In this document: in pieces, positions 1 through 64,000 of the stretch
Layout of the letters: the number at the start of each line of letters is the position of its first letter
How positions within the stretch are numbered: position 1 is the stretch's first letter
Assembly (NCBI GenBank): GCA_026196875.1
Contig: JAPHTP010000043.1
Span: 12,660 to 76,659 of the forward strand
Direction: 5' to 3'
Source of the DNA: Kangiellaceae bacterium
Lineage (GTDB): Bacteria > Pseudomonadota > Gammaproteobacteria > Enterobacterales > Kangiellaceae
DNA: 64,000 nt
The notes under the pieces: model-generated
What the model was told of the DNA's origin: nothing
Seen by the model: only the letters and a program-made list of their open reading frames with translations
Database searches by the model: none
Program-made: the position numbers and the translations under genes

Positions 1-350
1 AGTGGGTAGAGCTAAGCCATGAGGGAAAAGTAAAAATCGACTTGGCTTTCGACCACGCAAACTTGATAGAAGAAGCTTTTTATCGATTACAAAGTAAAGC
101 GCAATATACAACTATTGCCCTCCACGTGTTGCCAGAGATGTTTACTTTATCTGAACTACAAAAAAGCTTCGAAATCATTTTAGGGGGCAAGCTCAATAAA
201 TCTGGGTTTAGGCGTAGGATTATTAAGGGAAATGTGGTTGAAGAAGTTGAAGGTGAAATGAAACAGACCGCTACTCGAAAAGCCCAGCTATATAAAAAAG
301 CAGACGATGAAGAATTACATTTTTATATGCGGGAGATTTACGCGCGGTAA
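1..350 (+). CDS. C-terminal fragment of a larger protein whose start lies before the window. Winged-helix-like tail resembles NrtR (Nudix-related regulator) C-terminal domains.
   Basis: Frame 3 is open from nt 3 (…WVELSHEGKVKIDLAFDH…), so the gene starts upstream of the window. Motif LPEMFTLSELQKSFEIILGGKLNKSGFRRRI is recalled as NrtR-type wHTH. Assignment made from memory of the family, not a search. Confidence 0.3.
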   Translation, partial: WVELSHEGKVKIDLAFDHANLIEEAFYRLQSKAQYTTIALHVLPEMFTLSELQKSFEIILGGKLNKSGFRRRIIKGNVVEEVEGEMKQTATRKAQLYKKADDEELHFYMREIYAR

Positions 351-397
351 ATTGAATATAAAGGGAATCAAAATTAGAAAATGGAAATAATAAAATT

Positions 398-1051
398 ATG
401 ACAGATTTTTACCAAATTAGGGCGAACTATGACAGTGATTCTATAGTAATGTATCAGGCTTATTCAGATGTAATTTCTGACCCTGCTATACAGGGCCAGA
501 AATTTCAACCACCATTTTCATTTACAAGAATGACTTGGATAAAACCTTCTTTCTTTTGGTTGATGCACAGAAGCAACTGGGGGCAAAAGACAAATCAAAA
601 TAGAATTTTGGCTGTATATATAAAGCGTTCATGTTGGGAAAAAGCTCTTTCCTTGGGAGTACTTACATCGCCGGAAAACCATATTCATGGTTCGGGGGCT
701 AATTGGGAGCAACAATTTAATCAAGCTAAAGTTCATGTGCAATGGGATACAGAACGTTCTCAAAAAGGTGCGGCTTTAACTTATTTTAGTATTCAGGTTG
801 GTTTGAGTCGTCATATTATCCAAGAATATGTGGATGACTGGATTGTAAAGATAGAAGACCTTACTTCTTTAGTTCGCAAGTTAAACAAACTAAGAAAAGC
901 GGGAGATAAAAATTTCTCCAAGTATGTGCCTCGTGAGAAATACTATCCGCTACCTGAAGGAATGGGAGAGCACTTAATGATTCAAAGTGGTTTCAATTCG
1001 AAAATCAAAAAACATAATAATAAGAATAGTAATAGGAAACTTAGCAATTGA
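398..1051 (+). CDS. DUF4291-family protein (paralog 1)
   Basis: 217 aa. Shares the block SFTRM(T/S)WIKP(S/N)F(F/L)WxM(H/Y)RS(N/G)WG and V..QWD…IQ.GL with the next ORF. No signal peptide. Confidence 0.5.
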   Translation: MTDFYQIRANYDSDSIVMYQAYSDVISDPAIQGQKFQPPFSFTRMTWIKPSFFWLMHRSNWGQKTNQNRILAVYIKRSCWEKALSLGVLTSPENHIHGSGANWEQQFNQAKVHVQWDTERSQKGAALTYFSIQVGLSRHIIQEYVDDWIVKIEDLTSLVRKLNKLRKAGDKNFSKYVPREKYYPLPEGMGEHLMIQSGFNSKIKKHNNKNSNRKLSN

Positions 1052-1093
1052 ATATAAATAGACATTTTAATATAGGAACAAAAAAGGTTTAAG

Positions 1094-1738
1094 ATGGATT
1101 TGGAAGTAAATAATTATCTAGAACAAAGAGAAACTTGGCCGCAAAGCGGCAAACATATTATGGCTCAGTATGATGAGTCTTCAGTAGTAGTCTATCAAGC
1201 GTACCGACCTGTCATCGGAGAATTTGCCGCAGAATATCAGTTTTTTGGTGGTCCTTTCAGCTATACAAGAATGAGTTGGATTAAACCGAACTTTCTATGG
1301 ATGATGTATCGATCGGGATGGGGAACTAAGCAAGGACAAGAAGTGATCTTAGCTATCACTCTGAAGAGAGAGTATTTTGAAAGAATTTTGAGCGCTGCAG
1401 TCGTTTCAAGCTTTTGCAGTTGTAACTATGAAACTAATGAACAATGGAAACGAGCTGTAGCCAGCTCAAATGTGAGACTTCAATGGGATCCTGATCATGA
1501 CCCGTTCGGGCATAAAGAGGAACGCCGTGCAATACAGCTTGGATTGCGCAACGATTTTCTTGCACCGTTTAAAGGTGAGGGAATAATAAAAATCGAGAAT
1601 GTGAGCGACTTTGTTTCACAGCAACAAGAATTTGTTTTGAATGATGAATTAGAGAAGCTAATGATGCCGAAGGAAAAGCCGTATATTCCGAGTTCATCTG
1701 AAACAAGAAAATATTTAGGGATTGTCAATGAAGACTAG
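1094..1738 (+). CDS. DUF4291-family protein (paralog 2)
   Basis: 214 aa tandem paralog of the preceding ORF with the same conserved blocks. Its 3' end overlaps the next gene. Confidence 0.5.
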   Translation: MDLEVNNYLEQRETWPQSGKHIMAQYDESSVVVYQAYRPVIGEFAAEYQFFGGPFSYTRMSWIKPNFLWMMYRSGWGTKQGQEVILAITLKREYFERILSAAVVSSFCSCNYETNEQWKRAVASSNVRLQWDPDHDPFGHKEERRAIQLGLRNDFLAPFKGEGIIKIENVSDFVSQQQEFVLNDELEKLMMPKEKPYIPSSSETRKYLGIVNED

Positions 1739-2639
1739 TTTAGGAGCAGATTTAAGAGACACCGCGCGTGGCGCTTTAATTGGTTTAGCTGTTGGAGATG
1801 CAGTTGGAACAACTTTGGAATTTAAGTCTCGAGGTACTTTTGAGCCAATTAAAGATATGGTCGGCGGCGGCCCGTTTAATTTAAGGCCAGGTGAATGGAC
1901 CGACGATACGTCGATGGCTTTATGTCTGGCTCATAGCTTGATCTATTGTAAAGGATTTGATGCTGGAGACTTAATGAATCGTTTTTGCAATTGGTATCGG
2001 CTCGGCTATATGAGTAGTAACGGTGAGTGCTTTGACATAGGAGGCACCGTTTCATCGGCTCTAAGAGAATACGAGGAAAGCGGGAATCCATTTAGCGGAC
2101 CAAGAGGAGAGTTTTCGGCTGGGAATGGCGCCATAATGCGACTGTCTCCTGTGCCTATATTTTACAGAAATAATTTTGATCTTGCGTTAGAAATTGCCGG
2201 TGAGTCATCTCGAACTACGCATGGAGCATTAGAGTGTATTGATTCATCTATGGCGTTTTGCGCTATGTTGATCAAATCTTTTAGTGGCAAAAACAAGGAA
2301 GAGATAATTACTCGCTCTGGTTATTCGGCCAACAGACCGAAAATTGCAAACATATTATCAGGCGAGTTTTTAGATAAAAGCTACGATGAGCTAACTGGCA
2401 GCGGCTACGTAGTCGAATCACTAGAGTCTGCGCTTTGGTGCTTTTATCATTCCGACTCTTTTGAAGAGGCTATTTTAAAATCTGCGAACATAGGGAATGA
2501 CGCCGATACTACGGCAGCTGTCTGTGGGCAAATAGCAGGAGCATATTACGGATTATCTGGTATTCCCGAACGCTGGAGAGCGAAGTTGGTAATGTTTGAT
2601 GAAATACAGGAATTAGCGGACCAATTACTGGAGCTTTAA
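1728..2639 (+). CDS. ADP-ribosylglycohydrolase (ARH/DraG family)
   Basis: N-terminal GALIGLAVGDAVGTTLEF…GEWTDDTSMALCL and C-terminal GNDADTTAAVCGQIAGAYYG are typical of the ARH fold. The six-frame track starts at TTG 1722; ATG at 1728 is preferred here. Overlaps the upstream gene by 11 nt, consistent with an operon. Confidence 0.8.
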   Translation: MKTSLGADLRDTARGALIGLAVGDAVGTTLEFKSRGTFEPIKDMVGGGPFNLRPGEWTDDTSMALCLAHSLIYCKGFDAGDLMNRFCNWYRLGYMSSNGECFDIGGTVSSALREYEESGNPFSGPRGEFSAGNGAIMRLSPVPIFYRNNFDLALEIAGESSRTTHGALECIDSSMAFCAMLIKSFSGKNKEEIITRSGYSANRPKIANILSGEFLDKSYDELTGSGYVVESLESALWCFYHSDSFEEAILKSANIGNDADTTAAVCGQIAGAYYGLSGIPERWRAKLVMFDEIQELADQLLEL

Positions 2640-2817
2640 AACTGAAAATGGACTCAGGCTCTTCTCTGTGACCCAGATTGAGCTCTTTACAAGCTTCAAC
2701 CAAAAAAAGGTGTAAATATTTTTCCTTTAATTACAATGAGTTAAAAAGCTCGCTGTTTGAAATTTAAACTAATTTTTAAAATCTAGTTGACGTAAGCTAA
2801 CAAATTCTTTAGCTTAA

Positions 2818-2831
2818 TGTAAGCGCTTACA
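2818..2831. promoter_or_regulatory. Perfect 14-bp palindrome TGTAAGCGCTTACA, a LacI-family-type operator
   Basis: Seen directly. Matches the generic LacI/CcpA operator pattern TGnAAnCGnTTnCA. Related copies at 2874, 8351, 19237 and 19296. Confidence 0.5.
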
Positions 2832-2834
2832 AGA

Positions 2835-2863
2835 AACCCAGAGTCTAATTTTGGGTTTTTTTA
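2835..2863 (+). terminator. Rho-independent terminator downstream of the ARH gene
   Basis: Stem AAACCCA…TGGGTTT followed by a TTTTTT run. Confidence 0.5.
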
Positions 2864-2873
2864 GGATTCTCTT

Positions 2874-2887
2874 TGAAAGCGCTTACA
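2874..2887. promoter_or_regulatory. Second operator copy TGAAAGCGCTTACA upstream of the TBDR gene
   Basis: 13/14 match to the 2818 palindrome, 56 bp downstream of it. Confidence 0.45.
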
Positions 2888-2952
2888 TTTTTGCAACGAA
2901 AGGCGTATAGTCTAATTCATAGGGCGGTAGGGAGTACGGAGGAAAATAATTA

Positions 2953-5949
2953 ATGAAGAATAATAAATTTAGAAAGACACCCATTGCTGCTAGTTTATCT
3001 CTTGTTCTGGGCACCATGGGAATCGGAGGAAGCCTCGCTGCTGAAGAAGTTGATAGCGAAGAAGCTAGTGAGGAAAAAACGATCGTAGTTACTGGGATCA
3101 GGGGGAGTTTAGTTAGCTCAATGAACACCAAGCGCGACGCGGTTGGCGTTGTCGATGCTATCAATTCGGAAGATATCGGTAAATTTCCTGATACCAATCT
3201 GGCGGAATCACTTCAACGTATCACGGGTGTTTCGATTAACCGCGAAAACGGCGAAGGAAGTCAGGTAACGGTTCGTGGTTTTGGCCCACAATTTAATATG
3301 ATTACCTTGAATGGCCGAACCATGCCAGGATCTTCGTTGCCCGAGGGAGGTTCGGCTTCAGATACGCGCGCCTATAGTTTTGAAAACCTATCTTCGGATG
3401 GCGTTCAATCGGTGGAGGTCTACAAGACTGGACGAGCCAGCATAGCTTCTGGTGGAATTGGTTCAACCATTAATATTATCACTGCCAAACCGTTTGATAA
3501 CCCCGGAACCGTTGCCAGTATCGGCGGCTCATTAGTCCATGATACTACGGTCATCGAAGGGTCGGATGCGACGCCAGAACTTTCCGGGATCTTTAGTTGG
3601 ACTAACGACAAACAAGACTTCGGTATTTCGCTTAACGCTAACTATTCTGAACGAGACAGCGGAATTGCTGCTGCCCGAGTTGATCAATGGCGGGCTGGTG
3701 AATGGGACGGCACAGTACCTAATATGGATCCAAATAATCCTACGGTATTTAATAATGAGCCTGGCATGGGGGATTTGTACGCTTTACCGTCCAATTTGAT
3801 TTATTACATGAGTGATCGGGAAAGAGAGAGAAGTAATGCGCAGTTAACTATGCAGTTCAAGCCGAAAGACAATATGACTGCGACGCTCGATTACACTTAT
3901 TCTCGGTTGAAGCAAAATGAAGAACGTTCAGAGCTTTCTATTTGGTACGCAGAATATAAGAGTGATTTAACTTTTGATGATGGCGTGTCAGCTACCCCAA
4001 TAAACTATCAAGAAGATCGTTATGATTTAGCACCTCGTGATATTGCTGTAGCACAAATTAATAGAAACTCGGATACCGAAAATAAATCTATAGGCTTCAA
4101 TTTTGACTGGGAAGTGAATGACGATTTACGATTGGCATTCGACTTTCATGATTCATCGGCTGAATCAGTTCCAACCCATGGTTACGGTAACTTCTTAAAA
4201 GTGGGTATGGGGGCAAATGTTGTTGCGGGACAAAGTGCTATCTACAACACAGGACTGCCTATTTTAATGATCGAATTTGATGACTGTGATCCAGCGATAG
4301 GCCTTAACTGTAATAACACTTTTGATCAAGATGACATAGGCACTTCTATCCAGCAAAGATTTTTCGCGGAGAACTTGAGCGAAATTACTCAGGCGCGATT
4401 CGACGGTACTTATGATTTTGATGATTTTAGTATCGATTTTGGAATTGAGTCTCGCTCCATGTCCAACCATAGTGTTCAGTCAAACATTAATGACACCATG
4501 GGTAACTGGGGAGTAGAAAATCCAGGAGAATTACCGGAAGGATTCTTAACGCCGGTTGACTTTGCCACGGTCTTTGATGATTACAGTACGGCTGGCGCAT
4601 GGACACAAGGTTTTAGAGGTGATGCAGCGATGATCGGCGCCTGGGCTGCCGATTTGTATAACTTTCCATTCAATCGTAATCCTGATGAGCAAACCAATCG
4701 CTTAATCGAAGAAGACGTATTGTCTTTTTATACGCAACTTAGATATCAGGGCGATTTCAATCAAAGGCCTTTCAACTTGGTTGTTGGCATAAGATATGAA
4801 GAAACCGAATCTAGTTCAACCGCTAACGTTGCCCTTCCTCTTCACGTGATTTGGGAAAGTAACGATGACTTTAGAGTTATTGCTGGTGATTCGAACAATA
4901 AGCAAAACTACACGCTTAACAGTGACTACGACAACTTCCTGCCGAGCCTGGATTTTGATATCGAAGTGGCTGATGATGTGGTTGCGCGGTTCTCTTACAG
5001 CAAGACCATGTCTCGACCTGGCTATGGTCAACTAAGTTCAGCTGCAACAGTAACCGGTGGTCCTGCAGGTTCAACCCTGGTGACTCCAGGGTTGGTCGGT
5101 AGTGCATCAGCTGGTAACCCGGCGTTGGCGCCAATGGAGTCGGAGAATTTTGACTTATCAGCAGAGTGGTATTTCGATGTTTCGAGTTACTTCTCCGTCG
5201 GTTACTACCAAAAAGAAGTCGATAACTTCATTGGCACGGGACCGATTGAAAGCAACTTGTATGGCTTGAGAGATCCTAGTGCTGGCCCAAGGGCTCAGCA
5301 GGCGCTTCAAGATCTCATCGCTCTAGGTGAAACAGTTAACAATACTAATCTTTTCTCAATGATGGCCGCTAATCAGTTGGGCGTTGATTTTTATTCAATG
5401 ACCGCCAATGAGTTCGAAGCTGCCGTGGACATCGTTCCGAATGCTGACGACCCATTGATGACGTTCCTTTACCAGGCGCCGGTGAATAATGAAACCATGC
5501 AAATTGACGGTTTCGAAGTTGCATTCCAGCATTTCTTTGGCGAAACGGGTTTTGGTACACAATTAAACTACACAACTGTTAATGGTGATGTTGGATTTAA
5601 CCTGGCAGGGACAGATACGCAATTTGCGCTGGCTGGACTGAGTGATACCGCTAATGCTGTCTTGATGTATGAAAAAGACGGTTGGAGCGCACGATTAAGC
5701 TACAACTGGCGTGATGGCTTCCTGAACAATAACGCGAAGTATGCGTCCGAGCCAGAGTTTGTTGAAGAGTACACTCAGATCGATTTGAATGTGGGTTATA
5801 AATTTAGCGAGAATTTTTCCATCTCGTTTGATGGCATCAATTTGACCGGAGAGAATTATCGTTCACACGGTCGAACCCAAGCTCAGATATGGTTACTGGA
5901 GCAATATGGCGCCAGATACGCCATCGGTGCGCGTTACACTTTTGACTAA
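2953..5949 (+). CDS. TonB-dependent outer-membrane receptor (glycan-type TBDR)
   Basis: 998 aa. Signal peptide, TonB-box-like EKTIVVTG, plug then barrel. GGAGG RBS 8 nt upstream. Confidence 0.9.
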   Translation: MKNNKFRKTPIAASLSLVLGTMGIGGSLAAEEVDSEEASEEKTIVVTGIRGSLVSSMNTKRDAVGVVDAINSEDIGKFPDTNLAESLQRITGVSINRENGEGSQVTVRGFGPQFNMITLNGRTMPGSSLPEGGSASDTRAYSFENLSSDGVQSVEVYKTGRASIASGGIGSTINIITAKPFDNPGTVASIGGSLVHDTTVIEGSDATPELSGIFSWTNDKQDFGISLNANYSERDSGIAAARVDQWRAGEWDGTVPNMDPNNPTVFNNEPGMGDLYALPSNLIYYMSDRERERSNAQLTMQFKPKDNMTATLDYTYSRLKQNEERSELSIWYAEYKSDLTFDDGVSATPINYQEDRYDLAPRDIAVAQINRNSDTENKSIGFNFDWEVNDDLRLAFDFHDSSAESVPTHGYGNFLKVGMGANVVAGQSAIYNTGLPILMIEFDDCDPAIGLNCNNTFDQDDIGTSIQQRFFAENLSEITQARFDGTYDFDDFSIDFGIESRSMSNHSVQSNINDTMGNWGVENPGELPEGFLTPVDFATVFDDYSTAGAWTQGFRGDAAMIGAWAADLYNFPFNRNPDEQTNRLIEEDVLSFYTQLRYQGDFNQRPFNLVVGIRYEETESSSTANVALPLHVIWESNDDFRVIAGDSNNKQNYTLNSDYDNFLPSLDFDIEVADDVVARFSYSKTMSRPGYGQLSSAATVTGGPAGSTLVTPGLVGSASAGNPALAPMESENFDLSAEWYFDVSSYFSVGYYQKEVDNFIGTGPIESNLYGLRDPSAGPRAQQALQDLIALGETVNNTNLFSMMAANQLGVDFYSMTANEFEAAVDIVPNADDPLMTFLYQAPVNNETMQIDGFEVAFQHFFGETGFGTQLNYTTVNGDVGFNLAGTDTQFALAGLSDTANAVLMYEKDGWSARLSYNWRDGFLNNNAKYASEPEFVEEYTQIDLNVGYKFSENFSISFDGINLTGENYRSHGRTQAQIWLLEQYGARYAIGARYTFD

Positions 5950-5975
5950 TTAACCAGGTTGTGTCGCAATAAGAG

Positions 5976-6017
5976 AAGGCTAACCTGGCGTTGAGTGGGT
6001 TAGCCTTTTCTTGTTTT
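5976..6017 (+). terminator. Rho-independent terminator after the TBDR gene
   Basis: AAGGCTAACC…GGTTAGCCTT stem followed by a T-rich tract. Confidence 0.5.
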
Positions 6018-6086
6018 ATGTGGTCGAAATTGTTGTAATGAAATAATTTAGCTCAATCATTGAAACAAAAATAAATAGTAGTAGTC

Positions 6087-6809
6087 ATGGCGGATTATCA
6101 AATACTAAATAATAAAGTTCATCAAACAGTGAAGGTGGACACACCGTTAGCCAGTCAAACAAATTCAAATGTTGATGCTATCGTAATTTTTCCGACTGAG
6201 TTTGGTGAGATTCAAAAAGAATACCCGATCGTATTTCGCAAAAACCCTCAAACTGGCGAGTTTGCTTGCTTTTGCTTGTTTGGATTGGAACAAGGAGAAA
6301 ACCTTTTCTTTAACAGCGATAATTGGAAAGCTCATTATTTGCCTGCAGCGATTGCCAGAGGTCCTTTTTTAGTCGGATACCAAAATCAAATTCGTGACAA
6401 CCAAACGGTAAAAGAACCTGTCATCAGTATAGATATGAATCACCCGAGCGTTAATGATCAGCAAGGAGAAGAGTTATTTGCTCAGGATGGATCGCCAAGC
6501 CAATATTTACAAATGATTCAGAAGCGATTACTCGCTATTCACCATGGAAAACAATTCGAACAAGATATGTTTCAGCAGATGTTAGCATTTGACTTAATCG
6601 AGCCATTTGCGATCGAAGTCCAATTAAATAACGGCCGTCAATTTAAATTAGAAGAAAATTATACAATCCATCAAGAAAAGTTATTTTCGCTGACTGGAGA
6701 ACAGTTAGAAGTTCTAAATAAAAAGGGATTTTTACAAGCTGCATATGCGGTTTTGGGTTCGATGAGCAATGTTGGTCGATTAGTCGAAATGAAGAATAAC
6801 CAGGGGTAA
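6087..6809 (+). CDS. SapC-family protein
   Basis: 240 aa cytoplasmic. Family recalled as a companion of TBDR and tryptophan-halogenase genes in CUT loci. No search run. Confidence 0.45.
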   Translation: MADYQILNNKVHQTVKVDTPLASQTNSNVDAIVIFPTEFGEIQKEYPIVFRKNPQTGEFACFCLFGLEQGENLFFNSDNWKAHYLPAAIARGPFLVGYQNQIRDNQTVKEPVISIDMNHPSVNDQQGEELFAQDGSPSQYLQMIQKRLLAIHHGKQFEQDMFQQMLAFDLIEPFAIEVQLNNGRQFKLEENYTIHQEKLFSLTGEQLEVLNKKGFLQAAYAVLGSMSNVGRLVEMKNNQG

Positions 6810-6813
6810 AAAG

Positions 6814-8304
6814 TTGCAAGATCTGAATCGTCAAAAAGTAGTCATCGTTGGTGGCGGTAGTGCCGGTTGGATGACGGGTGCAGCTTTGTCGAAGCTCCTA
6901 GGCAAAAATCTTGATATCGTGCTAATAGAGTCCGAAGAAATTGGTCGTATTGGTGTGGGCGAAGCGACTATTCCACCGCTCAAAGTTTTTAATCAATTGT
7001 TAGGTATCGATGAACAAGATTTTATGCGATCTTGCCAGGCTACTTTTAAACTGGGGATCGAATTTCAGAACTGGGGGGCTAAAGGAGACAATTATATCCA
7101 CTCATTTGGTGAGACAGGAAAAATATGCTGGGCCGGTGAGTTCCAGCATTTCTGGTTAGGCGGTTTAAAGAAAGGTTTTAATAGTGAGTTCGGTGAATAT
7201 TGTCCAGAACTTCAAGCTGCAAGAGCGGGAAAGTTTATAAAGAGTGAACAGTTGAGCTTGCAATACGCTTACCATTTAGACGCTGGGTTGTACGCTGCTT
7301 ACTTAAAAAAATTCTCGTTAAAAAATGGTCTTGATTGGATAGAAGGCAAGATAACCGATGCCTCACTTAACTCGGAAACTGGTTTTATTCAATCGGTAAT
7401 TTTGGAAGATGGAAGAACCGTTGAAGGTGATTTTTTTATCGATTGTTCGGGCTTTTCTGCACTTTTAATTAATAAAAAGCTTGATGTGGGTTACCAAGAA
7501 TATGGTCACTTCCTGCCATGCGATTCAGCTGTCGCTTTGCAAACGGAAAAGTGCGGCCAGCCGCGACCCTACACCCAATCAATCGCTCATGATTTCGGTT
7601 GGCAATGGCGTATTCCGCTGCAACATCGAGTCGGTAATGGATTAGTTTTCTGCAGCGATTATGTCAGCGATCATGACGCAGTACAGACATTAATCTCCAA
7701 CCTTGAGAGTAAAGCGATCGCTGAGCCGAGAGTTCTAAAATACAACACCGGCCGAAGAGAAATCGGTTGGCTTAAAAATTGTGTCGCCATAGGGTTATCG
7801 AGTGGATTTTTAGAACCCGTTGAATCAACCGCGTTACATCTAATTATGTCTTCAATACTTCGCTTGATGCGCCTTTTTCCACACCATGAATTCAGTCAGT
7901 CCAACGTAGATGAATATAATCGTCAGACTAAGGAAGAGATGGAAAAAATCCGAGATTTTATAATCTTGCATTACAAAGCCACGACTCGCGAAGACACACC
8001 CTTTTGGCAATACTGCAAAGCAATGGAAGTTCCTGAAACACTAGCCCACCGAATGCAATTATTTGAAGATACTGCGCGGGTTTGTATAACTGAAACCGAG
8101 CTCTTTAAAATCGATTCCTGGTGCCAGGTAATGATTGGTCAAAGAATTATGCCAAAAGCTTACCATCAGATTGTTGACATGATGCCTAAAGAAGAACTTG
8201 GACGATTTTTAAAGTTATTGAAAGATAAAATTCAACACAACCTCAGTATGATGCCAACTCATCAGAAGTTTATTGATCAATATTGCAAATCACCTCCAAT
8301 GTAA
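6814..8304 (+). CDS. FAD-dependent tryptophan-halogenase-family protein
   Basis: N-terminal VVIVGGGSAGWMTGAAL (GxGxxG) and FGWQWRIPL (WxWxIP) motifs. TTG start. Confidence 0.8.
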   Translation: MQDLNRQKVVIVGGGSAGWMTGAALSKLLGKNLDIVLIESEEIGRIGVGEATIPPLKVFNQLLGIDEQDFMRSCQATFKLGIEFQNWGAKGDNYIHSFGETGKICWAGEFQHFWLGGLKKGFNSEFGEYCPELQAARAGKFIKSEQLSLQYAYHLDAGLYAAYLKKFSLKNGLDWIEGKITDASLNSETGFIQSVILEDGRTVEGDFFIDCSGFSALLINKKLDVGYQEYGHFLPCDSAVALQTEKCGQPRPYTQSIAHDFGWQWRIPLQHRVGNGLVFCSDYVSDHDAVQTLISNLESKAIAEPRVLKYNTGRREIGWLKNCVAIGLSSGFLEPVESTALHLIMSSILRLMRLFPHHEFSQSNVDEYNRQTKEEMEKIRDFIILHYKATTREDTPFWQYCKAMEVPETLAHRMQLFEDTARVCITETELFKIDSWCQVMIGQRIMPKAYHQIVDMMPKEELGRFLKLLKDKIQHNLSMMPTHQKFIDQYCKSPPM

Positions 8305-8350
8305 TAAACAAAAACTAAAATTATTTCGTTGACCAAAATTCACAAATAAA

Positions 8351-8364
8351 TGTAAGCGCTTTCT
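8351..8364. promoter_or_regulatory. Operator copy TGTAAGCGCTTTCT upstream of the MFS gene
   Basis: Exact reverse complement of the 19296–19309 site. Lies 41 nt upstream of the 8405 start. Confidence 0.45.
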
Positions 8365-8404
8365 AAAAAATATTATGCTTACTAATTAGAGATAACATCA
8401 AATC

Positions 8405-9775
8405 ATGACGTCAGATTCAATTAATTCAGAAAACAAACCACTAAAGATCACTGAAAAAATTGGTTATGCCTGTGGTGATATGGCGTCAAATTTTTATTGG
8501 CGAGTATTTGATGTGTTCCTCTTTATTTTTTACACAGATGTCTTTGGGTTATCACCAGCTGCAGTTGGCACCATGATGCTGGTCACTCGGCTGATCGACG
8601 CGGTTAGTGATCCGATGATGGGAGCGCTAGCAGATAGAACTCAAACAAGACTGGGTAAGTTCAGGCCTTATTTACTATGGGGTATTATTCCTATTGTTGC
8701 AGCCGGCGTGCTTACATTCACAGTCCCAGATCTTGATGATCAGGGAAAGCTAATTTGGGCTTACGCGACCTATATTTTTATGATGCTGGCCTACACTTTT
8801 ATTAATGTACCTTACGGTGCACTCATGGGGGTAATTACTGGTGATTCACAACAAAGAACAACATTAACAAGTTTCCGGTTTATCGGTGCATTTAGCGGAG
8901 GAACTTTGGTGGCTTATTTTACTCCGGAACTGGTGGAGTACTTAGGACAAGGTGATGAGATAGTTGGCTGGCAACAGACAATGCTATTGTACGGTGTTGG
9001 CGCCGCGTTGTTATTTGTTATCACTTTTATATCGACTAAAGAACGAATTCATCCACCGCTCAATCAAAGCTCAAGCATTCGTCAGGATATACATGACTTG
9101 TCTAAAAACAAGCCGTGGCTCGTCCTGTTTAGCCTCGCTCTAATTATTATGTTGACCATCACGTTGCGCGGTAGCAGTGGCACATTTTATTTAAAGTATT
9201 ATGCAGAGAGAAGCGATCTGATAGGTGCATTTTCAATGGCTTATATGTTGTCGTTGGCGACGGGAGCCGCGATTACTCCTCTGCTGACCAAGTACATGTC
9301 TAAAAAGCGATTATTGTTTTTGTTAATGATGGTTGTCGGCGCTTTATCCGCTGCTTTCTACTTTGTACCGAAAGACCAAATATTTTTGATGTTTGCAATT
9401 CAGATACTTATCGGATTGTCGTTAGGTCCAAAATCTCCCTTGGTCTTTTCGATGTACGCTGATACAGCCGATTACTCAGAATGGAAAAATGGAAGGCGAG
9501 CTACCGCAATGGTTTTTTCTGCTGCTACTTTTTCTCAAAAGTTAGGTGGTGCTTTGGCTGGGGCTTTGATGGGATGGTTGTTGGCCTCGCTTGGCTATCA
9601 AGCGAATCAAATCCAAAGCAACGAATCTGAACTTGGTATTGTTCTTCTCATGACCGTTATTCCGGGAGTATTCGCATTTTTGGCCGCGTGGATCATTTCC
9701 GTTTATCCATTAGAAGATGACGCTTTAAATAGGTTACAAACAGAGCTTGCTAGCAGAAAATTACAACGGACGTGA
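8405..9775 (+). CDS. MFS glycoside-pentoside-hexuronide (GPH) cation symporter
   Basis: 456 aa, 12 TM. MelB/GPH signature region DAVSDPMMGALADRTQTRLGKFRPYLLWG. Confidence 0.8.
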   Translation: MTSDSINSENKPLKITEKIGYACGDMASNFYWRVFDVFLFIFYTDVFGLSPAAVGTMMLVTRLIDAVSDPMMGALADRTQTRLGKFRPYLLWGIIPIVAAGVLTFTVPDLDDQGKLIWAYATYIFMMLAYTFINVPYGALMGVITGDSQQRTTLTSFRFIGAFSGGTLVAYFTPELVEYLGQGDEIVGWQQTMLLYGVGAALLFVITFISTKERIHPPLNQSSSIRQDIHDLSKNKPWLVLFSLALIIMLTITLRGSSGTFYLKYYAERSDLIGAFSMAYMLSLATGAAITPLLTKYMSKKRLLFLLMMVVGALSAAFYFVPKDQIFLMFAIQILIGLSLGPKSPLVFSMYADTADYSEWKNGRRATAMVFSAATFSQKLGGALAGALMGWLLASLGYQANQIQSNESELGIVLLMTVIPGVFAFLAAWIISVYPLEDDALNRLQTELASRKLQRT

Positions 9776-12168
9776 GACCTATCATGAGTGAACCATTCAG
9801 TATCGATTACGTTAACAATCGTATTGATTTAAATTGCCCAAATGCTATTCCCAAGGCGAGTAGTTATCTATGGAATCCTAAAATGCTTCTACAGATAAAT
9901 TGCCGAGGCTACATCAACTCACAATATTTGCAGCCTGAGCCCAGCAAGTATTCTTTCTCACCTGTTTTAGAACAACAAACTTTTATGCAGCCAGAGAACG
10001 AATATTATTCTGATCATCCCGGCCGTTTTATTTACATAAAAGATGAAGATACCGGAGAATTTTTTTCGGCGCCGTATGAGCCAACTAAAATTGAACTCGA
10101 TAGCTTTGTTTGCTCGATGGGAAAGAGTGACATTCGCTGGACGGTAACTAAGCTAGACTTAAAGATTATTTTTCAATTAACTTTATCTAAGCAAGAGATC
10201 TTAGAAATATGGTCTTTTCAAGTAATAAACCAATCGAAAAGAAGGAGAAGAATTAGCATTTATCCATGCTTCACCATTGGCTATATGTCTTGGATGAATC
10301 AATCTGCAACCTACCTACCGTCAAGTAATACGTTGTTGGCCAAAAGCATCGCACCTTATCAGAAAGTCGAAGATTATCATAAGACAAAAAAACTTAAGTC
10401 AACGACCTTTTTAATATCTGAAAAGTCACCTGACAATTTTTGTGCGGTAAAAGAAAGCTTTATTGGTTGTGGGGACCTTCGAACGCCGGAGTCAATTACT
10501 CAAACAATGCTTTGCAATAGTGAAGCAAATTTTCAAGTGCCGATTGCTTGCATGCAATATCGAGTAGCGCTGGATCCCAACCAGGAATATGAAAACAATC
10601 TATTGTTTGGACCAGCCCAAGATGAACAGGAAGTTGAAAGTATTCGCTTGAGACACTTTGATGTTGAAAATAAAGTCAGTATTGAACGCGTAAGATCGGA
10701 ATTTAAAAGTTATATGGGGCAAATAAAAGGCTGTGTTGAAATTGAGTCGCCTGATAAGGAATTTGATCAACTTGTTAATCACTGGCTACCACGACAGGTT
10801 TATTATCATGGCGAGCTCAATCGTCTAACGAGTGATCCGCAAACTCGTAATTTTCTGCAAGACAATATGGGGATGAGCTACTTCAAACCTGAAGTGACCA
10901 GGAGGGCTCTTTTACATGCGATGTCTCAACAACATTTTTCCGGTGAGATGCCAGACGGAATTCTGATGCATTCGGATGCGGAGTTAAAATACATTAATCA
11001 AATACCGCACACTGATCATTGCATCTGGTTACCAATAGTTATGCAGGCTTATCTGGCAGAGTCCAATGACCAGACTATTCTGGAAGAGGAAGTTGGATAT
11101 ATTGATAACGAAGCTGAGGAGTCGGTATACCTGCATATCAATAAAGCGATGGACTGGCTGATTAATGCTAGAGATGAAAATGGTTTGAGTTTAATCGGTC
11201 AAGGTGATTGGTGCGATCCGATGAATATGGTTGGGGTGAAAGGCAAAGGGGTCTCTAGTTGGTTGTCGCTAGCGACCTCTTTTGCTTTATCTGAGTGGAG
11301 CCAGATTTGTCAAACTCAGGGAAACGATTCAGATGCTAATAAATTTAATAGCGTTGCCAACGCTATTAACAACTCGGTAAATAAGCACTTATGGGATGGA
11401 CAATGGTACGCGCGTGGAATTACCGATGAAGGCATTGCTTTTGGTACAAGTAAAGATCCGGAAGGCAGTATATATTTGAATCCGCAAAGCTGGGCGTTAC
11501 TTGCTAATACTGCCAGCAAATCGCAGAAAGCTAGTATTCTTGAGCAGATTGAAAAGCAACTAAAAACGCCATTTGGTAATATGATGTTGGCGCCGAGTTA
11601 TACCAAGATGCGGGAAGATATCGGTAGGTTGACTCAAAAACATCCAGGGGTATCGGAAAATGGCTCTGTCTATAATCACGCGGCGATTTTCTACGCGTAT
11701 GCGCTTTATTCCATTGATGAAAATGATCGCGCATTCGAAATACTGGCAGATATGTTCCCTAAATCGTCAGATGAAAATTGCCGTGGACAAGTACCAACTT
11801 TTATTCCTAATTATTATCGCGGCGCGTATTATCAGATCCCGTTAACGGCAGGGCGATCGAGCCAACTGCTTCATACCGGAACTGTCGCTTGGTACTACCG
11901 CTGTTTGGTAGAAGAGTTATGCGGATTAAAGGGCCAGTCTGGCTCATTAGTTATCAAACCAAAACTTCCTTCAACCTGGGACTGGCTAAAGGTAAAACGG
12001 CAGTATCTAGGTGCGACCTTTGATGTGTCTATTAAGAAAGTCGTTGATAACGGTTGTACTTCAATCAAAGTGGACGGTGTGTTAAATCCTGAAGGTAAGA
12101 TAAAAGCTGTAAAAAAGGGCCAGCATTACTCGATAGAAATTGCCATAGCTGCGACTGAGGAAAAGTAG
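9772..12168 (+). CDS. Putative GH94-like glycoside phosphorylase (cellobiose/cellobionic-acid phosphorylase-like, (α/α)6 barrel)
   Basis: 798 aa cytoplasmic. N-terminal …P.ASSYLWN… and central GQGDWCDPMNMVG resemble GH94 enzymes as recalled. Family assignment tentative. GTG at 9772 or ATG at 9784 are possible starts. Overlaps the upstream stop. Confidence 0.45.
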   Translation: MRPIMSEPFSIDYVNNRIDLNCPNAIPKASSYLWNPKMLLQINCRGYINSQYLQPEPSKYSFSPVLEQQTFMQPENEYYSDHPGRFIYIKDEDTGEFFSAPYEPTKIELDSFVCSMGKSDIRWTVTKLDLKIIFQLTLSKQEILEIWSFQVINQSKRRRRISIYPCFTIGYMSWMNQSATYLPSSNTLLAKSIAPYQKVEDYHKTKKLKSTTFLISEKSPDNFCAVKESFIGCGDLRTPESITQTMLCNSEANFQVPIACMQYRVALDPNQEYENNLLFGPAQDEQEVESIRLRHFDVENKVSIERVRSEFKSYMGQIKGCVEIESPDKEFDQLVNHWLPRQVYYHGELNRLTSDPQTRNFLQDNMGMSYFKPEVTRRALLHAMSQQHFSGEMPDGILMHSDAELKYINQIPHTDHCIWLPIVMQAYLAESNDQTILEEEVGYIDNEAEESVYLHINKAMDWLINARDENGLSLIGQGDWCDPMNMVGVKGKGVSSWLSLATSFALSEWSQICQTQGNDSDANKFNSVANAINNSVNKHLWDGQWYARGITDEGIAFGTSKDPEGSIYLNPQSWALLANTASKSQKASILEQIEKQLKTPFGNMMLAPSYTKMREDIGRLTQKHPGVSENGSVYNHAAIFYAYALYSIDENDRAFEILADMFPKSSDENCRGQVPTFIPNYYRGAYYQIPLTAGRSSQLLHTGTVAWYYRCLVEELCGLKGQSGSLVIKPKLPSTWDWLKVKRQYLGATFDVSIKKVVDNGCTSIKVDGVLNPEGKIKAVKKGQHYSIEIAIAATEEK

Positions 12169-12169
12169 T

Positions 12170-12760
12170 TTGTCTTTGAAAAGCGATCCTAAAGTGACGA
12201 ATGCCAAGCTCGGAAAACTTATCGTTGTAATGGGCGTTAGCGGTAGTGGAAAAACGACGATTGCTCGTTTATTGTGTAAGCAGATTAATGCTAGATTCCT
12301 AGATGCGGATGACTTTCACTCAGATGGAGCTAAAGCGAAGATGGCTAAGGGTGACGCGCTGAATGATAATGACCGGAAGCCTTGGATAACTGCAATTAAG
12401 AACTATATCGAAAGTAGGCAAGATATTGGTCAGCCGCAAGTCCTGGCTTTTTCGGGTTTGAAAAAAAGTTATCGAGATGAGCTGCGAGACCCTAGGTTAG
12501 AAGTTTGTTTTATCTTCCTGGAAGCGGCTTATTCAATCATCCAAGAACGACTACGCAAAAGAAAAGCACATTTTTTTAATCCTAAGCTCCTGACCAGCCA
12601 ATTTGAAATACTTGAACGACCTATTAGTGAGTACGATGTTTTAGTAGTTGACGCTTCGAGCACTATTGAAAATACTTTGGTAGCAGTGAATCGCCTAACC
12701 GACAAATATTTAGAAGGTAAAAAAGATCTCTGGAGAATTGACGATGAAGTCTGCAAATAA
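12170..12760 (+). CDS. gntK: Gluconokinase (thermoresistant GntK type)
   Basis: VMGVSGSGKTT P-loop. FLDADDFHS…KMAKGDALNDNDRKPW and …KAHFFNPKLLTSQFEILE… align closely with remembered E. coli GntK. TTG start. Confidence 0.8.
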   Translation: MSLKSDPKVTNAKLGKLIVVMGVSGSGKTTIARLLCKQINARFLDADDFHSDGAKAKMAKGDALNDNDRKPWITAIKNYIESRQDIGQPQVLAFSGLKKSYRDELRDPRLEVCFIFLEAAYSIIQERLRKRKAHFFNPKLLTSQFEILERPISEYDVLVVDASSTIENTLVAVNRLTDKYLEGKKDLWRIDDEVCK

Positions 12761-13502
12761 ATTATACTTGGCTTCCTTAATACTGCTTTTACTTTCCACT
12801 AGCCTTTCTGCGATAGAAGCCAGTGAAGTTAAAGAAAGTATAATAATTGATGCGAACCTCAACGAGGTATTCTGGCAAAAACAGAGATGGTATTTAATCG
12901 ATAAACCAATTATCGGCGAGTTACCTTCATCCAGCGATTTTAGCGGTCGGTATAAAATAGGTTGGGATACACAACACATTTATATTGTGGCAGAAATAAT
13001 CGACGATGTACTATTTGACTTTAACCCCAATCCTTTAGAGAAATATTGGGACGACGATTGTTTAGAAATTTTTATCGACGAAGATGCTTCGGGGGGCGAT
13101 CACTTACATAACTTTAACGCTTTTGCTTATCATGTAGCGCTTGATAACCAAGTTGTCGATATTGGCGCCAAAAAAAGTGATGGTAGCACCAATGTCGTGT
13201 TACTTAATGAGCACATTGAGAGTCGTTGGAAACGCAGTGTTGAAGATTATCGAAAAATTATCTGGGAGTTAGCGGTTAAAGTTTATGACGATAATTTCTC
13301 GCTCAAACCAGATTCAAATCATAAACCTCAAAAACTATTCTCAGGTAAAAAGATGGGATTTATGCTGGCCTATTGTGACAATGATGGAAGCGCTCAAAGA
13401 GAACACTTTGTTGGTTCACATTCTATTACACCAAAAAATGGAGATAAGAATCTGGGATATAAAGATGCTAGCGTGTTTGGAAAATTGATCCTGCGAGATT
13501 GA
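12738..13502 (+). CDS. Secreted protein, possible carbohydrate-binding (CBM9/DOMON-like) fold
   Basis: Signal peptide (LLLLSTSLSAIEA). Aromatic and Asp-rich β-type sequence. Fold assignment weak. Confidence 0.3.
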   Translation: MTMKSANKLYLASLILLLLSTSLSAIEASEVKESIIIDANLNEVFWQKQRWYLIDKPIIGELPSSSDFSGRYKIGWDTQHIYIVAEIIDDVLFDFNPNPLEKYWDDDCLEIFIDEDASGGDHLHNFNAFAYHVALDNQVVDIGAKKSDGSTNVVLLNEHIESRWKRSVEDYRKIIWELAVKVYDDNFSLKPDSNHKPQKLFSGKKMGFMLAYCDNDGSAQREHFVGSHSITPKNGDKNLGYKDASVFGKLILRD

Positions 13503-13564
13503 AATTATCGAAAACTGCGGTAACGGTATACCCTTCTATACAATCGTTTTTTGTAGAAGCACCG

Positions 13565-15124
13565 TCAAACCTTTTGCATGCCATACTGATATATCTTATC
13601 AATGAGTTCTCTGTTGGTCGGCAATGCTGAGATCAACTTATTCGTCATTACTCTATTTTCTTCAAAATAGCGGTGCGCCACAGAATCATCTACGAAGCGA
13701 CTTGTTGTTTCGCGTGGTTGCGTTTTAAATCCCATTCCGTAAAGAATATATTGCCAGCTGGCTGAGGGAAAAACTTCGTTAATGTGCGAAAAGTCATGAC
13801 TATTGGGCGGTTGGTATTTCCAAAGCGCCAATAGTTGCTGTAAGTTTTCAGGAATAGTTTCCGTTTTGCGGTTATCAATCCAGTAGTCTGAATCCTCCCT
13901 TTGACTAAGTATGTAGTGGAGCTTTAGAAAATCAATTATGCGGTCCCATCGATATAAAAATAGATCATTGTATCGTTTAGAAGTAATTTTCATTACGGCT
14001 CTATTGGCCGGTAATTCTTGGCTAATTTTCGCAGCAGCAAGTTCAATTAGTACTAAAGCGGAGGCTTCCAGGGGCTCTAAAAAACCAGCTGACATACCGA
14101 CAGCAACACAGTTTTTATGCCAAAATTTTTCTCGATGACCCGGCTTAAAAGCTATTTTCCTTAGCTCCAGTTTGTCAATGGCCGATTTGCCAATCGATGG
14201 TTCCAGATAGGCGCGCAATTCCTTATCTGCATCTTCATCAGAAATATAGTCGCCCGCAAACGCATAGCCAACACCGCGTCGGGTGGGTAGTCCGATGTCC
14301 CAAATCCAGCCGGCCGACTGGGCGGTTGAAACTGTATGGGAAGTTATCGGTGAGTCTTTTTCAGGATAAGGAACCTGAACGGCTAGTGCGCTATCATTAA
14401 AAAGTATCGACTTCTTTTCAACAAACGGAATTTGATAGTGTTTACCGAGCAATAGCGATTTTAGACCTGTGCAGTCGATAAAAAGATCGCCAGTTAGTAG
14501 ACCGTTATTTCTTGTAGATAAAGATTCAATATAGTCTTCGTCATCGGTATTTATTGACTCGACGTGATCGACAACTAGTTCTACACCAAGATTCCGGGTG
14601 CAATGTTCTTTTAGAAACTCACCCAACTTAGGTGCATTTAAATGGTAAGCATAGTTGGCAACACCGGCATACTCAGGTGTAGTAATTTGTTTAGGAGCCA
14701 GTCCGCGTTCGCAGAGGTGCCCTTGGTAACACACGGTGTCGCCAAAGGAAATTTTGTCGCTATGAGGTTGCCACGGATAAACGAGGTCCGTCTTGGTGTA
14801 TCCTTTTGGAATAACCAAAGGATGGTAATAAAAGTCATCCGGCTTTCCAGTTACCCATTGCGCAAATTTTGCACCTTGTTTAAACGAAGCTTCGCAATGC
14901 TTGAAGAAATCGGTTTCTGAAACGCCAATTTTATCCAGCGTCTCCCTCATTGTTGGCCATGTCCCCTCTCCAACGCCGATTGGTTTAACATCTGGTGATT
15001 CGATCAATGTGACTTTTAAACCATCGGAAGTGTTTGATTTATGTTCAGCGGCAATTACACCGGCGGTCAGCCAACCGGCAGAGCCACCACCGACAATAAC
15101 TACTTTCTTAACTGATTTATTCAT
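13565..15124 (-). CDS. FAD-dependent tryptophan-halogenase-family protein (second copy)
   Basis: VVIVGGGSAGWLTAGV and GWIWDIGLP (WxWxI-G variant). Confidence 0.8.
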   Translation of the reverse strand: MNKSVKKVVIVGGGSAGWLTAGVIAAEHKSNTSDGLKVTLIESPDVKPIGVGEGTWPTMRETLDKIGVSETDFFKHCEASFKQGAKFAQWVTGKPDDFYYHPLVIPKGYTKTDLVYPWQPHSDKISFGDTVCYQGHLCERGLAPKQITTPEYAGVANYAYHLNAPKLGEFLKEHCTRNLGVELVVDHVESINTDDEDYIESLSTRNNGLLTGDLFIDCTGLKSLLLGKHYQIPFVEKKSILFNDSALAVQVPYPEKDSPITSHTVSTAQSAGWIWDIGLPTRRGVGYAFAGDYISDEDADKELRAYLEPSIGKSAIDKLELRKIAFKPGHREKFWHKNCVAVGMSAGFLEPLEASALVLIELAAAKISQELPANRAVMKITSKRYNDLFLYRWDRIIDFLKLHYILSQREDSDYWIDNRKTETIPENLQQLLALWKYQPPNSHDFSHINEVFPSASWQYILYGMGFKTQPRETTSRFVDDSVAHRYFEENRVMTNKLISALPTNRELIDKIYQYGMQKV

Positions 15125-15204
15125 ATGACTTATCTCAAACTTGGTCTGGAACGTAACGTTGGTGTTATTTCTAATGCTCTATTTTTGTAGCGCTATTTCC
15201 ATTG

Positions 15205-17814
15205 TTAGTCCTTTGCGCATCTAATACTTGCATCTTTATTGGCATAAGGAACAATTTTGACGTCACTAATAATCAGCGCAAATTTTCCTTTCGTTTCTAT
15301 CATAAATGGAGAAACAATTTTGTCCATAGTAGCGCCTTTATTGGCAAAACAGGAGACTCCTATGCTCAATCTTTGCCAGCGGTTTAGAGGCGCTGATCCA
15401 AACACGTGAGATATATCCATCGCAGGTTCGCATTCTTGCTCGCAACGCATAGTGAAATAGACTGGTTTAGTTGGTGGTGTACTGACTTGAAAATCAAAGC
15501 TTATCGCAGCGTCAGCTTCAAAGTAACCCCGCAAATCGTAAGGGAAGTTATCGTTTATATCAAAAGCTGTATTTGCTTTGCCTTGAAACTCAATCTTTCT
15601 GGCATCTTCCTGGACTCGCCTGTCAGCGGTCTGATAAGTGATATATTGATTCGCAAAATGACTTGAATATATTAGCTTCCGTTGTTGATTAAATTCAACA
15701 GACGCTCGCCACGGAAACTTAAACAGGTCAATATTATTGAGTGCTTTGTCTTGGAGTTGATTGGTTTCGTCTAAAGGATATTTAATCGCATTGGTGTCTC
15801 CATATTTCATTCCAAATCCTAATGAAAATAAGGGCTTATCATCGGGGTCATTAATACTCGCATTCTGAGTCGAAGTTGCTGGCCATGAAAAAGGTAAAGT
15901 CCCTTTGAAGTCGTGGTGAGTTGTACCGTCTTTTTCTGCAAAAATAACCTCAGCTACTCCCTGTCCTTCGGTGCCTGGTAACCATGCAACAACGAATGCA
16001 TCTGATGCATTGAGCTCTGCGTTAATCCACAGCGGTCGGCCACTAATAAAGATAGAAACTATTGGGATATTTTGTGCCTTTAATCTTGTTAGGAGTTTTA
16101 AGGCAGTTTTATTCCCTCGTTGAAACTCAAGATTATCAAGGTCGCCATTACCTTCAGCGTAGGGATCTTCTCCAAATACCACTATAGCGATGTCGGGTCT
16201 CTGACTAAAACTTCCATCAGGTGCAAGTTCGACGCTCCCCCCCGCTTTTTCTACTTGGGATTTTATTCCCTGAAATATCGAGGTGGCGCCTGGAAAATCT
16301 TGGTTTAGATTACCGGTTCCCTGCCAAGTGATGCTCCAACCGCCGCTTTGTTTTCCGATATTATCGGCGCCGTCTCCGGCTACCAGAATTTTTTGTGTTG
16401 GCGAAAGGGGCAAAAGTCCCTGGGTGTTCTTCAGTAGAATCAAAGACTCTCTCACCGCTTGTCGCGCGATCTCACGGTGCGAGTGGTGTCCAATCCATTC
16501 GGTTTTGGCTGATAGAGGCCGTTCTGCGGGACTCGCCTTATCAAATAATCCGGCGCGTAGTTTCACTCTTAAGATACGACTTACCGCGTCATTGATACGC
16601 TCAATTGGGATCTCTCCTCGCTTAACCTGTTCAATGGTATTTTCTAAAAGCGGTTTCCAGGCATCGGTTGGCACCATATAAATATCCAATCCAGCGTTGA
16701 CGGCTTGCGGGCAACTTTGGTTGCTACAGTTTTTGACCTGACCATGACCGTTCCAATCGCCAACGACTAATCCATCGAATCCCATTTTGTTCTTGAGTAC
16801 TTCCGTTAAGAGGTAATGACTACCGTGACTTTTCTTACCATTCCAACTGTTAAATGAGGCCATCACTGTCTGCGCGCCGGCTTGCAATCCACCGACATAA
16901 CCCTGTGCATGGAATTTAAACAATTCGACTTCAGTGATTTCAGTATTGCCTTGGTCATCGCCTTTGGTTGTGCCGCCATCACCGATAAAGTGTTTTACTG
17001 TTGCAATCACACTTTCGGGGCCAAATAGGTCTTCGTTAGCTACCCCTTGCAGGCCTTTAACAATTGCGCTCGAATATTGACGAACTACTTCAGGATCTTC
17101 CGAATAGCTTTCATAGGTTCTGCCCCAACGATCATCCTGAGCTACGGCAACCGTTGGTGCAAATACCCAATCGATTCCTGTGACCATGACTTCCTTAGCT
17201 GTTGCTTGAGCGATACGTTTGATCAGATTAGGGTTTCTGGTTGCGCCCAACCCTATATTGTGTGGAAATAAAGTAGCACCGATTACATTGTTATGGCCGT
17301 GAACCGCGTCAGTACCCCACATGGTTGGAATAGTCGAACCATCGAGGGAGTCGTCAATAGATGCCTGGTACATCGATTCCGCTAGGGCAATCCAGTTAGC
17401 CGGTGTTGAGTGTTTGTTCTTGTTAGGGAAGGAGCCTCCGCCGTTTAGGTAAGAGCCGAATCCATAACGACGCATATCCTCAACGGTAAAGTCACCAATT
17501 TCCGGTTGGATCATTTGGGCAACTTTTTGTTCTAAAGTCATTTGCGTAAGTATTTCATTGATCCGCAATTCGACTTCGTCTGCTTTTGTCACATCAGATC
17601 TGATCAATGGCCAAAGTTCTGATGAGGAGTCAGTTGATTGGGAAGAAGCTTGATTATCTTCGAGAGATAAATCCCCTCCTGCAACCTCAGATGTTGTTCC
17701 ATGCGGATCGCTACAAGACGCTAATGCCCCTGCTATTACAAAAATTACTGCGAAAATGCCAGCTGATTTGAGTGATTCTGCAGATGGCGCAGTTTTTATT
17801 CTTTTTTGATTCAT
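15205..17814 (-). CDS. GH3 β-glucosidase / exo-1,3/1,4-β-glucanase, lipoprotein
   Basis: 869 aa. Lipobox LASC. GH3 catalytic region GFDGLVVGDWNG plus a C-terminal extra domain. Confidence 0.85.
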   Translation of the reverse strand: MNQKRIKTAPSAESLKSAGIFAVIFVIAGALASCSDPHGTTSEVAGGDLSLEDNQASSQSTDSSSELWPLIRSDVTKADEVELRINEILTQMTLEQKVAQMIQPEIGDFTVEDMRRYGFGSYLNGGGSFPNKNKHSTPANWIALAESMYQASIDDSLDGSTIPTMWGTDAVHGHNNVIGATLFPHNIGLGATRNPNLIKRIAQATAKEVMVTGIDWVFAPTVAVAQDDRWGRTYESYSEDPEVVRQYSSAIVKGLQGVANEDLFGPESVIATVKHFIGDGGTTKGDDQGNTEITEVELFKFHAQGYVGGLQAGAQTVMASFNSWNGKKSHGSHYLLTEVLKNKMGFDGLVVGDWNGHGQVKNCSNQSCPQAVNAGLDIYMVPTDAWKPLLENTIEQVKRGEIPIERINDAVSRILRVKLRAGLFDKASPAERPLSAKTEWIGHHSHREIARQAVRESLILLKNTQGLLPLSPTQKILVAGDGADNIGKQSGGWSITWQGTGNLNQDFPGATSIFQGIKSQVEKAGGSVELAPDGSFSQRPDIAIVVFGEDPYAEGNGDLDNLEFQRGNKTALKLLTRLKAQNIPIVSIFISGRPLWINAELNASDAFVVAWLPGTEGQGVAEVIFAEKDGTTHHDFKGTLPFSWPATSTQNASINDPDDKPLFSLGFGMKYGDTNAIKYPLDETNQLQDKALNNIDLFKFPWRASVEFNQQRKLIYSSHFANQYITYQTADRRVQEDARKIEFQGKANTAFDINDNFPYDLRGYFEADAAISFDFQVSTPPTKPVYFTMRCEQECEPAMDISHVFGSAPLNRWQRLSIGVSCFANKGATMDKIVSPFMIETKGKFALIISDVKIVPYANKDASIRCAKD

Positions 17815-19094
17815 ACATTACCCTGATTTGTGTCGGCTGAAACTTGATAGCCCTTAAATCCATAAAAAGCGATATAGAAATAACATAAAACCGGAATGAT
17901 AAAAGCGAGTTGTATCCCGATAAGATCTGCCGCTACACCTTGAAGTAAAGGTAAGATAGCGCCGCCGACAATTGCCAGGCATAAGACCCCCGCCCCTTTA
18001 CTAGTTAATGGTCCTAGCTTTTTTATTGCCAACGTAAAAATGGTAGGGAACATTATGGAGTTACATAAACCGACTAGCACGATTGCCCACATGGCGATGT
18101 GACCCTTAGCGAGAATGCCAATTAACAACAACGTGATTGCCATCAAGGCGTTAAAAGTTAAAACCTTGTTGGCTGCGATATGATGCATAATTACGGCCCC
18201 AATAAAACGACCAATCATTGCGCCGCCAAAATAATAGCCAATATATTTTGATGCTTCGGACTCGTGCATAGCGCCAATAGACGGCATTGAAAGAAAGCTG
18301 ACTAAGAAGCTCCCAATGCCGACTTCAGCACCTACATACACAAATATCCCTACTGCACCAAGAAAAAGGTGCTTATGTTGCAGTACCGACTTGGTTGATC
18401 CGGTATTTTGCTGGTCCTGGTGTTCTTCGACGGCGGGGAGTCTTAAAAAAGCGAACACCAGGGCCAACAAAAATAGCGCCACAGCAAGGGACAAATAAGG
18501 GATCTGTACAGCCCGATTAATTTCATTAGTTGTCGATTCTGATGCGCTAACCAACGCGAGCCCCGCGAGAATAATTGGTCCGATCCAAATGGGAGCAACA
18601 GTAGTTCCAAGCGAGTTAAAAGCCTGGGTTAAGGTTAATCGTGATGAAGATTTCTCTGGCGTACCAAGAATGCTGACATAAGGATTGGCAGAAACTTGCA
18701 AAATAGTGATCCCGGAAGCAAGCACAAAAAGTGCTGCAAGAAAAAGGGCGTAGATTCTAAATTCTGCGGCGGGATAGAAAAGTAAGCAACCACTTCCAGC
18801 GACGAGTAGTCCCGTCAATATTCCATTTTTATAGCCTACTTTTGAAACCAAAGTTCCGGCGGGAATTGAAACGACAAAATAGGCGCCGAAAAAACAAAAC
18901 TGAATTAGCATCGCTTGGGTGTAATTCAGTTGGAACATATCTTTCAGATAAGGGATCAAAATATCATTCAGTGAAGTTAAAAATCCCCACATAAAAAAAA
19001 GTGAAGTCAAGGAGACGAGCGCAAATCGAAAGCTTGATTTTGGCGGATCAATTTCAAAATTTGTTGAACTGGGTATTGCCGTTGGTCCTGCCAT
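17811..19094 (-). CDS. MFS sugar transporter, FHS (glucose/galactose GluP, fucose permease) family
   Basis: 427 aa, 12 TM. N-terminal FALVSLTSLFFMWGFLTSLNDILIPYLK typical of GluP/FucP. Start overlaps the GH3 stop. Confidence 0.8.
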   Translation of the reverse strand: MAGPTAIPSSTNFEIDPPKSSFRFALVSLTSLFFMWGFLTSLNDILIPYLKDMFQLNYTQAMLIQFCFFGAYFVVSIPAGTLVSKVGYKNGILTGLLVAGSGCLLFYPAAEFRIYALFLAALFVLASGITILQVSANPYVSILGTPEKSSSRLTLTQAFNSLGTTVAPIWIGPIILAGLALVSASESTTNEINRAVQIPYLSLAVALFLLALVFAFLRLPAVEEHQDQQNTGSTKSVLQHKHLFLGAVGIFVYVGAEVGIGSFLVSFLSMPSIGAMHESEASKYIGYYFGGAMIGRFIGAVIMHHIAANKVLTFNALMAITLLLIGILAKGHIAMWAIVLVGLCNSIMFPTIFTLAIKKLGPLTSKGAGVLCLAIVGGAILPLLQGVAADLIGIQLAFIIPVLCYFYIAFYGFKGYQVSADTNQGNV

Positions 19095-19236
19095 ATTTTA
19101 TTTTCCTTATTCGCACCTATGATTTAAGCGGTAATATTTTTAAGCCTGAGTCTTACCAAGAGAGTTGGTCTCCGAGCAGTTCAGAACTGCCTCGAAATTA
19201 ATCAGTTGACCTTTTTCAAAGAAACCTCTAATCTAA

Positions 19237-19250
19237 TGTAAGCGCTTTCA
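19237..19250. promoter_or_regulatory. Operator copy TGTAAGCGCTTTCA in the divergent MFS / GH1 intergenic region
   Basis: Reverse complement equals the 2874 site. Confidence 0.45.
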
Positions 19251-19295
19251 TTTATACCACACTCATCCCGAATAGCAATTGTTTTAAGAAAAAAA

Positions 19296-19309
19296 GAAAG
19301 CGCTTACAT
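19296..19309. promoter_or_regulatory. Operator copy AGAAAGCGCTTACA, 59 bp from the previous site
   Basis: Reverse complement equals the 8351 site. Confidence 0.45.
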
Positions 19310-19482
19310 TAGCTGTAATGCAGACTCGGCGTTTTGGATGAGGGGTATAAAGGAGCGGTTTGCGCTTGACTGGGGGAATAGGATGCACGGTCAATTCGCA
19401 GATAAGTATATATAAAACAAAAAGTTACCCTCAGTCCGGACTATTTTTTGTTGATTGATTGGAAACTCAAAAACGAATTAGT

Positions 19483-20811
19483 ATGAAGTTAAATTTAGCG
19501 CCGAATTCGGCATTAAAATCGAAGGATTTTACTTATGGGGTGGCGACTGCATCATTTCAAATTGAAGGTAACCTTGAAGGTAGACTTCCTTGTATTTGGG
19601 ATACATTTTGCGGTACGCCGGGCAAAATTAAAGATGGATCAAATGGCGAAATTGCATGCGACCATATTCGGCTTTGGGAGCAGGACATTGATCTCATCGA
19701 ATCACTAGGCGTAGATGCTTATCGATTTTCGGTTTCTTGGCCCAGATTAATAAACCAAGATGGTTCCTTGAATGATAAAGGTTTGGATTTTTACCTGGCG
19801 TTGCTTGACCGTCTCAACCAGAAGAATATCAAACCATTTGTGACTCTATACCATTGGGATTTGCCGCAATATTTAGAAGATATCGGCGGATGGCTTAACC
19901 GTGATACAGCCTATCGGTTTCAAGATTATGCAGATATCGTATCGCGCAAGTTTGGTGACAGAGTCTTCTCTTATGCAACTTTGAATGAACCATTTTGCAG
20001 TGCGTACCTAGGTTACGAAGCCGGGATCCACGCGCCGGGTAAAATTGGAAAGCAGTTTGGTAAAAAGGCGGCGCATCATTTATTGTTGGCCCATGGCTTG
20101 GGTATGCAAGCCTTGCAACAGAATAGCCCAAATTCGAAAAATGGAATTGTTTTGAATTTTACCCCGGCCTACCCGGAAACCGGTAAAGAAGAAGATGTGG
20201 TTGCTTGTGAATGGGCAAATCAGAATTTTAACGACTGGTATATTAAGCCGCTGTTTGATAAATCCTATCCGCCTATTATTGAAGAAATTTCTGAAGAAGA
20301 ACGTCCGCAAATCAAGGATGGCGACATGGAGATCATTGCACAACCGTTGGATTTTCTTGGGGTTAACTTTTACACCCGAGCAGTTTATAGAGCCGACAAG
20401 GAGAATCGTTTTAAAGAAATTCCACCACAAAATGTTCCGGTAACCGAGATGGGGTGGGAAATTTATCCGCAAGCATTTACAAATCTGTTAACCTCTCTGA
20501 ACCATCGTTATGCACTGCCTGAAATTTATATTACTGAAAATGGTTCAGCGATGAATGACGCTTTTATTGACGGGGAAGTAAATGATGTTGACCGAATCGA
20601 ATACCTGCAAGCACACCTTGAAGCGCTTGACCAAGCTATCGCACAAGGTGTAAACGTCAAAGGATATTTCGCATGGAGTTTAATGGATAATTTTGAGTGG
20701 GCAGAAGGTTACTTAAAGCGGTTCGGAATAGTTTATGTCGATTATTTAAATCAACAACGGATCATAAAGTTGAGCGGTAAGTCATACAGGGATTTCATTT
20801 CAAACCGCTAA
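19483..20811 (+). CDS. GH1 β-glucosidase
   Basis: FQIEG, TLNEPF (acid/base) and ITENG (nucleophile) motifs. The track starts at TTG 19459; ATG at 19483 fits the family N-terminus better. Confidence 0.9.
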   Translation: MKLNLAPNSALKSKDFTYGVATASFQIEGNLEGRLPCIWDTFCGTPGKIKDGSNGEIACDHIRLWEQDIDLIESLGVDAYRFSVSWPRLINQDGSLNDKGLDFYLALLDRLNQKNIKPFVTLYHWDLPQYLEDIGGWLNRDTAYRFQDYADIVSRKFGDRVFSYATLNEPFCSAYLGYEAGIHAPGKIGKQFGKKAAHHLLLAHGLGMQALQQNSPNSKNGIVLNFTPAYPETGKEEDVVACEWANQNFNDWYIKPLFDKSYPPIIEEISEEERPQIKDGDMEIIAQPLDFLGVNFYTRAVYRADKENRFKEIPPQNVPVTEMGWEIYPQAFTNLLTSLNHRYALPEIYITENGSAMNDAFIDGEVNDVDRIEYLQAHLEALDQAIAQGVNVKGYFAWSLMDNFEWAEGYLKRFGIVYVDYLNQQRIIKLSGKSYRDFISNR

Positions 20812-20902
20812 AAGTTGTTATTACCGATGTTTTCGAATATCGATAAATACTAAGACAAAACTAGCGTCTAGATAAAAAGTTTAAAACAAGAATGAGGTTT
20901 TA

Positions 20903-22231
20903 ATGGTTTCTGTAAAAGAAAAAATTGCTTACGGACTTGGGGATACCGCAAGCAATATTGTTTTTCAAACAGTTATGATGTTCTTGCTAATTTTTTACAC
21001 CGATGTTGTCGGACTATCTCCGGCGGTAGTGGGTACCTTATTTTTAGTTGTTAGAATCTTCGATGCAGTGACTGACCCTGTTATGGGGGCAATAACTGAT
21101 AATACTCATAGCAAATGGGGACAATTTAGGCCCTATTTACTTTGGTTGGCAGTTCCTTTTGGAATTATCAGCGTGCTCGCATTTACTACGCCTGACTTTT
21201 CCGAAACAAATAAAATGGTATACGCTTTTATTACCTATACGCTTTTGATGATTGCATATACGGCAATAAATATTCCCTACTGTGCGCTGGGCGGTGTGAT
21301 CACTGAGGATCCGAAAGAACGCGTGTCAATTCAATCCTATCGTTTTGTATTCGCAATGCTCGGTGGACTAATTGTCGCATCCGGAACTATGCCGCTGGTG
21401 GAATATTTTGGTCAGGGAGATAACGCAAAAGGCTACCAATTAACGATACTCGCCATGAGCGTTGTTGGAGTAGCAATGTTTTTAGTTTGCTTTGCAATGA
21501 CCAAACAGAGAATTACGCCCTCACTGGAACAGCGTCCTACTTTTAAAACTGCTTTTACCACCTTATGGCAAAATGATCAGGCTAAAGTTTTATGCGCTGC
21601 GGGGTTATTTCTTCTTACAGGACAAGTGCTCAAATTTACTCTTGCCGTTTATTATGTAAAGTACTTTTTAGACAGAGAAGATTTAGTGACTAGCTTTATG
21701 ACTCTAGGTGTTTTGGGGAGTTTAGTTGGTTGTTGGTTAGCCCACTATTTGGCGAGATACGTATGTAAAATAAAAGCCTATATCACTTTACAAGTTATTT
21801 CGAGCGTAATTTGCGCTGCAAGTTTTTTCATTCCTGCTGATGAGGTTGTTTTAGCTTTTGCTGCATTCATTTCCTGGAAGTTCTTTCTTGATATGGCGAC
21901 ACCGCTGCTTTGGGCCAAGATGGCTGACACGATTGATTATGGACAATGGAAGTCAGGCGTTAGAACCACCGGAATGGTTTATTCCGCAGTAATATTTTTT
22001 ATCAAGCTCGGAGTTGCGGTTGGCGGGGCGATGGCTGGCTGGTTATTGGCATATTATGATTACCAGGCTGACGTTGTCCAAACGGAGCAAACCAAACAAG
22101 GTATATTACTTTCATTTAGCCTTTTTCCTGCAATAGGTTCACTGATCGTTGCGGGAATCATGCGTTGGTATCGATTGGATAGTCAAAAGGTCGAACAAAT
22201 CAACCTTGAGCTAAAACTAGTTGAGCAATAA
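20903..22231 (+). CDS. MFS GPH-family glycoside symporter (second copy)
   Basis: 442 aa. Same GPH signature region as the 8405 paralog. Confidence 0.8.
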   Translation: MVSVKEKIAYGLGDTASNIVFQTVMMFLLIFYTDVVGLSPAVVGTLFLVVRIFDAVTDPVMGAITDNTHSKWGQFRPYLLWLAVPFGIISVLAFTTPDFSETNKMVYAFITYTLLMIAYTAINIPYCALGGVITEDPKERVSIQSYRFVFAMLGGLIVASGTMPLVEYFGQGDNAKGYQLTILAMSVVGVAMFLVCFAMTKQRITPSLEQRPTFKTAFTTLWQNDQAKVLCAAGLFLLTGQVLKFTLAVYYVKYFLDREDLVTSFMTLGVLGSLVGCWLAHYLARYVCKIKAYITLQVISSVICAASFFIPADEVVLAFAAFISWKFFLDMATPLLWAKMADTIDYGQWKSGVRTTGMVYSAVIFFIKLGVAVGGAMAGWLLAYYDYQADVVQTEQTKQGILLSFSLFPAIGSLIVAGIMRWYRLDSQKVEQINLELKLVEQ

Positions 22232-22340
22232 CATTCGGCGGGCGCGATCTATACTAATGGTATCTATACCGACATGATCAATACCAATATGTTAAAGTAC
22301 CTGAGTCAATTTAATCGGAAGTCTGCGTTAGAGGAAAACG

Positions 22341-23339
22341 ATGGCCACAATTTATGATGTATCTGTGTTAGCAGGTGTATCTTTAGCAACCGTGTCACGC
22401 GTGATGAATAACAACGCGAAAGTCAGCGAGAAGACTCGCCAAAAAGTACTGGCTGCGATGGAGGAGCTAGGATATCGGCCAAATACTATAGCTCAATCTT
22501 TAGCTTCAAATCGATCTAACAGTGTTGGGATCCTAGTCTCAGAACTTTATGGCTACTTTTATAGTGCAATGCTTAGTGGTATTGAAAAGGAGCTACGCCG
22601 AGCCGGCAAGCACGTAATCATCGCTGCTGGTCATAGTAATAAATCCGATGAGGTAGATGGAATAGAGTTTCTAATTAGCCGAAGTTGTGATGCTCTGATC
22701 TTACACGTTGAAGCGGTGAGCGATGATTTTCTAATTGAACTTAGTAAAACGAATACTCCTTTTGTGCTTATCAATAGACAGGTAGAGTCGTTATCTTCAA
22801 ATTGTATTGTGTTAAACAATGAACAAGGAGGATATTTAGCGACTAAAGCGATACTAGAACAAGGCCATCGTAAAATTTCCTATATTTCCGGACCGCTGTG
22901 GAAAAGAGATGCACAAGACCGACTCACTGGTCATAAGAAAGCCTTGGCTGATTATGGTGTTGCATTTGAAGAGCCTTTGTTTGTAGAAAGTGATTACACT
23001 GAGTCGGGTGGTGTTGAAAGTATGCGGCGGCTGTTACAAAAAAATATATCATTCTCTGCTCTGGTTTGCGCCAATGATGAAATGGCCTCTGGCGCGATGT
23101 CGGAATCCAGAGCGCAGGGCATCGATTTACCGAATGAGCTTTCAATTGTCGGTTTTGATAACGTTGTGTTTGCGCGCCATCTATACCCAAAGTTGTCAAC
23201 TATCGAATACCCAATAAATGAAATGGGAAAAATGGCAGCGCAAATGGTATTGAGAAATGTCTATGATATCGACAAATTCGATTTACAAAATCTATTTGAA
23301 CCAAAATTTATAGAGCGTGATTCTATTCGTCCTATATAG
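22341..23339 (+). CDS. LacI-family transcriptional regulator
   Basis: N-terminal HTH MATIYDVSVLAGVSLATVSRVMNN plus a periplasmic-binding-protein-like effector domain. Confidence 0.9.
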   Translation: MATIYDVSVLAGVSLATVSRVMNNNAKVSEKTRQKVLAAMEELGYRPNTIAQSLASNRSNSVGILVSELYGYFYSAMLSGIEKELRRAGKHVIIAAGHSNKSDEVDGIEFLISRSCDALILHVEAVSDDFLIELSKTNTPFVLINRQVESLSSNCIVLNNEQGGYLATKAILEQGHRKISYISGPLWKRDAQDRLTGHKKALADYGVAFEEPLFVESDYTESGGVESMRRLLQKNISFSALVCANDEMASGAMSESRAQGIDLPNELSIVGFDNVVFARHLYPKLSTIEYPINEMGKMAAQMVLRNVYDIDKFDLQNLFEPKFIERDSIRPI

Positions 23340-23450
23340 ATTGTTCTTTTGAGTAATTCATTGGAACATACTATACAAAATCTAAAGTTTTCATGAGGGC
23401 CAGTTAGTGCTAGTCTCCTAGAGTTATTTCTTTGGAGTATTATTTACTGG

Positions 23451-26144
23451 ATGTCCTACAATAAAAAACTCTCTTACTATCGTGACTGCTACAAAGAAGA
23501 TAGTGCTGATATTAACCTTTGGAACTTATTAAAACTTAGGCAACAAGACCGTCATATTCTTGAGGGGCAAGATGATGTCGGTTCACGATTTCTTCAGCGG
23601 CTGCCAATTCCATCCGACTTCGCTGAAGAAATGCAAAAACGAGTTGAAATGTACCAGAGGGAAAGAGTTCTACTTTATGCCAGCTTCTTCATTATTGGTA
23701 GAATCCAGATAAATGGTGAGTCAAAGCAAATTGTTTCGCCATTATTATTTAATGAGGCATCAATAGAAAAAGATGAACACAGTTATTACTTTTCTCCAGA
23801 TTTCGAACGCCCAGAAGTTAATCAAGCATTGGTACAAGCACTGACGCCTGAAGATGGAGAGGTTCCGACCGGCGATGATGTAAGGCATATGCAGTCCGCA
23901 GAGCTTTGGACTGAATGGGCGCGCGAAGCAGCACAACCAATCAACTTCCTGACCTTGTTAAACTTTCCAAAGTTATCTGGCACTAATGAAGTTGATAAAG
24001 CATTAAAGAGCAATGAGTTGCATCTTCTACCTGTGTCGATGTTAGTTTTGGTCGAGAGATCGACTAGCAGCCGAGGAATTATTTACGAGCTTGATAAAAT
24101 AATTGAGAAAGAGCAGTTATCTCGACCTCTTAAAGCACTATATGCTCAACAAGAAAGTAAAACCTCCCAAAAAAATACCAAAAATCCAGTTCAGTATGAG
24201 TACTTACCTGGTTTACTATCAAGCGCCCAACAAAAGATCATTTCAATTGCGGCAAATGCTGATATCGGTTGTGTATCGGGTCCGCCGGGTACTGGGAAAA
24301 GCTATACCATCGCCGCAACGGCTGCAGAAAATCTCTCACGGCATAGAACCGTCCTAATAGTTGCGCATACCGAAACTGCGCTCGAAGTAATTGGCGATAA
24401 ATTAGAACAAAATTTCAACTTGGGTGATGTTTGTATAAGAGCAGGAAAGAAAGAATATTTGAAAGAGCTTAAAAATTATCTTACCAATCTGTTAAGTGGC
24501 TATTTCTCGGAATCGATCCTTGAGCCAGAAAAAGAAATTGCAGTTCAATTAAAAAAAGTTAATAGACGACTAAATAATATCGAAAAGCGTTTTATTCGAG
24601 ATTGTAGAAAGGCAATCAAAAGAGGTCAGAGAATTAAAAAGTTCGAAGATGCCCAGGCCAAGTTTTGGCTCGATTTATATCTAACCTTTACTCGCGCCAA
24701 AATCAAATCGTTCGGTAGTCAATGGAAAAAGCTTGATCAAATCAACCAGTTGCTAGAAAAAAGAGAAGCGTTAGCAAGTCGCTATTTAGCAAAGGTAAAA
24801 GAGGAAAACCTCAAGATACTAATTAATAAACACCGCAAATCATTGCAAGCCTTTAACAAAGCGATTAGAAGTCGAACTTCAAAGCGCCAATCAGAATATT
24901 TTGATGAAATTGAGTTTAGCGTGTTGCTCTCCGCTTTTCCCGTTTGGCTAGTTAGCCTGAGTACGCTACATAAAGTACTTCCACTTACAAAAGAAATGTT
25001 TGACCTTGTTATTATCGATGAAGCAACTCAATGCAATATTAGCAGTTGTATCCCAGCCTTTTACCGAGCAAAGCGTGCGCTAGTTGTTGGTGATACCAAG
25101 CAATTAAAGCATTACTCTTTTTTGTCGCGTAGTAAACAGCAACAAATCTTAGATAGTCATCAACTAACCTCGAGCCAATTGGGCATTGTTAGCTATCGGG
25201 ACAACTCCATATTAGACCTAGCATTAGATTCTTTAGATAGTGAGAATCAGATTGCATTTTTAGATGAGCATTTTCGAAGTAATCCTGAACTCATTCATTT
25301 TAGCAATAAGCAATTCTATCAGGATAAACTTAAAGTCATGCAACACAGGCCGTGTACTAGCAGTGGATTTTTGCGCCTGGTCAAGGTTGAAGGGGCGCGT
25401 GATAAAAAAGGTGTAAACAAAATAGAGGCCGAATCCGTATTGGAAAAAATAGAACACTATGTATCAGCAGAATCCGATCAAAAATATAAAACCAGCATTG
25501 GTGTAGTCTCGCCTTTTCGCAATCAAGCTGAGCATTTAGAAAAACAGATTGAAAAACGCTTTACACAGGATGAAATTCTCTCCCATTCTATCCGAGCTTC
25601 GACACCGTTCGGTTTTCAAGGGGAAGAAAGAGATATTATGTTACTTTCCTTTTCTCTCGATAATCGATCAAAACGAGCCGCCTCTTACCTAAACAAACAA
25701 GATGTATTCAATGTGGCTATTACTCGTGCCCGCCAGAAGCAGTATTTGTTCCTATCAATCGATTCAGATATATTACCTCAAAACAACTTATTGAAGACCT
25801 ATCTTGAGTCAGCTGACGAGTTTCAAGCTGAGCATGAAATTAATCACGATAACGATGAATTTCAGAAAGATGTGGAGTGTTATCTAAATGAATTAGGAAT
25901 AGAGTGTTGGGCTGGTTACAGCATCGCAGGGCATTCGATTGATCTTTTATGCCGGAAAGATGGCACTTATCTAGCGCTTGACCTGATTGGATTTCCGGGC
26001 CCTTGGGCAGATTTTTTTGAACTAAACACCTATAAAATATTTAAGCGGGCGGGAATTAACATATTGCCTATTAGCTATGGATTCTGGAAACAAGACAAGC
26101 AAGTTTGTATAGATGTTATAACAGCAAACCTAAGCCGTTCCTAA
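23451..26144 (+). CDS. SF1 (Upf1/DNA2-like) helicase with DUF4011-like N-terminal region and C-terminal restriction-endonuclease-fold-like tail
   Basis: Walker A GPPGTGKSY and Walker B VIIDEATQ are seen directly. AAA_11/AAA_12 organisation and a DUF559/PD-(D/E)xK-type tail (…HSIDLLCRKDGTYLALDLIGFPG…) are recalled family features. The N-terminal PLLF region resembles DUF4011. Confidence 0.65.
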   Translation: MSYNKKLSYYRDCYKEDSADINLWNLLKLRQQDRHILEGQDDVGSRFLQRLPIPSDFAEEMQKRVEMYQRERVLLYASFFIIGRIQINGESKQIVSPLLFNEASIEKDEHSYYFSPDFERPEVNQALVQALTPEDGEVPTGDDVRHMQSAELWTEWAREAAQPINFLTLLNFPKLSGTNEVDKALKSNELHLLPVSMLVLVERSTSSRGIIYELDKIIEKEQLSRPLKALYAQQESKTSQKNTKNPVQYEYLPGLLSSAQQKIISIAANADIGCVSGPPGTGKSYTIAATAAENLSRHRTVLIVAHTETALEVIGDKLEQNFNLGDVCIRAGKKEYLKELKNYLTNLLSGYFSESILEPEKEIAVQLKKVNRRLNNIEKRFIRDCRKAIKRGQRIKKFEDAQAKFWLDLYLTFTRAKIKSFGSQWKKLDQINQLLEKREALASRYLAKVKEENLKILINKHRKSLQAFNKAIRSRTSKRQSEYFDEIEFSVLLSAFPVWLVSLSTLHKVLPLTKEMFDLVIIDEATQCNISSCIPAFYRAKRALVVGDTKQLKHYSFLSRSKQQQILDSHQLTSSQLGIVSYRDNSILDLALDSLDSENQIAFLDEHFRSNPELIHFSNKQFYQDKLKVMQHRPCTSSGFLRLVKVEGARDKKGVNKIEAESVLEKIEHYVSAESDQKYKTSIGVVSPFRNQAEHLEKQIEKRFTQDEILSHSIRASTPFGFQGEERDIMLLSFSLDNRSKRAASYLNKQDVFNVAITRARQKQYLFLSIDSDILPQNNLLKTYLESADEFQAEHEINHDNDEFQKDVECYLNELGIECWAGYSIAGHSIDLLCRKDGTYLALDLIGFPGPWADFFELNTYKIFKRAGINILPISYGFWKQDKQVCIDVITANLSRS

Positions 26145-26205
26145 CGCAATAAAATTGGCTTTTTATAATCCTGGTAGTCTCGTGATTTTCAACTACTATT
26201 AGTAG

Positions 26206-26907
26206 ATGAATATAGTACTAATGAGAAGCCTTCAAGCGGCAACATTTTCAATAGGAGCCCCGCTTGGTTGGCTTCTGATCAGATATCTTGAAGGGGCAGA
26301 TATTAGCCAAGATATTCAAAGCAATGTCTTGCTTTACGCCTACCTATTATTCGGTACTTTGATTGTCTTTATTTTATTTGGGGCTTATGTAGGAAACAAA
26401 GAAAAGTACATCACCGAGCTAGCGGTTAAAGATCCTTTAACCCAAATCCACAACCGACGTTTTTTTATTGGCCGTTTAACAGAAGAAATATCTCGAGCTT
26501 CTCGTTATCAAAAACCATTATCTATGATCTATTTTGACTTGGACCATTTTAAAGTGGTTAATGACACATACGGCCATCCAGTGGGCGATAAAGTTCTAGT
26601 CAAGGTTGCAAGAGAAGTTAAGAAAAATATTCGGAGTCATGATATTTTTGCTAGGACCGGAGGCGAAGAATTCGCAATTTTGCTGCCTCAGTGTGAAATT
26701 GCCAATGCTGTAGCTAATGCTGAGCGGATCCGGTTAGGTCTCGAGAAAATGGCTATTGAAGTTGGTTCAAATAAATCAATAAACGTTACAGCTTCTTTTG
26801 GTGTGACGAGTTGGCAGAAAGAACAGTCGGCATCTGAATTCTATAATTGTGCTGATAAAAATCTCTATGCAGCCAAGGAAAAAGGTCGTAATTGCGTTGT
26901 TTCTTAG
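26206..26907 (+). CDS. Membrane-anchored GGDEF diguanylate cyclase
   Basis: Two N-terminal TM helices. RxxD-type region and GGEEF active-site motif. Confidence 0.85.
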   Translation: MNIVLMRSLQAATFSIGAPLGWLLIRYLEGADISQDIQSNVLLYAYLLFGTLIVFILFGAYVGNKEKYITELAVKDPLTQIHNRRFFIGRLTEEISRASRYQKPLSMIYFDLDHFKVVNDTYGHPVGDKVLVKVAREVKKNIRSHDIFARTGGEEFAILLPQCEIANAVANAERIRLGLEKMAIEVGSNKSINVTASFGVTSWQKEQSASEFYNCADKNLYAAKEKGRNCVVS

Positions 26908-26985
26908 GGGGATTATATCCGGATAGCTATCCTTAGCCGAATAGCATAAAATCTTGTTTCTGTAAGCGTTTAAACCAACTGTCAA

Positions 26986-27486
26986 ATGAATCGAATCGAA
27001 TATTTATCTAACTGGGATCGTAAAGATACAGAGTACTTGAAAACCTTTTCTGATAAAAATAAGAATTCTGAAAAATTTGTCCAAGAGCTTATTGAATTAA
27101 TTGGTGATTCAGGTACTCAATCGGCCGCAACTTGGATCTTAAAAAATGAGTTTTCCGGTATTGAATTTTCAAATGAGCAATCCGAGTCGATATTAAATTT
27201 GCTAGACAAACTGACCTATTGGGATTCTCAGCTGCATGTTCTTCAGTTTTTGCATCAGCTTAAAATTTCAGAGTCTAAGAAAAAAGAATTAGAAGTGTTT
27301 TTACGTAAGAGCTTGGTCAGTGATAACAAATTCGTACGCGCTTGGGCTTATAATGGATTTGATGTTTTAGCTGAGCGATTCACGGAATATCGTCAAGAAG
27401 TTGATCAGTTTCTGGAAATGGGTTTAAGGGATGAGCCAGCTTCAGTTAAAGCGCGGATTCGGAATATACTTAAAAATAGGAAATAA
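26986..27486 (+). CDS. Hypothetical helical protein
   Basis: 166 aa ORF with normal codon usage. No recognisable motif. Confidence 0.3.
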   Translation: MNRIEYLSNWDRKDTEYLKTFSDKNKNSEKFVQELIELIGDSGTQSAATWILKNEFSGIEFSNEQSESILNLLDKLTYWDSQLHVLQFLHQLKISESKKKELEVFLRKSLVSDNKFVRAWAYNGFDVLAERFTEYRQEVDQFLEMGLRDEPASVKARIRNILKNRK

Positions 27487-27500
27487 ATTTTATTTAATGT

Positions 27501-27534
27501 TCATTTCGACTGTAGTGAACTACAGTCGAAATGA
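27501..27534. terminator. 15-bp perfect hairpin between convergent genes, candidate bidirectional terminator
   Basis: TCATTTCGACTGTAG-tgaa-CTACAGTCGAAATGA. A T-run is present on the minus-strand side only. Confidence 0.4.
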
Positions 27535-27549
27535 GATGGCTGTCAATAA

Positions 27550-28500
27550 TTAGTGGCTATGTCCATGCTCAGCTTTGCTCACTTTTTTGTGTTTTTTACT
27601 TTGGCTAATACCTTTATAGATTTGGCGAGTCATACGTTCAGTAGTAATAAATTGCCAGTTCCATTTATCGTGATATTTCTTTAATGGGTTAGCCTTGACG
27701 ACTTCATCTTCACTTTTACCAGCCTTAACCAATGCTTTGATTAATTTTTTTGAGTCAATCAACATGTCAACAGCTGCTTGAAGATCTTTCTTAGTTGCCA
27801 GTGGTCCATGACCAGGTATGATTTTGGTCTTATCGTTGCTCAGTTTGATAACACGTTGTTGTGCCTTGATATAGCCTTTTACGCTTCCACCACTTGCAAG
27901 GTCAATGTACGGGAACATACCGTTGAAGAAGGTATCACCAGTGTGAATAACGTTGGCATCCTTAAAATGAATGATTGCGTCACCGTCGGTATGTGCATGC
28001 GCCACATGGAAAATATTAGCTTCTTCACCGTTTAGATGAAAACTCATCGACTTAGAGAAAGTGATCACGGGTAACGCGTGTTTAGGCGCAGGCTTCATGC
28101 CATCCTGAGTACGTACCCCCTTTTTAATCAAATGACGACGTAAGTTATCATGGGCAACAATATGGGTCCCGTCCTTACCCATAGCCTCATTGTTTCCGGT
28201 ATGGTCTCCATGTACGTGAGTATTGATTAAAAAATCGACCTTATTTGGTGTCACACTGGCTATCGCTTTCTTCATCTTGTCGAGCAATGGAGGCATTGAG
28301 TCATCTATCATCACTACGCCGTCTTCACCAACTGAAAGTCCAATATTGCCTCCTGTGAATCCGCCAACACCGGACAACATATAAAGCCCTTTAGATACTT
28401 CGGTAGTCGCAAAATCTGGTGAAGCTCCATCTTGAGCAAAGCCGATGGAAGACGCCATCAGCGCTGAGCCAATTAATGTAAGTTTGATTAGTTTTTTCAT
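27550..28500 (-). CDS. Periplasmic MBL-fold metallo-hydrolase
   Basis: Signal peptide. HVHGDHTGN (HxHxDH) metal-binding motif. Confidence 0.75.
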   Translation of the reverse strand: MKKLIKLTLIGSALMASSIGFAQDGASPDFATTEVSKGLYMLSGVGGFTGGNIGLSVGEDGVVMIDDSMPPLLDKMKKAIASVTPNKVDFLINTHVHGDHTGNNEAMGKDGTHIVAHDNLRRHLIKKGVRTQDGMKPAPKHALPVITFSKSMSFHLNGEEANIFHVAHAHTDGDAIIHFKDANVIHTGDTFFNGMFPYIDLASGGSVKGYIKAQQRVIKLSNDKTKIIPGHGPLATKKDLQAAVDMLIDSKKLIKALVKAGKSEDEVVKANPLKKYHDKWNWQFITTERMTRQIYKGISQSKKHKKVSKAEHGHSH

Positions 28501-28854
28501 AGCATGTTCCTTCGAGTATTTAGTATTGATTTTATTAGCGCTCTCGTTTGGCCGACGGAATACAGCGAGTGATTTATATAGACCTCTATTTTTCTATTTT
28601 TGTCTCAAAAATAGCTTATACAATTGCCATTTTGATACTTATAGATGAATTGCATATTTAATTGTTTCTTCAGCCAGTTATCCAGTTATAAGGCTAGGGT
28701 ATCAGTCTAACTTAAAGCCTTGCCGAGCAAAAGTTGAATAACAAATCTAAGGCAAGTCATAGAACTAGATTATCCAATTGATAATTAAGGAATAAATCTA
28801 GCTCTTTCTCGTTAACTCTGCAGCCTTTGAAACAAATTGCAATGATTTAGACTT

Positions 28855-28895
28855 GACATAAAATGTCCTGATTTGCTAATTTGACATAATATGTC
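28855..28895. promoter_or_regulatory. Two 13-bp palindromes GACAT-N3-ATGTC, each overlapping a perfect TTGACA hexamer, upstream of the PspA-like gene
   Basis: GACATAAAATGTC at 28855–28867 and GACATAATATGTC at 28883–28895. Seen directly. Centres are 28 bp apart. Confidence 0.35.
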
Positions 28896-28982
28896 GTAGG
28901 CGATATTTAAGCTCAAATTCGAATTTCAGTCGAATCAAAACGACAAGATAGCTAAGAATCATGACTAATAGGAGAAGTATCA

Positions 28983-29666
28983 ATGAGTATTATGCAAAAA
29001 ATTATGACTGCAGTTCGAGGTAGTGCCAGGGAGTTAGGGGAAGCAGTGGTGGATTCTCAGTCAATGCGTATTTTTGAGCAGGAATTATTCGAGTCAAAAG
29101 AGAACCTTGCTGCAGCAAAGGATAGCTTAACTGAGATTATGGCTAGCAAGATGGCGACTGAGCGTAAAATTGACAGTTGCAAGAATGAAATCACTGAGCA
29201 TGAGTCTTACGCCAAAAAGGCGCTGGAAAAAGGTGAAGAATCATTAGCTTTGGAGATTGCTGGTAAGGTTGGTGGTCTTGAAGAGAATTTAAATCAACTT
29301 AAGGAAGATTTGTCTCATTACGAGAAAAGTATCGAGGTACTAAAAACTCAAATTGCAAATGCGGAGAAGTCGCTAACTACTCACGAAAGAGACCTAAATA
29401 TAGTCAAAACGCGTGAGTCGGTACAAAAAGCATCGGTATCGGTTTCCCATACGATTAAGGAAAACAATTTGTCAGTGGATAAAGCTGGCGAAACCCTTGA
29501 AAAAATCAAGGAAAAGCAGCAACATCATGCAGACAAGGTTGCCGCCGCTGAAGAGTTGGCGAAAGAAGAAAGTAGCGTGGATTTAGATGAAAAGCTGAAA
29601 GCCTCAGGGATTAAAAAGGATCTTAATTCTGCTGAAGCGGTTTTGGCTCGGATCAAGGGTGGATAG
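28983..29666 (+). CDS. PspA/IM30-family protein, YjfJ-type paralog
   Basis: 227 aa all-coiled-coil. C-terminal DLDEKLKASGI…AEAVLARIKGG closely matches remembered E. coli YjfJ (…DLDEKLAEAGIGG…QDVLARLQ…). Confidence 0.7.
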   Translation: MSIMQKIMTAVRGSARELGEAVVDSQSMRIFEQELFESKENLAAAKDSLTEIMASKMATERKIDSCKNEITEHESYAKKALEKGEESLALEIAGKVGGLEENLNQLKEDLSHYEKSIEVLKTQIANAEKSLTTHERDLNIVKTRESVQKASVSVSHTIKENNLSVDKAGETLEKIKEKQQHHADKVAAAEELAKEESSVDLDEKLKASGIKKDLNSAEAVLARIKGG

Positions 29667-29760
29667 AGAGTTTTAAAAGTTCCGTCTCGTCTCGCTTTGG
29701 GAGAGGGAAGGCGGATAGAGCTTTGGTTATAGGACGTTAAGAAAGAGGAATAAATATCGA

Positions 29761-30330
29761 GTGAACCCACAATCAATTAGAGATTACAAAGTACTCCTAT
29801 TTTTCATTGCATTGCTCTGGATTGTGGAATTGATCAATCTGTTGATTGGTCACCAACTTAACCAATTTGCTTTAAGGCCGCGCGACCTTTCCAGTGTATA
29901 TGGGATCTTCACTGTTCATTTTTTACACTGGGACTTCGCGCACTTATTATCGAATTCGATTCCTCTCGCCTTTTTAGGGTTTCTGGTATGTGCCACCGGG
30001 CGTGCGTTAGTTGTGACAGCCACCATTATGCTGAGTAGCGGAATAGCGGTTTGGTTATTTGCGAGAAATGGCTTGCACGCTGGAGCCTCAGGCCTTGTAA
30101 TGGGCTACTGGGGTTACTTAATAAGCAACGCATTTTTTGATCGAAGTCTGAAAAATCTCTTTATAGGGATAATTACTATTGCGCTCTATGGAGGAATAGT
30201 GTTTAGTTTGTTAGATTTTCGAGCTACAACCAGTTTTGAAGGGCATCTGTTTGGATTTGCCGCAGGTGTAGTGGTCGCTTGGGGATACAGTAAGCGGCTG
30301 GGGAATAATAAAAAATTAAGACAAAGTTGA
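29761..30330 (+). CDS. Short rhomboid-family intramembrane serine protease
   Basis: 189 aa, 6 TM. GASGLVMGY (GxSG) and HLFGFAAG (catalytic His helix). GTG start. Confidence 0.55.
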   Translation: MNPQSIRDYKVLLFFIALLWIVELINLLIGHQLNQFALRPRDLSSVYGIFTVHFLHWDFAHLLSNSIPLAFLGFLVCATGRALVVTATIMLSSGIAVWLFARNGLHAGASGLVMGYWGYLISNAFFDRSLKNLFIGIITIALYGGIVFSLLDFRATTSFEGHLFGFAAGVVVAWGYSKRLGNNKKLRQS

Positions 30331-30340
30331 GGGAAGTATT

Positions 30341-30991
30341 ATGGATGCATTTTTAGCTGTAGCTGGCAGTTTTCCCGTTTCGATTTATACCACAATCAAC
30401 CTGGTGATCATTGGCATTTGGTTTTTTATGGCATTAGGACTTTTCGATATTGAAGTTTTTGATGTAGATGTGGACATTGAAATAGATGCCGACGCGGGAA
30501 GTTTAAGTGGTGTGACAGGGTTTCTAGCTACGCTAGGCCTAACCGGTGTACCTATTTTTATCGTTCTAACTATTATTTTTTTCTCGTCGTGGATAGTTTC
30601 CTATTTTGCAGTTAAATACGGTCTATTTTGGAATAATTCCGAAATTATACGTTATCTAGTAGGAACTGGAATTATGGTTGGAAGTTTTTTAATCTCAATT
30701 CCGGTTACTGCTCAAGCAGTAAAACCATTAAGAAAATTCTTTGCAAAACTTAACAATACAACCACGGCAAAGTCTCTTAAGGGAAAACAAGCAACCGTTA
30801 GAACATCTAAAGTTAATTCATCCTTTGGTGAAGCAGAATGTGTTAACGATGGTGCTAGTTTAGTACTTAAAATTCGTGCAGACGAAAAATATGAATTAAC
30901 TAAAGGCGATTTAGTTAGAATAATTGAAGTTGATCAAGAGGGATCAATTTATCATGTAGTTCCTGAAAAGGAATTTGGGTTAAATGAATAA
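30341..30991 (+). CDS. yqiJ: YqiJ-type membrane protein with C-terminal NfeD-like OB domain
   Basis: N-terminal TM helices, acidic DVDVDIEIDAD segment, C-terminal β-rich NfeD-like region. Immediately precedes the flotillin gene, as in E. coli yqiJK. Confidence 0.65.
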   Translation: MDAFLAVAGSFPVSIYTTINLVIIGIWFFMALGLFDIEVFDVDVDIEIDADAGSLSGVTGFLATLGLTGVPIFIVLTIIFFSSWIVSYFAVKYGLFWNNSEIIRYLVGTGIMVGSFLISIPVTAQAVKPLRKFFAKLNNTTTAKSLKGKQATVRTSKVNSSFGEAECVNDGASLVLKIRADEKYELTKGDLVRIIEVDQEGSIYHVVPEKEFGLNE

Positions 30992-31018
30992 ATAATTGTA
31001 ATTTAGTGAGGGAATAAT

Positions 31019-32983
31019 ATGGGCGCTGATATTTTAATTTTACCTGGGGCAATACTCGCGATAATTCTGTTTATCGGAATATTTGTAGCCTCTGTTTACA
31101 AGAAAGTTCCACAAGGTTATGCACTTATAGTGAATAATTTAAGAGCCAAGCCAAAAGTAAGCTTTACCGGAGCATTGGTAATTCCAGTAATTCATAAAAT
31201 GGAAGTAATGAAGATTTCTCTGATTACGCTAGAGCTTGATCGTCGTGCAAAAGACGGCCTCATTTGTAAAGATAATCTTCGAGCAGATATTACAGTAGCT
31301 TTCTATCTACGAGTGAACGAAACTCAAGACGATGTATTAAAAGTCGCCAAAGCAATATCTGTCGAGAGAGCGTCTGATAAAGAAGCGGTCAATCAACTTT
31401 TTAATGCCAAATTCTCTGAAGCATTAAAAACTGTTGGTAAGCAAATGGAATTTCTCGAACTATTTGAAAACCGTATTCAATTCCGTGAGAAAATTGTTAA
31501 AGTTATCGGAGATGACTTAAATGGTTACGCGCTAGAAGACGTTGCAATTGACTATTTAGAGCAAACCCCAAAAGTTCAGCTCGATCCAAACAACATTCTT
31601 GACTCTGAAGGTATTCGCCGAATCACTGAAGTAACGGCCACCCAAAATATCGAAACCAACCGATTAGAGAAAGACGAAGAGCTAGCTATCACTAAGAAAA
31701 ATGTTGAAACAAAAGAAGCATTACTTTCCTTAGAAAGGCAAGAAGCGGATGCAACCGCTCGCCAGCAGCGTGAAATCGCTACTATCCAAGCTCGTGAAGA
31801 AGCTGAAACTCAAAAAGTTGAAGCTGAAGAAAAATTAAAGTCTGAACAAGCTCGCATTGCGACGGAAGAACAAGTTTCTATCCGCGAAGAAAATAAAATG
31901 CGCCAGGTTGAAGTGGCTGAGCAAAACCGTGAGCGTGCAGTAGTTATTGAGAAAGAGAAAGTTATTCGTGCACAACAAATGGAAGAAGTTAATCGCCAAA
32001 GGGAAGTTGAACTATCCGTAATTGATAAAGATAAAGCGCTTGAAGAAGAACGTAAAATAATTGCGCAAACCATCAGTGAAAGAATCGCAGTTGAAAAGAA
32101 AGTTGCTGAAGAAGAAGAACGTATTAAAGAAGTTCAAGAAGTATCTGAAGCGGATCGTTCTAAGCAAGTAAAAGTTTTGGCGGCAGAAGCATCCGCACAA
32201 GAAGAACTGGTTCACACAGTAAAACGTGCTGAAGCGGATGAGAAAAAAGCAGAGCATAAAGCTCGTGAAATTAACATGATAGCTCAAGCTGAGTTAGAAG
32301 CTGCATCTAAGAAAGCGGAAGCGGAAAAGAAAGTTGCGGAAGGTACGCAAGCTTCTCAAGCAGCATCAGGTTTAGCGCAAGCGAAGGTTATGGAAGCAAA
32401 AGCCGATGCATTTGAGAAAGAAGGATTGGCTGAAGCGCGAGTCCAAGAAGCGAAAGCAGTATCACTTGAGAAAGAAGGACTGGCTGAAGCTACCGTGCTA
32501 GAAGAGAAACTAACTGCTGAAGCGCGTGGTAACGAAAATCTAGGTAAAGCAGATGCAGTTGCTAAGAAAGAAATTGGCCTGAGCGAAGCTGATGTACTAC
32601 GCGAAAAAGGTAAAGCTGAAGCCGATGCATTGGTTGAAAAGTTTGCAGCGATGAACAATATGAGTAAAGATTCCAGAGAGTTCGAAGAATTCAGAATGAA
32701 TCTTGAATATCAGTTAAGAGAGGTTCTAGCCTCTATCGATGCGAACAAAGAAATTTCTGGCGACCAAGCTGAAGTTCTTGCTGCTGCACTCAAAAATGCC
32801 AATATCGATATTGTTGGTGGACAAGGCGACTACTTTGACAAATTGGCCAAAGGTATGGGGGCAGGTAATGCAGTAAATGGCTTCATCGAGAAAAGCCCCA
32901 TTGTACAAGCTTTAATGGAAAAACTTTTAGGTGGTGCAAGCAATAAGCCAGAAGTTATAGAGCCTTCTAAGGATGAGGCATAG
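31019..32983 (+). CDS. yqiK: Flotillin (SPFH/band-7) family protein, YqiK-like, with extended EA-rich coiled coil
   Basis: N-terminal TM anchor plus SPFH domain (…VFHKMEVMKISLITLELD…). Long E/A/K-rich coiled coil with internal tandem repeats at about 32395–32510. Confidence 0.8.
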   Translation: MGADILILPGAILAIILFIGIFVASVYKKVPQGYALIVNNLRAKPKVSFTGALVIPVIHKMEVMKISLITLELDRRAKDGLICKDNLRADITVAFYLRVNETQDDVLKVAKAISVERASDKEAVNQLFNAKFSEALKTVGKQMEFLELFENRIQFREKIVKVIGDDLNGYALEDVAIDYLEQTPKVQLDPNNILDSEGIRRITEVTATQNIETNRLEKDEELAITKKNVETKEALLSLERQEADATARQQREIATIQAREEAETQKVEAEEKLKSEQARIATEEQVSIREENKMRQVEVAEQNRERAVVIEKEKVIRAQQMEEVNRQREVELSVIDKDKALEEERKIIAQTISERIAVEKKVAEEEERIKEVQEVSEADRSKQVKVLAAEASAQEELVHTVKRAEADEKKAEHKAREINMIAQAELEAASKKAEAEKKVAEGTQASQAASGLAQAKVMEAKADAFEKEGLAEARVQEAKAVSLEKEGLAEATVLEEKLTAEARGNENLGKADAVAKKEIGLSEADVLREKGKAEADALVEKFAAMNNMSKDSREFEEFRMNLEYQLREVLASIDANKEISGDQAEVLAAALKNANIDIVGGQGDYFDKLAKGMGAGNAVNGFIEKSPIVQALMEKLLGGASNKPEVIEPSKDEA

Positions 32984-33133
32984 TTATTAAATAACTACAA
33001 ACATAAGGTAATGTCATTTCAGACCGTAGCGGAGGAATATCCTAATTACGATCGCGAAATCTTGTGGAGATCTCTCCGCTATAGTCGAGATGACAAACAA
33101 TTCTAAAAGTCTCAGGGAAAGGTAGGGATTTTT

Positions 33134-36100
33134 GTGACTGATCAAGCAAATCAAAATAATTCGATTGTAGAGCAAGCGGTTGCTGAAGGTGGCGCTTACG
33201 ATATTATTCGTCAGCGACTAACAAAGCAAGGTAACTCGCTCGAAGAACTAACCGCTAAAATAAATAGCAAACGTCAAGAAGAATTCGGCACAACTGAAAT
33301 GAACGTGTTGGGTCGTATGCGGCTGCGTACCGAAAATAATTGCCAAGCAAAAGATTTAGTAATCGTCGGCGACTATGTTCTATTTGGTTACAACGTTTTT
33401 ATTGGATTGCGAAAAGATATCAAAGTTGATGATGTTTTCTCTCTTTATCGACTTACTGAGAAAGAAGAGCAATACGACTTAAAACATGTTCCAACTACAG
33501 AGTCTTTTCTAAATGATCAGAGATTCTTAGGTGACTTCAATGAGCTTTACGCTTATTACAAAGATACGTCCCTTTCGCAGCTCGTACTTAAAGACAATAA
33601 GCTCCTTGCCTCTTTTCAAATTGGAGATCGACTAACTGATGTTCGAGTATTTAGGTGGGAAGTTTCTGCTGACGGTAAACGAATTGAGTATATCGACAAT
33701 CGAGGCGAACGTGACTTGCAGTTGCCAGACAGCCATGATTTTGAATGGATAGAATGTCAGCGCGATGATGTGATTGACGGGCGTAACCCGCATATCAACA
33801 TTTTGGACACTTTATTTATTGACAATATGCGTGGCGATATCACAATTAAAATTGAGGATAATACTAACGTTGGATTAGGGATTTATTCAGAACCTGTTGA
33901 AGAAAAAAACCAGTCACTCGATGATGCCGAATTTTATTTCACCGATCTTAACCAACTTATATTACTTAAGATCAAACCTTACTTAGAAGAAGATTACCGC
34001 TATCTGGTTTTCAATCGGCTACATGAAACCATCACGCGTATTGATCAAATTGGTGACGCTTGTCAGCTACTACCGGAAGACCACGGGATAATCTTCCCAG
34101 GTGGTTACTATCTAGTAACGGGTGAATATAAAACCTTTGATGATGAACTAGATGGTTTGGTTTATAAAAGAACCCTTCGTTCACCGAATGGTGAAGACGT
34201 TCTTTATATATTCTACCAACCTGAAACCAACATTATCGCCTTGTATCCATACAATCTGATCGAAAAGTCACTACAAAATCCGTTGTTTGGGCATGGCTAT
34301 GGATTTTATGAAGATGGCCGCATGATCATCTTTTACGCTGAAGATGAACCAAGTCGAGTTCACCCCCTACAAATTTGGCAGACGCCCTACTTCTCTGAAG
34401 TTTTCGCCAGCCAACAACCTGAATCCACGAGCTTCTATGGGAAGATTGGCAACGCCGAATTAGTCAGAGGGATCTCTGAACTCTATAGTATTGCTAAGAG
34501 CGTTGCTTCTGAAGATGTGTCCGCTACCCATTATCATGAGTTGAGTGAAAGTTGTTCAAAAATATTTGATGCTTACTTTTGGTTAGATTCAAAAGAGCTA
34601 AATGAAATTGCCAAGCTCCTTAAAGAAATTGCGCAGACTTCAGAATCTGTTATTGATGAATATGAAAAAGTTGAAAGTATCCGTCAGCAATCAATTAAGG
34701 CGTTACGTGATTCCGAAGCTCACCAAAAAGAAATCATCCAACATATAGAACCTGATAGTTGGCATTCACCACAAGACTTTGTAGATGGGCTTAAAGATAT
34801 ACGTCAACATCGTGGTCATTTAATGAGTATTCGAGAGTATCGCTATATCGATACTCAAAAGATCGATTCACTTGATAAAGAAATTGGTGATATCGAGGAT
34901 AGACTAAATCAACAAACAGTCGAGTTTCTTGCTTCAGAAGGTTCGCTTAATAGCTACTATAAACGGCTTGATGATGTCGCCAAAAATAGCGTTAAGTGTA
35001 AAAGTAATGCTGAGTTAAAACCCTTTATTGAATCGCTCGATACTATGGCGCAGGGATTAGATCTAATCTCCGAAATGATGGCGACACTGAAAGTCGATGA
35101 TGCCACTTTGCAAACTAAGATTGTTGACGCGGTTTCTTCACTTTACGGAAAGCTTAACCAGCAAAAAGCGCAGCTCGATCATCAAAGAAAATCAATGGGT
35201 AGTAAGGAAGCCACCGCTCAGTTTGGCGCGCGACTAAAATTACTTAATCAAAGTATTCACAATGCCATCAGCCTTTCTACTACTCCGGAAAGATGTGACG
35301 AACAGGTTTCTCGTCTATTAGTTCAGTTAGAAGAACTTGAAGGTGAATTTAGCGAATACGATGAGTTCATTGCCGATGTTATTACTAAGCGAGAAGAGAT
35401 CTTTGAAACTTTCGAAGAACATAAACAAAGTTTAATTGAAGCTCGCCAACGAAAAGCGCAATCGCTAGCCGAGGCAGGCGAGAGAATTCTGCAAAGTATT
35501 CAACGACGCGTTAAAAGATTTAATGAAGCAGACGAGCTCAATGCATTCTTTGCTGCGGACGGTCTAGTTAATAAAGTTCGCGATTTAATCGACCAGCTTG
35601 CTGAGCTAAACGACAGCGTCAAATCAGAAGATTTGAGTGCACGTTTAAAAGGGATCAAAGAACAATCGGTTCGCTCTTTAAGAGATAAAAGTGACTTGTA
35701 TGAAGAGGGCGGCAACGTAATAAAGTTAGGGCCGCGGCACAAATTCTCCGTGAATAGCCAAGAATTAGATTTAACTTTATTACCAAAAGACGACGGTTTG
35801 AATATTCGCCTTACGGGAACAGATTATTCAGAGCCGTTAAACAGTGGCAAACTGGATTCACTCAAGGATTATTGGCATATCACTGTTCCCTCTGAGTCTG
35901 AAAAACTATATCGATCGGAGTATCTGACCTATCAGATACTAAACTCGGCGATAAAAGGCGAGAACGGATTAGATTGGCACAAGTTAACCGCTGCGGCTGC
36001 GGATCCTAAAGTACTTAACCAGCTGGTTACAGAATATGCGACTCCGCGTTATAAGGAAGGTTACGAAAAGGGGATCCATGATTTTGATGCTGCTTTAATG

Positions 36101-38524
36101 TTAAAGCAGATAGTGCCAGTTTATGAAATTGCGGGCGTATTTAAATATCCTCCCCTAGCACGTGGTCTTGCCTGCATCTTTTGGGCAAACATGCAGCGAG
36201 AAGATTCGACCAAGTTATGGGAACAACGGGCCGGCAATGCCCGTCGGATGGTAGAACTATTTAATAATACACAGGCAAAGTCTGATTTGGTGGTGGAAAT
36301 TAAAAAGGTTTTAACGGACTTCTTAAAAGAACACCAGCTTGAGCAAACAGACCAAGTTATCTCAAGTGCTTCAGAATACTTATGTGATGAATTGGCTCAA
36401 GATCGTGTCGGCTTTGCGACATCTAAATATGCACGCCATTTGTATGATGAGTTTAAAACACATCTCGAAACCCAAGGTGTGTGGCGCGACTTTATTAAAA
36501 GTCTTGATGATTTAAAAGGAAAAGTCGGCAAGCGTTGGGCACTATCTGCCAGTTGGTTAAACGCCTATGTTAAATCACAAAATAAAACTGAAAACCAAGC
36601 ATTCATTGGCGAAGCAATAGGTATTTTAAATGCAGAACAACGCATCAGTCGAACCGATCATGAGATAGATATTCAATTTGAAGTGGAAGGTTTAATGGGC
36701 AGTCATTCAACGATTGAAGATAGAAAGCTTTCGTTGAGATTGGATGAGTTTATTGAAAGAAACCTTTATCACCAAAATAATGTTATTCCGGGTTATGAAT
36801 CTTTCTTAAAAACCAGGCACGAAGTCGTAACCGAGCAAAGAGATTTCTTACGTCTGAACGAGTTTAAAGCAAAACCGCTATCCTCTTTTGTAAGAAACAA
36901 ATTAATCAATGAAGTTTATCTCCCTATTATTGGAGATAATTTGGCGAAGCAAATGGGGACTGTTGGTGATAGCAAGCGATCTGACTTAATGGGCTTGTTA
37001 TTAATGATCTCGCCTCCTGGTTACGGTAAAACTACATTGATGGAGTATGTCGCCGATCGATTAGGCTTGATCTTTATGAAGATTAATTGCCCGGTTATTG
37101 GGCATTCCGTTACTTCGGTTGACCCTGCTCAAGCAGACAACAGTGCTTCACGGCAAGAATTAGAGAAGCTCAATCTAGCCCTGGAAATGGGTAATAACGT
37201 GATGCTATATCTGGATGATATCCAGCATACTAACAGCGAGTTCTTGCAGAAATTCATTTCTCTGTGTGACGGTACCAGACGTATTGAAGGGGTTTGGAAA
37301 GGTCGCACTAAAACTCACGATATGCGCGGCAAAAAATTCTGTGTGGTTATGGCTGGTAACCCATACACGGAATCTGGCGAGTCATTCCAAATCCCGGATA
37401 TGCTTGCCAACCGTGCTGATATCTACAATTTAGGTGATGTACTTAGCGGTAAAGAGAATGTATTTGAATTGAGCTATATTGAAAATTCCTTAACATCTAA
37501 CCCTGTCTTAGCGCCGCTTGCGACTCGCAGTATGGATGATGTGTACAAATTCCTTGATATGGCGGAAGGCAAAGAAATTGCCACTACGGAGCTTTCACAT
37601 CAATACAGTAGCGCTGAAGTAAAAGAGATCGTTGAAGTCTTAAAGAAGTTAAAATTTATCCAGCGGATCGTGTGGCGAGTTAATCAGGAATATATTGCGG
37701 CTAGTGCTCAGGACAATAAATTTAGAACTGAGCCGACATTTAAACTGCAAGGCTCTTATCGAAATATGAATAAGATGGTGGAGAAAGTTTCGGCTATTAT
37801 GACTGAAGATGAATTGCAAAGTCTGGTCGATGATCATTACCAAGGTGAATCGCAATTATTGACAAGCGGTACAGAAGCTAATTTACTTAAACTTGCCGAG
37901 CTAAGAGATAATTTGACCGAAGACCAAGCAGCACGTTGGGATAAAATAAAAAAGGACTATGTACGCGATAAAGCCATGGGCGGTGATGATGCGGATACCG
38001 GAAGCAAAATTGTTGTTCAACTAAATGATTTGGTCAGCGGAGTAAATGCCTGGAGAGAAAGCGCAGAACACGCTAATCAAAAAGCTCTGCAGGAAAAACA
38101 AACTGATTCGACACAACCTGCTTGGCAAAAAGACGTTGTTACAGCCATCAATCAATTTGGAATGCAGCTAGAAAAAGTTGTTAAAACTCAATCGCAACAA
38201 TTGGCCACCCAATCAAAAGATGCTCAAGTAAAAGATGAGTCGCCGCAAATCGAAAAATTTGCTGAGCTATTACACGAAACGCTCAATCCGCTTGTTCGCG
38301 TTATGAATGGCAAGCTTGATCTAGATTTGGGTACGCATCAAAGGATGACCGAATTAAGTGAAAAGTTGGATAAAATTGCTACTCGTACCGGTCGAACAAA
38401 AGCGGCTGAACGCGGCCTATTTGGTGACGGCCCTATGCAGAAGCGTTCAACTAAAAAGAAATCAGAAAATAAAAAATCAGAGTCTAACAAATCATCAGGT
38501 AATAAATCTGATGAAGATAAATAG
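33134..38524 (+). CDS. Giant (1796 aa) multidomain protein with C-terminal MoxR/AAA_5-type AAA+ ATPase. Function unknown.
   Basis: Walker A ISPPGYGKTT, Walker B LYLDDIQHT, sensor/Arg region VVMAGNPYT…IPDMLANRADIYNL, all MoxR/AAA_5 hallmarks. About 430-aa β-rich N-terminus, about 500-aa coiled-coil middle, basic low-complexity C-tail. GTG start with GGAAAGGTAGGGA upstream. Confidence 0.7.
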   Translation: MTDQANQNNSIVEQAVAEGGAYDIIRQRLTKQGNSLEELTAKINSKRQEEFGTTEMNVLGRMRLRTENNCQAKDLVIVGDYVLFGYNVFIGLRKDIKVDDVFSLYRLTEKEEQYDLKHVPTTESFLNDQRFLGDFNELYAYYKDTSLSQLVLKDNKLLASFQIGDRLTDVRVFRWEVSADGKRIEYIDNRGERDLQLPDSHDFEWIECQRDDVIDGRNPHINILDTLFIDNMRGDITIKIEDNTNVGLGIYSEPVEEKNQSLDDAEFYFTDLNQLILLKIKPYLEEDYRYLVFNRLHETITRIDQIGDACQLLPEDHGIIFPGGYYLVTGEYKTFDDELDGLVYKRTLRSPNGEDVLYIFYQPETNIIALYPYNLIEKSLQNPLFGHGYGFYEDGRMIIFYAEDEPSRVHPLQIWQTPYFSEVFASQQPESTSFYGKIGNAELVRGISELYSIAKSVASEDVSATHYHELSESCSKIFDAYFWLDSKELNEIAKLLKEIAQTSESVIDEYEKVESIRQQSIKALRDSEAHQKEIIQHIEPDSWHSPQDFVDGLKDIRQHRGHLMSIREYRYIDTQKIDSLDKEIGDIEDRLNQQTVEFLASEGSLNSYYKRLDDVAKNSVKCKSNAELKPFIESLDTMAQGLDLISEMMATLKVDDATLQTKIVDAVSSLYGKLNQQKAQLDHQRKSMGSKEATAQFGARLKLLNQSIHNAISLSTTPERCDEQVSRLLVQLEELEGEFSEYDEFIADVITKREEIFETFEEHKQSLIEARQRKAQSLAEAGERILQSIQRRVKRFNEADELNAFFAADGLVNKVRDLIDQLAELNDSVKSEDLSARLKGIKEQSVRSLRDKSDLYEEGGNVIKLGPRHKFSVNSQELDLTLLPKDDGLNIRLTGTDYSEPLNSGKLDSLKDYWHITVPSESEKLYRSEYLTYQILNSAIKGENGLDWHKLTAAAADPKVLNQLVTEYATPRYKEGYEKGIHDFDAALMLKQIVPVYEIAGVFKYPPLARGLACIFWANMQREDSTKLWEQRAGNARRMVELFNNTQAKSDLVVEIKKVLTDFLKEHQLEQTDQVISSASEYLCDELAQDRVGFATSKYARHLYDEFKTHLETQGVWRDFIKSLDDLKGKVGKRWALSASWLNAYVKSQNKTENQAFIGEAIGILNAEQRISRTDHEIDIQFEVEGLMGSHSTIEDRKLSLRLDEFIERNLYHQNNVIPGYESFLKTRHEVVTEQRDFLRLNEFKAKPLSSFVRNKLINEVYLPIIGDNLAKQMGTVGDSKRSDLMGLLLMISPPGYGKTTLMEYVADRLGLIFMKINCPVIGHSVTSVDPAQADNSASRQELEKLNLALEMGNNVMLYLDDIQHTNSEFLQKFISLCDGTRRIEGVWKGRTKTHDMRGKKFCVVMAGNPYTESGESFQIPDMLANRADIYNLGDVLSGKENVFELSYIENSLTSNPVLAPLATRSMDDVYKFLDMAEGKEIATTELSHQYSSAEVKEIVEVLKKLKFIQRIVWRVNQEYIAASAQDNKFRTEPTFKLQGSYRNMNKMVEKVSAIMTEDELQSLVDDHYQGESQLLTSGTEANLLKLAELRDNLTEDQAARWDKIKKDYVRDKAMGGDDADTGSKIVVQLNDLVSGVNAWRESAEHANQKALQEKQTDSTQPAWQKDVVTAINQFGMQLEKVVKTQSQQLATQSKDAQVKDESPQIEKFAELLHETLNPLVRVMNGKLDLDLGTHQRMTELSEKLDKIATRTGRTKAAERGLFGDGPMQKRSTKKKSENKKSESNKSSGNKSDEDK

Positions 38525-38548
38525 AGAAATAAACTTAGGAAATCAGTA

Positions 38549-38830
38549 ATGGCAGTTATTAGTCTAACGCGCGATCATCAGCTCTCGCTGGAAGAAATTA
38601 CCCAGCGAGTAAATGAAATCGCTTTAAAATTAGAGCAAAAGCTTGATATACGGTCTGAATGGGAAAATGAAAATACGCTTCAGTTCCGTCGCAAGGGAGC
38701 CAATGGTAGTATTGAAATTTCTGAAAATTCGGTAGATGTAACCGTTCGATTAGGTATGATGTTTCGCGCCCTTAAAGGCATGGTGCAGCAAGAGTTAGAA
38801 GGTGTTCTCGATAAACAGTTAAATAACTAA
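38549..38830 (+). CDS. Small protein of the 'putative polyhydroxyalkanoic acid system protein' family (TIGR02610-like)
   Basis: 93 aa. Pattern ISLTRDHQLSLEE…FRRKGANGSIEISENSVDVTVRLGMMFRALKGMVQQELEGVLDKQL matches remembered family members. RBS AGGAAAT upstream. 25 nt after the giant ORF. Confidence 0.55.
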   Translation: MAVISLTRDHQLSLEEITQRVNEIALKLEQKLDIRSEWENENTLQFRRKGANGSIEISENSVDVTVRLGMMFRALKGMVQQELEGVLDKQLNN

Positions 38831-38939
38831 AATCTATTAAAGTAAAAGATTAATACAATTTATATATAGTGATTGCCTGGTTTATACTCTCTTCACATTC
38901 AACATTCTTTCTTATTTATTAACTATTAGGGCAATCACA

Positions 38940-39419
38940 ATGACTATAGAACTCAGCCAGTCTATTCCTGTATCAAATGTAAAAATCATTCAAGGCGGCG
39001 AAGTCGCTGACGTCGATACCGAGGAATTTTTTGCAGAAGGTAAAATCGTTTTATTCGGCCTTCCTGGCGCATTTACACCGACTTGTTCAGCCGCGCATTT
39101 ACCAGGCTTTGTTGTAAAAGCAGATGAAATCAAAGCTAAAGGCGTTCAACAAATTGTCTGTATGTCGGTCAATGATGCATTTGTAATGAAAGCGTGGGGG
39201 GAAGTCAGTAACGCAGAAGAAATTGTAATGTTAGCAGATGGTAACGCAGACTTTTCAAAAGCGCTTGGATTAGACTTTGATGTTTCTGCTGCGGGAATGG
39301 GGACACGTTGTAAACGTTTTGCAGCGATTATCGAAGATGGCAAAGTGTCTCAATTGTTTATCGAGGAGCCAAAGCAGTTTGAGGTTTCTACGGCTGAATA
39401 TGTTTTAGAGAAACTCTAA
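38940..39419 (+). CDS. Prx5-type peroxiredoxin
   Basis: PGAFTPTCSAAHLPGF active-site motif. 159 aa. Confidence 0.8.
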   Translation: MTIELSQSIPVSNVKIIQGGEVADVDTEEFFAEGKIVLFGLPGAFTPTCSAAHLPGFVVKADEIKAKGVQQIVCMSVNDAFVMKAWGEVSNAEEIVMLADGNADFSKALGLDFDVSAAGMGTRCKRFAAIIEDGKVSQLFIEEPKQFEVSTAEYVLEKL

Positions 39420-39445
39420 ATTTCATTCGCAAAAAATTAATTGAT

Positions 39446-39468
39446 AGCCTCGACACTGTGTCGAGGCT
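39446..39468 (-). terminator. Hairpin AGCCTCGACAC/GTGTCGAGGCT with T-run on the minus strand
   Basis: Perfect 10–11-bp stem followed by TTTTTT on the minus strand, downstream of the 39508–39699 ORF. Confidence 0.4.
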
Positions 39469-39507
39469 TACCGCAGAGTATTATTAGGATTGTACCCCTG
39501 TTCGACC

Positions 39508-39699
39508 TTACCCCATCCAGAATCCTTTGCGGTGAGAAACACCTAGAGTTTTACGGCAACTTGCACAAAAGTAGATGTAGCGTTTACCTAAAAATGCTTT
39601 AATTTCCTGATAGTACAAGTTGCTAATCTTCTGGTTGCAGTGAGGACACTCAGGTGAGATATCATTTCGTTCTTGTAGTTGAACCATACTTTTCTCCAT
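39508..39699 (-). CDS. Small zinc-ribbon protein (CPxC…CxxC), YheV-like
   Basis: 63 aa with CPHC-N19-CASC. A terminator lies downstream on the same strand. Confidence 0.35.
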   Translation of the reverse strand: MEKSMVQLQERNDISPECPHCNQKISNLYYQEIKAFLGKRYIYFCASCRKTLGVSHRKGFWMG

Positions 39700-39767
39700 T
39701 GCTTTATGGCATTATTCAAATAACGAATCGACAATCTCAAAATTCCCTTTTATGTCAGTTTTGAAAT

Positions 39768-40745
39768 TTAGCCAGCTACAGATATCACACTAATTCCGAC
39801 TCTCTTCTCTGCTTCAACCTTGCGGTGGGCGATGGACGCCTCTTCCATGGAAAAAATCTCGTCAATCGCCGGCGATATGCGCTTTTTAGTGAGCATTTCG
39901 GCCAAGCAATCTAATTCTTCCTGGCTTTCTTTGGCAAATCGAAAGATCACATCCTTTTGAGTTAACTTAGGAACCCAAATGCTGCGTATCATTTTTGAAA
40001 AAGATGGATTGGCAGTGAGATATTTACCGCCGGGTTTCAGTATTGCTAAACAGTTGTCTAGAGAACTATTAGCTACCATATCGAAAACAACATCGAATTC
40101 TTCTTTCAAATTACTAAATTCTTCTTGAGTATAGTCTACAAAATGATCGGCCCCGATTTCCTGAAGCATTCCTCCTTTAAATCCTATGTCGACTGCGGTG
40201 ACCTCTGCTCCCATATTTTTGGCTATCTGAAGCGCAAAAGATCCAATGCTCCCTCCAGCCCCATTAATTAGGACTTTTTGACCCTGCTTAATATCTGCTA
40301 AACGCATAAAGTGAAGCGCATTCAGTCCACCTAAAGGAGTTGCGGCTGCTTCTTCAAATGAAATGCCGGCCGGTTTTTTGGATAATGTTGCATTATGATC
40401 GACACACATAAATTCACCGTATGCGCCGAACGAAAGCCCAGTAGAACCAAAGACTTCATCACCAGCTTTAAAGCGGGTAACTTGCGAACCTACTTCTTCG
40501 ACTATACCGGAAAAATATCCGCCGAGAATACGCCGCCTCGGTCTGAAGATGCCTACTGCTAGCCTCAGGGGTAGCCAAAACCAGTTAACCGAGAAGTTAA
40601 AACTGCGCATCTCGCAGTCCGATTTTGTGGCTTCCGCAGCGCAGACTTTAACTAGTATTTGGTTTGACTTGGGCGATGGCTTAGAAACTTCTTCAACAGT
40701 AAGCACATCAGGAGAACCATATTCTTTGTAGACAATTGCTTTCAT
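39768..40745 (-). CDS. NAD(P)H:quinone oxidoreductase / zinc-type MDR alcohol-dehydrogenase family
   Basis: MKAIVYKEYGSPDVL…, Rossmann GAGGSIGSFALQIAK. ATG at 40745 preferred over TTG at 40751. AAGGA RBS upstream. Confidence 0.75.
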   Translation of the reverse strand: MKAIVYKEYGSPDVLTVEEVSKPSPKSNQILVKVCAAEATKSDCEMRSFNFSVNWFWLPLRLAVGIFRPRRRILGGYFSGIVEEVGSQVTRFKAGDEVFGSTGLSFGAYGEFMCVDHNATLSKKPAGISFEEAAATPLGGLNALHFMRLADIKQGQKVLINGAGGSIGSFALQIAKNMGAEVTAVDIGFKGGMLQEIGADHFVDYTQEEFSNLKEEFDVVFDMVANSSLDNCLAILKPGGKYLTANPSFSKMIRSIWVPKLTQKDVIFRFAKESQEELDCLAEMLTKKRISPAIDEIFSMEEASIAHRKVEAEKRVGISVISVAG

Positions 40746-40822
40746 AAACAAACCGTCCTTGTAGGGTCTATTTAGCGATTAGGAGAGTCTTAACGAATAA
40801 ACAAGATTAATATTCTATGGCA

Positions 40823-41104
40823 TTAATCAATTTTAAGTGTAGCCTTCATTTCACCACAACTCGCTTTAAATCCATCGAGTTCTAACTCCGCCAGTTTCCG
40901 GTTGATTTTTCTTACCTCTTCCATACTATTATTCTGTTCAGCCTTATCAAGGCTTGAGCGGATTTCTGATATCACTTCAGCATAGCACAAATTGGAGCTA
41001 AAGCTGGATGCAAACCCGCCACTGAAAAAACTGAACAAAAATAGTCCCGCAGCTGCAGCCAAGGTAAAAAAAGCTAAAGAACTTGTGGATATTTTTCGTT
41101 TCAT
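40823..41104 (-). CDS. Small secreted hypothetical protein
   Basis: Signal peptide. 93 aa. Confidence 0.3.
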   Translation of the reverse strand: MKRKISTSSLAFFTLAAAAGLFLFSFFSGGFASSFSSNLCYAEVISEIRSSLDKAEQNNSMEEVRKINRKLAELELDGFKASCGEMKATLKID

Positions 41105-41131
41105 TTGAATCCCTTACGAGCTTTAAATCGG

Positions 41132-41626
41132 TTATTCGCATACCTTAAACAAAGAAGTTGGCCCTTGCGACTTTCTCAGCAAAACTTCATGGTGGCCAGG
41201 AATGATCAACTCCGTTAATTCGCCTACTATCTCAAATCCACATTTTTGATAGAGTAACTGAGCATTCTTGTTAAAAGATGACACACAAATGTAGGCGTTT
41301 GCAAATTGTTTAAATATTTTTGACTCTCCATATTCTAAGAGTTTAGCTCCATATCCGCTGCCTTGGTATTCCGGTTTAACAAACAATGACTTAATAAAAC
41401 CGCCGCCAAGCATACCATTCAAAATTAAGACTAAGAAACCGGCCAATTGATTGTCAATTTTCAATATGTATTGTGAGTAGTCAGGATCAACGAAATTCTT
41501 AAGAGAATCTTCAAAGGTCCGGCCAACTTTTTTCCATGGATCGCTGTTTGCCATCATCTGTGCACATTGAGATGCCAATTTATCAGGCATAGAAATTATT
41601 TCGAAGTCGCGAGTTTGATTCATCAA
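41132..41626 (-). CDS. GNAT-family N-acetyltransferase
   Basis: Q/RxxGxG/A-like motif YQGSGYGAKLLEY. 164 aa. Confidence 0.7.
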   Translation of the reverse strand: MMNQTRDFEIISMPDKLASQCAQMMANSDPWKKVGRTFEDSLKNFVDPDYSQYILKIDNQLAGFLVLILNGMLGGGFIKSLFVKPEYQGSGYGAKLLEYGESKIFKQFANAYICVSSFNKNAQLLYQKCGFEIVGELTELIIPGHHEVLLRKSQGPTSLFKVCE

Positions 41627-42042
41627 TCTTTCACAGGTAACCCGTCAAAGCTTTTCAATTCGTTAGCGGGAACATACCATGCCGCATCAAAGGCGCAAAA
41701 TATATTTTGGGTCGGTTTGATACCGGGATCATCATCTAAGGTTCCGGCGGGAACAACTACTGTTTTTCCGGACTGGATGAGCCAAGGTAACGAAGAACCG
41801 CAGTTTTTACAAAAACAGGTTGCAAAGTACTTCGCCTCAGGTAATTCATAGCGACCGATCAATTCTTGTCCAGTAGCCCATTCAAAGTTTTCAGGTTTCA
41901 CGAATATATTGGCTGCGTGGGCACTGCCAGTAAATTTTCGGCATCTTTCACAGTGACAGTATTGAAAAATTCCAATGCTTTCTGAGAATCGATAAGTTAC
42001 TTTCCCACACAAACAGCTTCCATTAACATTTTGAGATGACAT
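41623..42042 (-). CDS. GFA (glutathione-dependent formaldehyde-activating / CENP-V-like) family protein
   Basis: CLCGKV…CHCERCRK Cys pattern. Confidence 0.7.
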   Translation of the reverse strand: MSSQNVNGSCLCGKVTYRFSESIGIFQYCHCERCRKFTGSAHAANIFVKPENFEWATGQELIGRYELPEAKYFATCFCKNCGSSLPWLIQSGKTVVVPAGTLDDDPGIKPTQNIFCAFDAAWYVPANELKSFDGLPVKD

Positions 42043-42060
42043 GGGTAACTACTCCATTTA

Positions 42061-42474
42061 TTAAATAATTTTTATTGGGCACCATAATTCCTGCCATCGA
42101 GATGCCTTATCTTCAGCGCCAAGTAATTTAGGAGAAACCGTTTGGCTTGAATGGGGGCTTTCAACGCTACGCAGACAAGCGTAATTGGCGGCGCCAAAGA
42201 AGTTCGGATTTTGATTATAAATAACGGCGAACACCTGCTCACACTTGTTGCATTCGAGAAATCGAGCTTGATTACTACCTTGTTGTTTAAATTTGGCCAA
42301 ACTGCTTTTAGAGAGTATAAGGAGTCCATTTGGATCAGAAATATATTCGATATTTCTCTTAGTGCAGAAATCACAGTCACAACGCCTTGGTATATATTCT
42401 CTGAGCGCTTTTGGAAGTTGCAACTCAAATTCATTTTCGCCGCATCGACAGGATCCAGAATAGCTTTGCATCAT
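42061..42474 (-). CDS. GFA-family-like protein (second copy)
   Basis: CRCGENEFE…CDCDFCTK Cys pattern. Confidence 0.5.
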   Translation of the reverse strand: MMQSYSGSCRCGENEFELQLPKALREYIPRRCDCDFCTKRNIEYISDPNGLLILSKSSLAKFKQQGSNQARFLECNKCEQVFAVIYNQNPNFFGAANYACLRSVESPHSSQTVSPKLLGAEDKASRWQELWCPIKII

Positions 42475-42524
42475 TTGTAGTTATTTCCTTAATGGCACAA
42501 AAAAGGACGCTGATGCGTCCTTTT

Positions 42525-44459
42525 CTATTTTTGTTTGAAAGCGGCGTTAATTCTTTTTACAAAGATGTCAGCGCCTTCAAAACCAATCGCTCTAAGTCTT
42601 TTATCTTCATTACCATTCTTGTCAAAAAACAAAATGCTGGGTAGGCCGACAACTCCATAATGATTCATTAGTGCCTTATCTATGGAATCATTCTTAGTTA
42701 CATCTGCTTGAATTAGCACGGTGTTTGCCAAGGCTGCTTTTACATTTGGATCAGGGAAAGTGTAATCGGCAAACTCATAGCAAGCGGTGCAACTTTCCGC
42801 AAAGAAATCGAACATTACTGACTTTCCTTCGGCATTGGCTTGCGCAACTTCTCTTTCCACATCTTCAATACTCTTAACTAGCTTAAAATCGCCATGCGCA
42901 TCAGGTAGCGCGTGTTCACCTGCTTGTGATACGCCGGCAAAGTTGACGTTTGCCAGCGGTGAGAACAAGCGACTGTTTCCGGTAGAAGCGCCTAAAACTA
43001 AAATCACGCCATACACTAGAAAAACAATCCCGACGCCTTTCCAAAGTTTTTGCCCACTAGACTCAACCTGTGACAAGGCACCCATATAAATAGAAGTCAC
43101 AATTAATAACGTCGCCCAGGCAAAAAGATAAAGTGGTCCGGGAATTAGATGTTTAGAAATGTATAACGCCATTCCTAACATGCCGACACCAAATGCGGCT
43201 TTTACTGCATTCATCCAAGCGCCTGCTCTAGGTAGTAACTTATTACCACCAACCCCGACGATCAATAGCGGGATCCCCATACCTAATGCCAACGAATAAA
43301 GGGCAACGCCTCCAATTACAGTATCACCTGTTTGCGCGATATAGATTAGAACCCCTGCTAGAGGGACGGTAACGCACGGAGAAACTACCAATGCAGATAT
43401 GGCACCCATAATGCCCGCGCCAATGTAAGAGCCACTTTGCTGATTATTGGAAAGATTATTGAGACGATTTTGTAAACTTTGTGGTAATTGAAGTTCATAG
43501 AAACCGAACATGGCAAGTGAAAGTAAAACAAATATTCCAGCGGTGATACCGATAAACAATGGCTCCTGGAAGGTATTTGCAAGCCCTTCTCCTGCTGCGC
43601 CGACAATAATTCCGATAATGGTATAGGGGATTGCCATCGCTTGAGTGTAAGTTAATGAAAGTCCAAACGCTTTGCCGGAGCTGATTTTTTTCCCTTGTCC
43701 GACAATAATGCTAGATAGAATAGGTACCATTGGCAGTACACAAGGTGTAAATGCTAAAGCGACGCCTAATAAAACGAAGTAAAAAATAATCTCAACTAGG
43801 CTTTTGTCAGTCAGAACATTAACAACTTTTTCTTGTTCTGGAACAAATTCTTCTCCCGCAGAAGCGGAATTCTCATTGGATTGAACTGGAGTACTAACTT
43901 GCGAGACTGATTTACTTGAATCGCCACCGCTAACCGGCGCGGCAGCAGTAACATTATCTACAAATAATTGAATACGCTTTTCTTCTGGTGGGTAGCAAAG
44001 TCCAGCTTCTGCGCAACCTTGATACTCTATGACAAAAGTAAATTCATTTTGCTGTGCGGTAAAGGGAACGCTAATTTCCAAATGGTTATAGTAAACTTCT
44101 ACATTACCTAAATATTCGTCTACTTTTTTCTTACCATCAGGAATATAGGCTTTTCCAAGAGTGGCGCCCTCAGCATTAAAGAAGAAACGACTGCGGTACA
44201 TATAGTAGTCATCGGCAATTTTAAATTTAGCAATGATATCTTGATCAACTATTTCGGTTGAGAGTATAAAAGCTTCGTCAACTTTTAAAAATTCATTATC
44301 GGTAGCAAATAATGCGGAAAGATCTTCTTCCTCTGCGAGTGCAGGCATTGTGATGCTAGCTAAAGATAAAAATAAAGCCGTGATTAACGACTTGATGCTT
44401 AGTTTGTTCATTTTCATTTGGGTCAAAAACTCTACACTGTCTTTCACTAACCTATTCAT
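42525..44459 (-). CDS. dsbD: Thiol:disulfide interchange protein DsbD
   Basis: Signal peptide plus periplasmic α-domain, TM core, C-terminal thioredoxin-like domain with CTAC. Confidence 0.85.
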   Translation of the reverse strand: MNRLVKDSVEFLTQMKMNKLSIKSLITALFLSLASITMPALAEEEDLSALFATDNEFLKVDEAFILSTEIVDQDIIAKFKIADDYYMYRSRFFFNAEGATLGKAYIPDGKKKVDEYLGNVEVYYNHLEISVPFTAQQNEFTFVIEYQGCAEAGLCYPPEEKRIQLFVDNVTAAAPVSGGDSSKSVSQVSTPVQSNENSASAGEEFVPEQEKVVNVLTDKSLVEIIFYFVLLGVALAFTPCVLPMVPILSSIIVGQGKKISSGKAFGLSLTYTQAMAIPYTIIGIIVGAAGEGLANTFQEPLFIGITAGIFVLLSLAMFGFYELQLPQSLQNRLNNLSNNQQSGSYIGAGIMGAISALVVSPCVTVPLAGVLIYIAQTGDTVIGGVALYSLALGMGIPLLIVGVGGNKLLPRAGAWMNAVKAAFGVGMLGMALYISKHLIPGPLYLFAWATLLIVTSIYMGALSQVESSGQKLWKGVGIVFLVYGVILVLGASTGNSRLFSPLANVNFAGVSQAGEHALPDAHGDFKLVKSIEDVEREVAQANAEGKSVMFDFFAESCTACYEFADYTFPDPNVKAALANTVLIQADVTKNDSIDKALMNHYGVVGLPSILFFDKNGNEDKRLRAIGFEGADIFVKRINAAFKQK

Positions 44460-44782
44460 TAACTTAGTGAAGAATTAATCCAGGACAAATAATCAGTGGC
44501 ACCGTCAACGATGTCCAGAACGATGAACTCAGGCACTTCATAGGGATGTAAGTCCCTAAGTTTATGCTCTAAATCACCAATTTTCTGCGCATTGGTCTTC
44601 ATTTGCAGCAAAAATTCATGATCTTCGGCGATTTCACCTTGCCAATGATACAAAGATAAACTCCTTGCACTGATATTGACGCAGGCTACCAGCTTTTGTT
44701 GCAAAAGACTCTTCGCAATTTGACGGGCGGTCGATTCATCGTCCACAGTGGTCAAGCACAATTTGAATTCTGAATCGGCCAT
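44459..44782 (-). CDS. cutA: Divalent-cation tolerance protein CutA
   Basis: 107 aa with …HPYEVPEFIVL…. Immediately upstream of dsbD, as in E. coli cutA-dsbD. Confidence 0.85.
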   Translation of the reverse strand: MADSEFKLCLTTVDDESTARQIAKSLLQQKLVACVNISARSLSLYHWQGEIAEDHEFLLQMKTNAQKIGDLEHKLRDLHPYEVPEFIVLDIVDGATDYLSWINSSLS

Positions 44783-44816
44783 TCTATCTTAATTATCAAT
44801 TAGTTAGCAGATATCT

Positions 44817-46517
44817 TTAAGCTTTTATCTCTTCACAAGGTAAGATCTGATCGCCACCGGATTCCATAGCCAATTTTAATTGCTGGGTACTACGCTCAAA
44901 CCATTTATGCGCATCGGAATTTGTGGAAAGTGCGGAGAGTCCGACACTAACTGTCAACGGCTTGTCCTGGTGTTGCAGATGAAATGGGAGCTCGGCAAAC
45001 TGCAGTCGGATTTCATCCATAATGGTTTTCCAGTCACTCTTAGTTCCAGTGGTTAAAATAATCCCCAGCTGACCAGTTTCCAAGTGACCCAGTATATCGG
45101 TTTTTCGTAATCGTTTTTTGAGTAGTAAGGCCAACTGTTGGATTGCCACGTTAATAAGCGAGAAACTGGCACCTTTGACTAAGTTTTCTGCCTCGTCAAG
45201 TTGTAAAATGGCTAGGGCGGCGTTACCGCTGTTACGGGTCATGCGCGCTGCTTCAATAGAGATTTGTTGCTTAAACTGAGGCGCAAAAACCAGTCCAGTA
45301 TCAGGATTTATGCCGATCTGTGGATTAAGGCCTCTAAATCGCTTGGCATATAAAGTGGCCATAAACATTAACTGTTCTTTTTGTGCGGGCTTTACAATAA
45401 ATGAAGTCCCACCTGCCAATAACGCCTGATTTTGTTTTTTACCGCTTTCTTCAGCGGATAGGAAAATAATAGGTAAATAGGCGTAGCGCGGCATTTGACG
45501 GATGATTCGTGTTAATTCGATGCCGGAACAACCAGGCATCTGCATATCCATTAGGAGTACTTCAGGCTCAAAACCTCGTAGGGCTTCAAACAAGACTTCT
45601 GGGTTATTGACAATGCGAATATCAAAATGCCCTTTTGCGAGCACTTTCTCATAGTATCGGGCCTGCGCTTTTGAATCTTCCATGACCAGAATGCGGTACG
45701 GAGAATCAGCATGAATATCGTATTGTCTCTCGATTAGATCGAGCAAACCTGAGATAGAGATAGGCTCTACTAAGTAACCTGTTCCGCCGCTACGTAAGGC
45801 GAGTAGCCTATCTGCTTGGTTGTCTTCTTCGGCGGTGTAGATTAGAGGGATGCGGTTGACTTCAATTTCTTCATCGCCCAATTGTTCATTGGTCTCTGCA
45901 AACTTAATTGGTGCAACTATCACCGAGCCAGGGTTGTCGATGGCGTGTTGTCTGGCTTCGCTGAGGTTAGTGACATGATGAACTTCCACCCCGAGAGAAA
46001 CAAACTGCTGGCCCATTGACTCAAAACGCTCGCCTGATTCGCTAACAAAAATAATAACGCCTTTGTCTAAATAAATACCTTGCTCTTCAAGAGAGTGGTC
46101 AACGCTATCGTCCTCATCAACTTCTTCACTGGAGTGGGTAGAAACAGCCTTTGGTTCTTCTGCTGGTGGCGGAGAGGCAACTTCTTTAGCGGGTTTTACA
46201 CCAAGTTCGAGTTTTTCCGAATGCTCTTGCAGTTTATTTGATAATCTTTTAAGCAGTGGCTTTTGTGTCTCAAGTGAATCCTCACTCATGGACAGTTGTT
46301 TAAACACTTGATTAAGCAGTTTAGCTGTAGACTCAAATTCCTGGGCTAAACAAGCTTCACGGGTTTTATTAACCTGTGAAAGTAGTGCTTTAACTCTTAA
46401 CGGGTCAATCTTTTGACTCAGCATATCGTTAAGCAAGCGAGAAAATTGACGTAACTTTACCGGAGTACGACGTAAAAACTGCTGGTTAACTTCGTGACTA
46501 ATCGGGCTATCTGACAT
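44817..46517 (-). CDS. Response regulator with pseudo-receiver plus receiver domains and a degenerate GGDEF output domain
   Basis: Receiver LLMDMQMPGCSGIEL. C-terminal GGDEF-fold with the active-site motif replaced (ETGQL). Confidence 0.6.
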   Translation of the reverse strand: MSDSPISHEVNQQFLRRTPVKLRQFSRLLNDMLSQKIDPLRVKALLSQVNKTREACLAQEFESTAKLLNQVFKQLSMSEDSLETQKPLLKRLSNKLQEHSEKLELGVKPAKEVASPPPAEEPKAVSTHSSEEVDEDDSVDHSLEEQGIYLDKGVIIFVSESGERFESMGQQFVSLGVEVHHVTNLSEARQHAIDNPGSVIVAPIKFAETNEQLGDEEIEVNRIPLIYTAEEDNQADRLLALRSGGTGYLVEPISISGLLDLIERQYDIHADSPYRILVMEDSKAQARYYEKVLAKGHFDIRIVNNPEVLFEALRGFEPEVLLMDMQMPGCSGIELTRIIRQMPRYAYLPIIFLSAEESGKKQNQALLAGGTSFIVKPAQKEQLMFMATLYAKRFRGLNPQIGINPDTGLVFAPQFKQQISIEAARMTRNSGNAALAILQLDEAENLVKGASFSLINVAIQQLALLLKKRLRKTDILGHLETGQLGIILTTGTKSDWKTIMDEIRLQFAELPFHLQHQDKPLTVSVGLSALSTNSDAHKWFERSTQQLKLAMESGGDQILPCEEIKA

Positions 46518-46793
46518 GAAAAAAAGGCTTTGATCTTGTTGTTAGTTGTTGATTTTAAACGTTAGTCCTCATTAGAGAACCTCACATTAACTAGGATCAA
46601 TAATAGCATGTATTTAGCGCAACAAAATGCAAATTCATTAACAAGTGACGGACTGTGTAATAAAATTGTGAAACAAATAGTTACTTATTCTGATTTGAAA
46701 AAACCTTACTAAGCCTCATAACTAGGTAAGGAGATAATTATTCTCTCGTTTAGGTGTTTTTAGTTTGTTAATTTGTACTCTCAGGAGACCAAT

Positions 46794-47312
46794 TTGAGGT
46801 TCCTATTTTTATTATTTATTTTGATGCCCATTGTTGAAATCGGTGTGTTTATCCAAGTTGGTGACATTGTTGGACTTGGTCCAACCCTATTAATGGTCTT
46901 GGCAACGGCGATAATTGGTGTAAATCTTCTTAAAAGACAGGGATTGCGCACCTGGCAAGAGATCCAAACTCAACTAGCTCAAGGCCAAGTTCCGGCGATG
47001 GCGATGGCATCTGCAGCGCAATTGTTATTTGCTGGAGGTTTATTGCTTACCCCTGGTTTTGTCACGGACACTATTGGCTTCGCACTTCTCGTTCCGGCAG
47101 TACGTCATGCCGTAGCTCACCAGCTCATTAAAAACTGGACCCATAAGGCTACTAAAGTGCATCAAGGTGGTTTTTACCACCAATCATACAGTGGAAGGGC
47201 TGATGAAACTCATGCTCAAGAGCCGTTCTCACAACAAAAATCTTCTCGAGATAACAATCGTGTTAACAGTGGAGACGTCATAGAAGGCGAATTCGAGGAT
47301 CATACCCGCTAA
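46794..47312 (+). CDS. fxsA: FxsA (cytoplasmic membrane protein)
   Basis: …IVEIGVFIQVGDIVG…LLLTPGFVTDTIGFALLVP… matches remembered E. coli FxsA. TTG at 46794 with AGGAGA RBS at 46783–46788 is preferred over the track's TTG at 46773. Confidence 0.75.
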   Translation: MRFLFLLFILMPIVEIGVFIQVGDIVGLGPTLLMVLATAIIGVNLLKRQGLRTWQEIQTQLAQGQVPAMAMASAAQLLFAGGLLLTPGFVTDTIGFALLVPAVRHAVAHQLIKNWTHKATKVHQGGFYHQSYSGRADETHAQEPFSQQKSSRDNNRVNSGDVIEGEFEDHTR

Positions 47313-47395
47313 AATTTGAGTTACTCAATTAATCATCAAAACTTATAACTCACTGCTATAATTGGTAATATTCACAACTCCAATGATATGAATAG

Positions 47396-50300
47396 ATGGG
47401 TGCAGCACTGAGGTTGGCATTAGTTTGCCTGATTTTTCCCCTTTCTCTAAATTTGCTCGCATCGTCACAGGTAAGGCTCACTCATATCAACACCGAAGAC
47501 GGTTTAAATCAAAGCAACATTACCGGATTGGTGCAAGACAAAGACGGTTACTTGTGGATTAGTTCCAGGCAAGGCATTAATCGTTATGATGGTTATCGCG
47601 TTTCGCAGGTTCATAGCCCCGACAATATTCTCCTAAACAATTATGTTGAATCCATTTTCGAAGATTCTATGGGGCTTTTTTGGCTGGGGGCTGCACCGGC
47701 TCACAATTTCATATTAGATAAAGAAAGAAATAATCTCACGGAGATAAAGTTTAGTGTTCCGCCTGACTACAAGCTGGAATTTCCGATCATTAATCGAGTA
47801 ACGGAGGATCAAGGCCAAAATTTATGGATCGCGACTTACTATGAACTTTTTTATTATCATCGTAACGAAAATCGATTTGAATTTGTCCTCGAATTAAATC
47901 AGCTTTTCGATAATAAAGACAAACAACACTCCATTCGCGCACTTTTGCTCGTTAATAGTCGACTTCTTATTGCAACTTCTAGCGGTCTATTTGTCCACGA
48001 TATTTCTACTCGTCAAACTAAAAGGGTTCAACATCTTCCAGTTAAGAATGATGTTGATGATCAAAATAACGTTAAAACACTGTTACTTAATCGCCAAGGA
48101 AAAATTCTAGTTGGTACAGTTGAAGGTCTATTCGAAATTGATCAACAACTCCTCAGCACTCCACAAGCCGAAACTCAAGTTTTAGGAAATGGATTAGTAG
48201 AACAACTCAATATCTGGTCAATTATTGAAGAGCCAAATTTTTATTGGCTGGCAACAGATAAAGGTCTCTATAAATTAGGAAAACAAAATAACCGACTTGA
48301 ATTTATTTTTAAATTCTCGGATACACCTTTTAATACTGGAGATGACGATATCGTCGTAATGATCAAAGACCGTGAAGATAGTCTCTGGTTTGGAACGCGT
48401 GGCGATGGCATTTTTAAATGGAAGCCGAACCCCGCTATTAAGGCTCATTATTGGGATTCAGATTCTGCTAAATCAAGATTAAGTGACAATTCAGTAAACG
48501 CAGTACACCAAAGCCAACAAAGTGAAGTATGGGTTGGTACTCAAAATGGACTCAATTTAATCGACCCTTCTAACAAAGAAGTAAAACATTTTCTTGTCAA
48601 CCCCGATGAAAAAGCGGTAACAAGCGACAGTTCCATTTATTCTATTGCTCAAAGAGATGGAGAGCTTTGGTTAAACACTAACGGAGGTTTAAAGGTATTT
48701 AATCGCCAATCTAAAAAAGTTGTTAGCCGTATTTTTCCTGAAACAGAAAAAGAGGTTTTTAATAAGCCTTTTTTCGATATACATTTTTTTGATAATGAAA
48801 AATTGGCGCTAACGAATGACGATGGGATGTATATTTACGACCTTACCAAGAATACCGTGACCTTAGTTGAGTCGACCCGGACCAACGGCGAGATTGCGCC
48901 TGCCTTAGGTGCCATTTTTGATATTGCAACAGGTGATCACAATAGTTATTTCGTTTCTGGAGTCGACCGTTTAGTCAAGTTTTCTGTTGCGACAGGCGAA
49001 GTATCCGATTTTCATAAGTTACCACCCAGTGATAACTTCCGCTCCCAACCAAGTGACATTTATCGTGATAACGACAAGCTATGGGTGACTTATGCTGGTT
49101 ACGGTGTTTATATACTCGACGCCAATACTGGTGAAGAGATTCGATTTATGAGCGAAGCGGATCTCGGAAGCAATACCATAATGGATATGTTTCCCGACAA
49201 CTTCGGGAATTTATGGTTCAGCACAAACGAAGGATTACTTAGGGTTAATAAACTGAATTATTCAAGTCGTATATACGATAGTAGTGATGGTTTTGCTACG
49301 TCTGAGTTTAATGGTGGTTCAATGTTCAGACAAGCCGATGGAGATATTTTTGTCGGCAGTGTAAAAGGCGTATTTGAATTCTCGCCCAACCAGTTGGTCA
49401 ATCGTAATCAAAGAAAAATCTACAATAAGATCACAAGAGCGTCGTTATTATCAAAACCAATTGACAAGATGTATGGCGACCACAATGACCAACAGATCGT
49501 AATGGAGCACGATGACTTCGGGTTAAAAATTGAATTCTCTGCTTTATTACTCGACAAGCCAAAACAAGTAAAATACCGTTATTGGATAGATGGAGATGTT
49601 GTTACTGACCCTATCACTACAAGCAAGAGTGAGCTTTTTTTACCGACATTTGAACAAGGGGTAAGTGTATTAAACATAAGTGCTATAGATTATGATACTG
49701 GCGTTGAATCTGAACCCGCTAAAGTAACCATAATCAGCAAACCGCATCCGCTCCTATCCAATTTTGCCTATACGTTTTATACCCTAACAATTCTGCTTGT
49801 TTCTTGGTTTAATTTTTACCACTATCAAAAAAGAGCAATAGCAAAAAAGGTAGCTCACAGAAAACTTCAACAAAGTGAGGAAAGGCTCAACCTCGCTCTT
49901 AAAGGTGGTAATAGTGGCCTCTGGGATTGGCATGCCAAAGACAACTTAATTTATGAGCCTAGGCTTGCAAACAAGTCTAATAGTAAAGAAGACAGAGTAG
50001 CTTTCGAAAAAAGGATTGCAGCGATTCACCCGGATGACCAGGAGAAATTCCTCGCTGCCTGGGCAACTTTTATGGTGCAGGATAAAAGTGTTTTCGACGT
50101 TGTATACCGAATGAAGAACGACAATGATAATTGGGCTTGGTACCGAGATATGGCTACGGTTTCGGAATATGACGAAAACAGTAAGCCGGTTAGAATTACC
50201 GGGACTTTTACCAATATCACCGAAAGAAAAGAAGCGCGAGACAAAATGAGATTGTTTTCAACGGCATTTGAAAACACTCGAGATATCGTCTTCGTATTAA

Positions 50301-51892
50301 ATAGCGAAAAGGAAGTTATTGCTGCCAATCGGGCTTTTTATAAAACGACAGAATTCGAACAGGAGGGGATTTTAAGTTCCGGCATGAATTTTATAACCGA
50401 TGCTAACGCGAACCGAAAATTAATTGCCGAGATTTTTAAACATATTTATCTGCAAAATCATTGGGAAGGAGAAGGGCTGCTCAATCGAAATTATAAGCCT
50501 CCGCTGAATGTTTTGATCAACGCCACCAGCTTTAATGACAACGAAGGTAAAGAGCATTTTGTATTCGCGCTAACCGACATTAGCAAACAAAAGTCAGCAG
50601 AAAGCGAGCTGAGAAAATTAGCTAACTACGATACGTTAACCGGCTTACCCAATCGAGCCCTTTTGCTAGATCGAGTAACCCATGCAATTGAACATTGCCG
50701 CCGTCGTAACCAACAGCTTGCCCTTTTTTTTATTGACCTCGATAGATTCAAACAAATCAATGATACCTTGGGCCACGATGTTGGTGATTTATTATTGATT
50801 AATGTGGCAAAGATTCTTCAACAGTCCATTCGTCATGATGATACGGTTGCTCGCCTGGGTGGTGACGAGTTTGTAGTCATGTTGGAAGATGTCAATACAA
50901 TTGATTCGATTAATCGCATCGCACAAAACATAATCAACAAGATGCAAGATCCCATGGTGTTAAAAGAGCATCAGATCTCGGTGTCACCCAGTATTGGGAT
51001 CTCAATTTACCCTTCCGATGGTGATGAAGCGCAAACCCTCATTAAGCATGCAGATATAGCCATGTATCACGCTAAAAATGCCGGCAGAAATAACTTCCAG
51101 TATTTTGAGAACTCCATGAACCACGCTGCCAAAGAGCGGCTGAACCTGGAAAACAAACTTCGTGCCGGTGTCAGTAAGAGTGAATTTTATTTGGTCTACC
51201 AGCCGCAGTATGATGTTGAGAGTGGTAAATTGATTGGAATGGAGGCCTTAGCCCGTTGGAAAACATCCGATGGAGAACAAATACCACCATCAGAATTCAT
51301 TCCTATCGCAGAAGATCTTGGACTGATAATCCCTATTACCGAAGAGCTATTATCCTTGGCATTGAGTCAAGTAGCGGAGTGGCAACAACAAGGTCATAAG
51401 ATTGGTCTGGCTTTTAACCTTTCCGCTAGACACCTGCACCATTATGACTTTGTTAGCTTTATCGAAAACCTGCTGGATTCCGTTCCATTTAACCCCAAAT
51501 TGCTTGAATTTGAGCTAACCGAAAGTGTATTGATGAAGGACATCGAAGTCGCGAAGCGAATCTTTGGTCGTCTGGCAGAAAAAGGAATTGAGCTTGCGCT
51601 CGATGATTTTGGTACCGGCTATTCTTCACTCAAGTACCTCAATCAGCTACCGATCAACAAATTAAAGATTGACCGGAGCTTTGTTTCTAAAATTGGCACT
51701 AGCAGTGAAAATGACGCGATAATTAAAACTATCACCTCGCTTGCTCACTCACTTAATTTAAAAACTGTCGCAGAAGGTATAGAAACCGAAAAACAACTAA
51801 AATTCATGGAAGAAATTAAAGCCAATCAAGCGCAAGGCTACTATTTTTCGAAACCACTTAGTGCCGAAGACTTCGAAAAACTGCTAAAATAA
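47396..51892 (+). CDS. Periplasmic double β-propeller (Reg_prop/Y_Y_Y) sensor, TM, PAS, PAS, GGDEF, EAL c-di-GMP signalling protein
   Basis: Signal/TM. Repeated D-GxLWIgT propeller motifs. RLGGDEF and EALARW motifs. 1498 aa. Confidence 0.85.
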   Translation: MGAALRLALVCLIFPLSLNLLASSQVRLTHINTEDGLNQSNITGLVQDKDGYLWISSRQGINRYDGYRVSQVHSPDNILLNNYVESIFEDSMGLFWLGAAPAHNFILDKERNNLTEIKFSVPPDYKLEFPIINRVTEDQGQNLWIATYYELFYYHRNENRFEFVLELNQLFDNKDKQHSIRALLLVNSRLLIATSSGLFVHDISTRQTKRVQHLPVKNDVDDQNNVKTLLLNRQGKILVGTVEGLFEIDQQLLSTPQAETQVLGNGLVEQLNIWSIIEEPNFYWLATDKGLYKLGKQNNRLEFIFKFSDTPFNTGDDDIVVMIKDREDSLWFGTRGDGIFKWKPNPAIKAHYWDSDSAKSRLSDNSVNAVHQSQQSEVWVGTQNGLNLIDPSNKEVKHFLVNPDEKAVTSDSSIYSIAQRDGELWLNTNGGLKVFNRQSKKVVSRIFPETEKEVFNKPFFDIHFFDNEKLALTNDDGMYIYDLTKNTVTLVESTRTNGEIAPALGAIFDIATGDHNSYFVSGVDRLVKFSVATGEVSDFHKLPPSDNFRSQPSDIYRDNDKLWVTYAGYGVYILDANTGEEIRFMSEADLGSNTIMDMFPDNFGNLWFSTNEGLLRVNKLNYSSRIYDSSDGFATSEFNGGSMFRQADGDIFVGSVKGVFEFSPNQLVNRNQRKIYNKITRASLLSKPIDKMYGDHNDQQIVMEHDDFGLKIEFSALLLDKPKQVKYRYWIDGDVVTDPITTSKSELFLPTFEQGVSVLNISAIDYDTGVESEPAKVTIISKPHPLLSNFAYTFYTLTILLVSWFNFYHYQKRAIAKKVAHRKLQQSEERLNLALKGGNSGLWDWHAKDNLIYEPRLANKSNSKEDRVAFEKRIAAIHPDDQEKFLAAWATFMVQDKSVFDVVYRMKNDNDNWAWYRDMATVSEYDENSKPVRITGTFTNITERKEARDKMRLFSTAFENTRDIVFVLNSEKEVIAANRAFYKTTEFEQEGILSSGMNFITDANANRKLIAEIFKHIYLQNHWEGEGLLNRNYKPPLNVLINATSFNDNEGKEHFVFALTDISKQKSAESELRKLANYDTLTGLPNRALLLDRVTHAIEHCRRRNQQLALFFIDLDRFKQINDTLGHDVGDLLLINVAKILQQSIRHDDTVARLGGDEFVVMLEDVNTIDSINRIAQNIINKMQDPMVLKEHQISVSPSIGISIYPSDGDEAQTLIKHADIAMYHAKNAGRNNFQYFENSMNHAAKERLNLENKLRAGVSKSEFYLVYQPQYDVESGKLIGMEALARWKTSDGEQIPPSEFIPIAEDLGLIIPITEELLSLALSQVAEWQQQGHKIGLAFNLSARHLHHYDFVSFIENLLDSVPFNPKLLEFELTESVLMKDIEVAKRIFGRLAEKGIELALDDFGTGYSSLKYLNQLPINKLKIDRSFVSKIGTSSENDAIIKTITSLAHSLNLKTVAEGIETEKQLKFMEEIKANQAQGYYFSKPLSAEDFEKLLK

Positions 51893-51931
51893 TCAATAAG
51901 ATAACTCAAATCTAAATATTCGAACTAATCA

Positions 51932-53518
51932 ATGGAATTTATCTGGATATTCTTCGCGTTTATTTGCGGTCTTTTGTTTCGTTTTGGGGATTTACCACCT
52001 CTGATCGGCTATTTGTTAGCTGGTTTCTTGTTACATCTGCTAGGCTTTGAAGCCGATCAAAGTATCCAAACTCTTGCCGACATCGGTATTACATTAATGT
52101 TGTTTACCATTGGTCTTAAACTTAACACTAAGGATCTACTTAAGAGAGAAATATGGGCAACGGCGACGTCGCACATGATATTGTGGTGCTCGCTTAGCTT
52201 CGCGTTATTGCTGCTGCTGAGCTTTTCAGGACTTCCCGAGTTTATTGGGCTCAACGATGGAACCGCCGGAATCATGGCATTCGCGTTAAGTTTCAGTAGT
52301 ACCGTGTGCGTCGTAAAGCTTCTTCAAGAATCTGGTGAAATGGCAACTCGCCATGGCAGAGTGGCGATTGGTATTCTGGTAATGCAGGACATTGTTGCTG
52401 TGTTGTATCTGGTTGCGATCACTGGAAAAGTACCCTCCGTTTGGGCCTTATCGCTCATCCCCATTATCTGGTTAAAGCCCGTTTTAAATAGATTGATCGA
52501 ACACGCTGGACATAGTGAATTACTTCCACTGGCGGGAATATTCTTAGCTTTTGGTGGATACCAATTGTTTGAACTGGTAGGCATCAAAGGTGATTTAGGT
52601 GCGCTGATCGTCGGTATGGTATTAAGCGGTACTTTAAAATCTGCGGAACTGGCAAAATCCCTTCTTAGCTTTAAGGATTTGTTTTTAATAGGCTTTTTTG
52701 TGTCGATAGGGTTTACCGCATTACCCGATTGGTCAATGTTATTTGCCGCCGTTGTCTTATCAATTCTATTGATTGGAAAGTTTATTCTTTTCTTCTTTAT
52801 TTTGTGCGCCTCTCGATTACGTGGAAGAACGGCATTTCTGGGTTCACTCGTGCTTACTAATTTCAGTGAGTTTGGCCTGATTGTAGTTGCCCTTAGCGTC
52901 GATTTTAATTTGATCGAGAGTAAATGGCTGGTCATTCTCGCACTAAGTGTTTCATTCTCGTTTATTTTTACTAGTGTGACCTACAGAGTGGCTCACAAAA
53001 TTTATGCAAAGTGGAAGCATCGAGTAAAACGATTCGAAACCAAATTACGCCTCAGAGAAGATGTGTTCTTGTTACCCCGCTCCACCGAGATCCTGGTCGT
53101 TGGTATGGGGCGGGTAGGCCGAGGTGCATATGTGTCACTTAATCAGTTGGTGGGGGAAAAAGTCTGGGGGGTTGACGCTAACAGAGACAGAGTGAAGGTC
53201 CAAAAACGCCAAGGTATGCGTGTATTCCCTGGCGATGGCGAAGATCCCGATCTTTGGGAAAACCTGGATATGTCATGTATCAAATTAGTTTTGCTCGCAC
53301 TACCATCGGTTAATGATAGCCATAACATCACCGAACAGTTACGCAAATCACATTATCATGGAAAAATTGCTGCGATTGCTCGCTACGAAGATGATGAGCA
53401 AGACCTTTTGCACGCTGGTATTGATAAGGTGTTTAACTTTTTCACCGAAGCGGGTACCGGTTTTGCGGATGAAAGTCTGCGCCTAATCGAAACACCTAAG
53501 GAATTCTTATCTAAATAA
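51932..53518 (+). CDS. Kef-type cation:proton antiporter with C-terminal RCK/TrkA-N domain
   Basis: About 12 TM plus Rossmann motif VVGMGRVGRG. Confidence 0.75.
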   Translation: MEFIWIFFAFICGLLFRFGDLPPLIGYLLAGFLLHLLGFEADQSIQTLADIGITLMLFTIGLKLNTKDLLKREIWATATSHMILWCSLSFALLLLLSFSGLPEFIGLNDGTAGIMAFALSFSSTVCVVKLLQESGEMATRHGRVAIGILVMQDIVAVLYLVAITGKVPSVWALSLIPIIWLKPVLNRLIEHAGHSELLPLAGIFLAFGGYQLFELVGIKGDLGALIVGMVLSGTLKSAELAKSLLSFKDLFLIGFFVSIGFTALPDWSMLFAAVVLSILLIGKFILFFFILCASRLRGRTAFLGSLVLTNFSEFGLIVVALSVDFNLIESKWLVILALSVSFSFIFTSVTYRVAHKIYAKWKHRVKRFETKLRLREDVFLLPRSTEILVVGMGRVGRGAYVSLNQLVGEKVWGVDANRDRVKVQKRQGMRVFPGDGEDPDLWENLDMSCIKLVLLALPSVNDSHNITEQLRKSHYHGKIAAIARYEDDEQDLLHAGIDKVFNFFTEAGTGFADESLRLIETPKEFLSK

Positions 53519-53955
53519 ATGGGCGCTATTTTAATTTTAGATCGGAAAAATACCCTATCAAAGAAGTCCTCATCCTGAGTATAGTTTGAGGGCTGATTTT
53601 CAGCATTCTCTTCGTTACTCTTTCTCCAACGCTTTTAACAGAAAAAATGTCGAGTTTTGGTGCTTTATTTTTGCCATCTAAGTGATCGGGAGGCAGCTTA
53701 AGCTTGATTAAGAGATCATTAAACAAAAACAACCTAACTCTTTGATTATCAAAACAATAGATGTTGTGTAGATATATAAATGAGTAAGAAAAGAGTGCTC
53801 CGCAATTGTGCCGTTATATCGGTTCACTTAAAAACGATAAGTGGTTTAGTTATTTGGTGGTAAATAATCCCTAGAAGTTGAAGCTGCCAAGTCAAAGCGT
53901 TCTACCACAAATAACAATAACTTTCGCTGGACAGCAATAGAACGGAGTTAGAAGA

Positions 53956-56900
53956 ATGAATCCTACATATAAGAAGCGGATGATAGTCTCAGCTATATCG
54001 CTGGCTCTCGCTGCTCCTTTGGCGACTATGGCCGCCGAAGAAGAGACCGCTCAAGAAAAGCAACAAGCAGAGCAACCCAAAGAAGAAAAAGTTGTGGTAA
54101 CTGGCTCGAGAATCAAACGTGACAGCTTTTCCGTCACCACTCCGCTAGTAACTTTAGATAAAGAAGCAATTGAAGATACCGGGCTTGGTTCATTATCAGA
54201 GATCTTGATTGAAAACATGCCTGGCGTTAACGCGTCAAGCAGTAATACCAACACCCAATCAAGTGTACAGAACACAGGACTCTCGACGATCAATTTACGG
54301 GATTTAGGTACCAACCGTACTTTAACCTTAATTGACGGTCGCCGTGTTGTTTCAAATAGTTACAGCGGTAACTACGTCAGTTTGAGTACCATCCCTTCAG
54401 GTATGGTAGACAAAGTTGAAATTATTACCGGTGGGGCGTCAGCAATTTATGGATCTGACGCCATTGCGGGGGTTGTTAATATCATCACCCAGCAAGATAA
54501 AGAAGGTTTTGAAATAGATTTACGCGGCGGTTACACCACTGAAGGCGGAGGCGAACAATATTCTTTAGATTTTGATTGGGGAAGCTCCTTTAATAGCGGT
54601 AGAACTTATACTTTTTTAAGTGTCAGTTATGATAAAGATGAAGGTATTAGTTGGTATGACCGCGACCGAGCACAACTGGAAGCTGATCTGGACTACAACT
54701 ACACCCTAATGTGCAATGAAATGTATACAGTAGACGGTGATCAATGTATGCGTGATATCACGTCTAGTCAATGGCGGCAGCGTAGCGATGGTACAGCAGG
54801 CGGTGTATTTGAGGAAGGATTAAGCGCAGCCAATGGTGGCTATTATTATGACGCAAATGGATTGCAAACCGGTTGGGTTGAAGAAGAACATGGCGTAAAT
54901 ACTCGCATCTATGACTTGCTAAAAATTCCAGATGAAGCGATTACCGCAGCCTTTAAAATTGACCATGAGTTTGATAACGACATGGCTGGCTATTTCCAGT
55001 TGCAATATTCACAAAATAATTCGCTAAACACTAAATCTCCTGAAGATGAATACGAAAACGCATATGTTCTTATTTTCGATCCGCTAACCGGTGAGCCAGG
55101 CCGCGTAAGACCCGGATACATTAGTGTGGACAATCCCTTTGTTCCGCAGGAAATTCGTGACAATGCCAGTGGCAGTATTAATTGGGACCGTCGCTTTTAT
55201 GAAGTCGGCAATATTTTGACTGACAACGAACGCACCACAGTTCGCAGTTGGGCTGGCCTTCAAGGGACAACTTTTGACGGCACCTGGGATTGGGATCTGT
55301 CAGTTGGCTACGGTAAATTTACTCAAAAGCAAACGCGCCATAACGAATTAAATACGGTACGTGTAGCACAAGCGCTGGATGCAGAATACGCGGCGGATGG
55401 CGTTACCATTCAATGTGCTGACGCCGACGCGCGAGCTGCGGGATGTGTTCCACTGAATATTTTTGGAGAAGGTTCCATTACCCCTGAAATGGCAGATTGG
55501 ATTAGAGCGACACCTAGCATCGAAACCAATGTCACTCAAGTCAATATTCTTGGTTATATCGCGGGGGATTTATTCGAAATGCCAGCGGGATCTGTGTCTT
55601 CAGTTTTTGGTTTCGAATACCGCCGAGATAAACAGGATTTAGAAACCAGCGAAGGTCACCGCATGGGAGGAATAACTTTTAATGTGGTGCCAAGTTTTGT
55701 TGGTGATTTGGACGTAACCGAAGTATTTGGTGAAGTTAATATGCCTCTGTTGCGAAATGTGACTGGGGCAAGGAATCTATCCGCTGACTTTTCGTATCGG
55801 TTGGCAGATTATGGTCACGATAACTCTTCAAATGTAGGTAGTTACAAGTTTGGTCTTTTATGGGAGCCGGTCGAAGGCTATTCCTTTCGTGCTAATTGGG
55901 CCAACGCTCAAAGAGCGCCGAGTATTACCGAATTAGAATCACCGCCACGCGGCGATTTCGATAGCTTTGATGATATTTGCGCAGATGTAACTGCGACTTC
56001 AACTGGTGCAGGGCATGAAGCGTGCCGGCAGGACCCGGGTATTGCCGCCGCAATAGCCGCTAACGGAGTTTTCGAGGATGAAAACAACGGTTATTCACCC
56101 AATGCAGGTAATCCCAATCTGATCGAGGAAACCGCAGAGACATTTACTTTCGGTATCGCAATGGAGCCGATCGAAGATTTACGTATTGCCATCGATTACT
56201 TTGATATTTCAATCGAAGACGCGATGGAGCAAATTCCAAATGAAGAGATCTTGGCTCAATGCTACGCATCAGAAACTCAAGCTTACGGTGCAAACAATCT
56301 ATATTGTGGGTTTGTCACTCGAAATAGTGAGGGCCAAATAATAGAAATTTTGCAAGTGACGGATAATATCGCAGAAACTTCGACCAAGGGCTACGACATA
56401 GCACTAGAGTATAAAATCGATTTAGGAGAATACGGCCGGTTAAAGTTAAAAGCCGACTCAACCCATGTTGACGAATATGTAGAGACCTTTTTTGGCAATG
56501 ACGGCCAAGTCGTTACCGAATATCAAGGTCAGTTGTGGAGCGGTATATTTGATGATGTTGCGACTGCTTCTTTAACTTGGTACAAAGATAATTGGCGTGT
56601 TCGCTGGAGTACTCGATATATGAGTTCCATTGTTGACGATAATGAGCGCGTTGAAGAGTGGGAAGAAGCGTTAGCAGACAATAATGCAGCTTGCGCTGCG
56701 GGAGATGCTTCCTGTGTAACAAATCCTGAAACACCTATGGCATTGTATTTTTCGGCCTATTTAAAACACAATCTTTCCGTTTCTTACAATATGGAATTTG
56801 AAGACGACTCTGAGCTTAGATTGTACGCTGGTGTTAGAAACGTGTTTAACGACGTAGGCCCTTTTATTCCTTACTACGGAATTGTGTCGGAAACTGCACG

Positions 56901-56973
56901 TGGTAATGCTAGTTCGGAATATGACTCGGGTGTAGGTCGATACGTTTATATGGGAGCGGAGTATCAGTTTTAA
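53956..56973 (+). CDS. TonB-dependent receptor (second)
   Basis: Signal peptide, TonB-box-like EKVVVTGSRI, plug. C-terminal aromatic residue (…YQF). Confidence 0.9.
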   Translation: MNPTYKKRMIVSAISLALAAPLATMAAEEETAQEKQQAEQPKEEKVVVTGSRIKRDSFSVTTPLVTLDKEAIEDTGLGSLSEILIENMPGVNASSSNTNTQSSVQNTGLSTINLRDLGTNRTLTLIDGRRVVSNSYSGNYVSLSTIPSGMVDKVEIITGGASAIYGSDAIAGVVNIITQQDKEGFEIDLRGGYTTEGGGEQYSLDFDWGSSFNSGRTYTFLSVSYDKDEGISWYDRDRAQLEADLDYNYTLMCNEMYTVDGDQCMRDITSSQWRQRSDGTAGGVFEEGLSAANGGYYYDANGLQTGWVEEEHGVNTRIYDLLKIPDEAITAAFKIDHEFDNDMAGYFQLQYSQNNSLNTKSPEDEYENAYVLIFDPLTGEPGRVRPGYISVDNPFVPQEIRDNASGSINWDRRFYEVGNILTDNERTTVRSWAGLQGTTFDGTWDWDLSVGYGKFTQKQTRHNELNTVRVAQALDAEYAADGVTIQCADADARAAGCVPLNIFGEGSITPEMADWIRATPSIETNVTQVNILGYIAGDLFEMPAGSVSSVFGFEYRRDKQDLETSEGHRMGGITFNVVPSFVGDLDVTEVFGEVNMPLLRNVTGARNLSADFSYRLADYGHDNSSNVGSYKFGLLWEPVEGYSFRANWANAQRAPSITELESPPRGDFDSFDDICADVTATSTGAGHEACRQDPGIAAAIAANGVFEDENNGYSPNAGNPNLIEETAETFTFGIAMEPIEDLRIAIDYFDISIEDAMEQIPNEEILAQCYASETQAYGANNLYCGFVTRNSEGQIIEILQVTDNIAETSTKGYDIALEYKIDLGEYGRLKLKADSTHVDEYVETFFGNDGQVVTEYQGQLWSGIFDDVATASLTWYKDNWRVRWSTRYMSSIVDDNERVEEWEEALADNNAACAAGDASCVTNPETPMALYFSAYLKHNLSVSYNMEFEDDSELRLYAGVRNVFNDVGPFIPYYGIVSETARGNASSEYDSGVGRYVYMGAEYQF

Positions 56974-57050
56974 TTACTAAATACCTAAAACTTTATATTT
57001 CAAACCATAGAAATAAACGGAATGCCGAGTCAAATTTGGGTCGGCATTTT

Positions 57051-60000
57051 TTATTCTTCTAAAGGCGCTAGCAACGCTTCCCAATCAGGACGTTCGATTT
57101 GATTGATTAGCTCGTTATTTTGGTACAGTTCTTTGGCCAGTTTAGATTTTTGTCGTTGCATTTGATGAATGCGTTCTTCTACCGTACCTTTTGAAATTAA
57201 TTTATAGATAAATACCGGTTTGTCTTGACCTATGCGATGCGCGCGATCGCTGGCTTGATCTTCTGCTGCGGGATTCCACCAGGGGTCAAAATGGATAACG
57301 GTGTCGGCTTCTGTTAAGTTGAGCCCTGCACCACCCGCTTTTAAACTAATTAAGAACACCGGGATATTGCCGGTTTGAAATTTTTCTACCAGTTCCGAGC
57401 GCTGGCGAGTTTGTCCGGTTAAAGTTAGATGTTCGATATTTAACTCTTGGAGTTCCTCGCTGATAATTGCCAGCATTGAAGTAAATGAAGAGAAAATAAG
57501 CACCTTACTACCACTTTGCACTAGCTCAGGCAAAACGGCTTTCAGCCAGGCAAGCTTGGCTGAATCTGACTGTTGCGCCTGGCCAAAATCTACTAAATTG
57601 GGATGGCAACAGATCTGGCGCAGTCTGAGGAGTGCATTGCCGATAAGTAATTGATTGCCTCCGCGAGTGTTCTGCGTCATGGCTTTCTGCACTTCTTCCA
57701 ACATACTCATGCGAACTGTTTCATACAGATCCGCTTGCTCTTGATTCAGCTCAATTACTTCTGCTATTTCTGTTTTTGTCGGTAAATCAGACGCAACCTT
57801 ATCTTTAGTGCGACGTAACATAAAAGGTGCTATACGCTGTGAAAGTTGTTGTTGTCTGGACCAATCTTGTTCTTTTTCGATCGGGAGTTGAAATAATCGC
57901 TTAAACTGGGCTTGCTCACCGAGTAAGCCCGGCATCAAAAAATGAAATAGTGACCAGAGCTCTCCTAAATGATTTTCCAGAGGAGTCCCGGTTAAACAAA
58001 GCCTGAGTTTTGACGTCATAGAAAAAGCGATCTTGCTGACTTTAGTGCGAGAATTTTTTATTGCTTGGGCCTCATCAAGCACTAATAGATGCAATGGCAA
58101 TTGATTAAGTTGTGCAAAATCCCTTAACAACAATCCATAGCTAGTTACAATGATATCGGCTTGTCTAAGCCGTTCACCTTGCAGTTGCCTTCGTGTACCG
58201 GCCCAATGGACCAAATTAAGCTCAGGTGTAAACTTATTAGCCTCGGCTAGCTAATTGCCCAGCAAGCTTGTTGGGGCAACTACCATACAGGGACCTTGCA
58301 TCCGTCCGCTGTTTTTTTCTATCTGAATGTGGGTCAAGGTTTGCAGAGTTTTCCCCAACCCCATATCATCAGCGAGTATTCCGCCTATTTGTTGGCGACC
58401 TAAAAACTGTAGCCAATCGACGCCTCGCTTTTGATATTCACGCAGTTCGGCACAAACATTTTTAGGAATGTTTACTCTGGTGATCCCTTCACTTTGTGCT
58501 AACGCCTTAGCTTTCTCTTGTAATTTGTTCGCGTCCATCCACTCGGCTGATTGCTGCAGTTCTTTTTCGAGTAGATTAACCCTAACCAACTGGCTTTCTG
58601 GTAATGTAAGTTTTTGGTTTATTAACGGTTTATTTTCTGAAAGCTCAATGAGGGTATTAACAATAGATTGCACCCGACTCCGGTTGATTCCGATTACTCG
58701 ATTATCATCAAGCTTTATAGCGATAGTCTCGGATTGGGTGGATAAGTCGAGTTGTCCATTTCTTAACGCCTCAACAATAAATGGCAGAATGTTGACGGCT
58801 TCTCCGTCTACCTTAACGCCAACTTCTAGCTCAAACCAACTCTGATCTACGGCAGCTTTGTCTACTTGCGTAACCCGGCTATACCAATCGCTAACTTTTT
58901 GTTGGTTTAGGCGGAAGCTGTGAGCAAACTCAACTTGCCACCTTTCCAAATACAACCCCCTAAGCATTGGAAACCAGTGACCGAAATCACCTTCCAAAAA
59001 TCGAGTTGTAACATCAAAGTGTCTTGCAATAGGCGGCTCAAAATTACTCTTTATACTTCCTATCCATTCCAACAAATGTAACTTTCCAGCGACAATTTCC
59101 ATGAGTTGTCGGTTCGCCAAACTATCGCCTCCCTGGTGAACATGAAGCAGTTCGGTGTAATTTAATTCGATTTGCTTGCCATCTGTTAATTCAAAAATAA
59201 AGCTAACTTCTGCGGTATCAAACTCAAAAAGAGTCGCATCTTTCCAGTCCATTGATAATTGGTGGCTATTGACACGAATTCTCGGTGTTAGCCAGTCAGG
59301 TTTGAATTCGGGGTGATGTAAAGACTTAAGGAGACTCAACTGAGAGTGATTGTAAGCCCGATGTTGATATACTTTGCTTTCGGCGCGGTTCAGCAACAAG
59401 GAATCTGTAACTTCCAGCCATTTTTCATCGCGTCTTGTGGTTTGGGAGAATGATAAGGGTTGGCGATGGCTCGCTCGCCAGAAACAGCGGCCCGACTCTA
59501 CTATTTTTATTAACGTTTGTTCGATTTTTGAAGGATGGCTGGGGTCAGGAGCCAGCAGAAACATATGTTTTTCTGGCGCTAACGTCGGCTTGGCGCGTAA
59601 CTGAGTTTGCAACTCAGCTAGAATTTCTTGATCGGTTAGGCTGACAAATTTAGGTAACTTATCTGTAATGTTGGTATTAATATCAAGCGGTGCTTTTATC
59701 TGATATTCATTTTGCTGGGTTAAATAGGCTTTGTGTAATGTAATTTGAAATAGACCATTTTCTTCGTTAAGAATATAAACAACGCGATGGCGTGCCATAT
59801 TGGGGAAGGGATCATGGTTTTGCTTTTTTAGCCACTGGTTTAGATAATCCGCCTCGCTATTAAACGTTTCTTGCTGTTTGAGTGAAGGTGGCAATCGATC
59901 AATTTGAACCTTGCCCTCGATGGCAAGTGCTGCAAGGTGTCGACAACCGATGACATTATCTTTCGATGAATCGCCGCTTTGATATTGGTCACAACTACAG

Positions 60001-60224
60001 TGATTATCAATATGGTTAGGCTTTAATGGCCAAGTTAAACTTGTTTTAGCCAGTTTTTGCTCAAATAGGAACATTCCTTGAACGCGGTTTTCTTCAGCAA
60101 TAAACTGCCAATCCATCAACATATCGTCCAAAAGCAGCTTTATCCCGCGATAAAGATCAGCCATTTCAAATAGTTGCGATAAATGGTCGTTAGGTCCTTT
60201 GTAAGCTAAGGGTCGAGTAAGCAA
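57051..60224 (-). pseudogene. SNF2-family helicase with N-terminal SWIM zinc finger, interrupted by one in-frame TAG
   Basis: ORFs 58251–60224 and 57051–58214 are in the same frame, separated only by a TAG (plus strand CTA, 58251–58253). It falls where SNF2 motif Ia normally reads …PTSLLGNW…. SNF2_N (DDMGLGKT, DEAQ) and helicase-C domains are on either side. Confidence 0.6.
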
Positions 60225-60530
60225 GCGAATACCTGTGCACAGCTATCTATAAAAAATTCCAACCTGAAACTATATCAAGGAAGGCTGGGGGCGTGAATAG
60301 TTAGAATGAGAAATTATCGACAAATTCGACCAAAGTTTTAGAGTGTGATGATTTAGATTGGGCTTCTCTTTCTTTGATTCCCACCTTGCTACCCGCCCCT
60401 GACATCACAATCAATATCGAAGTTATTTGGCTGCTTAAAAGACATTTGAATATCAATAGGTCGAACTAAGATAAATTGAAATGCTACGGATTTTTGAATG
60501 TCGGTAAAAAATTGCGATTTTTTTTGAAAA

Positions 60531-60557
60531 TTAGCACTCAAAGGGGTTGAGTGCTAA
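60531..60557. promoter_or_regulatory. CIRCE element (HrcA operator)
   Basis: TTAGCACTC-N9-GAGTGCTAA, a perfect match to the CIRCE consensus, 135 nt upstream of groES. Confidence 0.7.
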
Positions 60558-60573
60558 AAAAATGCCCCCATAT
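60546..60573 (+). promoter_or_regulatory. σ32-type promoter candidate overlapping CIRCE
   Basis: GTTGAGT-N13-CCCCATAT against the σ32 consensus CTTGAAA-N13–15-CCCCATnT. Confidence 0.4.
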
Positions 60574-60691
60574 TAACGCGGTGTTTAATTTTTAACCTTT
60601 GACTTTTTGGGTCAATCTTCGGGTCTAAAACCAGAATTGTTTGACTCTAAACCACTCAAATTAAAAGAAAATTTGATTTAGGAGAACATAA

Positions 60692-60979
60692 ATGAGCATT
60701 CGTCCATTACACGACCGCGTACTAGTTAGACGTATGGAAGACGAGACTACTACTGCCGGTGGTATCGTAATTCCAGATAACGCAAAAGAAAAACCAAGCC
60801 GTGGTGAAGTTTTGGCTGTAGGCAATGGTAAGCACCTTGATAACGGTGAAGTTCGCGCTTTAGACGTTAAAGTTGGCGACAAAGTATTGTTCGGCAAATA
60901 CGCTGGCAACGAAGTTAAAGTTGACGGTGAAGAACTAATGATTATGCGTGAAGACGACATCATGGGGATCATCGAGTAA
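60692..60979 (+). CDS. groES: Co-chaperonin GroES
   Basis: 95 aa, [14 protein letters not shown]…. Confidence 0.97.
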
Positions 60980-61029
60980 GTAGTTGCTTACTTGAGTCTA
61001 GATTAAGAATTTAAGATTTAAAGAATTAG

Positions 61030-62685
<1,656 letters not shown>

Positions 62686-62712
62686 ATCTTCCGAAGCAAG
62701 ATGCTAAAAGAG

Positions 62713-62738
62713 AAGGCGCTCATTGAGCGCCTTTTTTA
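62713..62738 (+). terminator. Rho-independent terminator after groEL
   Basis: AAGGCGCTC-att-GAGCGCCTT followed by TTTTTT. Confidence 0.6.
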
Positions 62739-62857
62739 TTGTTTCAACTAAAATCGACGTCTCAAGTAACATCAACCAAGGAATAAAGTCCTCATTGCGC
62801 CGTTGATATCAGACGGATAGAATCTGAGACTAGCAAGGAGCAAAGGGATCTGTTGCA

Positions 62858-64000
62858 ATGATTATTGTCCCGACTGAAAAACGATTTGATTGGAAGCACA
62901 CGCCTGTCGCTCTGTTTGCGATTGTGCTTCTCAATATTCTAATATTTTTCTTTTATCAATCAGGCGATGAAGAGAAATATATTCAAGCATTTGATAAATA
63001 CAACTCACTTAATTTAATCAAAGATGAGTGGCCGGCATTCCAGGCGTTTGTTGGTCAAAAAAATGATCCAAATCTAGATGTCATACTGGATTATTATAAC
63101 CAAGGCTATGCTGAAGAGGCTGCCAGCGGCATTCTTTTCAACTTGGAATTTACCCAATTCTTAAATAAATATGCACATCGGTATATTGAAGGTGATAGTT
63201 ACTCCAATTGGAAAACTAAGCGTAAATCAGTTAATGATATTATAGATTCTACGAGTAGTTTTAACTTTGGCTTAGTACCGAGTAACGCCAGCCCACTTGC
63301 CTATATAACTTATCAATTTCTCCATGGTGACCTTATGCACCTGGTTGGCAATCTTTTTTTTCTGATTCTTTGTGGTTTTGCCGTAGAAGCAATAGTTGGT
63401 CATAGAAGGTTTCTCGCTTTCTATTTATTAGGCGGAATCGCGGGAGGGTTGCTGCATAGTTTCCTCAATCAAAAAAGCGCAATTCCTCTTGTTGGTGCTT
63501 CCGGTTCTATTTCTGCAGTAATGGCAATGTATTTAGCAGTTTTCCGGTTAAAACGCATTGAGTTTTTCTACTGGTTTTTTGTCTTTGTTGGCTATATTCG
63601 TTTACCTGCTCTGACTATCCTTCCAATTTACATCGGCAAAGAAATCTTTTCATACTTTAGTGATCAATCGAGCAACGTTGCGTTCATGGCACACACTGGC
63701 GGATTTGTTGGTGGAGCAGTATTGATAGCGTTAAACCAAATGATTTCGCCAAAGTCATTTAACGAAGAGTACATTGAAGAAGATAGCGAAAACGATCCAA
63801 TTAGAGAAAAGATGACGAAATATTTTGAGCAAGTGGAAAAGTTCCGCTTTGACCAGGCTAGAAAGACTTTGGAAGAAGTGATTGAGCAAGATGGGCTAAA
63901 TTTTGAAAGACTTCTATTGCGTTACAATTTACTAAAAATTACGCTCAACAAAGAATACTATCGCTGTGTTATCGAGCTGCTTAATCAATCAGACTTGCCT
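62858..64000 (+). CDS. Rhomboid-family protease with long C-terminal extension (partial, runs off window end)
   Basis: Not in the supplied ORF track because there is no stop before 64000. Own translation shows an open frame from ATG 62858, with HGDLMHLVGNLFFL, GASGSISAVMAMY (GxSG) and AHTGGFVGG (His). Confidence 0.6.
   Translation, partial: MIIVPTEKRFDWKHTPVALFAIVLLNILIFFFYQSGDEEKYIQAFDKYNSLNLIKDEWPAFQAFVGQKNDPNLDVILDYYNQGYAEEAASGILFNLEFTQFLNKYAHRYIEGDSYSNWKTKRKSVNDIIDSTSSFNFGLVPSNASPLAYITYQFLHGDLMHLVGNLFFLILCGFAVEAIVGHRRFLAFYLLGGIAGGLLHSFLNQKSAIPLVGASGSISAVMAMYLAVFRLKRIEFFYWFFVFVGYIRLPALTILPIYIGKEIFSYFSDQSSNVAFMAHTGGFVGGAVLIALNQMISPKSFNEEYIEEDSENDPIREKMTKYFEQVEKFRFDQARKTLEEVIEQDGLNFERLLLRYNLLKITLNKEYYRCVIELLNQSDLP

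Follow-up and report, generated by a model that had tools for sequence, protein, structure and literature searches.

The six open reading frames on the plus strand at positions 28983-38830 of the window (the whole 64-kb stretch of DNA that was analysed) form a real operon that is widely conserved in bacteria. With a probability of roughly 0.7, they represent the Kangiellaceae copy of the conserved PspA-flotillin-AAA+ operon (bacABCDEF), a module for inner-membrane stress and remodelling. The genes encode, in order, a BacB-like paralogue of PspA/IM30 of the YjfJ type (A, 28983-29666, 227 aa), a short rhomboid with the membrane core only (B, 29761-30330, 189 aa), a YqiJ-like membrane protein of the BacC family (C, 30341-30991, 216 aa), a BacD-like flotillin of the YqiK type (D, 31019-32983, 654 aa), a giant soluble AAA+ protein of the BacE/PA3728 family (E, 33134-38524, 1796 aa, GTG start), and a small protein of the PHA_gran_rgn/TIGR02610 family (F, 38549-38830, 93 aa). 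The intergenic gaps from A to F are 94, 10, 27, 150, and 24 nt. The six co-directional genes with short gaps described in an earlier note on this DNA are thus present, but four of its five gap figures (95, 11, 28, and 25 nt) were one too high, and the start it placed at 28855 is not an ORF start, as the earliest possible start codon is at 28983.

The window operon is a variant of a known, poorly understood system rather than a new one, because the operon family has already been described. An operon of PspA, a transmembrane Band-7 flotillin, a YqiJ/YuaF-like protein, and a novel AAA+ protein was set out by Ravi et al. (2024; PMC11237479), with a proposed chaperone- or ESCRT-like role, and bacABCDEF (PA3732-PA3727) of Pseudomonas aeruginosa (Mace, 2008, PMC2587700; Wallart, 2024, PMC10948618) belongs to the same family, so the initial impression that no described operon matches does not hold. 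The genes bacA-F form a single transcript by RT-PCR, and a bacA mutant has 6-13 fold higher levels of BacB-F (PMC10948618). Osmotic shock and growth in biofilm both induce PA3731 (PMC2587700), and infection with two virulent phages does so for PA3728-PA3732 (PMC12041424). The membrane-remodelling or envelope-stress role first suggested for the window genes agrees with this orthologous operon, and inner-membrane repair or remodelling under stress is the most likely function of the operon family.

The window and bac operons share the YjfJ-type PspA (BacB), YqiJ-like BacC, flotillin BacD, and giant BacE/PA3728, with identical order and strand. However, the first bac gene encodes BacA, a DUF2170 protein and putative regulator or chaperone, the last encodes the PLD-like BacF, and a sigma-54 promoter is reported, whereas the window copy is missing both the DUF2170 and PLD genes and a search 5' of A gave no match to the sigma-54 -24/-12 motif. 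The window copy instead has the rhomboid gene after pspA and before the YqiJ-like gene, the clade-restricted PHA_gran_rgn gene 3' of E, and a pair of operator-like palindromes. The P. paraeruginosa locus L018 has the order DUF2170-PspA-C-D-E-PLD. Its DUF2170 protein matches PDB 8q8o with 300 bits; this entry, labelled only "DUF2170 family protein", is presumably the BacA crystal structure of PMC10948618. In the class of Ravi et al. (PMC11237479), the CesT/Tir (DUF2170)-PspA pair is the core and PLD is mentioned, while "rhomboid" is absent from the main text and one supplementary file, and "PHA_gran_rgn" is absent from that same file, the only text searched for the term.

The C-D-E order is kept in 71/71 informative loci, those among the 80 genome loci whose upstream sequence was long enough to judge, and this recurrence places the arrangement far from chance. 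The synteny spans Gamma-, Beta-, and Zetaproteobacteria as well as Longimicrobium, and the D-E order is kept in 74/74 loci. Some genomes have mobile genes between the two, which means that D and E are not strictly co-transcribed everywhere. A DUF2170-PspA pair precedes C-D-E in 46 of the 71 loci, the giant occurs with C and D but without PspA in the other 25, and a PLD-like gene is attached to the operon in 21 genome loci. The earlier proposal of one functional unit is borne out by these neighbourhoods, in which homologues of the giant adjoin the flotillin and YqiJ-like genes in every informative locus, the YjfJ-type PspA in 46/71, and the same rhomboid subfamily repeatedly.

The giant's family is inherited vertically and retained throughout entire genera, as a core function would be. 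The locus is flanked by ordinary chromosomal genes with no mobile island, and an MBL-hydrolase gene is its conserved neighbour in four relatives. These features speak against an anti-phage abortive-infection system with the giant NTPase as the sensor that would trigger membrane effectors on infection. Giant NTPases are common in defence systems, as is the single-HKD PLD-like protein found in some of the genomes here, and the P. aeruginosa genes do respond to phage (PMC12041424), but phage induction also defines the Psp envelope-stress response. PADLOC returned nothing beyond coiled-coil noise on PspA. The defence-like reading offered before has gained no positive support and is improbable.

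The giant protein contains the Pfam domains DUF3686 (E = 9e-193), DUF7902, and AAA/AAA_5. From the N to the C terminus, it consists of an N-terminal helix, the beta-rich DUF3686, a region of long helices that spans approximately 400 aa and contains DUF7902, a small beta unit, a helical domain, the AAA+ module, and a helical, Lys/Ser-rich tail. It is soluble, with no TM segment predicted and no recognisable protease domain or membrane anchor. The Walker A (PPGYGKTT) and Walker B (Y[LVI]DDIQH) motifs are found in 120/120 and 80/80 E homologues, and a sensor Asn and an Arg motif are likewise invariant in 200 giants. Walker B is Asp-Asp, not Asp-Glu, in every giant compared, and ATP turnover may therefore be slow or atypical. 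The two models of E (m1181bcaa6cb7 and m7c74a9567e34) are of low confidence (mean pLDDT 65-69). Foldseek searches with the AAA+ module retrieved the generic AAA+ folds Vps4, NorQ, CbbQ, and RuvB; the best match, Vps4, is weak (E = 4.6e-4) and not distinctive, as NorQ/CbbQ and RuvB fit about equally. The fold matches also include the unfoldases Cdc48, ClpA, Lon, and FtsH. The "MoxR-type" label once attached to E is established by neither domain nor fold searches, and a fold search with the N-terminal part gave nothing significant, so that the beta-propeller assignment of this part comes solely from the literature.

NCBI gives the name "DNA repair ATPase" to a Kangiellaceae MAG protein with 100% identity to E, and the Pfam description of DUF3686 reads "ATPase involved in DNA repair". 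It is nevertheless very unlikely that the giant is a DNA-repair enzyme with incidental membrane-gene neighbours. The RuvB similarity is limited to the P-loop and lies far below threshold (16 bits; cut-offs, 27 and 282), nuclease and DNA-binding domains were not found in E, and a literature search for DUF3686 returned no paper mentioning the domain. A RecJ gene lies a few kb 3' in some Pseudomonas loci, but this linkage is confined to one lineage, whereas the invariant neighbours are membrane proteins in 71/71 loci.

Among the putative structural proteins, A matches PF04012 (PspA_IM30, E = 4e-37) and can be aligned over its full length with E. coli YjfJ (26% identity, E = 3e-17), as expected of the YjfJ-type PspA it had been called. 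No TM segment was predicted in A, which belongs to a soluble, all-helical family. The comparison with E. coli PspA showed no similarity (E = 12), and the TIGR02977 score is 21 bits (cut-off 243). B, C, and D, unlike E, are predicted membrane proteins. D gave no Pfam match over its whole length, but residues 1-244 searched alone matched Band_7 (E = 4.6e-11), and D shares 31% identity over 435 residues with E. coli YqiK (E = 1e-47), in keeping with its designation as a flotillin. It has a single N-terminal TM helix, an SPFH/Band-7 domain, and a long Glu/Ala-rich coiled coil. C has 3-4 TM helices and a C-terminal beta-rich domain, and its gene lies immediately 5' of the flotillin gene in 71/71 loci, where YqiJ/NfeD sits elsewhere. 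No Pfam or NCBIfam model matched C, which leaves its previous label, YqiJ(NfeD), with no such model behind it; E. coli YqiJ matches the YqiJ_N and YqiJ_OB models, whereas C matches neither. An hhalign comparison with E. coli YqiJ gave a weak, colinear profile match (probability 39%, E = 3e-4), and C is called YqiJ-like on the basis of this match, the membrane topology, and the gene position. Homologues of C are named DUF1449/YqiJ/OB-fold protein in the sources. Although A, C, and D thus have counterparts in E. coli, inspection of the loci confirmed that yqiJK and yjfIJ are separate there, as had been noted, and that neither has a giant ATPase or rhomboid gene.

In the preferred reading, C and D would build an SPFH scaffold or microdomain at the cytoplasmic face of the inner membrane, while the YjfJ-type PspA, an ESCRT-III-fold protein, would polymerise on stressed membrane. 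E may oligomerise via its AAA+ module, dock via its beta-rich and coiled-coil N-terminal half, and use ATP to take apart or reshape polymers of flotillin, of PspA, or of both, or else their clients, comparable to the action of Vps4 on ESCRT-III. As in ESCRT-III/Vps4 and Vipp1/PspA, a polymer-forming ESCRT-III-fold protein is encoded beside an AAA+ ATPase; however, E is about four times larger than Vps4 and no MIT domain was detected in it. Moreover, a third of loci (25/71) have E but no PspA, so PspA cannot be its sole substrate.

The rhomboid call for B is supported by a PF01694 match (E = 1e-18), and multiple TM segments are predicted. Residues H56, H61, N65, G108-x-S110-G111, and H162 do not vary among 14 homologues linked to the operon, and B appears to be an active rhomboid intramembrane serine protease. 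A rhomboid is attached to the operon in 19 of the 80 genome loci. Its gene takes two positions, 5' of C in Kangiellaceae and directly after E in other lineages, where its start overlaps the end of the giant gene by 4 nt in 9 loci, mostly of Pseudomonas-group genomes. This recurrent link seems to be previously unreported. Of 25 informative metagenome loci with this subfamily, 15 have the rhomboid on its own, so it is accessory and not dedicated to the operon. SPFH proteins pair with membrane proteases in established systems (HflK/C-FtsH, stomatin-STOPP, and SLP2-PARL-YME1L), and B may similarly cut membrane-protein clients held in the flotillin scaffold.

The co-occurrence of an SPFH protein, a rhomboid protease, and an AAA+ ATPase, as in HflK/C-FtsH and SLP2-PARL-YME1L, is a functional analogy. 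It suggests a considerably less probable alternative modelled on those systems, namely an SPFH-scaffolded hub for membrane-protein quality control in place of a machine that disassembles polymers. In this hub, a cage of flotillin and the YqiJ-like protein would corral damaged or orphan membrane proteins, the giant would extract or unfold them, the rhomboid (elsewhere the PLD-like hydrolase, on lipid) would process them, and PspA would only seal the membrane afterwards. The repeated joining of a catalytically intact rhomboid, the loci with C-D-E and no PspA, and the unfoldases among the fold matches are consistent with such a hub. However, the homology of FtsH/YME1L to E ends at the AAA+ fold, E having neither protease domain nor TM anchor, the rhomboid is present in just 19/80 loci, and pore-loop features cannot be judged from the low-confidence model of E.

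The small protein F matches PF09650 (E = 3e-24) and scores 75.7 bits against TIGR02610, above the curated cut-off of 40.25, as its TIGR02610-like assignment implied. Its gene follows the giant gene by 3-24 nt in the window and in loci L081, L085, L086, and L088, among which the upstream gene sets differ, as do the downstream genes in L081, L085, and L086, the three loci where these were called. F was found in 0/80 genome loci and is limited to a clade whose giants are at least 67% identical; a word-indexed search recovered only 10 close homologues. F is thus a clade-restricted accessory gene and not the general partner of the giant once supposed, and in the proposed mechanism it would be a lineage-specific accessory.

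Two types of putative cis-elements accompany the operon. The palindromic 15-mers TTGACATAAAATGTC and TTGACATAATATGTC lie 28 nt apart on the plus strand (28853-28895), 88-130 nt 5' of the pspA start, and are the sole two copies within the window. The first overlaps a TTGACA -35-like hexamer. Pairs of GACAT-N3-ATGTC also occur at DUF2170/pspA or flotillin operon promoters in 11 other loci, and the 25 exact matches in 2.57 Mb are nearly all paired at 28-37 nt spacing. The pair may act as a repressor-type operator that sets expression, and such a paired operator with a candidate small regulator seems not to have been reported. The D-E gap of 150 nt contains a stable stem-loop (33012-33095, plus strand) with no U-tract 3' of it; the surrounding 166-nt stretch (32975-33140) has an MFE of -45.1 kcal/mol (z = -3.6), and 0/200 shuffles were as stable. 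This hairpin, also apparently new to the literature, probably lowers the ratio of ATPase to structural proteins. Five related loci have hairpins of unrelated sequence at the same D-E position (z = -2.5 to -3.1).

The co-directional six-gene cluster with short gaps proposed in the earlier note was recovered as six open reading frames (ORFs) on the + strand, which encode a YjfJ-type PspA (A, 28983–29666), a rhomboid (B, 29761–30330), a YqiJ-like membrane protein (C, 30341–30991), a flotillin (D, 31019–32983), a giant AAA+ protein with DUF3686, DUF7902, and AAA/AAA_5 domains (E, 33134–38524), and a small PHA_gran_rgn/TIGR02610 protein (F, 38549–38830), separated by 94, 10, 27, 150, and 24 nt. No start codon stands at position 28855, which had been proposed as its beginning; translation of A can begin at 28983 at the earliest, behind an AGGAG sequence. 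The cluster is flanked by a convergent metallo-beta-lactamase-fold gene upstream and a peroxiredoxin gene downstream, and the wider flanks consist of ordinary chromosomal genes (SF1 helicase, GGDEF, ADH, GNAT, and DsbD). Such flanks speak against an anti-phage defense system, as does the PADLOC result, in which PspA gave just weak coiled-coil matches to JetC/LmuB and B to F gave nothing, and the defense-like reading of the earlier note thus finds little support. Scanning the cluster for sigma-70 promoters and terminators yielded no sites above chance expectation, and an Rfam search of the window gave no match.

Conservation of the gene neighborhood was surveyed in 80 genome loci with an E homolog (from Pseudomonas, Cellvibrio, Stenotrophomonas/Lysobacter, Xenorhabdus, Gilliamella, Glaciecola, Comamonas/Delftia, Zetaproteobacteria, and Longimicrobium) by searching their ORFs with the window proteins. 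Where the upstream sequence extends 2.5 kb or more, C-D-E share order and strand with the window in every case (71 of 71 loci); where it extends 1.8 kb or more, the same is true of D-E (74 of 74, among them the Pseudomonas paraeruginosa locus). Because of this 71/71 synteny, chance juxtaposition is rejected, and the functional unity suggested for the cluster gains support. Far from never neighboring flotillin or PspA genes, the giant protein is also accompanied by a DUF2170-PspA pair, ahead of or divergent from C-D-E, in 46 of the 71 loci. DUF2170 is optional in the operon family, as it is absent from the other 25, and the window too has no homolog of it by an iterative search that covered every ORF of 50 aa or longer in the 64 kb. 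A rhomboid of the same subfamily as B is attached in 19 loci, usually right after E (with a 4-nt gene overlap in 9), and a PLD-like gene follows E in 21. The full order A-B-C-D-E-F was found in Aliikangiella coralliicola, B-C-D-E-F in A. maris, B-C-D-E in Pleionea and Aliikangiella sp. IMCC44653, DUF2170-A-(small gene)-B-C-D-E on two metagenome contigs (followed by F in one), and DUF2170-A-(small gene)-C-D-E-F in one further related genome. The survey thus indicates an invariant C-D-E core with three additions, of which A is the most widely distributed, B is intermediate, and F is the most restricted.

The earlier note could match this arrangement to no described operon, but the class has already been published. 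As described by Ravi et al. (2024; PMC11237479), it contains a CesT/Tir (DUF2170)-PspA (yjfJ family) pair, a TM-Band-7 flotillin, a novel AAA+ protein, a 3TM protein prototyped by YqiJ/YuaF, and sometimes a PLD hydrolase, and shorter versions that lack PspA have the wider distribution. The “biofilm-associated cluster” (bac) of Pseudomonas aeruginosa is the same operon family, and the bac locus of P. paraeruginosa has the order DUF2170-PspA-C-D-E-PLD. The DUF2170 protein of the latter matches PDB 8q8o (300 bits), an entry labeled just “DUF2170 family protein” that we take to be the BacA crystal structure of Wallart et al. With a DUF3686 giant directly 3′ of the flotillin and a yjfJ-family pspA upstream, the window copy is a variant of the published class. 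It differs from bac in lacking a DUF2170 gene, in having an internal rhomboid and an extra small gene, and in its promoter architecture, as bacA has a reported sigma-54 promoter whereas a scan upstream of A gave no –24/–12 match. In P. aeruginosa, the only species for which this was reported, bacA-F form one transcript by RT-PCR, and mutation of bacA raises BacB-F 6–13 fold (Wallart et al., 2024; PMC10948618). In addition, PA3731 is induced by osmotic shock and in biofilm, its mutant has defects in biofilm, rhamnolipid, and virulence (Mace et al., 2008; PMC2587700), and PA3728-PA3732 are among the genes induced by phage infection (ISME J 2025; PMC12041424). As to the discovery of the operon itself, the window locus contributes little; the testable additions from the comparison are an apparently catalytically intact rhomboid as a recurrent part, an operator-like pair with a candidate regulator, and a conserved hairpin.

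The product of A matches PspA_IM30 (Pfam, E 4e-37) and aligns over its full length with Escherichia coli YjfJ (26% identity, E 3e-17), whereas no similarity to E. coli PspA was found; the label “YjfJ-type” was therefore correct. The canonical Psp system (pspF-pspABCDE) is characterized by the PspA equivalog, a PspF/sigma-54 promoter, and PspB/PspC partners. However, A scores 21 bits on TIGR02977 against a cut-off of 243, and neither PspB, PspC, nor PspF was found among the cluster genes or the scanned flanking genes, which, together with the missing similarity to E. coli PspA and the missing –24/–12 site, sets the cluster apart from the canonical Psp system. At the C-terminus of A (29570–29666), the motif DLDEKL..GI....SA..VLAR(I/L) is shared with YjfJ despite the low overall identity, and it may be a partner-docking peptide.

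The rhomboid B (PF01694, E 1e-18) retains the catalytic set of H-x4-H-x3-N in TM2, the GxSG serine, and the TM6 histidine, all invariant in 14 operon-linked homologs. A rhombosortase was ruled out by score (27 bits, cut-off 84). Among the metagenome loci of this subfamily, 25 extend 2.5 kb or more to either side of the gene. Ten of these are tied to PspA/DUF2170 or C-D-E, three in a DUF2170-PspA-rhomboid arrangement, and the other 15 have the rhomboid alone, so that its subfamily is not exclusive to the operon. The word “rhomboid” does not occur in the text or in one supplementary file of Ravi et al. (PMC11237479), and a literature search returned no paper joining rhomboid, flotillin, and NfeD. 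A second, distant rhomboid-like ORF (62858–64000, + strand; E 3e-06 to the operon rhomboid profile) runs off the end of the window.

The product of C matched no Pfam or NCBIfam model, including NfeD, YqiJ_N, and YqiJ_OB, and the same was true of five other family members, including the one from the bac locus. Only 1 of 18 family members matched YqiJ_N (0.0058), whereas E. coli YqiJ matches both YqiJ_N and YqiJ_OB. A profile comparison of C with YqiJ (hhalign) was colinear but weak (probability 39%, E 3e-4), and its 3–4 TM segments and gene position agree with YqiJ; on the basis of position, topology, and this weak similarity we call it YqiJ-like. It matches the C gene of the P. paraeruginosa locus (5e-38). 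The whole D protein gave no Pfam match, probably because of a long Glu/Ala-rich coiled coil, although its N-terminal 244 residues match Band_7 and a 435-residue alignment with E. coli YqiK shows 31% identity (E 1e-47). No useful match came from comparing the sequences of D, E, and the candidate regulator with PDB chains.

E contains DUF3686 (residues 36–482, E 9e-193), DUF7902 (604–687), and an AAA/AAA_5 core (1289–1414), and no TM segment was found. A search with its N-terminal 700 residues retrieved 904 cluster representatives (50% clustering), of which 271 reached E ≤ 1e-30, and full-length members are consistently 1600–1900 aa down to 26% identity. Walker A (PPGYGKTT), Walker B (Y[LVI]DDIQH), the AGNPY sensor asparagine, and PDMLANRAD are essentially invariant across 120 database homologs, and both Walker motifs are invariant in the 80 genome copies. 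Walker B (37199–37219, residues 1356–1362 and neighbors) is unusual in having Asp-Asp rather than Asp-Glu in 200 of 200 homologs checked. AlphaFold predictions of residues 1–1190 and 1180–1700, from shallow alignments of 10–12 sequences, had mean pLDDT values of 65 and 69, with the beta-rich DUF3686 region mostly at 30–60. The models suggest an order of N-terminal helix, poorly modeled beta-rich region, approximately 400 residues of long helices, small beta unit, confidently predicted helical domain (927–1170), AAA+ core, and helical Lys/Ser-rich tail. In Foldseek searches against the PDB, the N-terminal model had no match at E ≤ 1e-3, the weak ones being mostly beta-propeller or solenoid, and the C-terminal model matched generic AAA+ proteins with similar significance (Vps4, NorQ, CbbQ, MCM, and RuvB; E 5e-4 to 3e-3). 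ATPases of the MoxR/AAA_5 class usually have a VWA-domain partner. The cluster has no VWA gene, and E scores 25.2 bits for AAA_5 (cut-off 22) and 28.9 bits for classical AAA. Given only generic AAA+ matches and no significant N-terminal one, “MoxR-type” and “beta-propeller” are tentative, if plausible, labels for E.

E is 100% identical to a protein named “DNA repair ATPase” in a Kangiellaceae MAG, and the Pfam description of DUF3686, like the NCBI name, carries DNA-repair naming; the term “DUF3686” was not found in the literature searched. The DNA-repair-like signal within E is a sub-threshold P-loop match to RuvB alone, and its neighbors are membrane proteins in 71 of 71 loci. A role in DNA repair consequently has little support, and the name, which we flag as a likely database misannotation, was probably propagated without evidence.

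The small protein F passes the TIGR02610/PHA_gran_rgn model (75.7 bits, cut-off 40.25), a family defined by closeness to PHA genes. A PHA-granule role was rejected, as no PHA synthesis or phasin genes lie within 5 kb on either side of the cluster. A homolog search found just 10 close relatives, and F is confined to the clade in which E is at least 67% identical, where it lies 3–24 nt from E while other flanking genes vary. It was found in 0 of the 80 genome loci, so that F cannot be regarded as a general partner of the giant protein, as had been supposed.

Upstream of A, two 15-mers TTGACATAAWATGTC at 28853 and 28881 (28853–28895) are the sole copies in the window, and the paired operator-like sites read GACATAWWATGTC. 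An exact GACAT-N3-ATGTC palindrome occurs 25 times across the collected loci (2.57 Mb), with few exceptions in pairs spaced 28–37 nt apart. The pairs sit at promoters of operons for DUF2170/yjfJ-type PspA or flotillin; the 12 loci concerned belong to several gammaproteobacterial families and include, besides the window, L081 (3578–3621), L085 (2363–2407), L087 (7332–7375), L088 (2970–3014), L019 (7011–7175), L068 (6886–7071), L076 (6972–7132), L082 (18322–18372), L106 (185–232), and L130 (8399–8448). These pairs look like a conserved operator. The palindrome was not found upstream of E. coli yjfI and yqiJ, and a literature search gave no match. In 10 of the 12 loci, a protein of approximately 106–112 aa with two tandem ribbon-helix-helix-like units and faint Pfam RHH matches is encoded next to pspA or the rhomboid (among others, L085 3655–3975; L130 8640–8978; L087 8663–8977; L088 4193–4519; L019 5433–5756, – strand; and L082 16176–16496, – strand). 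This protein is a candidate repressor for the operator pair; its gene is absent from the window and A. coralliicola, which keep the operator.

The 150-nt gap between D and E contains a strong stem-loop (33012–33095), and no shuffled sequence folds as well as the surrounding 166-nt stretch (32975–33140, z –3.6). Hairpins of unrelated sequence occupy the same position in five related loci, and neither these nor that of the window is followed by a U-tract, which suggests a processing or stability element uncoupling flotillin and ATPase levels. The hairpin may thus set the flotillin-to-ATPase ratio. In two outlier genomes, the gap holds two PD-(D/E)XK transposase-like genes (a zetaproteobacterium, L001 8036–9936) or NYN and HepT-like ribonuclease genes (Lampropedia, L053 6892–9986), and such mobile or selfish genes indicate that it tolerates insertions.

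Bacteria have ESCRT-III proteins in the form of PspA and Vipp1, and SPFH scaffolds in the form of flotillins. Taking this knowledge together with the anatomy of the cluster, the most likely mechanism is that C and D would assemble into a flotillin scaffold at the inner membrane, A would polymerize where the membrane is stressed, and soluble E would oligomerize via its AAA+ core and spend ATP on remodeling or recycling the A and C-D polymers or their clients, while B may cleave membrane proteins held in the scaffold. As PspA is missing from a third of the loci with E, but flotillin from none, the most likely direct partners of E are the flotillin and the YqiJ-like protein. A rival version, by analogy with SLP2-PARL-YME1L or HflK/C-FtsH, would make the module an SPFH-scaffolded quality-control hub. 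Distinctly unlikely in its entirety is a farther-reaching proposal, in which rhomboid, flotillin, and giant AAA+ protein would correspond in bacteria to the mitochondrial SLP2-PARL-YME1L hub and be coupled to ESCRT-III-type PspA, E would be the long-missing ATP-driven remodeler (a Vps4 analog) of PspA/flotillin assemblies, and an unrecognized small tandem ribbon-helix-helix-like repressor would control the module through paired GACAT-N3-ATGTC operators. Regarding remodeling by E, active remodeling or recycling of PspA polymers in bacteria was explicitly called open by Ravi et al. (PMC11237479), and E is widespread, invariably linked to flotillin, and, as the “ATPase” PA3728, a recurrent site of mutation among P. 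aeruginosa isolates from cystic fibrosis (PMC8190622). It is thus the obvious candidate motor for PspA/flotillin polymers, yet it is annotated as a “DNA repair ATPase”.

Several other genes were observed around the operon. In Pleionea sediminis (L082), genes for a Ser/Thr kinase, a PP2C phosphatase, and an FHA protein (1904–7925) lie directly upstream of, and co-directional with, rhomboid-C-D-E. On the other strand, approximately 3 kb downstream, the palindrome pair recurs at a second DUF2170-PspA operon, of spermine-synthase type (16176–20125). About eight loci encode a zinc-ribbon (Zn_ribbon_TFIIB) protein of approximately 185 aa, whose gene lies 3′ of that for the giant, F, or the rhomboid (e.g., L085 12609–13163 and L004 16633–17199). 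A gene for an MscS-type mechanosensitive channel lies just downstream of the giant in four loci from Arenicella and Comamonas (L028, L075, L077, and L078), which fits a membrane-tension or osmotic theme.
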